From: Xylographa opegraphella
Lineage: Eukaryota
Assembly: GCA_022813865.1 (NCBI GenBank)
Contig: JALDZX010000034.1
Span: 1-64,000 of the forward strand
DNA length: 64,000 nucleotides
Direction: 5' to 3'
A model generated the notes under the pieces. It was not told the origin of the DNA. It made no database searches and was given only the letters and a program-made list of their open reading frames with translations. The number at the start of each line of letters is the position of its first letter. The first letter of the stretch is position 1. Both the position numbers and the translations under genes were made by a program. Shown piece after piece: positions 1 to 64,000 of this stretch.

Positions 1-61
1 ACCCTAACCCTAACCCTAACCCTAACCCTAACCCTAACCCTAACCCTAACCCTAACCCTAA
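1..61. repeat. Telomeric repeat (CCCTAA)n, ~10 copies
   Basis: Perfect ACCCTA/CCCTAA tandem array at the very start of the window, C-rich strand 5', as expected for a left chromosome end in fungi using TTAGGG. Confidence 0.98.
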
Positions 62-445
62 TTTTATTAAAATGATTTCCTATAAAACCTATAATCAAAT
101 AATCTTGTTTAAATCATTTTTTAATTTTATTAATATTAATTCTTTTTTTTATTAAATTAATTTTCTTATTTTTTTTAAACTTATTTTCTATTTTTATCAA
201 AATAGAATCCTAATATATTTAAATAATTTTTTAATTTTATTAATATTAATTCTTTTTTTCATTAAAATATTTTTTTAATTCTATTAATTTATTTTTTTAT
301 TTTTATTAAAATAATTTTAATTCTTTATTATATCTTATTTTTATCTTTATTATCCTTTTTTTAATTTTTATAATTATCCTTTTTTAATTTTATTATTTTA
401 TTTTTAAATTCTCATTTAATTTTATAATTTTTTTAATATAATTTC
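62..445. repeat. Extremely AT-rich subtelomeric block, probably RIP-degraded repeat DNA
   Basis: Almost only A/T with very few G. Near-identical internal duplicate 111-156 vs 221-266 (ttttttaattttattaatattaattcttttttt) and repeated ttatccttttttaatttt at ~350 and ~374. Composition returns to normal abruptly at 446. Confidence 0.75.
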
Positions 446-520
446 TGTTATGGCTCATCAACTCACCACACAAGCACGCCTAGAACGTAAGCTTTAGGTG
501 GACGATTTCAACCCAGATTA

Positions 521-558
521 NNNNNNNNNNNNNNNNNNNNNNNNNNNNNNNNNNNNNN
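521..558. other. Assembly gap (38 N)
   Basis: Run of N bases. Confidence 1.
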
Positions 559-760
559 TATATACTAAAGGTGCTAGTCCTGATCCAGCCCGACCCCTAT
601 TACCTGTGACTGATGTTATAGCCGTCACACCTTTCATCGAAAATTATCCATGGGTAACTGGTAACCGCTGGAATTCCTGGCTTCGTCAGGGCCCATGATG
701 TCTTCAGGAATGGGTGCTTCTCTGGAGAAGCCCATGCCCGCGGAATGTCCTTCGATCTGA

Positions 761-1346
761 TCAGTAAGTTCGATCATGCTCAACGAAAATTGACAATCGT
801 TCGTCGATCTTGATTGACCAGCCTACTTCAGTAGAACATCGGAGAAATGGGACTGCTCTTTGATGAACTGCGGCTCCATTGACAAACTGAGTTTTGATTT
901 GGTATGTCCATTCCTTCAATTTCTTATTCTGCTGCGTGTTGGCTGCGTAGCGACGGTCGGTATCTTGTGCAGTAAACGAGGTAAGTCCTTCTGGAAGACA
1001 TTTGTCAATCTGTCGTGCCAGTTGATTGCTTGCACGACTGTTCCTCAAGTATAATTCCAACTCTTCAACCAACAAATCCCATTCTCTTTGAAGAAAGGCC
1101 TTTACCGTGATGTGCCAAGTTTGTTGAGCCGGTTGGATGAAATAATGTGCCAGCCGGTCGAGCTGGGCTATTCATGTAAATACCAGGTAGAGATGTCGAA
1201 CCCATGAACCAGAATGCAAAATGAGCAATATCATGGTTATGGTTGATATCGTAGGCCAGGGTGTTGCGGATAAGTGAGAGAATGATATCGGGAGGAAAAC
1301 ACAGTAATATTTTATAAATTAAGAAACCTTTGAGACGTCCAGTCAT
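761..1346 (-). pseudogene. Frameshifted remnant of a hypothetical protein gene
   Basis: Two overlapping minus-strand ORFs (1065-1346, 761-1075) in different frames that read as one protein across a frameshift near 1085 (...HHGKGLSSK / REWDLLVEELELYLRN...ARQID...EVGWSIKIDERL). No obvious intron signal at the join. Confidence 0.4.
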
Positions 1347-1889
1347 TCAGTAAGATTTGTCAGTATCCCGCAGACGGTCGTTTGTTGATCTTTTTACTTG
1401 CACGAGAATACATCTGGAATGCTAACCTTCAGTGTCCGGCGTGCTCAAACGAGAACAGCCAGTCATCCTGCTCGTCGTCTTGAATAGGCTCGGAAGGGTC
1501 GGGAGATCGTAGACTCGGTTTAATATATGTGACATATTGCTTGGGAACGAAGGATTGACGGCTTTGGTTTTATCTTGAGTCAACGGCAAACAATACTTTA
1601 ACTGGTTCATAAGGCATGACAAAGAGGCACAGATATATTCATCATATATAATATCATGGCGACTGATTCAGATACGCCCGCGTAAAATAGTCATTTGATA
1701 ATATCTCGAGAAGACTGCTTACGATTCATATGTACAATATGGGTAAACGAAAGATAGAAAAGAGGTTTTGTGCGAAGCAAGCCCTAGGGTTTAACGAAAA
1801 TACATTTCGAGTTCGACAGACCAAAATTATCGAGTATTATAAATTAAGCAATAGTAAAACTTTTGTATTGAAATATTTCCCTTTCCTTT

Positions 1890-3784
1890 ATGTCAAATTC
1901 TCAACCCGACGTGCTCGCAAACTCCGCTCGAGGAGCCACTTTTCTCATCCTCCTTCAAGTAGGTTCCCGCGCCCTAACATTCGCCGTCAACCAAGTCCTC
2001 TTGCGCTTTCTCTCGCCCGAGCTGCTAGGTATCTCGTCCCAGCTAGAGCTCTACGGCATATCCGTTCTCTACTTCGCACGCGAGAGCCTGCGTGTTTCAT
2101 TGCAGCGGCAGCGGGTCGATGCCCAAGATGATCAACATGGACCTCCTTCGGACCAGAGACGTGTTGAGTCCCAGCGCACGCAGGAAGTAGTCAATCTGTC
2201 GTACATAGCGGTGCTGCTTGGTCCATTGCTTGCGTGCACGTTCGCGGTGCTTTATATGCGACAGGCGGGACCCGTGATGCTGATGAGTATCCCGTGGCTC
2301 TATGAATCGCTGGTGCTTTTCGCGTTCGCGACCACGGTGGAGCTGCTGGCGGAGCCGTGCTTCGTGGTTGCGCAGCAACGGATGCGGTACGGGCTGCGGG
2401 CTTCTGCCGAGTCGGCGGCTACGTTGACGAGGTGTGTGCTTACTTGTGCGGTGGTCGTGTGGGCAAGTGTGGGCGGGTGGGAACTGGGGGTGTTGCCATT
2501 CGCGGTGGGACAGTTGGGGTATGCTCTTGTTCTGAATGTTGTTTACTATGGTAGGATATGGCGGGATTCGACCAGCGAGGGTTATGTGTTGATCCCACGA
2601 CGTATGAGCATCGAGTAAGTTTTCTTTGATGTTTTGTTAGAAGGCAGTCTGACGGTGCTGGCAGTTCCGCAGACTACGTCCTGTCTCTCTTCTATCGGCC
2701 CACACTGACTCTATCGATCAATCTCTACGCACAGTCCGGACTCAAGCATCTTCTTACCCAGGGAGACTCCGTTCTGATTGCCCTCTTCGCGAGCCTCTCC
2801 TCCCAAGGCGTGTACGCGCTGGCTTCCAACTATGGCAGCCTTGTAGCTCGAATGCTTTTCCAGCCAATCGAAGAAAGCAGCCGCGGTGTCTTCGGCCGTC
2901 TTCTGGCCTCGGACGCTTCTCCAGTGACGAAGTCTGCGAAAGGCGTGCCCGTTACGACTATTTCTTCAAGCTTACCCGATCATGGTCGAAGTCGACAAGA
3001 CTCTCCTGCAGCCGATGCTGACTCCAAGAGCTCCAACAACGGCATCCTCTCAACTCGCTCCTATCTAACCACCCTCCTGCACCTATACGGACTGCTATCC
3101 CTCATCATCACCGTAATCGGCCCCACCATCGCCCCTCTCCTCCTGCGCTACGTGGCCGGCCCGGCATGGACGTCCGCAGGCCCCGTGCTCTCCGCCTACT
3201 GCTACTACATCCCCCTGCTCGCGCTGAACGGCATCCTCGAGGCGTTTGTCACAGCCGTCGCTACGCCTGCGCAACTGCGCGTCCAGTCAGTCTGGATGCT
3301 CGGCTTCAGCGCCGGCTTCGCGGGCTCGGGGTACGTTCTTCTGCGGGTGTATGACCGCGGGGCGAAAGGGCTGGTGGCCGCGAATGCGGTGAACATGGCT
3401 ACGCGGATCGTGTGGAGCTGGACGTTTGTGGGAGAATATTTGGATGGGAGGGGGTTGAGACTGGGGTTTGCGGAGTGCCTCCCTGATGTCAAGTCGATAA
3501 GCGTCGGGATACTGGTTGCGTCTTACCTTGCGGTCCTCGGGCGGTCGTTTCGTGGAGAGTATTTAGATTTGGCTAAAACCGTTGCTGTGGGAGGGATGTA
3601 CGGTCTTACTTTGTAAGTACAACAATCCCGGCCATTGAAGCTAAATAGAGTAAACTGAAACTAACAATATTCAATTAGGCTCTATCTCGAGCGAGGATTC
3701 CTCTATGATTGCTATCTGATGGTCAGACCACCGCCAGAAACACTGGATAAAGTATCGGCGGAGAAAGCTGAGAAGCAATCCTAA
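1890..3784 (+). CDS. RFT1: Man5GlcNAc2-PP-dolichol translocation protein RFT1 (3 exons: 1890-2614, 2665-3612, 3679-3784)
   Basis: N-terminal [59 protein letters not shown] and [22 protein letters not shown] are Rft1 signatures. GTAAGT..CTGAC..CAG and GTAAGT..CTAAC..TAG introns keep the frame. Confidence 0.95.
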
Positions 3785-3924
3785 TAATAAGTCTATCTGG
3801 TGGTTGGTCTTTGGTTCAGCAGCGATATGCCGCGTATCTCTATTACACATGACTGCATGACACGTATGGTAACTACGGCATTTTTCTTGTGAACCACAGA
3901 TATAACCAAAGAGCGCCTCGAGAT

Positions 3925-5849
3925 CTAGTCAAAGCGTATCTTCGTCGCAGCTTTGACTTCTCCTGTATCCTTGTAAAACGCACCATACGCCTCATGCCCC
4001 TTCTTCTTCACCGTGGTGCCAAACTTCAACAGCGCATCGGGCACGGGCTGACCTGCAGCTTTCAGGACGTTGATCAATGCGCCGGATTGGGCCTTGTCGT
4101 GTTCGGTAAATAAGGTAATAGCAAGGCCGGTCGCTCCAGCGCGACCAGTTCTGTCCGTCTGTCAGCCAAACTTGCATCGTTCGAGGTTGGTCCTCTCGAG
4201 TGTTACCTTCCGATTCTGTGTACGTAGTCTTCGACCGTTAAGGGAAAGGTAACATTTATAACCACCTTCACGGCTGGTATGTCCAGGCCTCTGGCAGCAA
4301 CGTCTGTCGCCACCAGGATTGGTACACCACCGTCCCGCTTGAAGGCCTCTAGACTCGCACTGCGCTTCTCCTGGCTCAAGTCGCCGTGGATCCCGGCCAC
4401 TTGCAGTCCTTTCATGCGGAGGAAGCTTTCGATCCTCGTTGCTTCTTTTTTGTATAGACAGAAGACCAGTATTCGCGTGTGCGATTTGGCGGGCGAGTTT
4501 TGTTTCAGCAGCTGAAGCAACCGCTGTTCCTTGTCGTAAGAGTCGACGACCTCGACCCGTTGCGTGATAGATGTGTTGGCACGGAGTTCTCCACTAGGAT
4601 TGTCTCCAATGGCGATTTTGACTGGTGAAAGCATGAATGTTGATGCGAGATCTCGGACAGATGGTGGCCACGTCGCTGTGAACATGAGCGTTTGACGACC
4701 AGCTGTCTTGGATCTTGTTGATGCCGGAGACAGTGTGGTGGAGATGATTTTTCGGATCTCGTCTTCGAAACCCTTGTCAAGCATTCTATCTGCTTCGTCG
4801 AGGACTACATAATCAACATTGCTAAGATCAGCTGCTCCTTCGTTGATCAAGTCGTTCAGCCGACCCGGCGTAGCTACGACAATATGCGCCGTTTTCAGCG
4901 CAAGCCTCTGCGCATCCTTAGGAACACCACCGTAGACACAAACAGCCTTGAGACCTGCCGGAGAAGCTAGCTGTACTATCTGGTCGTAGATCTGCACAGC
5001 AAGTTCCCGAGTTGGCGAGACTATGACTGCTCGGGCCGTAAAGCCCTGTCCAGAGGATGGAGGGAGTGTTGAGATATGGCGAATGCAGGGAAGACCAAAG
5101 GCCAGCGTCTTACCCGATCCTGTCTCAGCAACGCCAATCACATCCCTGCCGGAAAGGAGGAATGGCCAAGCAGCAGACTGGATAGGTGTAGGGTTCTTGA
5201 AAGCAGCAAACGGAGATGGCTTGGGAAGCACAGTGTCGGGGAGATGTGAGAATGAGATGATTGGACGAAGAAGCTGTGAAGAGGAAGGGTCGCTGATGGT
5301 AATGAAATTCGAGGAGAGGAACGAGTCGATCTCGGGTTGTGGCAAAGCAGACAGTGCAGGATTTTCCACGTATGTTGAAGTAGGGGTAGGTATCTTGTTG
5401 CCTCCGGCTTCTCTGTCCCCTTTCTTACGCTGACTTGGCTTCTCTGTATCTTTCAGCCTAGACTTCTCCGTCTTCTGCTCCGCTTTGGTAACGGTAGCGT
5501 CAGTGTCTGCGACCGGCTCGGCAGGATGTGTAGTAGGTTCGTCAGGCAGAGTTACAGTGGAAGCATCGGCATTATTTTTTCTCAATCCCTTCAATCTTGC
5601 TTTCTCGGCCTTCCTGGCCAGTTTGGCAGCAGCTTTGGCATCAGCACCATCATCGGCGTGCCCATTAGGTACTGTATTTCCATTGAGACTTGATTTATCG
5701 GCCTGCTTCAATATTTTCAACCTCTTTGCTTCCCTCCGCTCCTCCTTTGTGCCGTCCTTGCTTTTTCGCTTTCTTGACACCAACGACGCTTGTCCATCCG
5801 CGTCCGAAGAGCGCTGTGTTGTGCCCAGTCCCCCATCCATTTTCGCCAT
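3925..5849 (-). CDS. DBP3: DEAD-box RNA helicase DBP3 (60S biogenesis); exons 5849-4207, 4150-3925
   Basis: Lys-rich N-terminus, [21 protein letters not shown](W), HRIGR|TGRAG across the intron, and C-terminal [19 protein letters not shown]...KIRFD typical of Dbp3. Confidence 0.93.
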
Positions 5850-6262
5850 CTTCTCTGAAGGAGCCTCGCAATTCCTAAATGTGTGAAAAAGATCTCGGGA
5901 ATTGCCGACTTAAATTTCTCGGGCCGCTACGATGCATTCATCTTCGCTTGTCGCTTTAGCGAGTCTCACGATTTATGTCGCTGGCGTGCGAAGGACTTTG
6001 GCGCTACTGCAACATTTCTTAACCCCGATGGATTTCCTGCGAGCGTGGGAACAGCATGCTCTTTACCTCCGCATGGTGCATGACGAACCCACTCAACGCT
6101 CTGGCAGCGTAGGCTCATCTGCCTCAATCATCATGCCGTTCGATTGCGAGACGCCAGTTCCATAAATTGGCCGATGTCCCACTTCCACTCTCCCCAATTC
6201 TCCAACGCCTTCTAAACCCCAGGATCCCTTTACATAACCCTCAAAACCCCCACCAGCAAACC

Positions 6263-6904
6263 ATGCCAATCCTCGACTACATAGAGAGCAGCCTATCCCA
6301 TCACCTCTCGAACCAAAAAGGCCGGCACGCCAAACTCTTCACCAACGGCCCCGCCTTCGCCGCCTTCCCCGCGCCGACCTTCACCGTCGACTCACTAGAC
6401 TGCGGGCCCTCAGGCTCGCGGATGAGGCCCGAATACACGCAAGTGGGCGAGGACCGCTTCCCCGCGCTGACCTGGTCGGCGCTCGAGGCGGCGGCGGAGG
6501 CGGCGGCGGAGGACGAGGTGAAGCAGTATCTCGTCGTGGTGGAGGACCCGGACGCGCCGCTGCCGACGCCGGCGACGCATGCGGTGTTCTATGCGATCCC
6601 GCCCGACACCTGCGGTATCGCGGCGGGAGACATCGAGCCGGTGGTGGGGAGCGAGAGGGAGAGGAAGCTGCGGGGGGGGTTCCGGTACGGGAAGAATGTG
6701 CGAGGGACGATATATGGGGGGCCGAGGCCGTTGCTGAATCACGGGCCGCACGACTATTACTACCAGGTCGTTGCGTTGAAGGAGCCGCTCGATACCACCG
6801 GGATGAGTGCCGCTCCGACCAAGAGCGAGCTGGCGGTGGGGATTGTGGGGAAGGTGGCGGGCTGGGGGGCTTGGGTCGGGACGTTTGAGAGGAAGTGGAA
6901 GTGA
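6263..6904 (+). CDS. PEBP / YbhB-YbcL family (phosphatidylethanolamine-binding) protein
   Basis: Motifs FPALTW, YLVVVEDPDAPLP, YGGPRPLLNHGPHDYYYQVVAL. ATG at 6263; intronless and GC-rich. Confidence 0.88.
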   Translation: MPILDYIESSLSHHLSNQKGRHAKLFTNGPAFAAFPAPTFTVDSLDCGPSGSRMRPEYTQVGEDRFPALTWSALEAAAEAAAEDEVKQYLVVVEDPDAPLPTPATHAVFYAIPPDTCGIAAGDIEPVVGSERERKLRGGFRYGKNVRGTIYGGPRPLLNHGPHDYYYQVVALKEPLDTTGMSAAPTKSELAVGIVGKVAGWGAWVGTFERKWK

Positions 6905-7598
6905 AGGCCGGGAGGATGCTGGGTTGGTGACGGCTGCTTTGCTTCGCAGCGAGTGGTGCTGTGGATATGCATCGGGTCACTTCTTGTATGGTCATAGTAA
7001 TTGATGCGTACCGCACCTGTCATATGTATGCAATGGATGCATCCTACCCTTGTGACCAAGAATGAATATTCGATCGCATCTTTGTCGAGCATGTATGGAG
7101 TATGATATTCACGATCATAAGATGCATAAATGGGCGCCATCGAACTGTGGCCCAGAAAGCGAGATACAACATTATCTTAATTTATATGTGGTACGCTATA
7201 GACTATAGGACTCTCCTCGTCACTGTTTGGTTTGAATATCAGATATGACGAATATGCAACCATCGTAAACGAACTATAATTACAAGAAGCCATGGGGTTC
7301 AGCACTTGAAACCCTTTGGAATCATGTACAACGTAGTCGTTTTTCTCATACTGAAGCCTCGAGAACTTTTCTAAATAACTGCATTGGTGAAAGTCAAGAC
7401 CTTTAGCACTTATGTGCGCTCAATCCCGTCATTTGGTACCCTCTCCAAAGTTCTGACATGACACAAGCGGGAGTGGTGTTGCGACCGGATATGTCGCACT
7501 CTGGACCGCTTTGTTGGATGCGCTCGAGCTGTTGATCCATGTATGGTACCAAATACGAGGTCTTCACTGTGAGGAACACACACTCATGGAGTGCCCTC

Positions 7599-10381
7599 TC
7601 AAGCAGGCGAGGGATACTCATAATCTGGAGCGAGTCCATCATTGGTGCCCGCCGGATAGATAGTGATGAAGTCGACGTTCACCATACCTTCGTTTCCGCT
7701 ACAGTCAGCACCAATGAGTAATGTCGCCGTGGTAGCTGCTGGAACAAAATTGGCCGTACTGTGGGTATAATGCCATGTGCTGGCCTGCGCCGAGGCTCCG
7801 TTGATGGTTGTCGTGAATACTGTTGTGCCGCCCATCTGGGCGTAGACGGAGCATGTGGTACCCGTGTTCATCTGCGATTGGTAGAATGCATGCAGGTACC
7901 AATAGAAGTCGATGGTGTACGTCTGGGTCGGATCAAGGCACGAGATGCTCTGCGTCACGGAAGAGCTTGTGGGCTGTCCAGTGCCTGGTCCGTAGTTGTA
8001 TGCCACGAAGCCAGGGTTCAGCTCCACGTACATTTTTCCGTCCACGGCACCAAGAACCGTGTTGGATGTCTGAAGGCTGGAGAAGGAGGCAAAAACCCAC
8101 GGAGCTGCTGTCGAATCAGAGGACGAATAAGTCTCGAAAGATGGATTGAGCACAAGTTGTGTTGGACAAGCCGATGAAGAGGCAGCGGTTGTGGATGAAG
8201 TGACAGCAGAAGTCGTCGTAGAAGCACAGCTTGAACCTGGGACATCGCCGGCGCAGAAAAAGCACTCGTTATCAAACCACAATTGTCCGTTCCCACCCTC
8301 AACCCAGACGGTATTAACATTGGACAGCAGAAACTCCTGGTCCGAGAATTGACAGAGGGTTAGAAATGCCCATGATTTGCATGTGGGACTTTGTAGACAG
8401 CCCAGTTGACAGGAAGCGGAAGCGCTGAACATGCCTTCATAAACGTCCTGGATACCAGCACCAGCAATGCCGCATACGGCATTTGCCCGAGGTGATGGAT
8501 TTGGAAGAAGGTCGGTGCATGTGGCCGCAGGAGATGGATAAGTCATACTGCAGCCTGTAGGTGTGCCGGTCGAGATCGCTGTTGTCGTTGTTATCGACAT
8601 TTGAGCGCTCGTAGTCGTACCAGTAGACGTACTCGTTCCAGCAGTAGAACTCGCAATACTGGAGACAGGAGGAGTAACCAAACATGCTGCACCATTAACA
8701 CCGAGGTATCCCCAACATGCCTGATCCCACACATACAATCCCGAGGTAGAGGATGCCGGCGTTGCGTACGAGGAAACGGAGCGAGGGTACAGTATGCACT
8801 GAGCAGCCCCATTCATCGGACCCCAACTGATAGACTCACACGCAGAATTTGCCAGGCACGCAGCAGCACAATCTGGCAGGGCTATACCGGTGTTGCCGTA
8901 TATGTACAGCTCATCGCTGCTCCCAGTCGATGCTACTTCGTGCTGGCAAGTCGCACCGGCTGGAAACGGGCTGATGATATGTATAGAGCACGTTGGGTTC
9001 GGCGGCGCGATGAATGAGGCAGCGACAGAGCTAGGGGCCTGCGTGGATGTCGTAGTGATGGTTGTAAGGGTATTTGGTGCCAGTGTATACGTGAGGCTGA
9101 TGTTGTCAATATTATCCGGCGTGACCTGATTCGAGACAAAAACCTCATCGATGAGTGCTTCTGCTGTACCGCTGTTATCGCAATCGAGGAGGAACTGCAG
9201 GTTTCCACCAGATGCACTTGGCGTGAATGTGGAAATAAACTGAATCCATGCCGAGGGCTGTCCAGTGTTCGATGCGAAGTAAGGTGTCGAGCTAAAAAGC
9301 GTGCTACCATAGTAAGCATCAATCCTACAATTCTGAGGTTGTGCATTTGCGGCAAGAGTGTAGTCGACGTAGTACCAGAGCGAGACTGTGTACTGCGTGG
9401 TCTCGTCCAGATCGGCGAGGATTTGTTCTATACCCGCCGCTCCGCCATTAGACATTTGCCGACGTACCACTCGGCGACTTGCTGTTGCTGCACTTCCAGT
9501 GATCAACTGCACTGCATAGTTTCCCGTGTTCCCGTCTCCATGATACGCGTTACCGGCCACCAACTTAGCATTGCCAAGTGCTATCCAGGCCGCAAGTCCT
9601 CCTGGAGCTGAGGAGTCGTATAAAAAGTTGCCGTTGCCAACTACATTATATATTGGGGCTGCTGGAGCTGTAGGTAGTGGTGCAGCTGGATTGGAAGTCG
9701 TGGTGGCGCTGGTTGTTGATGTAGAATGTGGCCCGGTGGCGGTGCTGGTCGTGGTGACTGTCAAGAAACTAGTTGCAGTGATCGTACCAGAATTGGAGTT
9801 GGAGCCTCTGGTAGTCGTTGTGGTACGGCTAGAGCTAGATGGGGTCGTGGAGGAAGGGACTGGCTTCTTGACGGTGTTGACAACTCCCGTGGTTGACGAC
9901 GTGGAAGCACGGCTCGTCGTAAGTGTCGTTGTTGTACTTGTCGTGGAGGTTTTTCGAGTGGTCGTGGAAGCGATCGGAGACTTAACCGGGTTCGGAGAAG
10001 AAGTTGATAGATGACCAGTTGACGTCGAGATCGACGCCGTTCTCGTCGTTGTAGATTTTGACGTGGTAGTGGAAGATGTCTTCGCTCCGATACACAAGCA
10101 GGCGGAAGCGATTCTTAGAGGATCATGATGACAAGCTGAAATGGCGCTTGGAATATCCCATGGTGGATGCAACAGGCTCAACTCAAAGGCATGACAGTAG
10201 GCTGAAGGAGTCGGAAGTGCACGCAGTTGGCTCGAGCAAGCGTCGCTCGTCTGCCAGTGGGTTAGCTATAGTCCTGATCTTAGCCACACCGACAAGGTCC
10301 GTCACTCACACATAGACTTGGGGCCGCTGTTGAAAATGGCAGCAGCCAAGTGAGGAAGAGAACCGACAAGAATGAATACAT
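7599..10381 (-). CDS. Secreted Ser/Thr-rich multidomain protein with two carbohydrate-binding (galactose-binding-like) modules and two PAN/apple-like Cys modules; exons 10381-10310, 10250-7599
   Basis: Spliced N-terminus MYSFLSVLFLTWLLPFSTAAPSLC|TSDACSSQL is a signal peptide (GTGAGT..GCTAAC..CAG intron, phase 0). NVVGNGNF and LVLNPSFE start CBM-like domains. CAAACLANSACESISW..CILY and CQLGCLQSPTCKSW..CQF are apple-like. Long S/T linkers. Confidence 0.8.
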
Positions 10382-11084
10382 TTCTTATAGAGAAAGAAAA
10401 TACAACAGACAAAAGCCGGTCCAACTATCAAGGACAGTAATGCAGCGACTGAAGAGTGCTGGAAAGAAAGACCACAATCCCTGTTACCCACACGAAGGAA
10501 GAAGTCGAGCAGGAGCAGCAGCTGCAGCTCTTAAGCAGCTCATGTCGGCGAGGCCCAGACCCAGGTGTGCCATGAGCCGCCTCGCCGACTGGACTTGGCA
10601 TGACAGCGTCGACTATTGCTTGAGCCCCTCAGGACGTGGGCGGTCGCTGTATTCCGTAGTGTGAAGATAGTATCTGGAGCGAGCAAGGATGAGCGGCGGG
10701 TCCGTTGATGAAGTTGTCAAAACTTTTGCTTCTGGAACGCTATCTCGCACCGTGCGGATGCTTACTGGCTGTGTAAGCGAGACGCTGCACGAGGCGAGCA
10801 GGGATTCGTGGTCTGATGTTCGTCCATTTCGGGCCTGTGGCGCACTCAGATGAGCTGGATCGAGGCTGAGGCGTGGTCTAGATCCTGCACGAGAACCTTA
10901 TCTGGCGCCGTTGGAAAGCGGATGGGGAGTTTGCGTGCTCCGGAACCGAGGAGGCGGATGAACGCCGAGGAGTAGTGAGCAGAGAATTATGTCTTGAATC
11001 AAATCTGCATGGCGAATATATATATATACAGCATTGCGTAGATTCGAGTGGTGATATGACTCAGCTAACGTGACAACGTCATTC

Positions 11085-12388
11085 TCAGCCTATGGTACAG
11101 ATGATCTTGCCCATGGTCTTGTTACTCTCCATCAACTCGTGCGCCTGGACGATTTCCTCCCACGGGAACACCTTCTCGATCGGCACCTTGAAGCTCCCGT
11201 CGATGAACTTGGGCAGCGCGTGTTCTACCAGGCTGTCTCGCAACTTGCGCTGATAGCCTTCATCGCGACTGCGCAGGCTCGATCCCTCGTACCGGAGCCT
11301 CTTCCGCACGAAGCCTCCGATGTCCACCCCGGCCGGCAGCTTCGTCCCGCTCAGCGTCCCGAGATTGACGATGCGGCCGTCTCGCGCGGCCACGTCGAGG
11401 TCGCCCTGGAAGTAGTTCTGTCCGACGAAGTCGATGACCACGTCCACGCCCTTCCCGCCCGTCGCCTCCAGGATCTCCTTCGCCCAGTCTTGCGTCTTGT
11501 AATTAAAGCCGGCCGTAGCCCCGAAGCTTCTGCAGAAATCGAGCTTCTCTTGCGAACCGGCGGTGACGTAGATTGCCGATGCGTTGTCGGCTTTGGAGAG
11601 CTGGATGCCCGCGATGGAAACGGAGGACGCGCCCGCGTGCCAGAGGATGGATTTGCCCGCGCTGAATTCTCCGACCAGGTACATGGCTTGCGTCGCCGTG
11701 ATCCACGTCTGTATCGAGCAATATCAGTGTCGAGTCTGCCTATGAAGGTGTGACAGCGGTGGAATGGACAGACGAACCTCTGGAATACCCGCAGCCACTT
11801 CCCATGACAGCTCTTTCGGCTTGTGTATCAACATGTGAGTCGAAACAGCAATGTATTCCGCATAGGCACCTGGACAGCGTCAGCGCGATGCATCATTACT
11901 GCCCCTGTGCCATCTCCCACCCACGTGCCCATCATCATGCCCATTGTACAGTCACACACGTCTGCCCCTTATGGGTGAGAGTCGTAGGACAATGACCTAC
12001 CACCGTACGCCAGCCCAAACACCTCGTCGCCAACCTTGAACGCACTCTCCGCATTTTTCGCCTCGGCTACGATCGTGCCCGAGAACTCCACGCCCAGCGT
12101 CTTCGGTGCCTGTGGCGGGACGGGGTACATACCCTCGCGCTGGAGGAGGTCCATGCGGTTGAGACCAAAGGCTTTGATCTTGACGAGCGCCTGCGCATCC
12201 TTCGGCGTCGGTTTCTGGATCCGCGTGATGTTGAGGGCGGATGCGGGGCCTTTGCCGGCCTTGATATCTGCTCATCATCCGTCGGATCAGTATCGTGATC
12301 CCATCATTATAATTCACAGTCACTAGATAGAGAATGGGACCCGCTACGCACCCACAGCGGCCATGGTGGACGCCATAATGGAAGCCAT
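11085..12388 (-). CDS. NAD(P)H quinone oxidoreductase, PIG3/zeta-crystallin (MDR) family; multi-exon
   Basis: LVKIKAFGLNRMDLLQREGMYP, LGVEFSG, EVFGLAYGG, ILWHAGASSVSIAGIQL, GVDVVIDFVG and AHELMESNKTMGKII. Confidence 0.9.
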
Positions 12389-12702
12389 GTTGAATTCGCG
12401 GGTCAGATCGGATTTGCGGTAAGGGAGCTTGTATACAATTGATCTATGGAAGAACGATACTCGAGCTCGGACGACTATGTACATGCACGACTCAGCTTAC
12501 CTTCAGCTTACCTTACAAAAGCCCGCCCAGCAAACGGAACGAGGGGATGCTTCATTATTTATCCGGACCCCTCGTCACGTGCTGAGCCACAACCTCCGCA
12601 AACTCCGTGGATGCATCGAGTGCCGCATTCTCGGCCGAGAAGAGAGCTTCAGGTCGAGGCCAATCAGCTTGCGTCTCTAGAATGTCGCCATGATGTATGT
12701 CG

Positions 12703-12862
12703 GTGCTGGAGTTGTGAAGATTGGCCACCAGGACGAATCTTGGAACGCCGCTACTGCACTGGAAAGTGGGAATCATTTTGGTGTGCTGGAGTTGTGAAGA
12801 TTGGCCACCAGGACGAATCTTGGAACGCCGCTACTGCACTGGAAAGTGGGAATCATTTTGGT
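12703..12862. repeat. Perfect 80-bp tandem duplication (2 copies)
   Basis: 12703-12782 is identical to 12783-12862 (gtgctggagttgtgaagattggcc...gggaatcattttggt). Confidence 0.97.
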
Positions 12863-13115
12863 CGGTAGAGTAGACTACATTGTAAAGAATGCATATTGGA
12901 ATAATCATTGTCGATTGCACACACCTTGATCTCCAAATCTGAGAAATGCTCGCTGACAGTCGCGCTATATACATAGTCGCCATGCTCGGTGCGATGGATA
13001 TCATATTGTGCACAGGAAAGCCCGCTGGAAACCCCATACTCGATTCGAGATACGTTGCAAATGCTCGCGCCGACATCACGTCCGTAGCTATCAACACCGC
13101 TGTGTGTAGATCCAC

Positions 13116-16100
13116 TCAGACGAGAACCCATTCGCTACCTCGCTTCACAAACTTATCCAGCATCATACCGATGTCCGCCAACACAAATCGACATATGTAA
13201 AAGCCGAAGAACTCCGCGGCGTGTCGTGTACTGAGCTCGAGGCCAACATGCGTTTGCGAGATATGCTTCAACCCTGGATCTTCGACCTGCCGCGCAATCT
13301 GATCTACACAGCGCTCGCGTTAGTGGGCATAGGATAGCATTGTAGGGAGGTATACTAACCAAGAACCTGCGCCGCATCGCAAAGCCTTGCCAGTGCAGCC
13401 ATATAGTGCGCGTGCGGGCCGATCCCTTGTATCCTTCCGGTTTCCCTTCTTACAAATCTCGCATTGCTCGAAGATGTCATGGGCAAGGAGCGCATCGTCA
13501 GCGTCTCCCTTGTGCCATCCTTCCGTGCGATGCTGTTGGTGGTGGTGGGAATGCCTGGTCCGGAAGAGTTCTTCGATCGCAATTTCCGCCATGTAGACAA
13601 GTAGGATTTGCTGCTTGTGTTCGTGCTCCTCGACGCGAGCGTTTCGTTCTCGTCGATCGTTGGAGAACCCTTGAACATGGCGATGGAGCTATGGATGCCG
13701 ACATCGCCGCCTAGTCGCTTCGCCAACACGGCTTGAACTTGGTCCAACACGAGTTCGAATGACTGCATTTCTTCCAGCACCGCATCGGCATCCAAGGTGT
13801 CGACCTTGATCAATTTGAGCAGCGCTGCAGTCAGTAAGTCACAACTCGACACTTTGTCATCCACGTTCTTGAGCTTCACATTCTTCACTCGCCAGATGTC
13901 CCGTGGTACGAACAATCTCGTAGAAATATATCCCCCGCGCGGGTTGACCATGGTGTGGTATATACATCTCATCACCCAGAATGGTCGCAGAAGGAATGAT
14001 TCGGGGCAAGGCTCCAGAGGGAGCGGGGCATTGATGGTCGAGAGGCTAGGAGTTCCAGGCTCATGAGGAGAATGTATATCACTATCGAAGAAGTGTATAC
14101 CTCCAAATGGTAACCTACTTGCCCCGAGTTTCGTGGTTGCCGGATGAGGCAAATCCGGAACAGCAGGTACTGGACCGGTGTATGCCTGCGACCCGGATGA
14201 GAATGCTCGTGAAAGTGGTGTGCTTGGCAGGTCGTCGAAGGAACTGGACGCGGTGAGGGATTGCTTGATAGACCGTAAGCTTGAGGACGAGAAGTTCTTT
14301 CGCAAGGTTCCAGGACCTGTGATGGTTCTGTTCGATATACGGGACGGGGAGTTTGGAACGGGCATCGTTTGGCTGTCACTTCCGTTGAGAACCGTCCTGC
14401 TCGAGGCAGATGTGGCAGAAGAAACAGCAGAAGCGGACTCCACTGGACTAGGACCCGGGAATGAAGCATTGACCTGACGCGTCCCGGCGTTAAGACCAAG
14501 TGGCTTGAGCATCATGTTGGAAGCACTCTCCTGTGAATCAGCGACCAATGACGCTGACTTTGGAGGTTCGGTGACGCCCGAATCAAACATTTCGGAAGGC
14601 AAGATCAAAGAAGGCTGGGTTCTCGGCGCAGTCATACCGGGGGGAAGTTTAACACCTGTATCGATCTTTAGCTGTTTCGCTCTCAAGACAGAGAGTCTCC
14701 GCTCGCGAACGCTAGGGCTTCGACTGATGGCGAGTACTGGTGGTGTAAGAGCGGCGACCGGTGGACGCGGTGTCGGTTCCGAACCTACAAGTGCGCGAGG
14801 CGCAGGAGGGAGAGCACCGGATGGAGGAGGATGAAGTGGTGGAGGAGGAGCTTTCGACAAAATCTGAGTAGGTAATTCTGGTAACGGTGAAGCCTCCGTA
14901 ACAGTAGACAACGTTGTCCTGGCAGTATTTGGAATTGATCCAATCGAGCTCCCCCATGTACGTCCGGAGAATCCGCTCGAATCCGATTGGCGAGGTAAAG
15001 CAGATTTGGTCTGCATTTCATACTCAGTGTCATCCAAAATATAGCCTTGGGTCATTTCCTCGAGTAGCCTTTCTTCTTCCTCTGCTTCATCATCATCGTA
15101 ATCGGCATCCATGGCCTCACTGCTGTTCGTCGATATAGACCTTTCGATGCGGCGGTTCATTTCCTGTTCCTGAGCTACAGAGACTGCTATTTTATCTTCA
15201 GTTTCCCTGGTACGATCCTTCGCTACTTCCGTGTTTCTGCTAATATCCGAGACGTTTTCAGGATCCCGAAGCAATGAGTGTACTTCGTGTGGAGGATCGA
15301 AAAGGCTCTCTGCATCTGGTTCAAACCCATCATCATAGGCTGCCTCGACAGCGGCATCAAGCGCGGCATCAAATTCGGCTTCTGTCGCACCACTCGGTGC
15401 CCGAATTCGTTTACGCCGCAAGCCTACAGATGACGATCTTGAGTGGATAGAAGACGCAGAGGAAGCGCCCGATTCGTCTATTGTATCAAGCCAAGATGTT
15501 GATTCTGCAGTTTCTTGTCTCATATGTTGCGATCGTGTAGTTCCAGGCGCTGGAAGCTTTGCTGACCTGAAGATGGCTGGATCGTCTTGTTCAAGCAGGC
15601 TAGGCGAGATGGGTCGTCGTGGTGATAGGGGCGGAGGCATATATTCCTTTTCCATTGGCGTCGCGAGGCTTAGTAAATTGGTCTCAGGGATAGTTCCGTG
15701 TGGATTTTCTATAGACCACGGATCCAGAGGCGTGAAGTGTTCTTGCATATTGGCAGTTGGAGTCAATCCTCCATCGTCCTCGAGAGACGAAGGCATAAGA
15801 GATTGCCTGCGTGGGGGGTGCTGTTCTCTTTGTAGTTCTGGCGACAATCTTCGAGTCGAAAACCGAGAATCATCTTCTTGTGCCGCAGTTGTGGATTGAA
15901 GAACGGCTGAATCTTCATCCTCAGATTCCGTGATTGGCGAGAATGGGTCTTGACTTCTGATACTATTGCTATGTCGCATTGGGACATCTGGCAATGCTTT
16001 ATCGTTTACGTGAAACAATTCAAGTTCGCTGGTCTGAAGCTCTGCAACTCTGTTCATGTACGTATTTCGCTGGAAATGGTGGGTCAACAAATTTTTTCAA

Positions 16101-17279
16101 CACATCTTCTCAACACCAGACGAAATGACTTACAATGGCTTCTAACTTTCTACGGTCATCCTCACCAGAACTACGAATCATGACTTGTTGCAAGAGGTCA
16201 CAAGCATCATCATAAGCTGCCACTGCTCCCTCGAAATTTGCTGCATGATCCAGTAGCACTGCATGATTCGCCTTCTGAAGAGCCTTTGAAAGCATTGTCT
16301 TCTGTGAAGGCGCTTTTCGACGTCGTCTTCTGTCGTCTTGGCTTGGTATAGAAGATGTCGAGCTCTCACCTTCTGTACCTCCGCTACTCTTGTGTGCATG
16401 TTCATGGGGTTTGGAGTGACCTGCTTTCGATGGCTGAGAACGCGGTTTATATTGAGCATTTGACGACTCTCGATGGTCCCAAGAAGGATTCACAACGGAC
16501 TCGGCAGGAGCATGAGAGGGTTTTGGGCCTTCGGGTCGTCGGTGCCTTGAGGGCGAGCTTGCAGAGGAAGAGATCACCGGTGTTTTGTTTCCATCATTTC
16601 TTTGCCTCGGCGGTGACCTATTTGTCCATTTGTCCCCGAAGTAGTCACCTGAGCCAGGAGCGAGAAGGTCTGCCGTTGCAGGAGTAGTGAGAGGCCCAGT
16701 TGAAGGTGTATTCGCAGATTGCACGGCGTGCGACAATGTAGACAGAGTTACGGCAGATGCAAAACGAGTAGACTGGCGGGTAGCGCCTGTGTTCTGCGGA
16801 GCCTTCTGGGGACTGCCTGTGGGAGACGACTGTGACTTCTTCAAAAATCCTTTACTTGACGTGGGCGACTGTTGATTCCCGAAGGGTGCCAGAGAGCCGA
16901 ATGACCCAGACAACCTCCGTGCAAAACTATTCCTCCGCTTATGGGTGTTTACGGACGACTTGCTCGACACCGTAGATTGTGACCATCTATTCAAATTCCC
17001 CATACCTTCAGAGATTCCACCCAAGCTATTCGACCTGCTGTGGCTCGCGGCTGGTCGATGGGAAGCTTCCGGTGACAGCGGCCGTGTGGATGAATTCACG
17101 TTTGTGATCTTAGCCACTGGACTTCGAGATCTCATCGTCGATCCCGCAGGCCGAATGCCAGTACGGTTTGAAATGGTGGCGGCCCGTTGTACAAAAGCCC
17201 CGACAGTGGGTGCCTGCGCCGGCACGGGCTTTGTGGACTGCCGCTGTGGTGCTGACGGCTTCGCCAGCACAGAAGCCAT
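13116..17279 (-). CDS. MIT-domain-containing protein (fungal family); 3 exons, 5' end uncertain
   Basis: MIT motif QKTMLSKALQKANHAVLLDHAANFEGAVAAYDDACDLL..EAI|RNTY across an intron. Long low-complexity middle. C-terminus LRPFWVMRCIYHTMVNPRGGYISTRLFVPRDIW...LELSTRHAAEFFGFYICRFVLAD..DKFVKRGSEWVLV*. Confidence 0.85.
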
Positions 17280-19229
17280 GGCTTTTGAATCTATAGTCCT
17301 AGATGCCTGATTTTTCCTGCAGTCTACTGGCCCGGCGGATCAAGGCGAAGACGGCTGCATGTGTACTGTCCTAGACGAGGGATCATACCACGAGACCGGG
17401 CATCGTCGCGACTGGCGACACGCTTGGCTGCTTGGTTTTGCCAAATTCGATTCACCATCCGATCTCTGATGTTCCTGTCCTTCTAGCCACACACTCTCGT
17501 CTCGAACTCTCCGAACGATGTTCCAGCTCGGGTATTGCTATTCTTCGTCGCTGACGCCAGGGGCTTCTTGACGGGAGTCGTCGAGAGAGCTAGCGATCGC
17601 GACAATCGAACGACCGAATCGTTATCGTCGGGTGGAGAGAGATGATGCGGCCGAGCGCTCAGGGGAGTCGGATCGGGGGATGGATGAGGCTGGTGAGGGA
17701 GAGCAAGGAGGTTGCTGGTGCTGGTGCTGTTCGGGATCGAGTCAGGCCAGTGCTCCTTGGCTGCCGCGGCGGGTCTGAGAGTCTTAGCGAATGGCGTTGC
17801 GCGCAGGGGGGTGGTTGTTGTTCGTGTGGTATGCACGAGGAGGGAACACCTACATGGTAATGCGCCCGAGGAGAGAGGTAGTCTCGGGAACTCAAGGCTG
17901 TTTTAGGGAGCATGCGTAGACAGTACGGAGTGGACTGCGACTGCTCTGCTGACAGGAGCAAACCCTACGTTACGATGAAGCGTCAAGAACAGAAGGAAGG
18001 CGGCATGGAGGCTCAACCGTCCAAGGATTGACTTGCGCAATGGAGTAAAATACCTATGCAACTTACAGCCACTCGGCTAGGGTAGTGCGGTACGCTTGCA
18101 GCAGCCGGGGCGTAATATTACACAAGTGCCTCAACTGAGTCAGCAGTCACGAGGCAAGCGCCCAGAAAATTTCGGTCATCTTTTCTTCGGCAACGACTAC
18201 GCGAAGAGGCTGGCTCCTTCTAACTCGTCCAGCAAGATACCTGTGTTTGCTGTCTGGCTGACCTCAGGCCGGTGTTCTCGTAAAGTTTGCTACTCTTACC
18301 AACCACCAACCTCCAATTCCGCTTGAGGGCTATGGGGGCGGAGGCATTTCACGCAAAGATTTTCTTGTCCGACCACCGTCGAGTGAGATCCTCCGAGCTT
18401 GAGCGCTCATAAATATTAACTTGGTTCCCAATAAAACCACTATGAAGACACAAGCCGATTGGGAGACGAATGGATAGTATGAGGGTCTGTGGCGTCAATC
18501 CAACCGTACCTCAGTCCAACGTGCGAAGTCCATCCCTCCAAAATCCTAGACTGCTGGTATCGTGTATCTCTGTGGATCAGCGCTAGAGCGACGGCGCAGT
18601 TCTATTGATCTGACAAGGCGATGGTGTCTGCCAATTGAATGGGCCAGATACCAGATGAATTTCACTCATTGTTGACAGGAGCACTGAACACATGATGATC
18701 GCATGTTGGCATGCGTCGTACCTAATTTTTGTCCTTACTTACGCCCATCTCACGTTGCACAGGTTCGATCAATGCATGTAAGGAATCTGGTTTCACAGTT
18801 TTGTTCTGCATATTCCGAAGCTGCTGCTATGAAACTGCGAGATCCAACGTGTGATTTGCGACCTCGAGGCAGATTCGACATCCTCATGTGCACACGCACA
18901 TCAAGAAAACAGAAGTCTTCCTGAGCATCCCGGCAAGCATTATGATCTCAAAACACCGTACTGTGTGAGGCCTCCACGCTTACGTGAGTACATGAATGAC
19001 AAGAACCTTCGACTGATAACTGTTGTACAAGTTGAACCACCCCCATATTCCCATAAGCCAACCAGATGGTGAAGGCTTCCCACGACCTGGACAGTATGAC
19101 AATGCTCATTTATCTGCTGAACATTATCCTTAATCTAGCATCGCAAACGTACCAAAGACGTCCGTACTGCAGGACGGCCCAAGGATCAGCTGAAATAGCG
19201 TCCATCTATGAGGAGTGTCCGCTCAAGGG

Positions 19230-21552
19230 TCACACGTTCTTGCCACAGCCACCAGCAAATTCATGGTCAATCTGCTCCAAGACTTCTTGAACTTCGTCCC
19301 CGCCCCGTGGCAGACCGCGTACCAACGTCCTCTTCTTTCTTGCCGACCGCTCTGACGACCTAGGAATGGGGGTTGTATCGTAATCATCGAGCTTACGCTT
19401 GGCTACCCTGGCAGAGTCTGCTCTTTGCCGCACTGCCTTCTTGTCGACCGAATCTTCTTTACTGGATAGCTGCCTGCGACGGAGGAGGCTTCCATAACCT
19501 CCTTGGACGGAAGTCGTCTGGACGGGAGTCGTCTGCACTGGGATCGTTTGCACTGCGGTCTTCTGGGATTGGATGCTATTGGGTGAGCAAGTGGGTCCAC
19601 ATTGGCGATAAAGGTCTCTCGTGAGAAAGTTATCCGACCTTTTCGTGGAATATGACATCTCTTGGCTGATGTTGGCGTCGATATCGTATGCTTGGTGATA
19701 AGCATATGGAAAGATGATGATCATTTCATTCTGCTCCTGCACAACTTGTCTATAGACTACGCCGAAAGCTTCCAGGGTAGGTCCAGGCACGTAGAGCCTT
19801 TTATGGTCCAAGAATTTGTCACATTGCGGTGGAAAGTGCGGTCTGGTCCCTTGTTCAGTCTCAACTAGGTCTGGCGAGGTCACCATATGCATTATCTCTT
19901 CGAATTTGACATGCTCGAAAGGCTTCACAACCGTCCAAACCTTTGCAGCCCCCTGCTGCTGTCAGTACCATACTCTATTGGCGTTGTAAGGATGACTATA
20001 CCTTGTGAAGATAACTTATCGAGTACGCCGCGCTCTTGTTTATACGCATACCACACACAACTCCTTCGCTTTGTGCAACGTGTATCTGCGCCGAATCGGT
20101 GCTTGGGGCTGTGGACAGGCGCTCTTTCGGAGTCTCATTGGGAAGTTTAGACAACTCAACAGTGTTCAATCCCAAAGCATAGCGTATGCGGGCCATATCT
20201 GGATGTCTTCTTAGCTCCGCCGTTGGGAAGGAAACGCACTTTGCTTACTGAACTCGTTAGCTGTTTTCATTGTGTAGGATGACGAACTCTGTGCCATTTG
20301 CATTCTAGCAAGAAACTCCCGTTCTTTGCGGTCGAAATCAAACCCGCTTTTCACAGAAGCTGATGCATGGAGTTGAATACGACTACTAGTATACTTTACA
20401 TTTTTTTGCCCTTTAGAGTTCACCTCATACATGTCAATGTCACCGTGATTGGTGACTTTCTTCATGCTCTTGGAATGCCTCGTGCATAGCAATTGATCTG
20501 GATTTAGGGCTTCAGTTGGTCGGCGAGTCCCACCCGAAAGACGAGGCAGGATTATTTTCACGACTCCACAATCACGTCCTGCAGCTTCCTCTAGCAACTC
20601 TAGGTAGAGTGGGAATTTTCGAGCGAAATCAGAGAACGCGAGATCGTTGTATTTGAAGTTGAGAACGCAAACGCGCTGCTCCACGCTATAGATACCATGG
20701 TGCTCTAGTTCTGTTAAAGCTGGAACCTGGCTGACTTCATACTCGTGGCCGTGGGAACTGGGGATCCCGTATTTCGTCAACGCCAACAAGCCTTTTGTCT
20801 CCTCTGGTGAAGGTGTGTAATCAGTGGTACTTTCGTGGCAAGTTGTTTAGGTAGCAGTCTTACGTTTTCTTCTAATCCAATCGTCCCACGCCTGACGTTT
20901 CTCGGTCTCACGCGCTGAGCTCTCTTGCATAATAGGACTGGGATCCTGCCTTTTTGGGATCCTTGAGGGCGTGACCTTAGTCACGTACAAGTCCAGACAC
21001 GTATCAGAACACGAGGTGTCGTCGTTGTCAACGAAATCCTCCTTTCTCTGCTCAGGTGCTTCGTACACGTATGTATCGTCGTCTAAATTGTCCCAACTGC
21101 CTTCTACTTCATCGCGGTCTTTTTTCGGTGATGGGAGCTCAGCATTGGCTATCTCTGCAAGTTTTTTCGTCGTTGCACGGGTTCTGCGTGCCGGAAGTCC
21201 CTGGAATAGATCTTCCTGGAATTCACGCGTGTCGATGATATTCGCGTCTGAGAGTGTTGAGGTTTGCAATGAAGCCTCTTGTAGCAAAGATATTGCGTCC
21301 AATTCCTGCATGGAATCTTCGTTATTATCGGGTTCCGTCAGAAGCTCGCTCTCCTCTGTCTGAGTGTCATGTGGAGCTTCATGACCGACTCGGATGGGTA
21401 GGGAAGTTGTTGAAGCGGGTGAACTCTGAGCTTGGTGGCTCACGCTTTTGGTCATGCTGACGCGTTACCGTTAGCAGCGTCTCGAGTTGAAATTAGATGA
21501 TTTACTTGGCGTTCGCGTCTTCGTCCAGACTTGTCACGTCTCCAGGCTTCAT
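19230..21552 (-). CDS. Divergent JmjN+JmjC (KDM4/Rph1-like) protein, predicted catalytically inactive; multi-exon, 5' end uncertain
   Basis: Spliced product has JmjN-like FSDF..YLELLEEAAGRDCGVVKIILP, then YSISYLHK|GAAKVWTVVKP, CDKFLDHK, TLEAFGV, VVQEQNEMIIIFPYAYHQ and RQCGPTC. Introns near 21505-21457, 20863-20804, ~20250-20199 and ~20001-19953 all have GT..AG ends and keep the frame. Confidence 0.82.
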
Positions 21553-22741
21553 GACAGCTTGCTTGAGCACAGCTACCGTCTCAGCAACGATTGTACGTTA
21601 TCAGCACCTCCTGGCTGTGGACCCAAAGGGTATGATACGGAAGCTAGAAGCAAATACAGAAATCAGCAGAGAGATCAGCACTTGACTGCCCTATCTGGTG
21701 GTGGATGCGAACTGGATGCGGGAGCACGAATAAGTAAACAACCACCAGGCTACGCTACTGCGCACAACACTCGAAGGTGTGCCGAGCTTCTGGAAGGAAA
21801 GTAGCAGCAGCCGGAACAAGCGTGCCGGCCTGCAACACAGTCGTGTGAAGGAAGCACTTCCCGTTCGATCAACACTTCTCGCCTTTCGACAGTCTCATTC
21901 GTGCGTCGAGCCTCGTGACATGATACTCCGCTGGGTTACAACAGGGTTGGAGGGGAAGCTTGAAGATATGAATGATCTCATGGCTTCCATGCTGGGGATA
22001 CTTGCAGAGGCGATTACTGTTCTCCTGCTGGCGTAGGAGTTTTTGGCTGCTGGACGTATCGCACGTCTGGGGTTTGTGCTTGGCTCTGCTATGCTGGTCA
22101 AAGGGGTCCAGTCATTGCAGGCCTATGTCCTACTACTTGCTCTTGCTTGGGGGATTATTGTAACAAGTATCAGTTCGGGTACTATCACGTAGGTGTTGTA
22201 TAGGTCTAAGATATATCTGACAAGGATCTGTTCCGGCATGAGTGTTATGGGTCCGGAGAGACTACTTGCCGTTATCGATTGGGGATTGACAACCGTGATG
22301 AAGATGAAGAATTGTCTCTTGATGGATGACATATGTGTATACTGCAGAATGGGATTATGGATATAGCTTGTGTTCATCAACAGCATCCCATTCCTGTGGC
22401 CATGATATCCTACACGATTAACACGTAGTCTGGTCGAGAAGCCTCGAGACGTCACAAAGATCACTCATCGCACAGATTATGGTTCGTTCGTGTATCGAAT
22501 CGAGATGAAAAAGGAAATCAAGTTCGCTTGGATGTGCCATGCACATCCGGGGTATAATCTCAACTCACTCATCAACCCAATGCACCCACAGATGCAAAAC
22601 CCCACGCAGAAGCATCTATAAATGCAAAAAACCCGCATGCAACAAATGCAAAGCCCAGAACATTCCTACGCGCCCACATAAACCCTAGCAACTTATCCAC
22701 CTCCTCGTCAGCCTGTCTCCCATCTCCCCCACCCACAGCAT

Positions 22742-25700
22742 TCACGTGCTCGGCCCCAGCCTCAGAGTGGCATAATCTTGTGCCAACTGCTCCGGTGTCT
22801 GCAACTCGCGTTTGACGACCTGGAAGTCGCTGGTCTGATCGTCCAGGTACAGTTTAAGTCCCGTACGGTCTTCGTAGATGTTCACGTCGATGGTCTTGGT
22901 TGCCAGGAAATAGTACACCTTGATGACATTGGCACTTTGGCCGAATCTCCGAGCGCGGCCGATGGCTTGCTCGTAGCTTTGGTTGAAGGCGTGCTGGCTC
23001 TCCTCGTGGAGTGGCGAGATGAACATGACGTGGTTGGCGCTGGTGAGGTTGCTGGGTCATTGTTAGCACTTCTCTTAGCAAAACGTGAAGAAGGTGACTG
23101 ACTGTCCAGCGGCGCATGCACTGCCTACGTTGAGCATCAAGACCGTCACCCTGGGTTGTCCCCTCTTGTCTTTCGAGCCGTCCTTGAATTCCTGCAACAT
23201 CTTGTCCTCTCGCTTGGCATCCTTCGACTCGCCGGTAATCGTGAAGAATGTTATATTGCTTGCCTGAAATGCCTCTGACAGAGTTGCCATCATGTCGACA
23301 AATTGAACAAACAGCAGAATCTGTCCATTCTGATCCCTGATCTGTTTGATCACTCCGATGATATCCTCAATTTTCTTGCCGTAGTACACGGGACCTTTGA
23401 CATTGGTCTCCCCGGGTATCAAGTCCCCGGCATGGTTGACGTTGTAGTCCAGAGCCCCGGCGGTACATCCCTGCACTCCACAGACAGACCCTCTAATACT
23501 GTCTCTTTTGAGACATGTCTGACATCGGATGTGGCCACATTGACCAAGAAGATGGAGTTCCGTAATATGGCGGACGGGAGGATGCGCACAGTGCTGCTTG
23601 AAATGACCGGAGGATGCCCATTGCCGAATGTGATGGAGGCTGAGAAAGAAGCGCAGCATTCTTTTCCTAGCAACATACTCTGTAGTCATCTTGTGCAACT
23701 GCTCCTTCTGGTCACGTAACGCCTTCACAGCTTTCTCGATTTCTTTCTTTCCAACGACTTTCTTTGACTCGGGCAACTTACGTGCTGCTTGATTCGCAGT
23801 TTTTATCAGAGCCAGCATTGTGGCTGTGGCCTCTCCGTCGCCGTATGCATTGTTATTAACATACACTTTCCATGCTGCGTAGTGAGTGTCATGGTCACCA
23901 AGACTGTGCTTTTGGAATTCTGCAGTCTGTAAAGCTGCTCGAATGGCAATTAGTTGCATTCGAACTTGGGATTTACGAGCCTCTACTATCTCGGCACTGG
24001 CGTTGAACTCGTTCCTGGGTTCCTCACATGACGTGAGGGCCGAGCCTTCCTTCGGCATGAGAGGTCGAGTGAACATCCTGTTCCTAAGTTTATTACGTGA
24101 CGTTATTCGTGATCGAGAGCAGCTTTTCAACAGAGCTTCTTCCGAGGATTGACTGGAAGTGATCTCCTTGAATAGGCGCCTTACGTGGTCATTGTCGACG
24201 CTTACTCCGCTTCCAGTGCGTAGTTGCATTTCTTGCCCATAAAGCCGAACTTGTAACTCGATATACTGTGCTCGCTCCGATGAAGAAAGAATGCACTGTT
24301 TGTGGATATGTTGAGTTTCTGGCAGAACGACCACAGGCTCATTCTACAACAACGTCAGTCATTTGTGACTAGAAGAACCAATTGATACCCACCTGACGGG
24401 CAAAGATATCCAGGAATTTTTGTGCGTGGGCATGTTGGTCCTCATGCCAGCCTTGTGATCGATCCTGACATAGGCTTCTAAAGCTCTCGGCAGCTATTCG
24501 CGGTTAGAACATCGTACTTGGACATAGATCGTCGCCCTTACCTGTTCGGACGTTTCCCACCGATCTAGCATTCTGGCTCTTCCAGTTATCTCCAGCGACA
24601 TCGTCGGCTCCAAGAATGACACCGATGAGTGTAGCGAGTGCCTTGACATCCGCGAAGCTATCTATCGCCGGTGTGCCAGACAATATCCACCGGGAGGAAG
24701 CGCAAAGGGAGCGCAGGAAATCACATTCCTTCGGAGATGCATAGGTATACTCGTCTACCACGATTCGGCGATAATGGAACATCTGGAAAAGAGGTCCTTT
24801 TAACCCTGAAAGATTCTTTGCGTTCTCCAAGTTGAATGGATCATCTTTCAGCCCGCTTCGTGACTTTGTGACGGTATCCTTTGCTGAAGAGCGTGCGTTA
24901 CCGAAATCTGGCCGATGCTTTTGATAGGCTGCGCCCTTGTACCGCTTCGAAGGAATTCGGCGTTCCAAGTTTGGGTCAGATTGAGCGATAGCCAATTCCT
25001 CGTTCAACTTATGTTGAAATCCCGACGGAAAGGGGCTGGCCATGAGAGATTCCATGTTCTTTTCAATTCGCTCTTTGGCGTTTGCCAGCCATACTGCATA
25101 TGCGCGACTCTGTATTGAGGGTGGAGGATCAGGCAGAGACGCAAAGCGGGCGGTTCGCTCCAGAAGAGCATCGTTTGTAAAGATGGTGTAGGCGACAATG
25201 ATAATATCGGCTTTAATGAAATCGTCAATGGTATATTTCGTCAGTTCCGGCTTGCTCCTAATCAACAGAACAGAGTAGTCAGATGTCAAGAACTTCTTGA
25301 TTTCACCTTGCCATTGCGTCGTGAGTAAAAATGGTGTAACAACGAGTGTAGCCTTAAGTGAGATGCGATTCTTTGCAGTCAGCACAGCCCTTGTCCGAGT
25401 TTTGTCGATGAGTGCCAACGTCGTGATTGTTTTGCCGTACCCAACTTTATCTGCAAGGAGACCACCTCGAGCTACACAGGCTCTAGTTGCTCGTGCCTGA
25501 GCACGCCACCCGAGGTATGGTAGACAAGCCTCTTCGATCTCTTCTTCTTGAAACTGGATGATAGAGTCTGTTTCTTGCTTGAGCATCCACCAAAGGGAAC
25601 ATCCTTGTTCATAACGAAGACGCGCGTTATTTTGACGGAATATGTATTGCTCTTGGGGGTCGGACTTGTTGCTAGGAATGGTGAAGCTGGGCATTTCTGC

Positions 25701-28700
25701 AGTCTTCGAGAAGTTGTACTTAGTGTCAAGTCTCCATTGAGCCACGACCGGTTGCGGCGACTCAGAAAATTTAGACACAACTCGATGAACCAACGCTGGG
25801 ATGTTGAGACTGATCCGTAGCTCACTGACTACCTCGTTATCATGTTTGACAAAGGTGCATATCGGCTGTGGCCGAGCCTTGATGGCTTTTTCATATTGTA
25901 TAGCTTCAAGAGGTTCTTCGTAGGGATCGACCATGAGAGTTTGATTCTGCTTAGCCTTTCCCCTAGACTTCTTCGAAGATAACTCTGAAGCTTTCCAGCT
26001 GATAGTAGGAGTAGAAGGCGCGCAGCGCTGACAGACTGCTTGGCACTCGTGCCTCGGGGTTAAAGAGGCCTGCCAAGATGAAGAGAAACCCTCAAGATGA
26101 CGAACTCGTTCAGTTAACCATGTTGATGATGCAAAGATAATGCGCTCATTTGTATGATCGACCAACTTCCATTCCACCATAGAGACGTCAGGTGCTGCTC
26201 GGCAGGACATAAAAGTAATAGGAGGGGCCATACAATCCCTTGCCGCACCAATTTCGTGGGCAGCTTCGTTGGAAAGTACTGAAGAGGTTGCACCGCTCTC
26301 ACGTACAACGAGCAGACTGCCATCAGAGTCAACCCAGTATCCGTCGGCAGAACATTCAACTATCATCGCTGGAGGGTTTACGTCCTCTGGAGAAGTCGGA
26401 GATGGTAGAGGCCATGTTTTTGGGCGCCATTTCCTATCTATCCTTGCATCTGTTCCACGATTCTCACCGTAGTTCAGTCTGCGGTGGTTTGAAGCAAACA
26501 CGAATGTATCGAAGCCAGGCTCTCCAACTCGTTTTGGATCAAGGAAGAGATATTTTTGATTGTTTTCAGCAGTGATGCGCTTATGCAAGCAGCCAGTAGC
26601 CGTGCCGCAGTCCGGAAGGAAATCATATCGACCAGCGATGTCGACACCCCACTTCTGCAGTAGTTGTTCGTTCTCCGTCTCAACTATCCAAGATGAGGGC
26701 ACTGTTGATGATGAAGTGGTATAACGATCCATCAAACCAAGCCGCGATTCCCACGATTTCACTCGTTCTCCTGCACCGCTCAACTTGATTAGGAATCTCA
26801 ATGTCGCTGGCAAGCGTACCTGCCATGTTCCGGACGTAAGACTCCGACCATCTGTTTTCATACGTGCGATAGGAGCCTCCAAGAGCTTACGAAGTTTTGA
26901 GTTGCCAGGAAGTTCGGGATCAGCTTTTGCATACAGAAACCACTCTGGCTGAGAATTCGCTACCTCTAGCTCCAGTCTCGAGCATCTGCCTTCATACAAG
27001 AACTTCCAAATATCTGCCCGCCTTGACGAGTGGAAATAGTATTCATCTAGTAGTGCCTGATGGACAGCGAGATAATATTCGTCCCAGCTTTCAAGTGTGC
27101 CTTCGAAGGTGATGTGTGCATCAAGTAAAGTAACATCGAGTTCCTGGGTCAGGACAAGTCTCATCGGAAGTGCTTTTCTCATCAATTCAGAGAATTCGTT
27201 AGGTTGGATACGTGGATTATATACTGGGGTGTGTGGGTAGTTATGCTTGGGAATACCGGCGCATTTTCGGCAAGCTGTGTGAGAGCACTTTGTGCAAATG
27301 CGAATCTCAGATTTCGTGGTAGTGTCTTGTCCTTCGCAGACACAACGCCGAGCACTGAGACTGGCCATTTGACACAATTGGCTGACAGGGACTTCCTCTT
27401 CAGGACCGAAGTCGATCGGCATCTCAACCTGAAGGTAATCATCGTTTGGAAGCCCGTCATACAGCTGCTTTGTTGTGGCTCGGTCATCCACTTCCGATGG
27501 AACTGTCGGGATCGCATGGTGTGCTACAATAAGCGCACTGAGTATTGCCGCTCCGACCACGGTGGATGTCATCGCATTCCCTGCCAGATCCAGTAACTGG
27601 GCCGAGGTCTCGCTGGTGAGGTGTAGCTTGTCCACGGAGATTCCTTGCAGCGCGAGTGCCTCGGCGCCAACGATTGGCCCACCACGAGTCGTAGAGAATG
27701 GCATACCACTTGGTGTTACACATCCTGTCACTCCCCAGGCACCGTGGTTCATCCGGTCAATGTTTTGCGAAACGTCAGGATAACGAGCTTTGTAACCAGG
27801 GTCATAACCAAGAGAGGCTGCCTTCAGGTAATACAATTCGAAGAAATCCTTGATGCGATTCACCTGGTGTTTCATCCACTTGCCATTGCCATAATCAACC
27901 ATCTTCGACGGTCCGTTCTCAACCCAGTTTGTGAACGGTCTGCCGGTTCCCAGCTTATGTTCTTCCCGGTACTGAAGATGTCGAAGCTGGCACTTGGCCC
28001 ATTCGAAGGTTTTGTGGTCACTGCTTGAAGTGGCTTTGTTGATCTCGAAGGTCGCTCGATGGAGACGGGGATCAAGCTCATCGAAGAGGAACGCATCAAC
28101 AGGGGAGCTGGCCGGCCGCTCGAACTGTTTTACAACCTCGCACCACTTCCGAACTGCGACATTCGCCGTGGCTCCCAACGTTGTTTCGAGATCTATACAA
28201 AGCATATAGAACCGATTTCGGGTGTGGGGGATGTAAAAGTTCTTGGTATCGAGCTTGATGGCCTCCGCTGCATACCCAATCCGATTCCACTCCTCTTCGA
28301 CATCGGCCCAGGGCGCACCACAGATGTTCTCGAGAATGACGAGAGGTGGTCGATACTTGCCTGCATATGAGAGAATGGCGAACAAAGTGTCACCCGACTC
28401 GCCTCGCATGATGTTGTTGTACCCTGCAATGGTCTTCATAATCGTGGCCATTGCAGGTATCTTCAATGCTTTGGCGGCTATGTCATCACGGGTGACACCT
28501 TTGCCTCCTTTCCCTTTTGCAGGCGTGGTACGACCACCTGTGCGAGTGGACTTCTGCACGGGCTTGTTGGCGTCGGCTTCAGCGGCTTCGGCGGCTTCTC
28601 TCTTCATTGTCCCATCGAGTAAGCGCTGCCTTCGGCTCAGCTTGGAGAAGTCGACGCAAGCGAACCCAGCCACAAGCAAGTCCACTGCACCTCGGCCGGG

Positions 28701-29192
28701 TATGGAGGTTAGAGCTCCATATGCCGTACTTCTATAGCGGTGTCAGCTGTCTTCTTGAGATGTAATATAGTCGTGACTTACGCCACGTCATTCACGGCCA
28801 TTTCCCGGATGTCCCTGAAGATGATGTCGGTGTGGAAGTTCCGCTCGATGTATGCCTGCTTGAAGGCCACGATCTCGGCACTGAAGACGTGGTGGAAGCT
28901 GAAGCGGTACCCGCTTGCCTTAAGGGCTACGAAAGCATCAGTACTGTGTGGAGAGGATGAGAAGAACGCACTTACCATCCTGGACCATCTGAAGGGCCAG
29001 GATCGGGCTTTCGGTGCCGGAGCACATTGTCGCAACCTTGAGCCGGTGCGATCCTAGATGCACGAGGGCATCGCTGAACCCTGTTTCCAGGGCTTTGCCG
29101 GTGAGAGCGGCAAAGATGTCCGCGATCTCGTGCATCGGTCGCAGCTCTTGGTTGATGAAGCCCGAAGGCCCTTCAGCCGCACCATCGTCCAT
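22742..29192 (-). CDS. DNMT5: DNMT5: C5-cytosine DNA methyltransferase fused to SNF2 ATPase and RING-like finger; multi-exon
   Basis: MTase motifs: VATMCSGTESP (I), FSAEIVAFKQAYIERNF, LVAGFACVDFS (IV, catalytic Cys), VILENI (VI), YIPHTRNRFY (VIII), LAGNAM (X). SNF2 motifs: GGLLADKVGYGKT, IVVDEYTY, WILSGTP. RING-like CGHIRCQTC..CGVQGC. Helicase-C: LLFVQF, NLTNANHV, QAIGRARRFGQ. Confidence 0.93.
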
Positions 29193-29610
29193 GGTGGTCT
29201 GCTTTGAAGTAGGCGTTAGCGTTGACGAAATCGTAACCCCGCAGTAAGTGTTATCACAAGATGATGCTCCAAGGAAGGGGATTTTCCGGACGATGAGTCA
29301 GGATGAAATGATGTCGAGTGAGACTATTTGCAAAACCCACAGGTTATGCTCTTCGTCGAGTGCAAGGTGGAAGAGGGGAAGGTGAAGTTGAAGAGGGTGA
29401 GCTTGATGGTGGAGGGGAAGGAAGGTGGAGGCAAAGGTGAAGTGGAAGCAGGTGATGTTTGAAGATGGCCGAGGTGAAGAGAGAGCAGTGAAGAAACCGA
29501 AGGAAGTCGGGGCAGTGAATACGTACGTCCCGAGAGGCGACTCCCACGAGCCGGTCGCGGCACGAAGCGAAGGCTGGAATCTAGTCAGTACGACTAGAAT
29601 GTTCCTGATA

Positions 29611-29760
29611 AGAAGAGCGAGCTGTGAGAAGAGCGAGCTGTGAGAAGAGCGAGCTGTGAGAAGAGCGAGCTGTGAGAAGAGCGAGCTGTGAGAAGAGCGA
29701 GCTGTGAGAAGAGCGAGCTGTGAGAAGAGCGAGCTGTGAGAAGAGCGAGCTGTGAGAAGA
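29611..29760. repeat. Perfect minisatellite (AGAAGAGCGAGCTGTG) x9 plus partial copy
   Basis: Nine identical 16-bp units at 29611-29754, then AGAAGA; ~420 bp upstream of the DNMT5 ATG. Confidence 0.97.
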
Positions 29761-29808
29761 GAGATGTGGGGAGAGATGAAGTTGTGATCGGGGTGCAGAG
29801 GAGAGAGC

Positions 29809-29850
<42 letters not shown>
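29809..29850. repeat. Compound microsatellite (GT)n(GA)n
   Basis: Directly visible dinucleotide runs. Confidence 0.95.
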
Positions 29851-29853
<3 letters not shown>

Positions 29854-31299
29854 GTGAGATGTGATAAAAGTGCTAGTGTTTGTGCGGGAGGTCCGTGCTT
29901 ACAGGCCTAGTGACAGCCCAGCTGGGAGCTGGTTGCACCTTGCGTGCTGTATCATGGTCAGTGATGCTAATAGTTGACAATTCGCTACAGCATAATCAGG
30001 TACCTCCGCTCCTTGCCACGACGGCTTCCACGACCCGCCATCCTCAGCTTTTCGATTATCTGTATCAAAGCATGAGCATCGAGTCTCGCGTTCACCGAAC
30101 TGTACCAGCTCAAGGCATAGAAGACCTACATATATGTATATATAAGTATATATATATATATACTTATATATGTCGAAAAGAAAGAAAAAGGACAACGCCG
30201 GAGGAACACTAGCCAGTAGTTAGCAAGAGAACAACGCATATTGTCATGGCGATGATGTTGACGGAGATACTCAGGACATCACAGGTATCAGGGGCTGCGT
30301 GTATGCTGCGAAGATGATCTGAAGAAGTACTCTTGACTTGCGAATGGGGCATCGGAATAACGTGAGCGCAAGATGAGTGGAACAAAAACAAGCCGGCCAT
30401 AACACCGAAGCAAAGAGAGAGAGTCGGACGGCTTACCCAAAGAAAAGACACGGCCAAGATGTGCATCATATATACCAGGCGAGAAGGCGATCTCGAAGAC
30501 TCGAAGCCGCCGGCGTGAAGAACTGTCGTGCAGGGATACGCGGGCGCCAAACCGTTCTTGGTCTACGGCGAAATAGTTCCCGGAGAAATGACGTATGCGC
30601 ATGCTCGAGGCCGACACGCGTATATTCAGGAACAAGAAGAAGGAGGTCGAGAGATAGAGAAAGCTCTCATCGTAATAGTGGGAAGTAGAAGAGAAGAGTT
30701 GAGGCGCAGGATGCGAGACATGTGCGGTACTCAGAGCAGTATAGGGACCTCCATCGTTGATCCATATGCTTCAGAGTTCCTTTCTTCGGTGTTGAGCAAT
30801 CGATGCCAGGATATAGGTGTCCGAACACAACAAGAAGTACGAGGCCGAAAGACAGAGGCATCTCTCGTCGTACTCGAGGAAGGAGAATGGGGACGAGACG
30901 TGTGTCATAGCTGAAGCAGTAATGTGACCTTCGTCGGTGATCTATACGGTTCAGCGCTCCGTTTTTTGGTGTTGTGCAAGCAAGACCGGGATGCGGATAT
31001 CGAGAAAGAACAAGGCGTATAAGGTCGAAGTATGGAGACGTGTTTCATCGTATCCGAGAAAGGTGCATGGGTACCAGACGTGTATGATAGCTAAAACAGT
31101 AACGTGACCCACAACGATCATCCATGCGTCCAAATCACTGCTCCCAGTGGTTGTGTGGGCTTTGAGCTATAGTGTTGGTATGCGTCAAGCTATGTGATGT
31201 AGAAGAATTGGCTTGTGGTCTGCGGGAGATATGGGTTCGGCGGAACGAGGTCGTTCTTTCCACCGTGTCCATGCAGCTTCAGACGAGCGGCGACCCTCG

Positions 31300-32000
31300 G
31301 TGTCCATCAGAGCTGGATGATTGCACGAATGCTCCTTTCGTTGTCGCCCAGGTGTAAGAATGGAGATGGTCGATGAGGTTGTCCATAAGTGGAGAGATGT
31401 ATGAATGGAGAGAAGTCTGTTACGAGCCGACTTGCCCACTCCGCTTCAAGGAGTTGGCCGCTTGTGGACTGTAAGAGGAATGTATTCTGTGGAGCGAGGT
31501 TGTCCGTTACTCCCGGTGCGGCTCTGGACGAGCTACAATCGTCGATGCCAGTCAGAGTATGGTATGACTGCTTCCTTTGCTCTGGTCAAGGTGTAAGAAC
31601 GAAAACTTTCGAGGAGGATAAATTGAAGTAGCGAGAAGTTTGAATGGAGAAAAGTCTGCGTGGAGAGAAGTATGAGAGAAGACATGTATGAGAGGAGACA
31701 TGTATGAGTGGAGAGAGAAGTCTGCTACTAGCCGACGCGCCGCCTCCGTTCTAAGGAGTTGACCCCTTGTGGCCTGTGAGAGAAGTGTGTTCTGCGAAGC
31801 AAGGCTGTCTGTCACTCCGGGTATCTATGCGGCTTCGAAAGAGCTACGATTCTCAATGCCGATCGAGTATGGTATGGACGCTGCTCTTGTGCTGGTCCAG
31901 GTGTAAGATTGGAGACCTTTGAGGAGGATGACTTGAAGTGACGAGAAGTGTGTCACTGTTCGACGTGCAGACTTTGTTCTAAGGAGCTGGCCTCTCGATG
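31300..32000. repeat. Diverged tandem repeat, ~240-300-bp unit (2 full + 2 partial copies)
   Basis: 31407-31640 and 31711-31950 align end to end (gagagaagtctg..agccgac..aaggagttg..cttgtgg..gagctac..gagtatggtatg..aggtgtaaga..gaggaggat..ttgaagt..gagaagt). Partial matches at ~31345-31395 and ~31975-31995. Confidence 0.75.
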
Positions 32001-33235
32001 AGGGATGACCAACAGTCCCAAGTCCGGTTTGTGTAAGAGCAACAGTCGAAAAGCAGCCCCGTGTTAGTTAAACGTCGGTAGTGATTGCGGGTTTAGACTC
32101 TTTTCCACGATCACTGCTGGAAAGGAGGCCAATCCTGTGGTTCTCGCACAAGCAGTTGCAAGCACCGAGGTGATCTTAGGTGTTGTTTGCTTCTACGGTC
32201 GGGGTCTGTACTCCTCGAATTTTCTCTCTGGCTGAACGATGAGACTGCTGAAGCTCTGAATGATGAGAGTTAGGTTTTGCGGAGCCACACTGTGGTTGTT
32301 CAGGCCTCGGCCTCCGAGGATGATGATGAGAGGCTTTATACTCTCTTTGAGGGGACTCGGGTTGATGACTGGTTCTTTACTGACCTTGAAAGCAGTCGAC
32401 GTTTTAACTCTGTGAACTGGAAAGAAGGAGTGGCGTGTGCTCAGATTCCCATCTGCAGAGCTTCCGTGCTGTGATGTGGATGGACGGTCAAGCATTATGA
32501 AGATGAAGTTGGATTGTCTTGCGGTGTGATCACAGTGCGAGGGTGAAGGACACCTGGGGAAGGTGAAGAACGTCAGGGAAAGACGTGAAGGCCGAGGAAC
32601 AACCTGAGCATCCCCCCTCGGTTCTGCCGCACTAAAACATGAAGACGTTTGCGGCAGTCCCACTATGACTGGCATCACAGGATGGCTTGAATACATTGCG
32701 GCTGAGCAGACTCTCCCTACGAGCGTGGCTTGCTTCCAAAGCGGCACATTCGATCATTCTTGCCCCCTAGGCTATGCTACTTATTCTCACGATTCGCTTT
32801 CCGCAACCCATAGCTGGACGACCTCACGAAACAGGGTCGCTAGATCATAGTCGCAACGATACTGCTTCCTATGATCTGCATTACGGACGTATTTTACCGA
32901 GTGCTCAAACAAAACGATGGAGGCAACGTTGCTGGCTACGCTGAACGTTACGTATAAAGGGCCCACCACGGATCGAAACGGCACTACGTTGAAGTGTTTG
33001 ACTGCAGTCGGCCACAAGTCATGTAATTTTGACTATCTGACATATCCATTACCCATCTACCACACAACGTCGACTCCTTTCTGTTTGCCTCGTCCCAATC
33101 TGGGATAACCCTAAACGCTAGTTAAGCGCGTTTGCTTGTAAACGCCATACACGCGAGGAATCCGGTCAAGAGACTGCGATATGAATTGTCCAGTCTTCGA
33201 GTGTAACACAGCTGGTCAAGAATCCGTCAATCACC

Positions 33236-34421
33236 ATGACCACGACCAGTGCAACTCCCAATACAGACAACTCTTTCGTTGATCTCTCCGGCGTCTCTGT
33301 GACCACCGCCAACCCTTACGACGCATTGATTGCGGCTTCGCACGACGATTGTGTAAGTCTATGTGGGGGAGTTAAGTTATTGAATCCATTGTGTAGTTCG
33401 TGTTACGATGACTGTACCATATTGTTGACAGGGCGGTTAAACGGTGGTATATGTTAAGAGTCACTGCCATACGCAATCAGGACAATCCGTTCGATATTAT
33501 TGCTGATGACTTTGAAAGGCCGAGATCCAGAAGCGCTATCAGGCGCATCGTATCGCAAGGAATGAACAGCAGCGAGCAAAATTGCTTGCACCCGACTTCT
33601 CCGAGGTCTCTATCGATCCGGTACTCTATCAGCTGGAGAATCCAAGCATGTTTCCTACCTTTCAAGATCCGCGGCACTGCTTGGTCTTTTGGGCTCGTCC
33701 TACGCAGTCTATCAGAGATCTTGTGCAAACTATTCAGCAAAGACTATGTGATGCAGCACCACGTCAGATCCATTGCCCTCCGTTCAACGTTTGATACTTA
33801 TGATCAACAGACCTCTGGCTTATGCCTGCTCACTGTCTACATATGACTACCCTTGAAATTACCCACTCACTAACAGCACCTGCTATTGAGGCGCTTGTGA
33901 AGGCTCTATCACCAAGTGCCAAATTGATCACCGATTATACCTCGAGTCATCGGGCGAGGCTGGTAAAGCCGATGATCAGCTTCGACAGCTCGGCCATAGC
34001 CTTGAGCTTTGTGCCTGCTTCAGGCGAGGTTGTGGCTGGGTTGGAGAACCATGATGATTCTTATACATACCATCATCTTCGCCACGACATCTATAGTCTG
34101 AGCAAGTCTGCAGGCGTCACAGTCGCATCGAGATACACCGTGCCGTCAGCTCACCTGACAATTGCTCGATTTGTCACCCAGGAGGATTTTCTTGGTAGAG
34201 AGGCTGGTACTCTCACATACGATCCTCGCAAAATGAAGAGCTTGGTCGAAGCCATCGAGTCTATCAACAATTGGCTGGTGGAGAATTACTGGCCGAAAGC
34301 AGACAATAGTATCCCTGAACGTGGCCAGTGGATTGTGGGACAAGAAAAAGGACTGGATTTCCGGAAAGGTACCTTATGGTATGGCGGAGGCGAAACAGTG
34401 CAATTGGGTACAGGCGCTTGA
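33236..34421 (+). CDS. 2H phosphoesterase (RNA ligase/cyclic phosphodiesterase-like) family protein; 3 exons
   Basis: Two HxT motifs (LHMTTLE, AHLTIAR), DPRHCLVFWARP, ARLVKPMISFD and C-terminal GLDFRKGTLWYGGG. Confidence 0.8.
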
Positions 34422-34846
34422 TTTCCACTGGACAAGCGACTACACAATGAAGCAGATTGCTGCGTATTAGACTCTATTGGTGGTATGGGAGGTGACAAGA
34501 AAAAGGCACACTCGGTGGTCGAGACAATAATAGATTAGTAGATTTTGAATCAGCGGAGTTCAAGTCCTCGAGATCGAAGCCAGATAGGAGGGCCTGTGTA
34601 TGAGTATTTCAGCCTCCATGTTAACATACGGTTCATGGTCATATCAAGCATTGCGGCAAACTATGCAGCGAGTCTATGGCCCTGAACGTTGTTTTACCGC
34701 GGTCTGGCTGTAGAGAAACTCCTCATTCGGGAGAGCGCGCTAGTGCCGATTAGTGCTTAGCAATCCCACATTCGCGATCTTTCAACCACCAACGACAAGA
34801 CCAAATTACATGCTCGCCTCTCTGTAACGCGCCAGATCTTGTCAAG

Positions 34847-35686
34847 ATGGTGAGTCTGTTCCTTGATGTGTCGTCAGTGATCTGTACATCTCCTACTGGA
34901 CTGTGTCGTGCGCCTCGCCGTGGTTATGACATGGCGGCGAAGGAGGATCAACTTCTGTCGAAGCTCTACTGGAATGCAGCCGAACCATCTTACATGTACT
35001 TGACCGACGGGAGGGATCAAGAAGAGGTGTCATCAAGGCCGCCTACCAAAATATTCCTACGGCCAAAATGAACTTTTGTCAATTTGGAGGAATGACGTCC
35101 CGTTCTACATCTTATATCGAAGCTCGAACGATGCGCAATCTATCGCCATGCCCATTAAAGCAGGTTGCAGAATCTCTGCGTGTTGTGACTCAGGATGTAA
35201 CAGCGGCTTGGACCAAAAATGCTGATAGATACTTCTTACTAGGTCAACGTTCCCAAAACTCGAAAGACCTACTGCAAGGGCAAGGACTGCAAGAAGCATA
35301 CTCAACACAAAGTCACCCAATACAAGGCTGGAAAGGTGAGCCAACGACCTGATTCCTATCTCTCGATCTAGGCTTGGCGCTTACGGTATTTCTTTATAGG
35401 CATCCACAGTGGCACAAGGGAAGCGACGGTATGATCGCAAACAGTCAGGATACGGTGGTCAGACAAAGCCCGTGTTCCACAAGAAGGCGAAGACAACGAA
35501 GAAGGTCGTCCTGAGATTGGAGTGCACGAGTTGCAAAACGAAGGCACAATTAGCGTTGAAGCGATGCAAACACTTCGAGCTCGGGTATGTGCACCTTTGC
35601 GCCGGCGGCTTCGCCACAACTTCCAGGATACTGACTATGGCATTAGGGGTGACAAGAAGACAAAGGGTGCTGCTCTGGTGTTCTAG
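34847..35686 (+). CDS. RPL42: 60S ribosomal protein eL42 (L42/L44); 4 exons, first exon is ATG only
   Basis: [93 protein letters not shown]. Confidence 0.97.
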
Positions 35687-36268
35687 ATGGAATGGTTATT
35701 TTTCTTGCCGGGATGGCTTTGTCTATGATCTTGCTACGATAGTAATCATACCAACCTCGTCCACATCTTCGTTCAGACCTTGGTCCTTGCGAGTGAGCCT
35801 GCATGTAAATACAAGCCTGGTCCTTCGCGTTCCAGTGTCGGATGAATCCGATTATCGAGATATTCCGAGACATAGTATATGGTCGAAATACTATTATACC
35901 CACCTTCTGTCTCAATCCACATGGAAGACCCCTTTGATAGATCACAAGATATGTATCACAAATGTTCGGTAGCCTTACTCAACCTTGCCAGATTCACTCA
36001 GCCGGCACATTGGGTTCAAGCGCTGCTGCACAGCGGTGATGGTTCATACGTATTTTAGATAGAAGCCTCGGCATCGCTGATCTAAGTCTGTTATACTGTC
36101 TCCGCCTCCGCATCTAGACCAACCCTCTGCACAGCTCTCAGCACCTACTTTATAATAACCTCCTCTCCGTCATTCGTAAACACCCCTTCCCTCTTCCCTC
36201 TTCCCTCCCTCCCTCTCTCCACTCCCAACCCCAACCTCCAACCCGTCCCCCCCACTCCAAGGAGCACA

Positions 36269-36310
36269 TCAACCCCTCAACCCCTCAACCCCTCAACCCC
36301 TCAACCCCTC
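36269..36310. repeat. (TCAACCCC) x5 in the 5' leader of the cytochrome b5-like gene
   Basis: Five perfect 8-mers within a C-rich tract. Confidence 0.9.
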
Positions 36311-36347
36311 CCACTCCCACCACCAATCCCCCAAAGCAACCAACCCA

Positions 36348-36852
36348 ATGTCCAAACCAATCTCAGCCTCCGACCTCTCCGCGCACAACAGCCTCGACAC
36401 GGGCCTCTACATCGCCATCGACGGCGGCGTCTACGACATGACGGGCTTCGTGGACGAGCACCCCGGCGGGGCGAAGATCCTGAAGCGCGTGGGCGGGAAG
36501 GATGCCAGTAAGCAGTTTTGGAAGGTGGGTGGTTTTTTTCTTAGTTTGAAGGTGTATGGGAACTGGGGGTGAGGAGGCAATTTGAGAGCATGGCTTAGGA
36601 GGGATCTGGAGGGGGGATGCGGAGTCGGAGGGAAGAGAGGAGGGGGAGGGGGCAGGCTGGGAATCGAAACCTATGACAGATGATGTCTCTTATATAGGAG
36701 AAACGAAGGCGATGCTTGTGTGAAGAACAGGGTGGAGAATGAGTGGGAGCGTGCTAACGTCTGTGCGCCCTCAGTATCACAACGAAGGTGTGCTGCGGAA
36801 GTACCAAGAGCGGCTGAAGATCGGAACGCTCGAGGAGAAAGCGAGGCTATAG
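36348..36852 (+). CDS. Small cytochrome b5-like heme-binding protein with C-terminal PTS1 (ARL); exons 36348-36524, 36775-36852
   Basis: YIAIDGGVYDMTGFVDEHPGGAKILKRVGGKDASKQFWK|YHNEGVLRKYQERLKIGTLEEKARL*; both heme-ligand His residues present. Confidence 0.9.
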
Positions 36853-37073
36853 CCGTGCAACGTATCGTTCGAGATGAAGAACGTTATACGTGTATCAGAG
36901 GAAGACGTGCCGCCTAAAGTGAGTGCTGGAAGAGGTTGATCATGAGCTGTCCAACGAGATATATGAAGACTTTAGATCTTGTACATTGACGGGACCTCTC
37001 GATCAGGAGAGACGTCCCTGATATCTAAATGTAAATGTCTATTAATGCGTAAAAGGCAAACCCGGAACGCGGT

Positions 37074-38360
37074 CTACAGCTCATCACGTCCAGCGTGAGA
37101 CGGCCTCATACTGTCCTTGGCCAGGTCGACTCCCGACTTTTTCCGCCATTTCTCCCACGTGGCCCAGAAATCCTTCTCCATCGGCTTGTCCATCTGATCC
37201 GGCAAGACGACCGTATACTCGACGTGCAGCGACCCAAACTCGTCCTCTACACCTCGTCCACGGTCCTCCGACCACGTCGGCATACCCTCCTCCGGCACGA
37301 TCTCCACAGATCCCGGTTGGACAACTTGACCCCTTTTCCTCGAAAGTTTCACAACATGTCCATCGAGGTGGGTCAAATTTCTCGTCCAGTCGCCCATCCA
37401 GGCCTCTCGCAGGCTCAGAACCTCTTTCCAGAACAGCTCTCTCCCTTTCCGCCTGAAGAAGGTCCCGTCCGTGCGATCCTTATCATCGCTGCCGAGCTCT
37501 GGCTCCTTCTCGTCGAGATGTACCACCAGATCGCCTGCCACGAAGTCGGGGCTCGCGTCCGCCTCGTTCTCATAGGTGATCTTCGCACCTTTCGGCATTC
37601 CTTTCTCAACATGCAATGTGTATGATGATACTTTCCGGACAACTCGACTTCCCCCACAGACCTTGCAGGGCTTTTTGATCGTCTTCCCTTTGCCCCCACA
37701 TTTATCACATGCCATCTGGACCTGCTGAAAGATGCCGGGAGCAAGCATATGTTTCTGAACTATCATCCCCCTTCCGCCGCACTGCGCACAGGTCTCGACG
37801 GTGCCGTCGGCGCTCCCACTGCCCTCGCATTCCTCGCAAATGTGCTGCTTCTCCACGGAGAACTCGTGATCCTTGCCAGTATAGAAGTCTCTCAGGGGCA
37901 CGTGTACGCGCACTTCCATATCAGCTCCGCGACGCTGTCCTCCGCCGTGTCCAAAGTGTCCACCACCACCAAAGAAGCGCGAGAAGAGGTCGAACGGGTC
38001 ATGATGTCTTTGCCCACCACCTTGCTTGTGCTGGCTCAGACCTTCATGCCCGTACTGGTCATAGATCCGGCGAGTCTCGGTATCGGACAAGGCTTCATAC
38101 GCTTCGGCGATTTCGACAAATTTCTGATGCGCGGATTCGTTGCCCCTGAGGATTGTGTGAGCATTAAGTGTGCACGGGAAGAAAGGTAGCGCTACTGACG
38201 GGTTCTTATCGGGATGGAATTTCTTGCTCAGAACTCGGTAGGCCCTCTTGATCTCCTTCTCCGAGGCGGACTTGTCAATGTCGAGCAATTTATAGTAGTC
38301 CTCGGCACAGAGAATAAAGGGGACGAGGTAGAGGAGCAGGAGAGCGGAGAACCACAGCAT
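37074..38360 (-). CDS. SCJ1: ER-lumenal type I DnaJ co-chaperone SCJ1
   Basis: Signal peptide MLWFSALLLLYLVPFILC, J domain with HPD, G/F region, four CxxCxGxG repeats and C-terminal RDEL. 54-nt intron at 38199-38146. Confidence 0.92.
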   Translation of the reverse strand: MLWFSALLLLYLVPFILCAEDYYKLLDIDKSASEKEIKRAYRVLSKKFHPDKNPSVALPFFPCTLNAHTILRGNESAHQKFVEIAEAYEALSDTETRRIYDQYGHEGLSQHKQGGGQRHHDPFDLFSRFFGGGGHFGHGGGQRRGADMEVRVHVPLRDFYTGKDHEFSVEKQHICEECEGSGSADGTVETCAQCGGRGMIVQKHMLAPGIFQQVQMACDKCGGKGKTIKKPCKVCGGSRVVRKVSSYTLHVEKGMPKGAKITYENEADASPDFVAGDLVVHLDEKEPELGSDDKDRTDGTFFRRKGRELFWKEVLSLREAWMGDWTRNLTHLDGHVVKLSRKRGQVVQPGSVEIVPEEGMPTWSEDRGRGVEDEFGSLHVEYTVVLPDQMDKPMEKDFWATWEKWRKKSGVDLAKDSMRPSHAGRDEL

Positions 38361-38782
38361 CGCGGCGCCCAATCGGGGGCTATGGGGTAGGGGACTGAGA
38401 AGCCAGTAGACTGCAACCTCGCCGTTCAGCGAGGATTGTGAAGGTGAGAACACAGGAAAGGCTGAATCATTACTCGATTTTTGGCGGGTAGATTGCTGGC
38501 ATAAATTTGAAGCTACGGTGGCATCAAAACCGCGTCGCGCCTGATTGGCGGGAGATCACGGCTAGTCTTCCATTGCGAGGCTCCTTGCACCAGTAAAGCT
38601 TTACACCACAGCAGATGGACAGAATTCGCAGTCATAGAATTGGAGGTAATACTACGACGGATATCATGCATAGATGTATCGGTGCAATCGTAATTTCTAC
38701 TACTCTGATATTTAAATACTGGGAATATTCTGAATCATTCAATAACTAGAGCGTTCAATATTGTAGCCCACAGTCAACCAGC

Positions 38783-40004
38783 TCAAGTATCTTTGAAGAC
38801 ATCTTCCTTTTGTGCATCACCCTTGCGACGAAGTGCAACAAAGTAGGCTTCTTTCGACTCCTATGTGGATGGTCAGTCATTTGACCGCATTCGAGGCGAG
38901 AGTAGAAGACCAACGCTGCGTGATGACTCCGGCTTTTCCCTATGTACTTTGGCAAACAGAGCTTTCAATCTCAACTCCAGCGCTTTCTCCTCCGCTCCTT
39001 GATAGAATTTGCACACGAAGTGGCCCCCGGTGCGGAGGGTGTCATAACTGAAATTCAGAGCTGCATTGCAGAGGTCCTGAATCCGGAGGATTAGCTAGTC
39101 GGAGCACGCACTCCACGAGTGATGTCCCTCGATAGACGTACCATGCTCCCTGCGTGATCTCGAAAGTTCATGCCGCTAGTGTTCATCATCCTATGGTATG
39201 GGTTACTCAAACTCTTTATCCAAAAGCCTGTGGTTTGCTCCCAGGGTTCGGACATGTCACTCAGTACTATATCCACCATTCGACCCGCGCCCTCATCGGT
39301 TTTCTTCTTCGTGCTGTGGGTTTTGGACTCCCCAGGATTTCCATCGGCCTCTTGCTCTGCACATGGCTTCGGATCGTCGTCGGTTAACAAGTGTTCGTGA
39401 CTACTGTCATCCAAGATATGCCCTGTAGTCCTCCTCTTACTGGAGTCACGCAAAAGATCCTTGACTGCTTCTTGCACGTCGTGAGATAAGAAGTTCCCTT
39501 GTATGGTTGATACTCCTTTAGGAGGTTGAGCCGGAATGATATCAATCCCAATCACCCGGCCATTCGGGAAAGTGCGGTCCACAGCAACCTATAGGAGTGT
39601 CGGTCGGGTTAAAAGCTAATGTGCTATCAGGACCCGTACCTGAGACCACGATCCTGGAGCATATCCCTGAGAATGTTAGATGAATATCACGGACTTCGCC
39701 AGACACCTTACCAGGTCCACTACCGTCTGCCCCGCCTTGAAGATTTTGTACTTCTCATTGATCTGAAGGCGTCAGTGCAGTAACCATAGTCTACAGAGCC
39801 TGCAACCCGTACCTCCAGCAACTTGAACGCCGCCCTGCTTTTCAGGCCCCTCACTCTTGCTTCCTTGGAGAACTGATCATTCCCGGCGCGCGTCTGCCAT
39901 CTCTTCGACGAAGACGAGGACAGCCTCACAGTAGTGTAGCTCTCATCTGAAAATATTCTCTTGCTAGATCGATGCAGGACCGGCCATAGCCTTCGGCACA
40001 GCAT
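38783..40004 (-). CDS. MRM2: Mitochondrial 21S rRNA 2'-O-methyltransferase (FtsJ/RrmJ family); multi-exon
   Basis: Mitochondrial-type presequence, KSRAAFKLLE, VVDL|GYAPGSWSQ, VIGIDI, VDIVLSDM, FVCKFYQG, KPESSRS|ESKEAYFV. Confidence 0.9.
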
Positions 40005-41191
40005 GAAATGAATTCACTCGACGCAAGTGTATGGATCCGAACTTCAACTCCAGTCGAGGCTACATGAGATAGATACTCAAGACATTCCAGTTTCAGACAG
40101 CTATTTAGGGCGACTCGGTAGCGGGTACCAATTAGGGGATCCTCCCCTTAGAAAATTGATTTGGTAGCTGGGGCTCCAGAAGCTCTTTGCTGTGGCTTAG
40201 GGAGGAGTCCCAGGCGATAGCCCCTAGAATATCCTTTAAATTAAAATTATGGCAGCCTGAAGCCCCCCTTTCTACTGACTTCGTTTGATCTCGACCTCGA
40301 GACTGTGGAAGCCATCTTCAGAGGCGAATTCCGATCTATCTGGCTAGGTAGGCATCATCGCCGTCGAGCTGCTTAGAGTTATGCATGGAAGTTGATCCTG
40401 AGCTGGATAGACGCCACATACGAGCTCAGCATCATTACCAACCCGACAAACCAGAAGCCTACCTCGCACAATTCAAGATGAAGGCCAGCTACACTTTCTA
40501 CAGTCCTACCTTTCTCGTGCCGGATGAGCCCGGAATATAGCTGTGTGGCTTGATCAACCTGGGCCAAGACCGGTCCTTGTTTCATTCCTTTGGGAAGCGT
40601 GAATGATGATCAACCAGTCTGTATTCTGAAAGCTCGGGACTTTGGGCCAGGCGAAACTTCTAGCGAGGCATTTTCTACACAGATGTGTACAACCGAGAAC
40701 TACTATACCTCCAGACAGATGCTATGGTAAACTCCCGGGTCGAACAGGTCACGAATCACCTGAACAGTGAAACGGACTGGAGGGCGCACTGTCAGAAATG
40801 CACCACGATGGAGGCTCACCATAGACTGTGCTTGGACCGGAGTATATCGCCTTAGTTTCGAGATAGATTGGATGGGTCAGGATAGATCGAGATCGTGGAT
40901 CATGACTGCAAAGCAAACATCAATGGGCGTACTCCGTATGAATCAAGGATATTCACTTACAACATTATCGATGTTGTGTACAAATCTCCTCGTATTGAGG
41001 ACGAGCGTCTCAAAAACAAACATCAACCGTCTGCACTCGCAAAGCCTGAAACATAGTTTTAATTTACAAGAACATTGCTCACATAAAGCATCAGACGTGC
41101 AGCATTTAACACCAGAAATCAGACCCTGCTGTACAACAATCGCCTCCCACGGCTCCATCACAGGTGGAAGTTCATGAAACACACACCCTCT

Positions 41192-42940
41192 TCATGCCCC
41201 TATTGATTTCTTATCCTTCTTAAGGGGCGAAAAGGCACCAAAAGCGCTTGCGGAGCTCCCCGGACGACCCCCTAATTTGACACTGCCCAAAGGCCTCGCG
41301 AAAGAGCCAAAGGCTCTGGCACCGCCGAACAACCCCCGGTCACTACCTTTGCCAGTATCGCCGTCGTCGTCGTCAAACAAGGTCTTTGCCAACCCGCCAC
41401 CGAGTAATTTCCGCTTCTTTTTGATGAACGTGGGCTCTTCGCTGGCTCGGTCGTTGAGTTCTATCTTCTTCGGCTTCGTGACGTGCTCATCAGGAGGTAT
41501 CGATCCCTGATTCGCTGGTGGTACATTCTCGTCGTTATCCTCCTCCCGAACTTGCTCTAGGGCTGGTGTGATCTTAGCCTTGCGACCAGCAACGGTTTTG
41601 TTGTTGGATTTCGCAGCTTTGGCGGCTACGAGAACAGCCGGTTTGTTAGTCGCTGCGGTCTTCTTGGGTTCCTTGCTTCCATTATTCTTTACGTTCTTCT
41701 TTGCGGGCTCCGCAGACGGCGTCATATCTCGTGTGGGAGATGCAGCTGCTTCAACATCATCGTCTTCCGCATCCTCTTGGCCTATTTCAATTGTCGGCTG
41801 CACTGTTGGTGGACTCTCCGGGGCGATACTCATAGTTCTGTTAAGGAAAGGAGTTATTGAGAATGTTGATTTGTCTCCGGGAACAGTAGAGCCTCTCTTG
41901 CTTTTTTTGGCAGCTGGCAAGATTCCCGGAGTGCCGATAGCTGCGTCCGTGTCAAGTTGTGCTAGACTCCGCTTTCGTGGATTTCGAGCAGTTACGTGAA
42001 TGGCTTCGGTCCCATTATTCACCACATTCTGTGCTTTAGCGCTGGCCCGAGCGGCCTGAAGTTCTTCCTGGCTTTCCTTGAGCTGTTCTTTGGTCATCCT
42101 CAGCTTGTTTCTGAAAGCGTCCAGTCGAGAATCAAGTATGGTCTTCTTGCCATCGAAGTCAGCGGTGACTTTCTGAGCTTCCCGTTCAGCCTTCTGCCGC
42201 TCGCGTCGCTCCTTTGCCAACTCTGCTTGCAGGCTGTCTACTTGTGCTTCAAGTTCCGAGTCAAGGTTTTGTTTGCCCTCCTCTCTGCTGAGTGCGCGCT
42301 GTGTAGCACGCTTTTCGTTCTCAAGCTCGACTTGTGTGGTACTGAGTTGTCTTTGTAAGGATAATTTCTCCGCCAGTATACTTTGATGTGCCGCAGCTTG
42401 CGACTTTAGGTGTTCAAGCTCCGGTCCTAGACAGGCTAATTCGCGCGAAAGCGAAAGCTTCTCCGTCAATAGCTTTGTCGAGTCCATTGATACCTCTTGG
42501 AGGGAATTAAGCTCAGCCTGATCAGATCAGCGAGATCTCATTCATGGAAAACTCAAGAACATTACCTTCAGGGTGTCCAGTTCTCTGTTTTTCATACGTA
42601 ATTCCCCACGTAACCGCTCTACATCATTCTCCATAGCCCTCAAACGGGACTGAACGTCTTCGATCGAGGTCTCCAAATCTCCGTTTCGACGATCCTCGAC
42701 TGAAAGTTGCTCCTGTAGCTCATCATTGTCGTCTTCGAGCAGCAATAACTTCAGTCGAAGCTGCCTCTCTTTCTCTTCCCCATAAAGGAGCTCCGATTGG
42801 AATAGGCACTTTTCGTGGGCAATCTGGAGCGCATGAGTCTTGAGCAGTTGTTGCATCTATACAGGGTATCAGTTAGCTTGACAATGTAGCGGACTATTGG
42901 TCTATACTACTTCATCGTCCGATGACCGTGCATGAGCCAT
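41192..42940 (-). CDS. Coiled-coil nuclear protein with NLS-like KKKRKL and C-terminal FSPLKK; function unassigned
   Basis: Three exons joined by GT..AG introns. Long heptad-rich region, then NPRKR, IGTPG, KSTFSITPFLNRT, KKKRKLLG and FSPLKKDKK. Confidence 0.75.
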
Positions 42941-43003
42941 GATAAGGATGCAGTGGAGAACAATAGTACTTTATTGTGTGGTTACCTTGACCACCACCAG
43001 CAC

Positions 43004-43022
43004 GTAAACATTGACGACGCGA
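43004..43022. promoter_or_regulatory. Forkhead-type site (GTAAACA) and MCB-like ACGCG in a ~220-bp divergent promoter
   Basis: GTAAACA at 43004-43010 and GACGCGA at 43016-43022, between the coiled-coil gene and OST3. Confidence 0.35.
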
Positions 43023-43158
43023 TGCGCTAGATCGGTATGGGCTTAGTGCTGTATTAACCGAATGACAGCAGAACGATTGCCGAAAGAGAGCTTTAGGGAA
43101 TGAGCAGGCTCACAGTCGACAATTGCTACAATTCAATCTTCCTTTTCTTCGGCTTACT

Positions 43159-44327
43159 ATGAGGCTCGTCTCCATTCTATCACTGGCGCTTCTGCCATTG
43201 AGCGCCTTGGCCGCGAAGAAGACCCCCGGAGGCAAATTTTGGAACTTTCAATCAAAGGCACTCCAGAGCTCCCCGGTCAAGCTCAACGACGCCTCGTACG
43301 AAGAACTCACAACTGCACCCCGGGACTACAGCGCTGTAATACTGTTGACGGCAGTTGAAGCACGCTTTGGGTGTCAATTGTGCCGAGAGTTCCAACCAGA
43401 ATGGGACATTGTAGGCAAGAGCTGGACCAGGGGCGATAGACAGGGCGCTACTCGAACGCTGTTTGGGACTTTGGATTTCGCAGATGGCAAGAATACTTTT
43501 CAAAAGGTGGATCAATTGTCTCCGGACGAGCAGTCTGCTCGATGGGTCCCGTTTCTTGGCTGACTCCTTCTCAGCTAATGCTCCAAACTGCCCCAATCAT
43601 CCTCCTTTTCCCTCCTACCACAGGCCAGGGTGCCAAAGCCGACGCCCAGCCTATCAGATATGACTTTACAACCGGGTAAGTCTGATGTCGTTCAATTGAC
43701 AAAGGCTCCCATGTGCTTACACCATCGATTGCAGGCCGCGAACTGCAGAACAAATATACCCCTGGATTACTCGGCATTTACCAGAAGGACCGCAGCCACC
43801 AATCTACCGGCCATTCAATTACATGCGCCTTGTAGCAGTCACAACCGTGCTATTGGGCGCTATCAGTTTTCTCAGCATTGCCGCTCCCTACTTGTTGCCA
43901 CTTATCCAGAACCGAAACCTGTGGGCTGCGATTAGCTTGATCATCATCCTTCTGTTTACAAGCGGGCATATGTTCAATCATATTCGGAACGTACCTTACG
44001 TCACTCCAGATGGCAAAGGTGGAGTGCAGTACTTTGTCGGTGGCTTCTCCAACCAACTCGGCCTCGAAACACAGATTATCGCTGCCATTTGTAAGAAACA
44101 GGCCAAGATAGTGTTTTGTATTGCTGTCGCTGACCCTCACAACAGACGGCGTACTATCATTTGCAACAATAGCACTGGCCCTCCGAGTTCCCCGCATGAC
44201 CAGTTCCAGTCGTCAGCAAGTCATGGTGTTTGTCTGGGGCGCTGTCATGTTCGGCATGTACGGCTTTTTGATGAGGGTCTTCAAGATCAAGAACGGGGGA
44301 TATCCATTCCGGTTACCTCCCTTCTAA
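43159..44327 (+). CDS. OST3: Oligosaccharyltransferase gamma subunit (OST3/OST6 family); 4 exons
   Basis: Signal peptide, thioredoxin-like PRDYS..CQLC..FQPEW, ILLFTSGHMFNHIR, FSNQLGLETQII and C-terminal FKIKNGGYPFRLPPF. Confidence 0.93.
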
Positions 44328-45109
44328 GGAATGTACTATACCTGTAGCATGTCGAGCAACTATACCGCAATCATACGCCACACTCATGCAATGTGACATC
44401 TCCTCAGATATGATATTGTGAATCCATCTTTCGTGATCACCACTTATAAGCGTACAAGTCTAGAGACAATGATCCATCAAGAAGTGCTCCGATGGCGTGT
44501 CCGTATAGAAAGCAGTCGTGGGGATGCACCCTCGTCGCAATCACTTCACGACTACTATCGCTTTTGCTAACGTCCAATCTCGAGCTGGAGATTGAACACC
44601 CGAGAACTTAGCGCTTCTATTTGCTCGGAAGGGTTGAGAAGCATCATATTTTCCTTTGTCCGGAGACTCGCGTTCATAAACCTGCTTACTGCGTACTGAA
44701 CTAAAGTTTCTCTACACCAGCGAGGTACTTGAAAGTTGTAGTCGTTGCTCCTCCACTTGCTCCCCTTGTGTGGCCCGATACTCTGCTCCGATCGGCTTGC
44801 TGGTGCATCCCCGCCGAGGAGTTGAGCTTCTCCGAAAATACCTTAGACACGAGCGCTCGAAGCAGTTGGTAGAGAAGTCATTCAGAGACACAGGGTTGAG
44901 ATCCGACCCGGACGTGGCATATCGTCGAAGTGAGTGCTTCACTTTCAAAACATCTGTCCAAACAAGTACTTTGTAATGTCATATCACACGTCTCTTGGGC
45001 ACTCTTTTGCAAAGCAAGCAAAGATGAACATGATGTATACACTGAACAACGGAGGTGATGTAGTGAATTCCTGAGATTTTGTTAATCTATCATGGAGAAA
45101 ATATATAAT

Positions 45110-47299
45110 CTACATTTTCTCGTGAGTAGCCATGAGAGAACCTGGGAAAAGAATCAGTAGGGACTATATATCAAAGTACGACGGGAAGCTTACCTATAAA
45201 CGTGACCACCAGCCTTGACCTGACCTGACAAATGTCCTCAGGCACTAACCAGATGGTGGCTCCCATCTTCCTTGCAATGGAAATCGCGAGCTTGGCATTT
45301 GCGTATGCCTCCTCGTCACTCTTCCCACTGGTGACAAGGTCGTAGTCCACGTATGAGCTCTTCATTCCGTTGAGCACGTCGAGCAAGAAGATGCCGTTGC
45401 CGATCGCTTGATCCTTGAAACTCCTGATCGATGAATTCCTCCCACCTTTCTTGGACTGCTCGTTCGCCCATTTGATCATCTCCGGGTCGGTGATCTCTTT
45501 CTTTCCTAACCGGTGTGCTAGAGCCGATAAAGTCTCGGTGATGTCGCGACGCATCAGTTGCCAGACCAGGCCCAAAGTGAGTGTTCGCTGGCCATCCGTG
45601 ATATCGGCGCCTTGAACTCCAACTAGCGAAAACCGCATCTGCCGGCCAAGTTCGATTGCATAATTGGTATTCTCCACTGCTTTGAAGCGCGACATTTCTC
45701 CACCGGACGCTGGTACCTTGTTGGCGTGTTTCCAATTCACGGTCCCAGGCACAACCTTATCATACGCTTGAAGCAGGATGCTTCCATCGCCTAGGTCGTC
45801 GAATAAGGAGTACACCGAAGGCTGTACATCCAACGAGTTGAGCCACAATGTGAACACCCTGGCCTCTCGTTCACCCTCAGCATCAAAATCTTCGACCTCT
45901 AACTTCTCTTCCTCTGTGATCGGGTCGAGGCCAGGATGTGTATTGAAGAGGTTGGCGACGAAAGCTAGATTGAGTTTGGAATTGCCAGCTACTAAAGAGG
46001 TTGGGGTAAGAAATTTGCGGCAGTCTACTCTATCTGCATTCTGCAGTACTTGTTCTGCTCGTTGCAGAAGATCCCTGGTCTGTAACGGCGCACGACTACA
46101 GACTTCAGGACCAAGTTGATTAAGCAAGACAGTATAGTTCTCGCCGTCCTTCACGTCGCTCGAAAAGTTGGCTACTCTGTAGGTTGAGGTAAGCATCAAT
46201 CGGTGACTGACGGCGACGAGGTACACACCTTCTTTCCCACTTGGCATTCTTCAGGTGGTAATTGAACCAGCGAAGAAGGATCTGCTCCGGTGGTAATCTC
46301 AGGAACTGCTCCAGGGTCTCGTCGTCTTCTAATAGTCGATATAGCTCAGGATGAAGCTTGATGTCAATCTTCCCCAGCAGTCCTCTCCTGATCACCTGCC
46401 ATATCAAGCCCAATATCAGATGTTCTCGAACCTCCATGATATCTCCACTTCCTATGTTCACGACGGAGCAACCAATGGCTTTTGCCGAGTTGATCACAAT
46501 GTTGTTGTTTTCGGTCATATGGAAGGCGTTCAGGGTTTTGATCTTCTTGCCAGGTCGATTGAGTACACGCTCATCGATGGTATCAGACACACTGTCGTTG
46601 ATGAGCTTGGCTAAGACCAATCCGTCCTTGCACTCGTCGAACATCTCGAATGTGTCTGTCGGAAACGGGATGCGCGAGCCGACATCTGGATCCCCTGCAA
46701 GCACGGCATTGATATGTCGAGTAAACTCTGTCCGTTCATCCTCGTTGATTGTATGTGTCACATTTGCAGATGACCCTTGAACTCGTATCTTTCCGTGTGC
46801 GCTGCCCTGCGATTGATGACCGGGAGAGAATACAGGGGAGGGAGCTGAGGAATCTCCATTGTTGGCGCTGCTTAAGCCACGAGCTCGCCCGGTTGTCATA
46901 CGCGGAGCTTGGGACTGTGATGAAGCGCCCCGAAGCTTGGACATTAGCTAGAATGATGAAGCGATTAATAACCAGATCGTATACCACATTGTTAGCCATA
47001 CGTACCTCGACATAATCTTCCAGTTCCACCCTTCTCGAACTATCGAGATCTACCTCTTTCAGAGCTTGTCGGACGACGTCGTAAGGCTGGCGTTCCGAGG
47101 TCTGGGTAGCTTTGATTACCGTGGCTTCGTCTATGTAACCTTTGTCGTCGACATCGAGTTTACGGAAGGCATCCTGAAGACCAAAAATCTCATTCTGTTG
47201 GAATTGAGGAAACTTTCTGCGGTAGTACCAGTTAGTCATTGGCAAACCGGACACATATAAGACAGAGGGCTCATACCGCTGTAGCTTGATCACGTTCAT
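45110..47299 (-). CDS. SAC6: Fimbrin (actin-bundling protein: EF-hands + 4 CH domains); multi-exon
   Basis: MNVIKLQR|KFPQ, EF-hand region, THTINEDERTEFTRHIN, LRLPPEQILLRWFNYHL, AEGEREARVFTLWLNSL, AISIARKMGATIWLVPEDI. Confidence 0.96.
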
Positions 47300-47970
47300 C
47301 GTTACGACCTTGAGATAGCTCTGTGGTTTGACTGAAGCTCCGTGGTGGGTGAAGTGGGAGGGATGTGGGGTAAGTACGCAAGAGACTTTTCAATTGAGTA
47401 GACGATATTAACGCAACCGATGCCCAGACAGATCCACCAGCGATGTCGTTTGAAGCTTGGGGAAATACTGCGAGCAGGCGTAATGCGCTTTGGCTGATGT
47501 CGTGTTTGCGTGGAAATCCGCCATGGCTTACGTATGTGGGGCAACAAAGGCAAGATGGAGCCTAGCAGGGCTGAGCAGCTAGCGGCTACGCGCGAGGCAT
47601 AAAAGTCATCAATGTAAAGTAAGCAATGTGGACGAACTATCTACGTGAGGCTTGGAGAAGATGTCCTTCGGGAAAAGGTTTGGTTCTGAGATGTGAATGG
47701 CGACAATCGTCATCGATGGTCGCACTGCCCAAGCTAAACAATTGAAGGGGATACTCAGTGGATCACGGAACGACCTCGAATGTACTTCAAAGTAAATGGT
47801 TTCATAACACATAACGGTCATGGTCGCCTGTGTAGGAGGTGACTTGCAGACACCACTCCTCAACCAGGTTGTCCAGCTTCATTTAAAACGCCTGGCTGTG
47901 TGTCTATGGGTATTCTGGGCTCAACGCCTTCGCTATGCCACGATCCATGCAAGGTAACCACCTGGTTATA

Positions 47971-50900
47971 TCAACGACGTACGACTCGCTGCCTCGATAG
48001 GAGCTGAGACACCATGAAATGACTGACGTCTTCGTCCGCCCAGTAGGATAGGTGGCTTGCAATACTGGCTATCAACGAGATGTCGAACACGCCCCTGGAT
48101 TGTACATGTCAGTGAGACCTCCAGGATGAGGGGAACGTAGCTTACTCCTGAATGCTAAAATCTACACGACCAGTGCTGTTCAGAACACGGACTTTAGCCT
48201 CTTCTCTCTTCAACCGTCGAGCTCGATCTTCCGTTTCTTGCCACTCTGAGCTTTCTCCTAAATCTCGTCCTTCGTCGCTTTGAAGACTCTTGCGGCGTTT
48301 TTGGAACCCGGAGTAGAGGGTCTCGATCCCAGAGTCAATCAGTGTGGCAGGGTGTTGAACATTGTCACTTCCATCAGGGGTGGTGTCGACAGTGAGTCTC
48401 CTTTTCTCTTCTTCCAATGCCTCGGGTCCGGCAATCACGCCACCACCTGCAATGTTAGTTCCGGCTCCCATTGACAGCGGAACCCTCGTTTGCGTCGATG
48501 GGTATTGGCCGACCTCTGTCAGTCCAAGGCTGCGGTTCAGCAGACTGCTTGCAACACCCGTTGTAATGTTCGACCAAAACCCGGAAACGCTCTGGCCGAC
48601 TCGAGCACCAATATTCGTTAACCCCGGAGCAGCAAAGATGCCCTTTTTGGTGTAAGGAAGTGGTTGCGGTTTCAGAGAGGACATCGCAGGAGATATGAGA
48701 GGCTCGATGCGGTATGCAATGGGATCTGTAGGGTGGAAAATGTTGAAAAGTTGTTCGCATTTAGGCGATGATACTGATATAGAAAGAATGTCCCTCTTCT
48801 GAGTATTGGGCCCTCCAGGACGTGAGTAGTCTGCAGATAGAGGATCGTCGACGCTATCCGGATCCATCGGGCTTTCCGCCGCCATGGCATCTGGTGCAGC
48901 GCGACCAGCAATGGTCCTTCCTTTCAGCATTTGAAACAGACCAAGTGGAGATCCAAGGCAGAAGAAATCTTCAACTTCAAAATCTAGTTGGAGATTACGA
49001 CTAACATCTTCAGCCCTTAGACTCCCAACACGCTTCGGGTTACCCATACTGCTTGCTCGTCTCGTAATATCGTTGGTCTCCTTCTGCCGGCACAGGACGT
49101 CGAACATGATCGCAGACCCAAGCGAATGACCGATGAGACTAACCTTGCCTTTGAAGTTGGCATTTCTCTGCAAGAAAAGCCTATACACTCGGTTGCACTC
49201 TCGCTGAACGATGCCGGCAATGTGCTCACGATAGGCACTCTGATAAAGTAGTATATCAAGTGCAAGGTCGGTAATCAAGTTCCGAACAGCTGGGACGCCT
49301 TCCACCATTATGTCATTGAGGCTAGGATACTCATTCTCATCTCCAAAAACATCAGCATCCGTGAGATCTTGCTCCTTTCTGTTCTGTTTTAAGCTCTGCT
49401 TTGGAAAGTCCAGCAGATGACGCCACACAATGGGCAGTACTTGTACACGGCAGTTTTTAGGCAACTTGTCGACCTCTGAATTTAGGGCCTGTAGATCTGG
49501 TGAGTTTTCGTATACGCTCTTCAATGTCTTCCGAAGCACGTTCACATCATGGACGAAGTTTACGCTCTCCATTTTCAATCCTAGTCTTTGCCCAATACCA
49601 TGTGTCACTAAGATCAAATGCTCTATATCACGACCTTGTTCTTCACCATCTGCGTCTCGGTAATCATCTTGGATTTCATGCTCATCACGTTTCCGCACTT
49701 CTTCATCTTGGGAAGCTGGATCCTCAGGGCCTGGGGAGCCGACTATTGTAGCCATACGACGTTCTAGAGCAGACCTCTTCGCCTCGGATTCGATTTCTGG
49801 CTCCTGTGCTTTAGTAACGTCAATACTCATGCCACGATCTGTACTAGGAGGTGTAGATCGTCGTTTATAGTCCGGGATTGACCTTCCGCGCTCGTCTGAA
49901 CTCCTTGCGTCTGCAGATGATTCCTGGGTCGAGTTCGGGTCTCTGGACTTGTTGCTTTCTGTGAAGCCACGAATGACTTTCACACCTCCTAAATGGCCAC
50001 CACCAGCAAAGCGTTGGTACACAGAGCTACTCATGCGAGAGAGAAAATCATCCGTAAGAAGCCATGCTACATTGGCATCCTGATACGTCACAACAGAATT
50101 CATATATGTGCCAAATAAACGATGAGTCTGCAGCTGAAATTTCGGAGGACTGGATACTGGAGATGGAATTTCCTCCTTGATTCTATTTTTCGCATCATCA
50201 GCAGAAGGTGGTCTGGGAGGTTTGATATTGGTGGCTCCCAGTTTACCCACGTCTTCTCCCGGTTTGAGGGATATTGGCCTCTGCCTGGATTGCGAACTCT
50301 TCCGTGTTGGAACACTCGGCTCGTATCTCCATGGTTTTGCCTTAACGTAACCTTCCTCCAGTTGCGACGCCAGATTCTCATCGCATGGTCGTAACACAGA
50401 GCCTTCCTGGTAGAACCAGGTCGCACGTCGTACATCATAGATAGGTCCCAGCCAATACGTGGGTGCTAGCTCACGATTGTCGATGTCAACATCGAAGAGA
50501 AAATCTTCGTTCACGGGGACTTTCATTGGACCCCCCTGTTCTTTTCCAGTTGAATCGTTGATGCTCGTGTTTTTCCTAACCCCTGGATTGGCGGCAACTT
50601 CTATTGTCGAGTGATCTGCATCGGTGATATCTCCAGTGATATTGTCTCTTCTGGCTGTAGCTTCTTCCTCTTCTGCGAGCTTCTGGAAAGCAGACTCTAT
50701 AGAACGGGAATCTCGAACGGAAAAGGCTGCAAATTTCTTCGGCGGTGGATGGGGTTTGGACTCTTCGTTGGCCTTGGTGAGTGAGAGAGGCTTCCGCTTT
50801 GGTACCTGTGAATGGCTATTAGAATGCGGCTACGTAGTTTTACGGACCGAACAACCCTACGTCAACCGCATAAAACCACCGCACACTCAACGGAGGACAG

Positions 50901-51079
50901 TCCTCAGGGTAGTCATGAACGCTCAGCCTTTGGCGGTGACTGACTCTGTGGTCGCCACCCTGCTGGCGACCCCCAAGCACATTGAGTGATGCATGGTCTT
51001 GGTTCAATGGACCAGGCTTTGGCGTTGTACTTCGGGACGTCCATGGAGATATAGAGTCCAGAAATCCAGGAGTAGCCAT
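47971..51079 (-). CDS. DDHD-domain phospholipase A1 (yeast Ddl1/YOR022C-like); 3 exons
   Basis: RWFYAVD, VPVNEDFLFDV, PTYWLGPIYDVRRATWF, HLILVTHGIG, lipase GHSLGS, FFCLGSP, NIFHPTDPIAYRIEPL, SHLSYW. Confidence 0.92.
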
Positions 51080-52197
51080 CCTGAGACCACCCCGGGTCAA
51101 CCAGGGTAATTTGAAGCGGGCCAACGCGCAAGATGATGAGGTGTATATGGAGCAGGTCGATGCTTCTCACACTGAGTTCAGGGAGTGTCTAGTAGAGGTT
51201 TGTTTTGGAGGTCCTCCTGGGACTTCGTGATCAAGGCACGGGGCATGTTCCAGATGCCAACATCACCGGCTACTGCGCACACAGAGGAAGCACGGACTGG
51301 AGCAGTGAAGGCAATAAACAGTCCTGACTCGAATCTGTTGTACAATTATAGCGGAGCGGCATCGCAAAGAAACCCGAATTCCTTGCTTGAACGGTTATGA
51401 ATAGGCCTTGAAGCTTCGCTGATGGCTGGCAGAATTGCAAAACAACCACGAAGCTACGTAATACCTTGGCATTTTTCATAACGCTAGAAATGAATCGGAG
51501 TATAAGTATTCCCGAGACCGGTCTCGACTCTCGACCGAGACGCGCTAAACTACCGCCGTGTTCCCAGGGCGAGCGCTTCTTTCGTCCGCTTACGGAGTAC
51601 AACGGCTGCCAAGCTTGTCACTATCTCCACCCTCCGCGACACCAGAAAGACCACCAAGAAGAATCATAACGACAGACCGGCCGGCGTCATAGAAGTCTGA
51701 CCACCGAGCGCCGTCATATCTACCTGGGGAATGGGATAATACCTATTCGCGAACAGATCGAATGAACAGAGAAATCAACGAGCTGAACTGCAGCGTTCAA
51801 AGACGGGGTGGATCTGGCGATGAGGCGATGCAGGAGTAGTTCTACCACGGAGAAGCTGGTAGACTGCAACAGTCAGAAGTATGCGGACGGTTGATGCACT
51901 TTAGGCGATGCCGACTTTGATAGGCCACTTGAGATAGAATGGGGCACAGAGGGGGTAAGCAGGCTGTGTACATATCACATGATATTGCAATTGTCGGTGA
52001 GGCATTGATATAGGAAAATGGTACCGGTGAACATGAAACCATTAGTGAGCATGACATCATCAGTGAGCATGACACTATTACTGAGCATGAGAGCATCGGT
52101 GAGCTCCAAGTTCTGCACTCCGATGAGGCCCCAACTATCTGCGTTTCCGTTGATGGTCAAGGCTCGAGCGCACCAAGCGGTCTATACCATCCTGCTT

Positions 52198-53177
52198 TCA
52201 TTTTGAGCCATGGATCAATGATTTCAGCATGGCCTCCACGTCCGCTTCCGTTTTGCCCTTTACCCCCAGGAGCTCGTTGTCGGTCTCGGTGAACCGACCA
52301 CCGTACTCTGGGGGCCCGAACATAACTCGGAAGAGGAAGCCCATCATCACCGACATAGTGAATTCACCCTTGGCCAGGCTCTCATACGACGATTTCTCGA
52401 GTGCTGCTGTGTCGACAAGAACAGGCTCCTCCCATTTCTGTCCGGGGTCGACCTTCTTGGCGATTTCCAGGAGCTGGTTCTGGGAGACGTCGATGTCCTT
52501 GACGTAGACGAACCGGTTCTTGGTCTCTTCCGGGTGAGTCAGGATGCCGACGACCGCCTGTCCCACCGTATCCAGTGTGGTGGCACTGAACAAGTTCTTG
52601 CCGCCGTCGTAGAGCGTGGGCTTCCTCTCCTTCCAGGTGAGCAGCATGTTCTTCTCGAGCCCGTAGTCGAGAAATGCATTGCAGCACACCAGGCTATATG
52701 TGAAATCGGGCTTCGTGGCAGCTGCGTCGCGGAGTGCCTTGTGCGTCGCTACCTTGTATCCAAACACGGGCATCTCGCCGGTCTTGGGTTTGGCGATGTC
52801 GCAGCCAAAGTCAGAGGGAAGGAAACGCTTTACGTTGGCCGCTACGGCGGCTTCGACAAGGACGTTTTGCCCAGCCAGGCCGTCTGTTCCGACGGTCGAG
52901 ACTACCGCATCCTGTCCTTGGAAGGCAGCCGTGACGGCGTCTACCGATGAAAGGTCTGCCGTCCGAATGGCAACCGAGTCTGGGAATCTCGCGGCGGAGG
53001 ATGGGCGTTTGACAACAGTGACGTTGAATTTCCCGGACTTGAGGAGTGCGTTGAGCACCGGCATCCCGAGCGCTCCCGAGGCCTGCGGAGATGGATCAGC
53101 TGTGATTCTGCGTGACAGTGACTTCACCCAGGATCACGACTTACCCCGACCATCGCGACGTTTTTGATGGCAGCCAT
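52198..53177 (-). CDS. NmrA-like / isoflavone-reductase-family NAD(P)-binding oxidoreductase; 2 exons
   Basis: MAAIKNVAMVG|ASGALG Rossmann motif across an intron, GQDAVVS, VKRFLPSDFG, ETKNRFVY. Confidence 0.9.
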
Positions 53178-56100
53178 TTGTGGCGAGTTTGAAAACGTAA
53201 GTCTTGTTTGTAGGGAGGAGAGAGCTTGCTAGAGGGAGAAGTGATGGAGTGAGCTGGAAAGTGGGACTTGACCACCTGGTATGGAGGAGGTTGTTGGAGT
53301 CTCCCTCACAGAAGCACAGCGCGGACCACCAAATGCCCTCGTGCAGTCAGCGAGCTCGCTTACTTGTACCTAAGTGGTCCGGATGTTAGCTAACGTCCGA
53401 GGCTGAGGCGCCGGGCCGGGGTTGGCCGCGGCATGGAACGACGCTGGCTAGGGCTTATCAGCCTTGTCTGCTGTGCTTGTGGCGAGTTGATATCCATTGT
53501 TGGACAAACTGGGGTTCCGATCCTTTCACTGTCGTGCATCGGGAATCCTTCCACTTGCTTTTCAAGGTATGAGACGAACATCTCCCGCTGGAGTTCTCCG
53601 AGAAAAAATACCCACTTGTGAAGATATCTACCTGGAGTAAAGCTCGAGCCCCGTTCACCGTAAGGTACCTATCACCCTAAGGTAAGTTCTCAACGGCGCG
53701 CACGAGTCTCGGGGCTTGTCGTAGCGGCGGGCGTTGCCGGTTGAGATGACGGGGAGGGACCGGGGCTTAAGGTATTTAGTACAGTGCGTGGGGGTCGCCA
53801 CCACTTTAGAGGCAGTGCTAATGCGGTTAGACGATCTAGTACTGACTTAGCGGTATCTAGACATCGACAAAGTCCTCGCTCCTTTTCTTTCATCAGTGAT
53901 GCATACAAGTTATTGGTCACCGCAACGAGGCAGGCAGGTATCAACTGCAGGTGACAAGAGCCGATGGGGAAGGCGACGACACCAACAAAGTCTCTGGCAG
54001 GGGCCTGCAGGACGCGACCGTTGAGAAGACCAGTGTGACATGGTCGGCATGTTGGACACCGACAGCCGTCCTGTCCGCTGAAGAAGCAGTACCTTAGATG
54101 TACTGATAGTCTTTATCTATACGTGGAAGACTAGGAACCGATATCTTAGGGTTCGACGATGCTAATTCCACTTGTTCAAAACGACAGGCATCCCTTTTGC
54201 ATAAAATCTTGCAGATAGACCGCAGCATATGGGAGGCATGCCCGACACGAATACTCCTATTGGCCGCAATGCCTCCACGCATGCTTCCTAGCTCGCTTTT
54301 CATGACCTCCTCTACGTTGCTTCAACTGGCTCCAAGGTCATTGCAACGCCAATAATGGCTGCTATCGCTCCCTGTTTAACGGCGCACAGATTTGGGTGCA
54401 GTCGAACGGAGTTTCCTTCGTTGCTATCTCGTGCATCCCGACGAGTCGATAAGGTCTGACTTGCATCGGTGGGTGGTTGAGTGGCGTGCTTGCGCACGTC
54501 AGACGCGGTCCCCGTGCAGACAGGATGAAAGTCACAAACGCTCGGCGAATGTTCATATCATACGTGTTGCAGCGTTCCAATACGGTATGGTTAGTTAGCA
54601 TACATCAGGATTCGACTTCGCCCATTCTGAAGATCTTCGACTACGGAAACTTGGTGCAGAACCAGAACCTTTCGCCGGTACATCCACTCCTGCCGTCCCG
54701 CCCTCGAATCGCCTCAGTACGTACCGGACCACATTGTCGCCGACTGCAGACATCACAGCTCGGAGTGGCGTTGTATCGCAGGGATGACTACGTTGATACA
54801 CAAATTCTATTCCAAGCTGTTCTCTGCTGCGCTAACGCCTGTTCTGCGGACGAGGTTGCCCGAGCAGGAGTCCAATGTACGGTACTACTCCTGCACGCAT
54901 CGCCACTAAACACCTTATCCACGCACGTGAGCGATCAATGTGGAGGACGGAAGCGGTGAAGGCGACGAACGACATTGGGCCAAGAGCACTGGATGCAACC
55001 GTTGCTTGCTACACTTATATCAGGGGATTCAATGGGGTGACATCGACTTGGCTATGCGAGCTCGTCAACTGGATTGAGGTACGCCTTGGGGAGCTGGGCC
55101 AAGGCACTATCAACTGTGGCTTCGGGTGACATGACGAGCTACCACCTTTGGTACGGTAGGTAGGGCCCAAGCTTGAGGAAGACAGGATGCGCTTGCATCC
55201 CTTTGACAGAAGCCTTTTCTCACTACGCCGATAGCGCAACGGCAGGATCCGGGACTGATACAGAATTCTTTCTTGACGATTGCAGTCGAGGGGCACGCGT
55301 GGGGAGGACACGGCTGAGAAGTTGCAGCCCCAACACTGCCAAGCATTCACCCCGGCCCAAGGAACGTGTCTGTCGTTCCGCGGCCGCTGCTGCGTATCAT
55401 GCACGGGCCGGGCCTGCACCGGAGTGGCGTATGACTATGCACGACCCCGGCCCGGTCCCCCTTATCATTCTTGTTCTGCAGCGGACCAATGACCACGCTG
55501 CGATGTCGTACTACAAGCACCGATTCTCCGACCCTGCCCCGAGAAGCTTTGGGAGCTTGGAGCCGCGACTGCTGGTAGCGTTGACCTCCGGCGTCATTAG
55601 GTACCTACCGTACACACCTTCAGGTACCTCAAGGTCAGGTGTAAGTGGCACCTAACCCGCCGGAGAGATACTGAAGCCAAGATCCGATCCCGGCTCTCCG
55701 CTAGTCCGAATCCGGATGGACGAGCAGCAGCAGACCCCGCACCAGCCTTAGGCACTAGAGTCGATGCAGCCCACGCGCCATCATCCCGCTTCTTTGCTCG
55801 TGAGCTCCGCTCCACAAATAAGGATCGCGATGAGGCTCTTCAAAGCCGATTCGCCGCTGTCGGAGTAAATCAGTCCCTGTCACGTGTCAGAGACCCCGGT
55901 GCACGAAACACCACCAGCCTCGCTTGCAACCCTTGCCCTAATTGACTCTCAAGCGGCAGTCATCCCCACATGCAAAGTCAGCCAATTTCTGCGTCCTTTA
56001 TTCTTCTGCCTCGACCTCGCTCGCTGGCCACGATAGAACAATGACCAATCATCAACCTCCTCCACGCTCCCATTCTTCCGCGTGTCAAAGAAGCGGTCTG

Positions 56101-56593
56101 CTTCCGTAGATCCTCATGCTTCAGACTCGGACCAGGATTCATGGCGGTCTGCAGCTGCTCACGGCTGCCTTACAAGCCGTTTGCTCAGAGGCAAAAGCGC
56201 CATCCCTGAGCCCGGTCAGACCATCGGGCTCCAGGACAAGGATGCTGGTGAAATAGGAATGTAACCTCCGCATGGGTCACTTTCGCGGACAAGGCGTGAA
56301 ACTGATAAGACACTGCAACATCAATGCCATGCTCAAATCCGATCTACTATTACGATACTGTGTGACTTCCATTCATTGCTCGAGGCCTTCGTCACTTGTC
56401 CGAAGGAACCGTCTACGCACCATGCCTGGCTCAAGCCACCGTTGAGAGTCGCTGTATCAAAGCCATAGATCGAATTGGCAATCCTTCGAACCTTCTCATG
56501 GGTATCATTGATACGCTAGGAACCTAGAAAAGGTGACCAAAAGCTGGCTCTCTTTGCACTACAGGCGGCCCCCTTGGCCTTCCTCAGGGGGTT

Positions 56594-59371
56594 ATGGAGG
56601 ATGGTAGCGTGCCAGCATCGACGCCGATACAAATAACTTCCATCACCCAAACAACCTCCGCCTCGCCGCCTTCCCCTACCAATAAAAGATGGAAGCCACG
56701 TCGGCGAGGGGCGTGTGGAATGTGCAAGTTGAAAAAAATCCGCTGTGAGTAGTCCTGCAGTTGGTGGCGACCATCCAACCAAATCAATTGACGGTTAGCA
56801 TGATGAAGGCGATGGCGCGACCACGTGTGCGAATTGCCGAGTACGTGTAGCTAATCTGGCGAAGTGCCCCTGGCTGGCGGCGAATGGCTGATAGGAGTGA
56901 GCAGAGGCACAACCAAGAATGCCAATACATGCTCTCCAAGAAGCGACAAGCCTCCAAGAAATCGGTCGGATCGGTATCGTCGGAGAAATCCGCAGAAAGC
57001 CGATCGCAACTCGACGATACGGGCAATGCCGCGGCTGATGTTCATACCGAAGCGCCCACCAATGTCCCGCTGTCGCCAGGATTCCGTCTCGCGTCAAGTG
57101 GGACGGTGAATCCTCTTGTCACAGGACCCCGTAGCAGTTTGCAAGGCAGACCTTTGTTCTCAGACGATCCGAACACCGCAGGCACCGTGCCTGGGGATGC
57201 TTCGTGGGGCGTTGAGACATTCCGGGATAGCACCCACAACCTGCCTCCAGTACTGCCACCAACGGACATACGCACTGTCCCCGATGCCGATGCATTCTCC
57301 TGGCCCCTGTTTACGACGGACGCTGACTGGGAATTCGATTTTGAAATCCCATTCACGACCGAGACTACGAGTGCATCCACCGATGCGAGTTCAACCGCGC
57401 TGAATGAGCTAGAAGTGTCTCAATTCCACAACCGACCGCCTCCAGGCTTCGATCCCGCGGGACGCCCGGGACAGTTGATTGAGTATTTGAGTCTCGGTGA
57501 GAAGGTGAGCACAGATGCTGCCTTCTTGGTTGAAGTTACTGGCTTTTATACATGTTAACAATGGCTAGAAGTGCCCGGCAAGGGTTTTTCTAGGTAAGAA
57601 ACTTGTTCTCGAATGGAAAAGGATCATAATTGATCAGCTCTTGATCCAGATCCCGTACCTAGCATCGATTATTCTTTCAAGGCAATTTTCTCGGCGCAGG
57701 ATCGAGGGCTTGATAAAATAAGCAGCATCAAGCAGGACGAGATAGATCGAATTTTTGGACAAATGTCTCTCGTACGGGCTCAGCCGCTCTCAGTGGATCG
57801 TGCCGATGAGCAGTGCCACGATGGCTACGCTGGCTGGTACAGAACTGACACGGGCCTCATGGAAAGTTGTAGGGCCGGTATGTCTGATGCTCACGATACC
57901 ATAACCCTTAGATTAGCCAATCCTTTGTTGACCATGAGTAGCATGCTTCCAACGACCGGTAGGGTAATTCAAATCCTTCCCGATTCTGCTGGAGTAATTG
58001 CGAACAACTATAGCATTTCGAATTTCTTGACCATGCCGTATTTCGATAACCTCGTCAAAGAAGCTGCAGGCCGGTCTCAAGGAAGCTCGATGTCAATATC
58101 ACTAATTGATTCGGTCATGGCCTTTGGATATCAAGCCTACCTGACCATCACACAGCGCTTTATCCATTCGGAGGAGAGAAAGAAGGCCGATTTTTATTCG
58201 AGAACAGCGTTGCGTTCGCGCGCCAGGGTTTTACGTTCGCCCAACAGTCTTCTGAAGCTGCAGGTAAGTTGAGAACCCCAGCATTGTCAGCTGCTCAATG
58301 CTAAACAGCCCAGACAATTTTAGCAATGGTCGGTTCGACTCGTCGGATAGCTCAGAGTATCGCTAATCCGACATTCTAGACGACTGTCTCGGAGCAGATC
58401 GATGAGACCATTCACTCTGAACTTTTGACGGGTGCCGTCAGCTGTGCTAGAGCGCTGAAACTCGAGAACCGTGATTTCATGCACGGAGAAAACACGGGTA
58501 GTAAAGATCGAGACCTCGCGAGGAGAAGCTTGTGGTATTTATACTCCATCGAGGTTCCCAATTCTCTGCGCCGAGGAATTTCACCTGTAGGTGCCTCTGC
58601 ATTCATGCTTCTCGAGAAGAGTGTCCTAATAATGATGGACAGGCACTCGATCATGATTGGATCGACCACGCCCCGCCGCAAGCCTGTAAGGAGGCTGACT
58701 GGTTTTCGCTTCAGTGTCTGTATGCCATTGTCATCAGCTCTGCGGCCAAGATGCTCTACAATCAGCGGGCGCTCCGGCAATCCCTCGTGGAGCGAGAGCA
58801 GAAGCTGGAGGCAGCCTACGAGCTTTTGGAGGACTGGAGGAACCACCTGCCAACTCCTTTGCAAGACATCCATAAGCACAATATGCATCACATCTTGGAT
58901 GACCATCAAACGCGCCACATTGCGCTGTCTATATTTCGACAGTACCACGAGGCCATCTTCATGATCTACTTCCCCTGGACCGGCAGCCAGTCAGACGGCA
59001 GAGTCTCGGCGGCCTGCCGGCGGAGAAGCATGGAGCTGTGCGTCAACTCGGCGCAGGTGGTGTTGGCGATTGCGAACCAGATTCTGTGTCTGGACATCCT
59101 CGACAGGTGAGACCTTGCATGAGCGACTCCGCAAACCCGAGCATCGCCGACTAACACTTGTGTCACGCACAGCAAGTTCCTCGACCTGATCTCCGTCTCC
59201 ATCTGCATGACCTTCCTCGACGTGGCGACCAGCAGCGGCGCCAAGAAGAGCATCTCCTACCTCAGCATGGGCTGCGGCATCTTCGGCCGGCTGAACCTGC
59301 TCGACAGCGAGGTGCCGCTGGCGGACGTGCTGGAGCTCACGCGCACGGCGCAGCAGATGAAAGGGAAGTAG
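56594..59371 (+). CDS. Zn(II)2Cys6 transcription factor with fungal TF middle-homology region; many exons
   Basis: Spliced cluster ACGMCKLKKIR|CDGATTCANCR|RHNQECQY; later LLKLQ|TILAM, RRSLWYLYSIE, LEDWRNHLP and QYHEAIF. Confidence 0.85.
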
Positions 59372-60352
59372 AAGCACGGCTTGCGCGTCTATCTATCTAG
59401 AATACACGGGGGGTTTAGAGTGAATATGAGATGGAGGAGAGTAGAAAGTAGAGTAGACGACGGTGACGAGTGCATGTAGAGTTAACGACTTAATGAACGA
59501 GTTTACGTATCACGGCTTTTGTTTCCTTGCCTGGGTGTGTGGTGTTGGCGCTGACAACACCATCCGAAAGCAGGCACGAGATGTCGAGGCGTGCTTTTTC
59601 TTGCAGAGAGTCCAGAGTCAGTAGGACTGCCAATTCAACAACGGAGTCTATCCCGGCGGCAACGTGCTGCCCACCACCAACAAACGACCTCCTATTTCCC
59701 CAATCTCTCTCTCTCTACCTTCTCTCTCTACCTTCTCTCTCTTCCCCCACCCGAGGTTTCACGCTCCACAAAAGCCGCATCCTCCATCCGCCCATCGAAA
59801 AGCAGCCACCGCCTTTGAAGGGATGCAGATAGCTCCCCCTCTCCCTCTCCCTCTCCCTCCTTCTCTCCTCTATTCGTATCCGTATCCCCCATCCATCATC
59901 CATCATGTATGTATAAGAATATAGAAATAAATCTATCCGTCCATCCAGCCAATCACCTAAGGTACCCGGCCCTAAACAAACGGTCCCGATGCCGGACACC
60001 GCGCTTGAATAGGGGGAACAGGGGGTGGGGAATTATTTGGATAGAGGAGAGGGAGGGGGTCTGGCTTGGACTGAAGATCGAACGTATGGTGGGAGTAGGC
60101 TGGGTCGACGGGCGAAAGGAGGGAGCGATGTTTGGGAGAAAGGATGAATGGGGGGGAGGAAAGAAGGAAACGAACGGACAGGAGGGTGACGGGACGGCGA
60201 GACGGCGTGGGCGGCGAAGTTTCAGTAAAAAGGCGTCTCATGTCACGCTCAGAGTAGTGGGCGACGGGAGTGCGAAGCGTCGTACGTGCTACCTAATGTG
60301 TTCTATACTGCGTGTAAACCCCATTGCGTCAGCGATGCGCGTGATCACATTT

Positions 60353-62536
60353 CTATATAGCCGTCGACTCGCGGAACTGCTGCTCGATCGCAAGGGTAAA
60401 GTCTCGCGACACGCTGGGAGAGATGGAGTCGAGTTCCATGTCGGTGTCCGAGCCGACGCGGTCCATACGCCGAAGGAAATCGTCCATGCTCTCTCGCTCC
60501 TGCGACGGCTCGCTCACGATGAATTCATCCCACGTCATGGCTGCGAGGTTGGTGCTCTCGACGGCCAGTTGCGCCCTTTCGAACCGGTCCATGCAGGAAC
60601 GGTGCATCCCGTTGATGCGGTCGCTCTTGTGGCCCTTGGAGCTCTTGGCGAGCACACCTAGCAGCGTGAGCAAGGGCTCGATGAGCTTGAGGTCTGAGAC
60701 TGCCGTGGGGTTGGACGGGTCGCTGATGATGTGGTCGAGGAGAGTTGTCGCTGCCGTGACGAAGATGTGGAGTACCGCCCTGGTGGAGTCACTATTCTGC
60801 GCTAGGTGAGTAGGATTATGGATTCGCCTTACCATATACAAGCATGCCTCCTGCGAGGAGTGATTTGGAGTAATTTGATCGCCTTCCTCGCCTCGGTTGC
60901 GTAGATAAGCGGGTCAGACAGTAACTGAACTTCTGTTGGATTGTCTGTTCCCTGAAGGCCACCATAGCTTGGCGGTGTCGGCAAAGAGTTGTAGACAATG
61001 GAAAGACAGTTGAAGTATAATAGCTGTAAGATAATCGGGTGACGAATGGTGTCCGATGTCGGTGTTTGAAGAGACGGTTCATAACAATCTTGCATGAATT
61101 CGACAGGAACACTTGCCCTCCATGATTGAAGCATGGCTTCGAGCTCGGTTGCCGCTAGAACACGCTCGGCGACCGACTGCTTGCTGGCTTTCACGGAGTA
61201 AAGACGTTTGTAGATTTGTCCCTGGATCATCGCCAGTCTAGCACGGACGTTGAAGAAACTCAGCCCAGTCGACTCGCCAGGGTAGACAAGACTGCTCTCG
61301 ATGTCAGACGGAAGCTCCACGTCCATATCGTCATCATCTTGCGCCGACGGTTGCCCCATCTGCAAGCTGAGATCTTTGTCAAGGGAATACGCAATCCAGA
61401 AGACCCGTTTCCGTTCCTCGATCTCAGCAGTGCTAACATGTGGATTTTGGCACTTTCTATGCAGGCCCATTCTATGTGCGAGTTTCATTGCCCCGGAAAT
61501 CAACAAAGATACCGGACCTTGGTTTGGCGTGCCCTGTATCACGAGTGCCATTCCGAGCAGCGCCTGCACAGACCAAAGTGTGACATGCATCGTCATAAGC
61601 TGACCGACAACCGCAAACGCGGTTTCGAAGTAGTTCCAGCTGTCGCAATCTTCCTCCATGTCTTGTGTTGTCCCATGCTGAAACTGATGTGTCAGAGCCA
61701 ATACAACATTCAAGCATGCCCACCGGCCTGGATCGTTGACGCTCGTGTCGAGAGAATCGAAAATGGACATGAAACGAGCTTTGTCAAACAGCGGGTACGC
61801 GGAATGAAAGCCTTGGAATGACTTCTCCACAAGGCTGTGCATCCTATCTTTGGGCGGAAGTGCTTCAATAGCTCGACCTTTGGATATGGCATTATTGAAG
61901 TTGGAGTCTGGAGACAAGGCGTCTCCTATCAGATCAGCAAAATGCGCTGACTTACCTTCTTGAAAGCGTGATGCCAAATATGAAGCATGGGCATCCTCGC
62001 TGACGGCTGGCAAAGCCGGTTCCAAGGTGAAGCTTGTTTTGGCAGTTACGGGCTCTGGTTGATACGAAAAAGGTGGTGCTTCCAGACCTCTGGAGTCATT
62101 CGCACCCTCGACACCATTTAAGACAAACTGCGGATTTGGCGCCGGACGTTTTAATAGGTCTTCCATCGACTTCAGCCGCTTCTCCAGCTGCTCAATACGC
62201 TTGTCCCTAGATAGAATCAGGAACCCATCGTACAAGCGCTCGACCTCTGCCGTTGCTGCTCCGGACTGACACCAAACTCACCTACCCAATCGTCTCGGCG
62301 CCCGCGTCATGCTGATAGGGGTAAAATGGCACGGGGTCTTGTATTGGATGCATTGCGCACAAGATCCCGAGACTACGTTGCAGCGAATCTTCTTCTGTCG
62401 ACACATATCACACGCCTGACCTGTGCCGGTTAATCATCGATCTATCTGGAGTTCCTGTGAAAGCACAGACTTTTGTGATGGGCAACATGGATTGCTTCTC
62501 CTTGCTAGAGCTCACGAATACGGGGCGTGACGCCAT
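60353..62536 (-). CDS. Zn(II)2Cys6 transcription factor with fungal-specific TF domain
   Basis: ACDMCRQKKIRCNVVSGSCAQCIQYKTPCHF (62416-62325), RIEQLEKRLKSME dimerisation helix, YPLFD, VQALLGMA, AHRMGLHR, EERKRVFWIAYSLDK. Confidence 0.92.
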
Positions 62537-62632
62537 GGTTGGCTCCCGCAGATCCTATGTCACAGAGGATTTGATATTCGTTCTCTAAGGTCACAGGACA
62601 GAATGGTGGGATGACTGGGCGGGGCTGAAGCG

Positions 62633-62696
62633 GAGAGGAGAGGAGAGGAGAGGAGAGCAGAGGGGAGGAGAGGAGAGAGAAGAAGAGGAAGGAGGG
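62633..62696. repeat. Purine-rich (AGAGG)n tract upstream of the minus-strand TF
   Basis: agaggagaggagagg... run, i.e. a CT-rich leader on the coding strand. Confidence 0.8.
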
Positions 62697-64000
62697 GTGG
62701 GAACGAGCTGATGGAGATGGAGCGAGCTAGTTTTAGATTTCATAAGCAAGTCATGTGATCTCAGCCCTTCTCAGCCCGCGGTCACGTGAAAGAAGTCATG
62801 GCAAAGATTTGCTGCATTCTTCAACCAGAGCGACCTCGAGCTGCGAGCATCAGACTGAGTTGGGCTCCTATCGTCCGCCGCTGGGAATAAGTTTCAAAAC
62901 CAAAGTCCCCTAAGTCTCTTGCTGGACTATACTTCCAGATTGACGACCATCCATTCTGCCACAAATGTACCTTAGCAGTGAAAGCTATCACTTCTACGAT
63001 GTCATGGTCGTCCGCTCTCTGCTCGAGGGAAGATCGAGAAGAAGATCAAGACACGTTCTAAAAGACCAAAAGCAACTGACGAATGCCTGTGCTTCTATAG
63101 TAACCTAGCGTCTCCTCGAGAAACCTGGAAACGCTAACTATGTCAATGAACTGAGCGGCCGGAGCACGGGTAATAGGCTCTACACTATGTGACTCGCCGG
63201 CGTCTCCGAGTTAAATACTTCGTACAATTAGGTACCTAAGGATATCACGCGAATCCAAACAAATAGCAATTCGTCCACTTCGGCTATTCAGATTGTTCGT
63301 TCCACAACGGATTTTAGCCTTGCAATACCTCACAGAAAGCCGACACTCTCCTCCAATGTCACCTGTTTCCGGCGAATGCTGCAGACTCGAACACCATGCG
63401 AAGACTGATGCCGTATAGCAGAATCCGGAAAACCGGATTGATCGACTTCGGCTATTCGGATCTGATGCTTTTGAAAGGTTCTCAGCGCTGATGAGCGACC
63501 TATTGGCCAATGAAGGGAGAAGTACGCCTGCGAGAGCGGTATCCACACCGGCCCGCGGTGCTCTGGTCAGATATACGCATGTCTTAACCGCTCAACTCAG
63601 GTGGCGTACACATAATCGCTCTTTTGTAACGTGCTTCGGTATGCTCCGAGACGCCGGTAGCCGCCTATACGTCGATCGTGAATGTGTCTGAGCCGGAAGA
63701 AGGAACAATGTAGACGCGTACCAGCGGCTTTCAGTCCTTCTGAGATATCAAGCATAGCGTGGCTAGTGAATGGCGCTACAAGATCCAGATGCTTGCTTCA
63801 TGCAAATGATTTGTATTCTAGACCAAATCCGTTCACTTATACTGAAATTATAACCATGCACGTGAGTGACTCCTGTTCGGCCCCTTATAACAATTTACTG
63901 AAGTTCCGCTCTAGGTAGTCATCGCAGGAGCCGGTCCTTGTGGCCTCTCTTTGAGCCTTGCGCTCGCCCGAGCAGGCATTGAAGTGACATTAATAGATAA

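Follow-up and report, generated by a model that had tools for sequence, protein, structure and literature searches.

DNMT5 is the principal maintenance CpG methylase in many fungi and protists, and we know of no account, outside Cryptococcus, of how it is directed to heterochromatin or confined there. In the 64-kb stretch of Xylographa opegraphella DNA analysed here (the window), a DNMT5 gene lies next to a KDM4-like JmjN/JmjC gene, which raises the question of whether this neighbour acts in the DNMT5 pathway. The initial annotation had proposed a chromatin cassette in which a dead JmjC protein, perhaps a methyl-lysine reader, works with a DNMT5 that lacks a chromodomain. That interpretation stood in part: the conserved linked pair and the dead iron site were borne out, while the weight placed on the chromodomain, the idea of a partner dead by nature, and the reader function were not.

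DNMT5 and its upstream region

Coordinate splicing of the DNMT5 gene (22742..29192, minus strand) gave six exons, at 29192-28976, 28926-28782, 28731-24542, 24493-24393, 24343-23103 and 23051-22742 (stop included), separated by five introns of 48-51 nt each. Its translation, 2067 aa long, is identical to P0013, the X. opegraphella protein MMC26_005004. In order, it contains a C5-methyltransferase (MTase) domain, a Cys-rich middle, and an SNF2 ATPase with a RING insert followed by Helicase_C in the same polypeptide. Pfam matched DNA_methylase (E 7.5e-12), SNF2-rel_dom (E 2e-17) and Helicase_C (E 5.2e-9), with a weak zf-RING_5 match on exon 5. Motif I, the motif IV catalytic Cys and ENV are all present; across 32 orthologues, C146, E255 and N256 as well as GYGKT and DEYT were invariant, and T55, C57, S58, G59, T60, E61 and S62 were nearly so. 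The sole PDB sequence match at E<=1e-10 was C. neoformans DNMT5 7R76 (E 2.2e-300), which covers residues 230-2032. The window DNMT5 shares the MTase-SNF2 architecture of the Cryptococcus neoformans enzyme (7R76-7R78, 7T02) and has kept its motif I, catalytic Cys, ENV, Walker A and DE-x-x. A basic insertion of ~40-70 aa lies within the MTase domain of the Xylographa and Trapelia proteins.

The initial annotation had read the DNMT5 start as too close to motif I to leave room for a chromodomain, and this was confirmed: motif I (ATMCSGTES) begins at residue 53, with ~52 aa ahead of it, and Pfam Chromo was absent from P0013. Upstream, 25 minus-strand ORFs of at least 35 aa in 29216-32067 gave no Chromo match at E<=1. 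The suspected lack of an ATG in the upstream exon was also correct, as the 762 nt ahead of the start codon (the leader/promoter region, 29193..29954, minus strand) contain none, and a stop 35 codons upstream closes the reading frame. A 16-bp unit repeated in tandem 9.4 times (29611-29761) lies in this region, as does a (GA)14 run (29823-29850). A CTAAC...CAG signal immediately ahead of the DNMT5 ATG could be the acceptor of a 5'UTR intron.

The absence of a chromodomain proved not to be special. Pfam Chromo was detected in none of 14 fungal DNMT5 orthologues scanned, P0013 among them, and the accessible part of PMC9676040 describes Aspergillus DNMT5 as MTase, SNF2 and Helicase_C. Judging from these sequences, DNMT5 without a chromodomain is the usual ascomycete architecture, so its absence here does not count as evidence that the neighbour substitutes for one. 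The N-terminal chromodomain belongs to the Cryptococcus enzyme and does not define the DNMT5 family.

A KDM4-like JmjC protein with a degenerate iron site

The neighbouring gene, initially placed at 19230 to about 21550 and called KDM4-type and catalytically dead, was modelled as five exons (19230..21552, minus strand) whose 704-aa product matches P0008 (MMC26_005003) at 704/704 residues. Exons 1-3 lie at 21552-21506, 21456-20864 and 20803-20249. Exon 4 (20002..20198, minus strand) encodes the degenerate iron-binding and Y-x-Y stretches, and exon 5 (19230..19952, minus strand) supplies the C-terminal barrel half, with the second His and the four predicted zinc-site residues described below, and then a low-complexity tail. 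The N-terminal ~190 aa and C-terminal ~100 aa are predicted to be disordered, with a folded core at ~196-597.

Both sequence and structure supported the KDM4 assignment. Pfam matched JmjC (E 2.9e-14), and the A1 profile matched KDM4A (E 2.5e-11). In the AlphaFold2 model, pLDDT was mostly 85-97 over residues 260-590; the top Foldseek matches were all KDM4A, C or D (E about 1e-14), and VIA-align superposed residues 255-587 on KDM4A 11-308 with Z 24.8 and an rmsd of 3.1 Å over 274 aligned residues. Pfam JmjN was undetected at E<=0.1, and the JmjN segment is backed by the structural alignment only. The model thus indicates a KDM4 core fold, with JmjN and the JmjC double-stranded beta-helix. It also contains a confident extra helix (residues 196-221), and the protein has a conserved N-terminal short motif. 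At E<=0.1, Pfam found JmjC alone in five Xylographa JmjC proteins, plus two sub-threshold chance matches, with no PHD, Tudor or zinc-finger tail.

Where canonical KDM4 proteins have W-H-x-E-D, the window protein reads G-M-R-I-N-K-S (residues 448-454), so that H-x-E of the Fe(II) triad is replaced by R450-I-N452; the second His, H550 (FPYAYHQAY), is retained but is Cys in X. pallens. Iron ligands were lost in 5/5 Xylographa species. The Y-x-Y stretch before the iron site, whose tyrosines we take to be methyl-lysine pocket residues in KDM4A, has become Q-I-H in the window protein, and other dead members show V/A-F-H or a comparable sequence, which weakens the methyl-lysine reader idea. The Lys that follows the YSxNYLH strand, presumably the 2-oxoglutarate-binding residue, is kept (GAAKVW, compared to canonical GAPKQW or GEPKTW), and the Asn of YSINYLH is Ser. 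A predicted Cys-His-Cys-Cys zinc site comprises C508, H514, C582 and C586; the first three and their surrounding motifs were kept in at least 90% of 52 rows, and in the window protein C586 aligns as well. Demethylase activity on H3K9me3 or H3K36me3 is predicted to be absent from the window protein and possible in intact members.

The 50 family rows clustered together (SH-aLRT 97), separate from canonical KDM4 (99), on a long stem. The clade is marked by an LRxALxCxDPxLxxxxGN insertion of ~11-15 residues before the active site and by the motifs AAYSxNYxHxGAP and GPNIxE, and the window protein belongs to it. Among 47 family rows that cover the active site in the A5 alignment, 16 were intact and 31 dead. 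Intact members, which keep H-x-E...H and the aligned Lys, came from Pezizomycetes (Pezizomycete-type rows, 5/5), Xylona, Sarea, Candelariales and an Acarospora-containing clade. In a quick tree, all 29 dead rows formed one clade (support 89) holding every named non-Acarospora Lecanoromycetes member, Xylographa included (29/29 rows). By sequence, the family therefore appears catalytically competent in its early-branching lineages, with the Fe(II) ligands lost in one clade. The partner is not inherently dead; since the family is intact elsewhere, the window protein is a pseudoenzyme that descends from an active enzyme linked to DNMT5.

Linkage of the two genes across Pezizomycotina

In the window, DNMT5 lies upstream and the JmjC gene downstream, head-to-tail on the minus strand, and the distance, estimated in the initial annotation at about 1.2 kb, measured 1,189 bp. 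This spacer (21553..22741, assigned to no strand) should hold the predicted DNMT5 terminator and JmjC promoter. Linkage elsewhere was judged by adjacent locus-tag numbers, by both genes lying on one contig, or from DNA that we fetched. Consecutive tags, JmjC then DNMT5, were found in X. opegraphella (MMC26_005003/005004), X. soralifera (MMC17_005717/005716), X. pallens (MMC27_004189/004188), X. bjoerkii (MMC18_002640/002641), Candelina mexicana (M1836_000291/000292), Pycnora praestabilis (M1827_004574/004575) and Sarea resinae (M1819_000951/000950), while Candelaria pacifica (M1812_000001/000003) has one tag between them. Equal contig sizes suggested a shared contig in X. trunciseda (210,666 bp), Xylona heveae (970,080 bp), Peziza echinospora (2,508,640 bp) and Geopyxis carbonaria (923,545 bp), and six further pairs lay on equal-sized contigs of 19,644, 18,536, 43,297, 73,731, 93,823 and 67,180 bp. 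The pair was also present in three lichen-metagenome taxa. In Rhizina undulata the genes are on separate small contigs of 12,252 and 21,893 bp (tags 009928 and 007381).

Thirteen family loci (L001-L013) were fetched as DNA, and a same-strand DNMT5 lay upstream in all five that extend at least 7 kb upstream (L006, L007, L010, L012 and L013, from three taxa). Spacers of ~1.0-1.5 kb were also seen in L010 and L012/L013; in the L006/L007 taxon, ~4.7-5.7 kb and two ORFs without assigned function separate the genes. A tblastx comparison of the whole window with the fetched loci matched nothing beyond the DNMT5 and JmjC segments. The window is flanked by an MIT-domain gene, ADH, RPL44 and DnaJ, compared to a DEAD helicase in L007 and a P450 in L010 and L012. 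Downstream neighbours change, and the DNMT5-JmjC arrangement is kept.

Gene order normally scrambles across Pezizomycotina classes. The pairing is nonetheless ancient: DNMT5 and the JmjC gene are immediate neighbours in Lecanoromycetes, Candelariomycetes and Sareomycetes, and in Xylonomycetes and Pezizomycetes equal contig sizes place them on one contig. The microsynteny check suggested by the initial annotation thus revealed linkage in several classes, and absence from relatives, which would have spoken against the pair, was not what we observed. We found no published description of the pair in the literature. Among the named DNMT5-bearing Eurotiomycetes and Basidiomycota matches listed, no JmjC family member was seen, so DNMT5 seems able to work without this partner.

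Possible roles of the JmjC protein

We lean, tentatively and at slightly less than an even chance, towards the JmjC protein being an anti-silencing or boundary factor of the DNMT5 pathway that was ancestrally a demethylase, is non-catalytic in Xylographa, and has had its linkage kept by selection. It would act on DNMT5-marked heterochromatin. Demethylation of H3K9me3 and H3K36me3 is the usual KDM4 chemistry, and the ancestral protein may have removed H3K9me3, and possibly H3K36me3, substrates suggested by the KDM4 fold alone. It would thereby have confined the mutual reinforcement of maintenance CpG methylation and heterochromatin, much as IBM1 counters CMT3 in plants and DMM-1 counters DIM-2 in Neurospora. 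Where catalysis has been lost, in Xylographa and its relatives, the protein would act through its occupancy of chromatin or partner proteins, a mode that has been proposed for S. pombe Epe1. Linkage would persist because the two genes are regulated together and are inherited and lost together, either DNMT5 or its limiter being disadvantageous or useless on its own. Direct binding of the two proteins is possible.

Functional coupling is something we infer. A rival is neutral ancestral synteny, in which neighbours in the Pezizomycotina ancestor have not yet separated and the JmjC protein has a role independent of DNMT5. That explanation is unlikely but deserves real weight. The available portion of PMC12543289 places Dnmt5 'in mostly conserved loci', so the linkage may in part reflect a generally stable neighbourhood; the separate Rhizina contigs, the ~5 kb insertion tolerated in L006/L007, and the listed DNMT5 carriers without a family member fit as well. 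However, the same source gives the DNMT5 orthogroup a mean neighbour retention of just 0.129 over +/-10 genes in 1,239 genomes (table S18 in the portion available), the downstream flanks have nothing in common with the window, and in three classes, on tag or DNA evidence, the genes are immediate neighbours with the same order and orientation, which also hold at 5/5 informative loci. Co-regulation alone, with DNMT5 transcription controlling the JmjC promoter or both genes in one chromatin domain but no shared pathway, would suit the constant head-to-tail order and the short spacers in the window, L010 and L012/L013. We consider it improbable, as the pair is still kept across the ~5 kb spacer of L006/L007, and selection for co-regulation usually implies shared function.

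In the form first proposed, the dead JmjC protein would be a DNMT5 subunit that reads H3 methyl-lysine as a chromodomain in trans and recruits or activates the enzyme. Linkage that outlasts the loss of catalysis, the retained fold and zinc site, and the N-terminal motif and extra helix as potential docking elements are all consistent with this idea. It is nevertheless quite unlikely given that the 14 ascomycete and mushroom DNMT5 proteins lacking a chromodomain include lineages where no family member was seen, that the partner was ancestrally an intact enzyme, and that the Y-x-Y tyrosines are replaced in the window and other dead members. That the Xylographa gene is a decaying pseudogene is very hard to credit. 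Its iron ligands are lost and it evolves faster than DNMT5 (53-70% compared to 72-80% identity to X. opegraphella within the genus), but its 704-codon frame is open across four canonical in-frame introns, orthologues are intact in 5/5 Xylographa species with the core far better conserved than the tails, the 31 dead members, drawn from many taxa, have retained their zinc ligands and fold motifs, and the model core is confidently folded.

A bolder reading, to which we give a minor share of belief, would make the JmjC protein an obligate, dedicated cofactor of ascomycete DNMT5, in a cassette coupling maintenance CpG methylation to the state of the H3 tail. It would have acted first by demethylation and, in most Lecanoromycetes, as a pseudoenzyme that binds DNMT5 or chromatin. 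If true, this would answer how a chromodomain-less DNMT5 is targeted or restrained and explain the joint inheritance and loss of both genes. A pair surviving across Pezizomycotina classes names a concrete candidate DNMT5 partner in two comparable natural states, one a KDM4-like enzyme that looks active, the other a pseudoenzyme keeping fold and linkage; the question is therefore testable in culturable carriers such as Xylona heveae and Pezizomycetes. If the linkage is neutral, what is left is a neighbourhood of unusual stability and a further JmjC pseudoenzyme.

Animal JARID2 and yeast Gis1 and Ecm5 have JmjC domains without iron ligands that are kept as subunits or regulators; these precedents come from other JmjC subfamilies, and none is known to be linked to a DNA methyltransferase gene. 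Epe1, the model for the dead members, is a JmjC anti-silencing factor without demonstrated demethylase activity, and we know of no DNA methylation or DNMT5 in S. pombe. It belongs to a KDM2-like group without JmjN, whereas the window fold is KDM4-like; an Epe1/KDM2-type assignment was rejected on the best sequence and structure matches (KDM4), the aligned JmjN-equivalent segment, and the tree position beside KDM4. Epe1 is thought to limit heterochromatin largely non-catalytically, background drawn partly from the accessible part of PMC9676040. Neurospora DMM-1 and Arabidopsis IBM1, which keep DNA methylation out of genes, resemble the proposed factor as JmjC proteins tied to a DNA methyltransferase pathway and H3K9 methylation (10.1101/2023.01.30.526367, as far as available). 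They are not KDM4-type, have a diverged zf-4CXXC_R1 Cys-rich domain, act with DIM-2 or CMT3 and, unlike the window gene, are not reported to adjoin the methylase gene. A DMM-1/IBM1-type assignment was rejected, as zf-4CXXC_R1 was missing from the five Xylographa proteins (Pfam, E<=0.1).

With KDM4/JMJD2 proteins (human KDM4A-D, yeast Rph1 and A. nidulans KdmA), the window family has the JmjN, JmjC and zinc-site core fold in common. It differs in forming a separate clade with its own insertion, extra N-terminal helix and DNMT5 linkage, and the window member in having R-x-N for H-x-E and none of the PHD, Tudor or zinc-finger additions. The clade adds a JmjC group that is not separated from KDM4 in the six-group scheme of PMC9676040, as given in its accessible part.

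DNMT5 and a KDM4-like JmjC gene form a conserved, co-oriented pair

In the lichen-forming fungus Xylographa opegraphella (Lecanoromycetes, Ostropomycetidae, Baeomycetales), DNMT5 lies on the minus strand of the window at 29192-22742, with six exons and five introns of 48-51 nt, and splicing the exons by coordinates gave exactly the annotated 2067-aa protein (P0013, MMC26_005004). A spacer of 1,189 bp separates it from a downstream JmjC gene on the same strand (21552-19230, minus, five exons), which likewise spliced to exactly its 704-aa protein (P0008, MMC26_005003). DNMT5 carries the Pfam domains DNA_methylase, SNF2-rel_dom and Helicase_C, and against the C. neoformans DNMT5 structure (7R76) it scores E 2.2e-300. 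The catalytic Cys, ENV, GYGKT and DEYT, all unchanged across 32 orthologues, are retained.

Gene order in relatives was read from NCBI locus tags and from the contig sizes attached to protein matches. JmjC and DNMT5 have consecutive tags in four of the five Xylographa species, X. opegraphella (005003/005004), X. soralifera (005717/005716), X. pallens (004189/004188) and X. bjoerkii (002640/002641), while both genes of X. trunciseda are on a 210,666-bp contig. When 1.84 billion representatives were searched with a profile, 37 clusters came up at E<=1e-30, with canonical KDM4 proteins far weaker at ~1e-10. In the subset of clusters that was named, the JmjC gene adjoins DNMT5 in Candelina mexicana (M1836_000291 and M1836_000292), Pycnora praestabilis (M1827_004574 and 004575) and Sarea resinae (M1819_000951 and 000950), and one tag lies between them in Candelaria pacifica (M1812_000001 and 000003). 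Contigs of the same size carry both genes in Xylona heveae (970,080), Peziza echinospora (2,508,640) and Geopyxis carbonaria (923,545), and for six further protein pairs the longest contigs are identical in size. Among the 13 named species with positions for both genes, seven have consecutive tags, one has a single tag between, and four have a shared contig only; in the remaining species, Rhizina undulata, each gene is on a small contig of its own. This count excludes Schaereria, Toensbergia, Acarospora, Lecanora helva, Letrouitia, Seirophora, Candelina submexicana and Kalaharituber, for which no DNMT5 position appears among the 120 matches listed of 728. The linked species span Lecanoromycetes, Candelariomycetes, Sareomycetes and Xylonomycetes, together with Peziza and Geopyxis, which, like Rhizina and Kalaharituber, we take to be Pezizomycetes. 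No named member of this DNMT5-linked JmjC family came from Eurotiomycetes, Dothideomycetes or Basidiomycota among the matches listed.

The pairing was also seen at the DNA level. Scanning metagenome contigs with an eight-sequence alignment gave 21 loci, of which 13 carry the family; upstream sequence was too short to judge in eight of these, and where it reached 7 kb or more, in five loci from three taxa, DNMT5 always precedes JmjC on the same strand. DNMT5 occupies 547-6951 with JmjC from 8443 in locus L010 (active site intact, P0289-type protein) and 767-7339 with JmjC from 8375 in L012 and L013 (active site intact, checked in L012), and it ends at 2806 and 3528 with JmjC from ~8263-9266 in L006 and L007 (active site dead, P0295-type protein). 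By taxon, the site is intact in two and dead in one. The pairing noted in the initial annotation recurs in relatives by tags, shared contigs and DNA.

In tblastx comparisons of the whole 64-kb window with all loci, the only matches were the DNMT5 and JmjC segments. The window pair is flanked by an MIT-domain gene, ADH, PEBP, RPL44, DnaJ, FtsJ and OST3, and the flanking genes of relatives differ (a DEAD helicase in L007, P450 in L010 and L012), a comparison that covers the JmjC side in these three loci. For the DNMT5 orthogroup, neighbour retention within +/-10 genes across 1,239 fungal genomes has a mean of 0.129 and a median of 0.09 (PMC12543289, table S18); the accompanying text terms the locus 'mostly conserved', with no neighbour named in the passages concerned or in the table row.

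In the literature searched, which excluded subscription papers, linkage of DNMT5 to a JmjC gene was nowhere described, in keeping with the initial annotation, which knew of no account of the pair. Crosstalk of JmjC proteins with DNA methylation is itself already known. A published scheme of six fungal JmjC groups (KDM4, KDM5, DMM-1, JMJD6, KDM2/Epe1 and KDM6B) does not, in the portion available, separate the DNMT5-linked clade (PMC9676040).

In the P0295-type taxon, ~4.7-5.7 kb lies between DNMT5 and JmjC (L006, 2806-9266; L007, 3528-9266), including two ORFs of 188 and 161 aa with no Pfam match, and three more of its contigs (L002, L004 and L005) end 3.1-5.3 kb upstream of JmjC. The wide spacer and the contigs ending there suggest that a repeat was inserted into it. 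The gene downstream of JmjC in the window (13358-17339, minus) has two long ORFs of 913 and 409 aa, and its sole Pfam match is an MIT domain at the N-terminal end.

Fold, active site and descent of the JmjC protein

Pfam detected a JmjC domain in the window protein (E 2.9e-14) and did not detect JmjN. A profile of five Xylographa orthologues found KDM4A-D as its best solved-structure match (E 2.5e-11), over the C-terminal half of the barrel. An AlphaFold2 model built from a 52-row alignment has long disordered tails at both termini; pLDDT is mostly 85-97 in the core (260-590) and ~95 in an additional helix (196-221). The first 40-odd chains retrieved by Foldseek were all KDM4A, C or D cores (E ~1e-14, TM 0.6-0.69 by target), and VIA-align (Z 24.8, rmsd 3.1 A, 274 residues aligned) placed model residues 255-587 on KDM4A 11-308, a range that takes in the zinc site as well as the JmjN segment. 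At the iron site, canonical KDM4 proteins read W-H-x-E-D, whereas the window protein reads M-R-I-N-K; its second histidine is kept and is Cys in X. pallens. Because the H-x-E ligands are lost and the fold matches KDM4, the initial description of this gene as KDM4-type and catalytically dead is correct at the level of sequence.

The family is a separate KDM4-like clade. Maximum likelihood, run as a quick search on 60 rows and 189 columns of the JmjC core with SH-aLRT as the only support measure, united the 50 family rows (97) and separated them from the nine rows of canonical KDM4 (99). All 29 rows without an iron ligand formed one clade (89) that includes Xylographa, Schaereria, Lecanora, Letrouitia, Seirophora and the Toensbergia cluster (P0139). 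The other 21 family rows are intact: Xylona, Sarea, Pycnora, Candelaria, two Candelina, six Pezizomycete-type rows and a nine-row clade with the Acarospora cluster (P0292). In the family alignment scored for the active site, 47 rows cover the iron site (16 intact, 31 dead), and the Pezizomycete-type rows are intact in 5 of 5. Loss of catalysis is thus derived, with fold and linkage retained; a single loss would be the simplest reading but is unproven, as the tree was a quick one. At least 90% of rows keep the zinc ligands C508, H514 and C582, dead members retain these along with the strand motifs, and in Xylographa the core is conserved much better than the tails. This conservation argues for a maintained pseudoenzyme rather than a pseudogene.

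Several further features of the family were observed. A Cirrosporium novae-zelandiae protein with intact H-x-E (P0220, M1834_009020) branches between canonical KDM4 and the family. One short motif of the otherwise disordered N-terminus (residues ~93-120, window ~21190-21275), F-[EQ]-[ED]-x(3-7)-T-R-x(5)-L-x(2)-I, is conserved all the way from Xylona to Xylographa, and the long, confidently modelled helix at 196-221 (W..W...K; window ~20780-20920) is absent from canonical KDM4. The motif LPRxxxxxDPNAxGxxGV occurs in intact members and is absent in Xylographa and Schaereria. For the Xylona protein, ESM Atlas yielded only generic JmjC/JmjN or KDM4 clusters as look-alikes. A C-terminal SUI1 match was judged to be chance, as it was below the cut-off and found in one of five orthologues (E 0.0018 for the exon, 0.02 for the protein).

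Possible roles of the pair

We infer that DNMT5 and the JmjC protein are functionally coupled. The JmjC protein could be a reader subunit bound to DNMT5. In KDM4A the Y-x-Y tyrosines belong to the methyl-lysine pocket; the stretch reads P-Y-L-Y in canonical KDM4 proteins and P-Y-F-Y in relatives with an intact site, against A-Q-I-H in the window protein. With these tyrosines gone, reading through the ancestral pocket appears less likely, if that role is right. A predicted complex of one arbitrarily chosen DNMT5 segment (1-580) with JmjC 185-600, modelled without control folds or supplied alignments, scored 0.21 against a mark of 0.34, a value that counts neither for nor against binding. Alternatively, the two co-oriented genes may only be co-regulated, or neutral synteny may account for the pair. 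We favour a boundary or anti-silencing factor, by analogy with IBM1 and DMM-1, which are described as JmjC proteins restraining DNA methylation pathways (10.1101/2023.01.30.526367). Such a factor would originally have acted by demethylating H3K9me3 (or H3K36me3), and in most Lecanoromycetes would act in a non-catalytic, Epe1-like mode.

The DNMT5 N-terminus and base composition

Motif I of the window DNMT5 starts at residue 53, and Pfam found no chromodomain in the protein. A chromodomain in an upstream exon was considered and rejected, as none was present in 25 upstream minus-strand ORFs of at least 35 aa. There is no ATG within 762 nt upstream of the start. Both the missing chromodomain and the lack of an upstream ATG had been read from the sequence initially, and both were borne out. 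Pfam Chromo was absent (E<=0.01) from all 14 orthologues scanned, the window protein included (four Xylographa, Trapelia, Pleopsidium, Lobaria, Xylona, Aspergillus, Mycena, Saitoella, Tuber, Sarcosagium and Piccolia) and from the precomputed Pfam annotation of all 120 DNMT5 matches listed of 728. Aspergillus DNMT5 is depicted as MTase, SNF2 and Helicase_C (PMC9676040), and a chromodomain is documented for Cryptococcus DNMT5 (PMC13297926; 10.1101/149385). DNMT5 without a chromodomain is an ordinary architecture.

The ATG-free leader or promoter contains a perfect 16-bp tandem repeat of 9.4 copies (unit AGAAGAGCGAGCTGTG, + strand; 29611-29761) and a (GA)14 run (29823-29850), and a CTAAC...CAG signal directly before the start codon may mark a 5'UTR intron. 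Within the MTase domain, a Lys/Ala/Gly-rich insertion of ~70 aa (residues ~155-230, window ~28130-28370) separates motif IV (CVDFS) from the GESGDT stretch; in Trapelia coarctata DNMT5 the insertion at this position is shorter, ~40 aa, and the MTase Pfam match is split into two stretches only in species with the insertion (Xylographa, Trapelia). CpG depletion was not seen in genes across the window (o/e 0.87-1.11). At the window edge, a 17% G+C block (1-500; TpA/ApT 1.10, (CpA+TpG)/(ApC+GpT) 0.77) may represent a RIP-like relic or the remains of a repeat, and is a candidate target of methylation.
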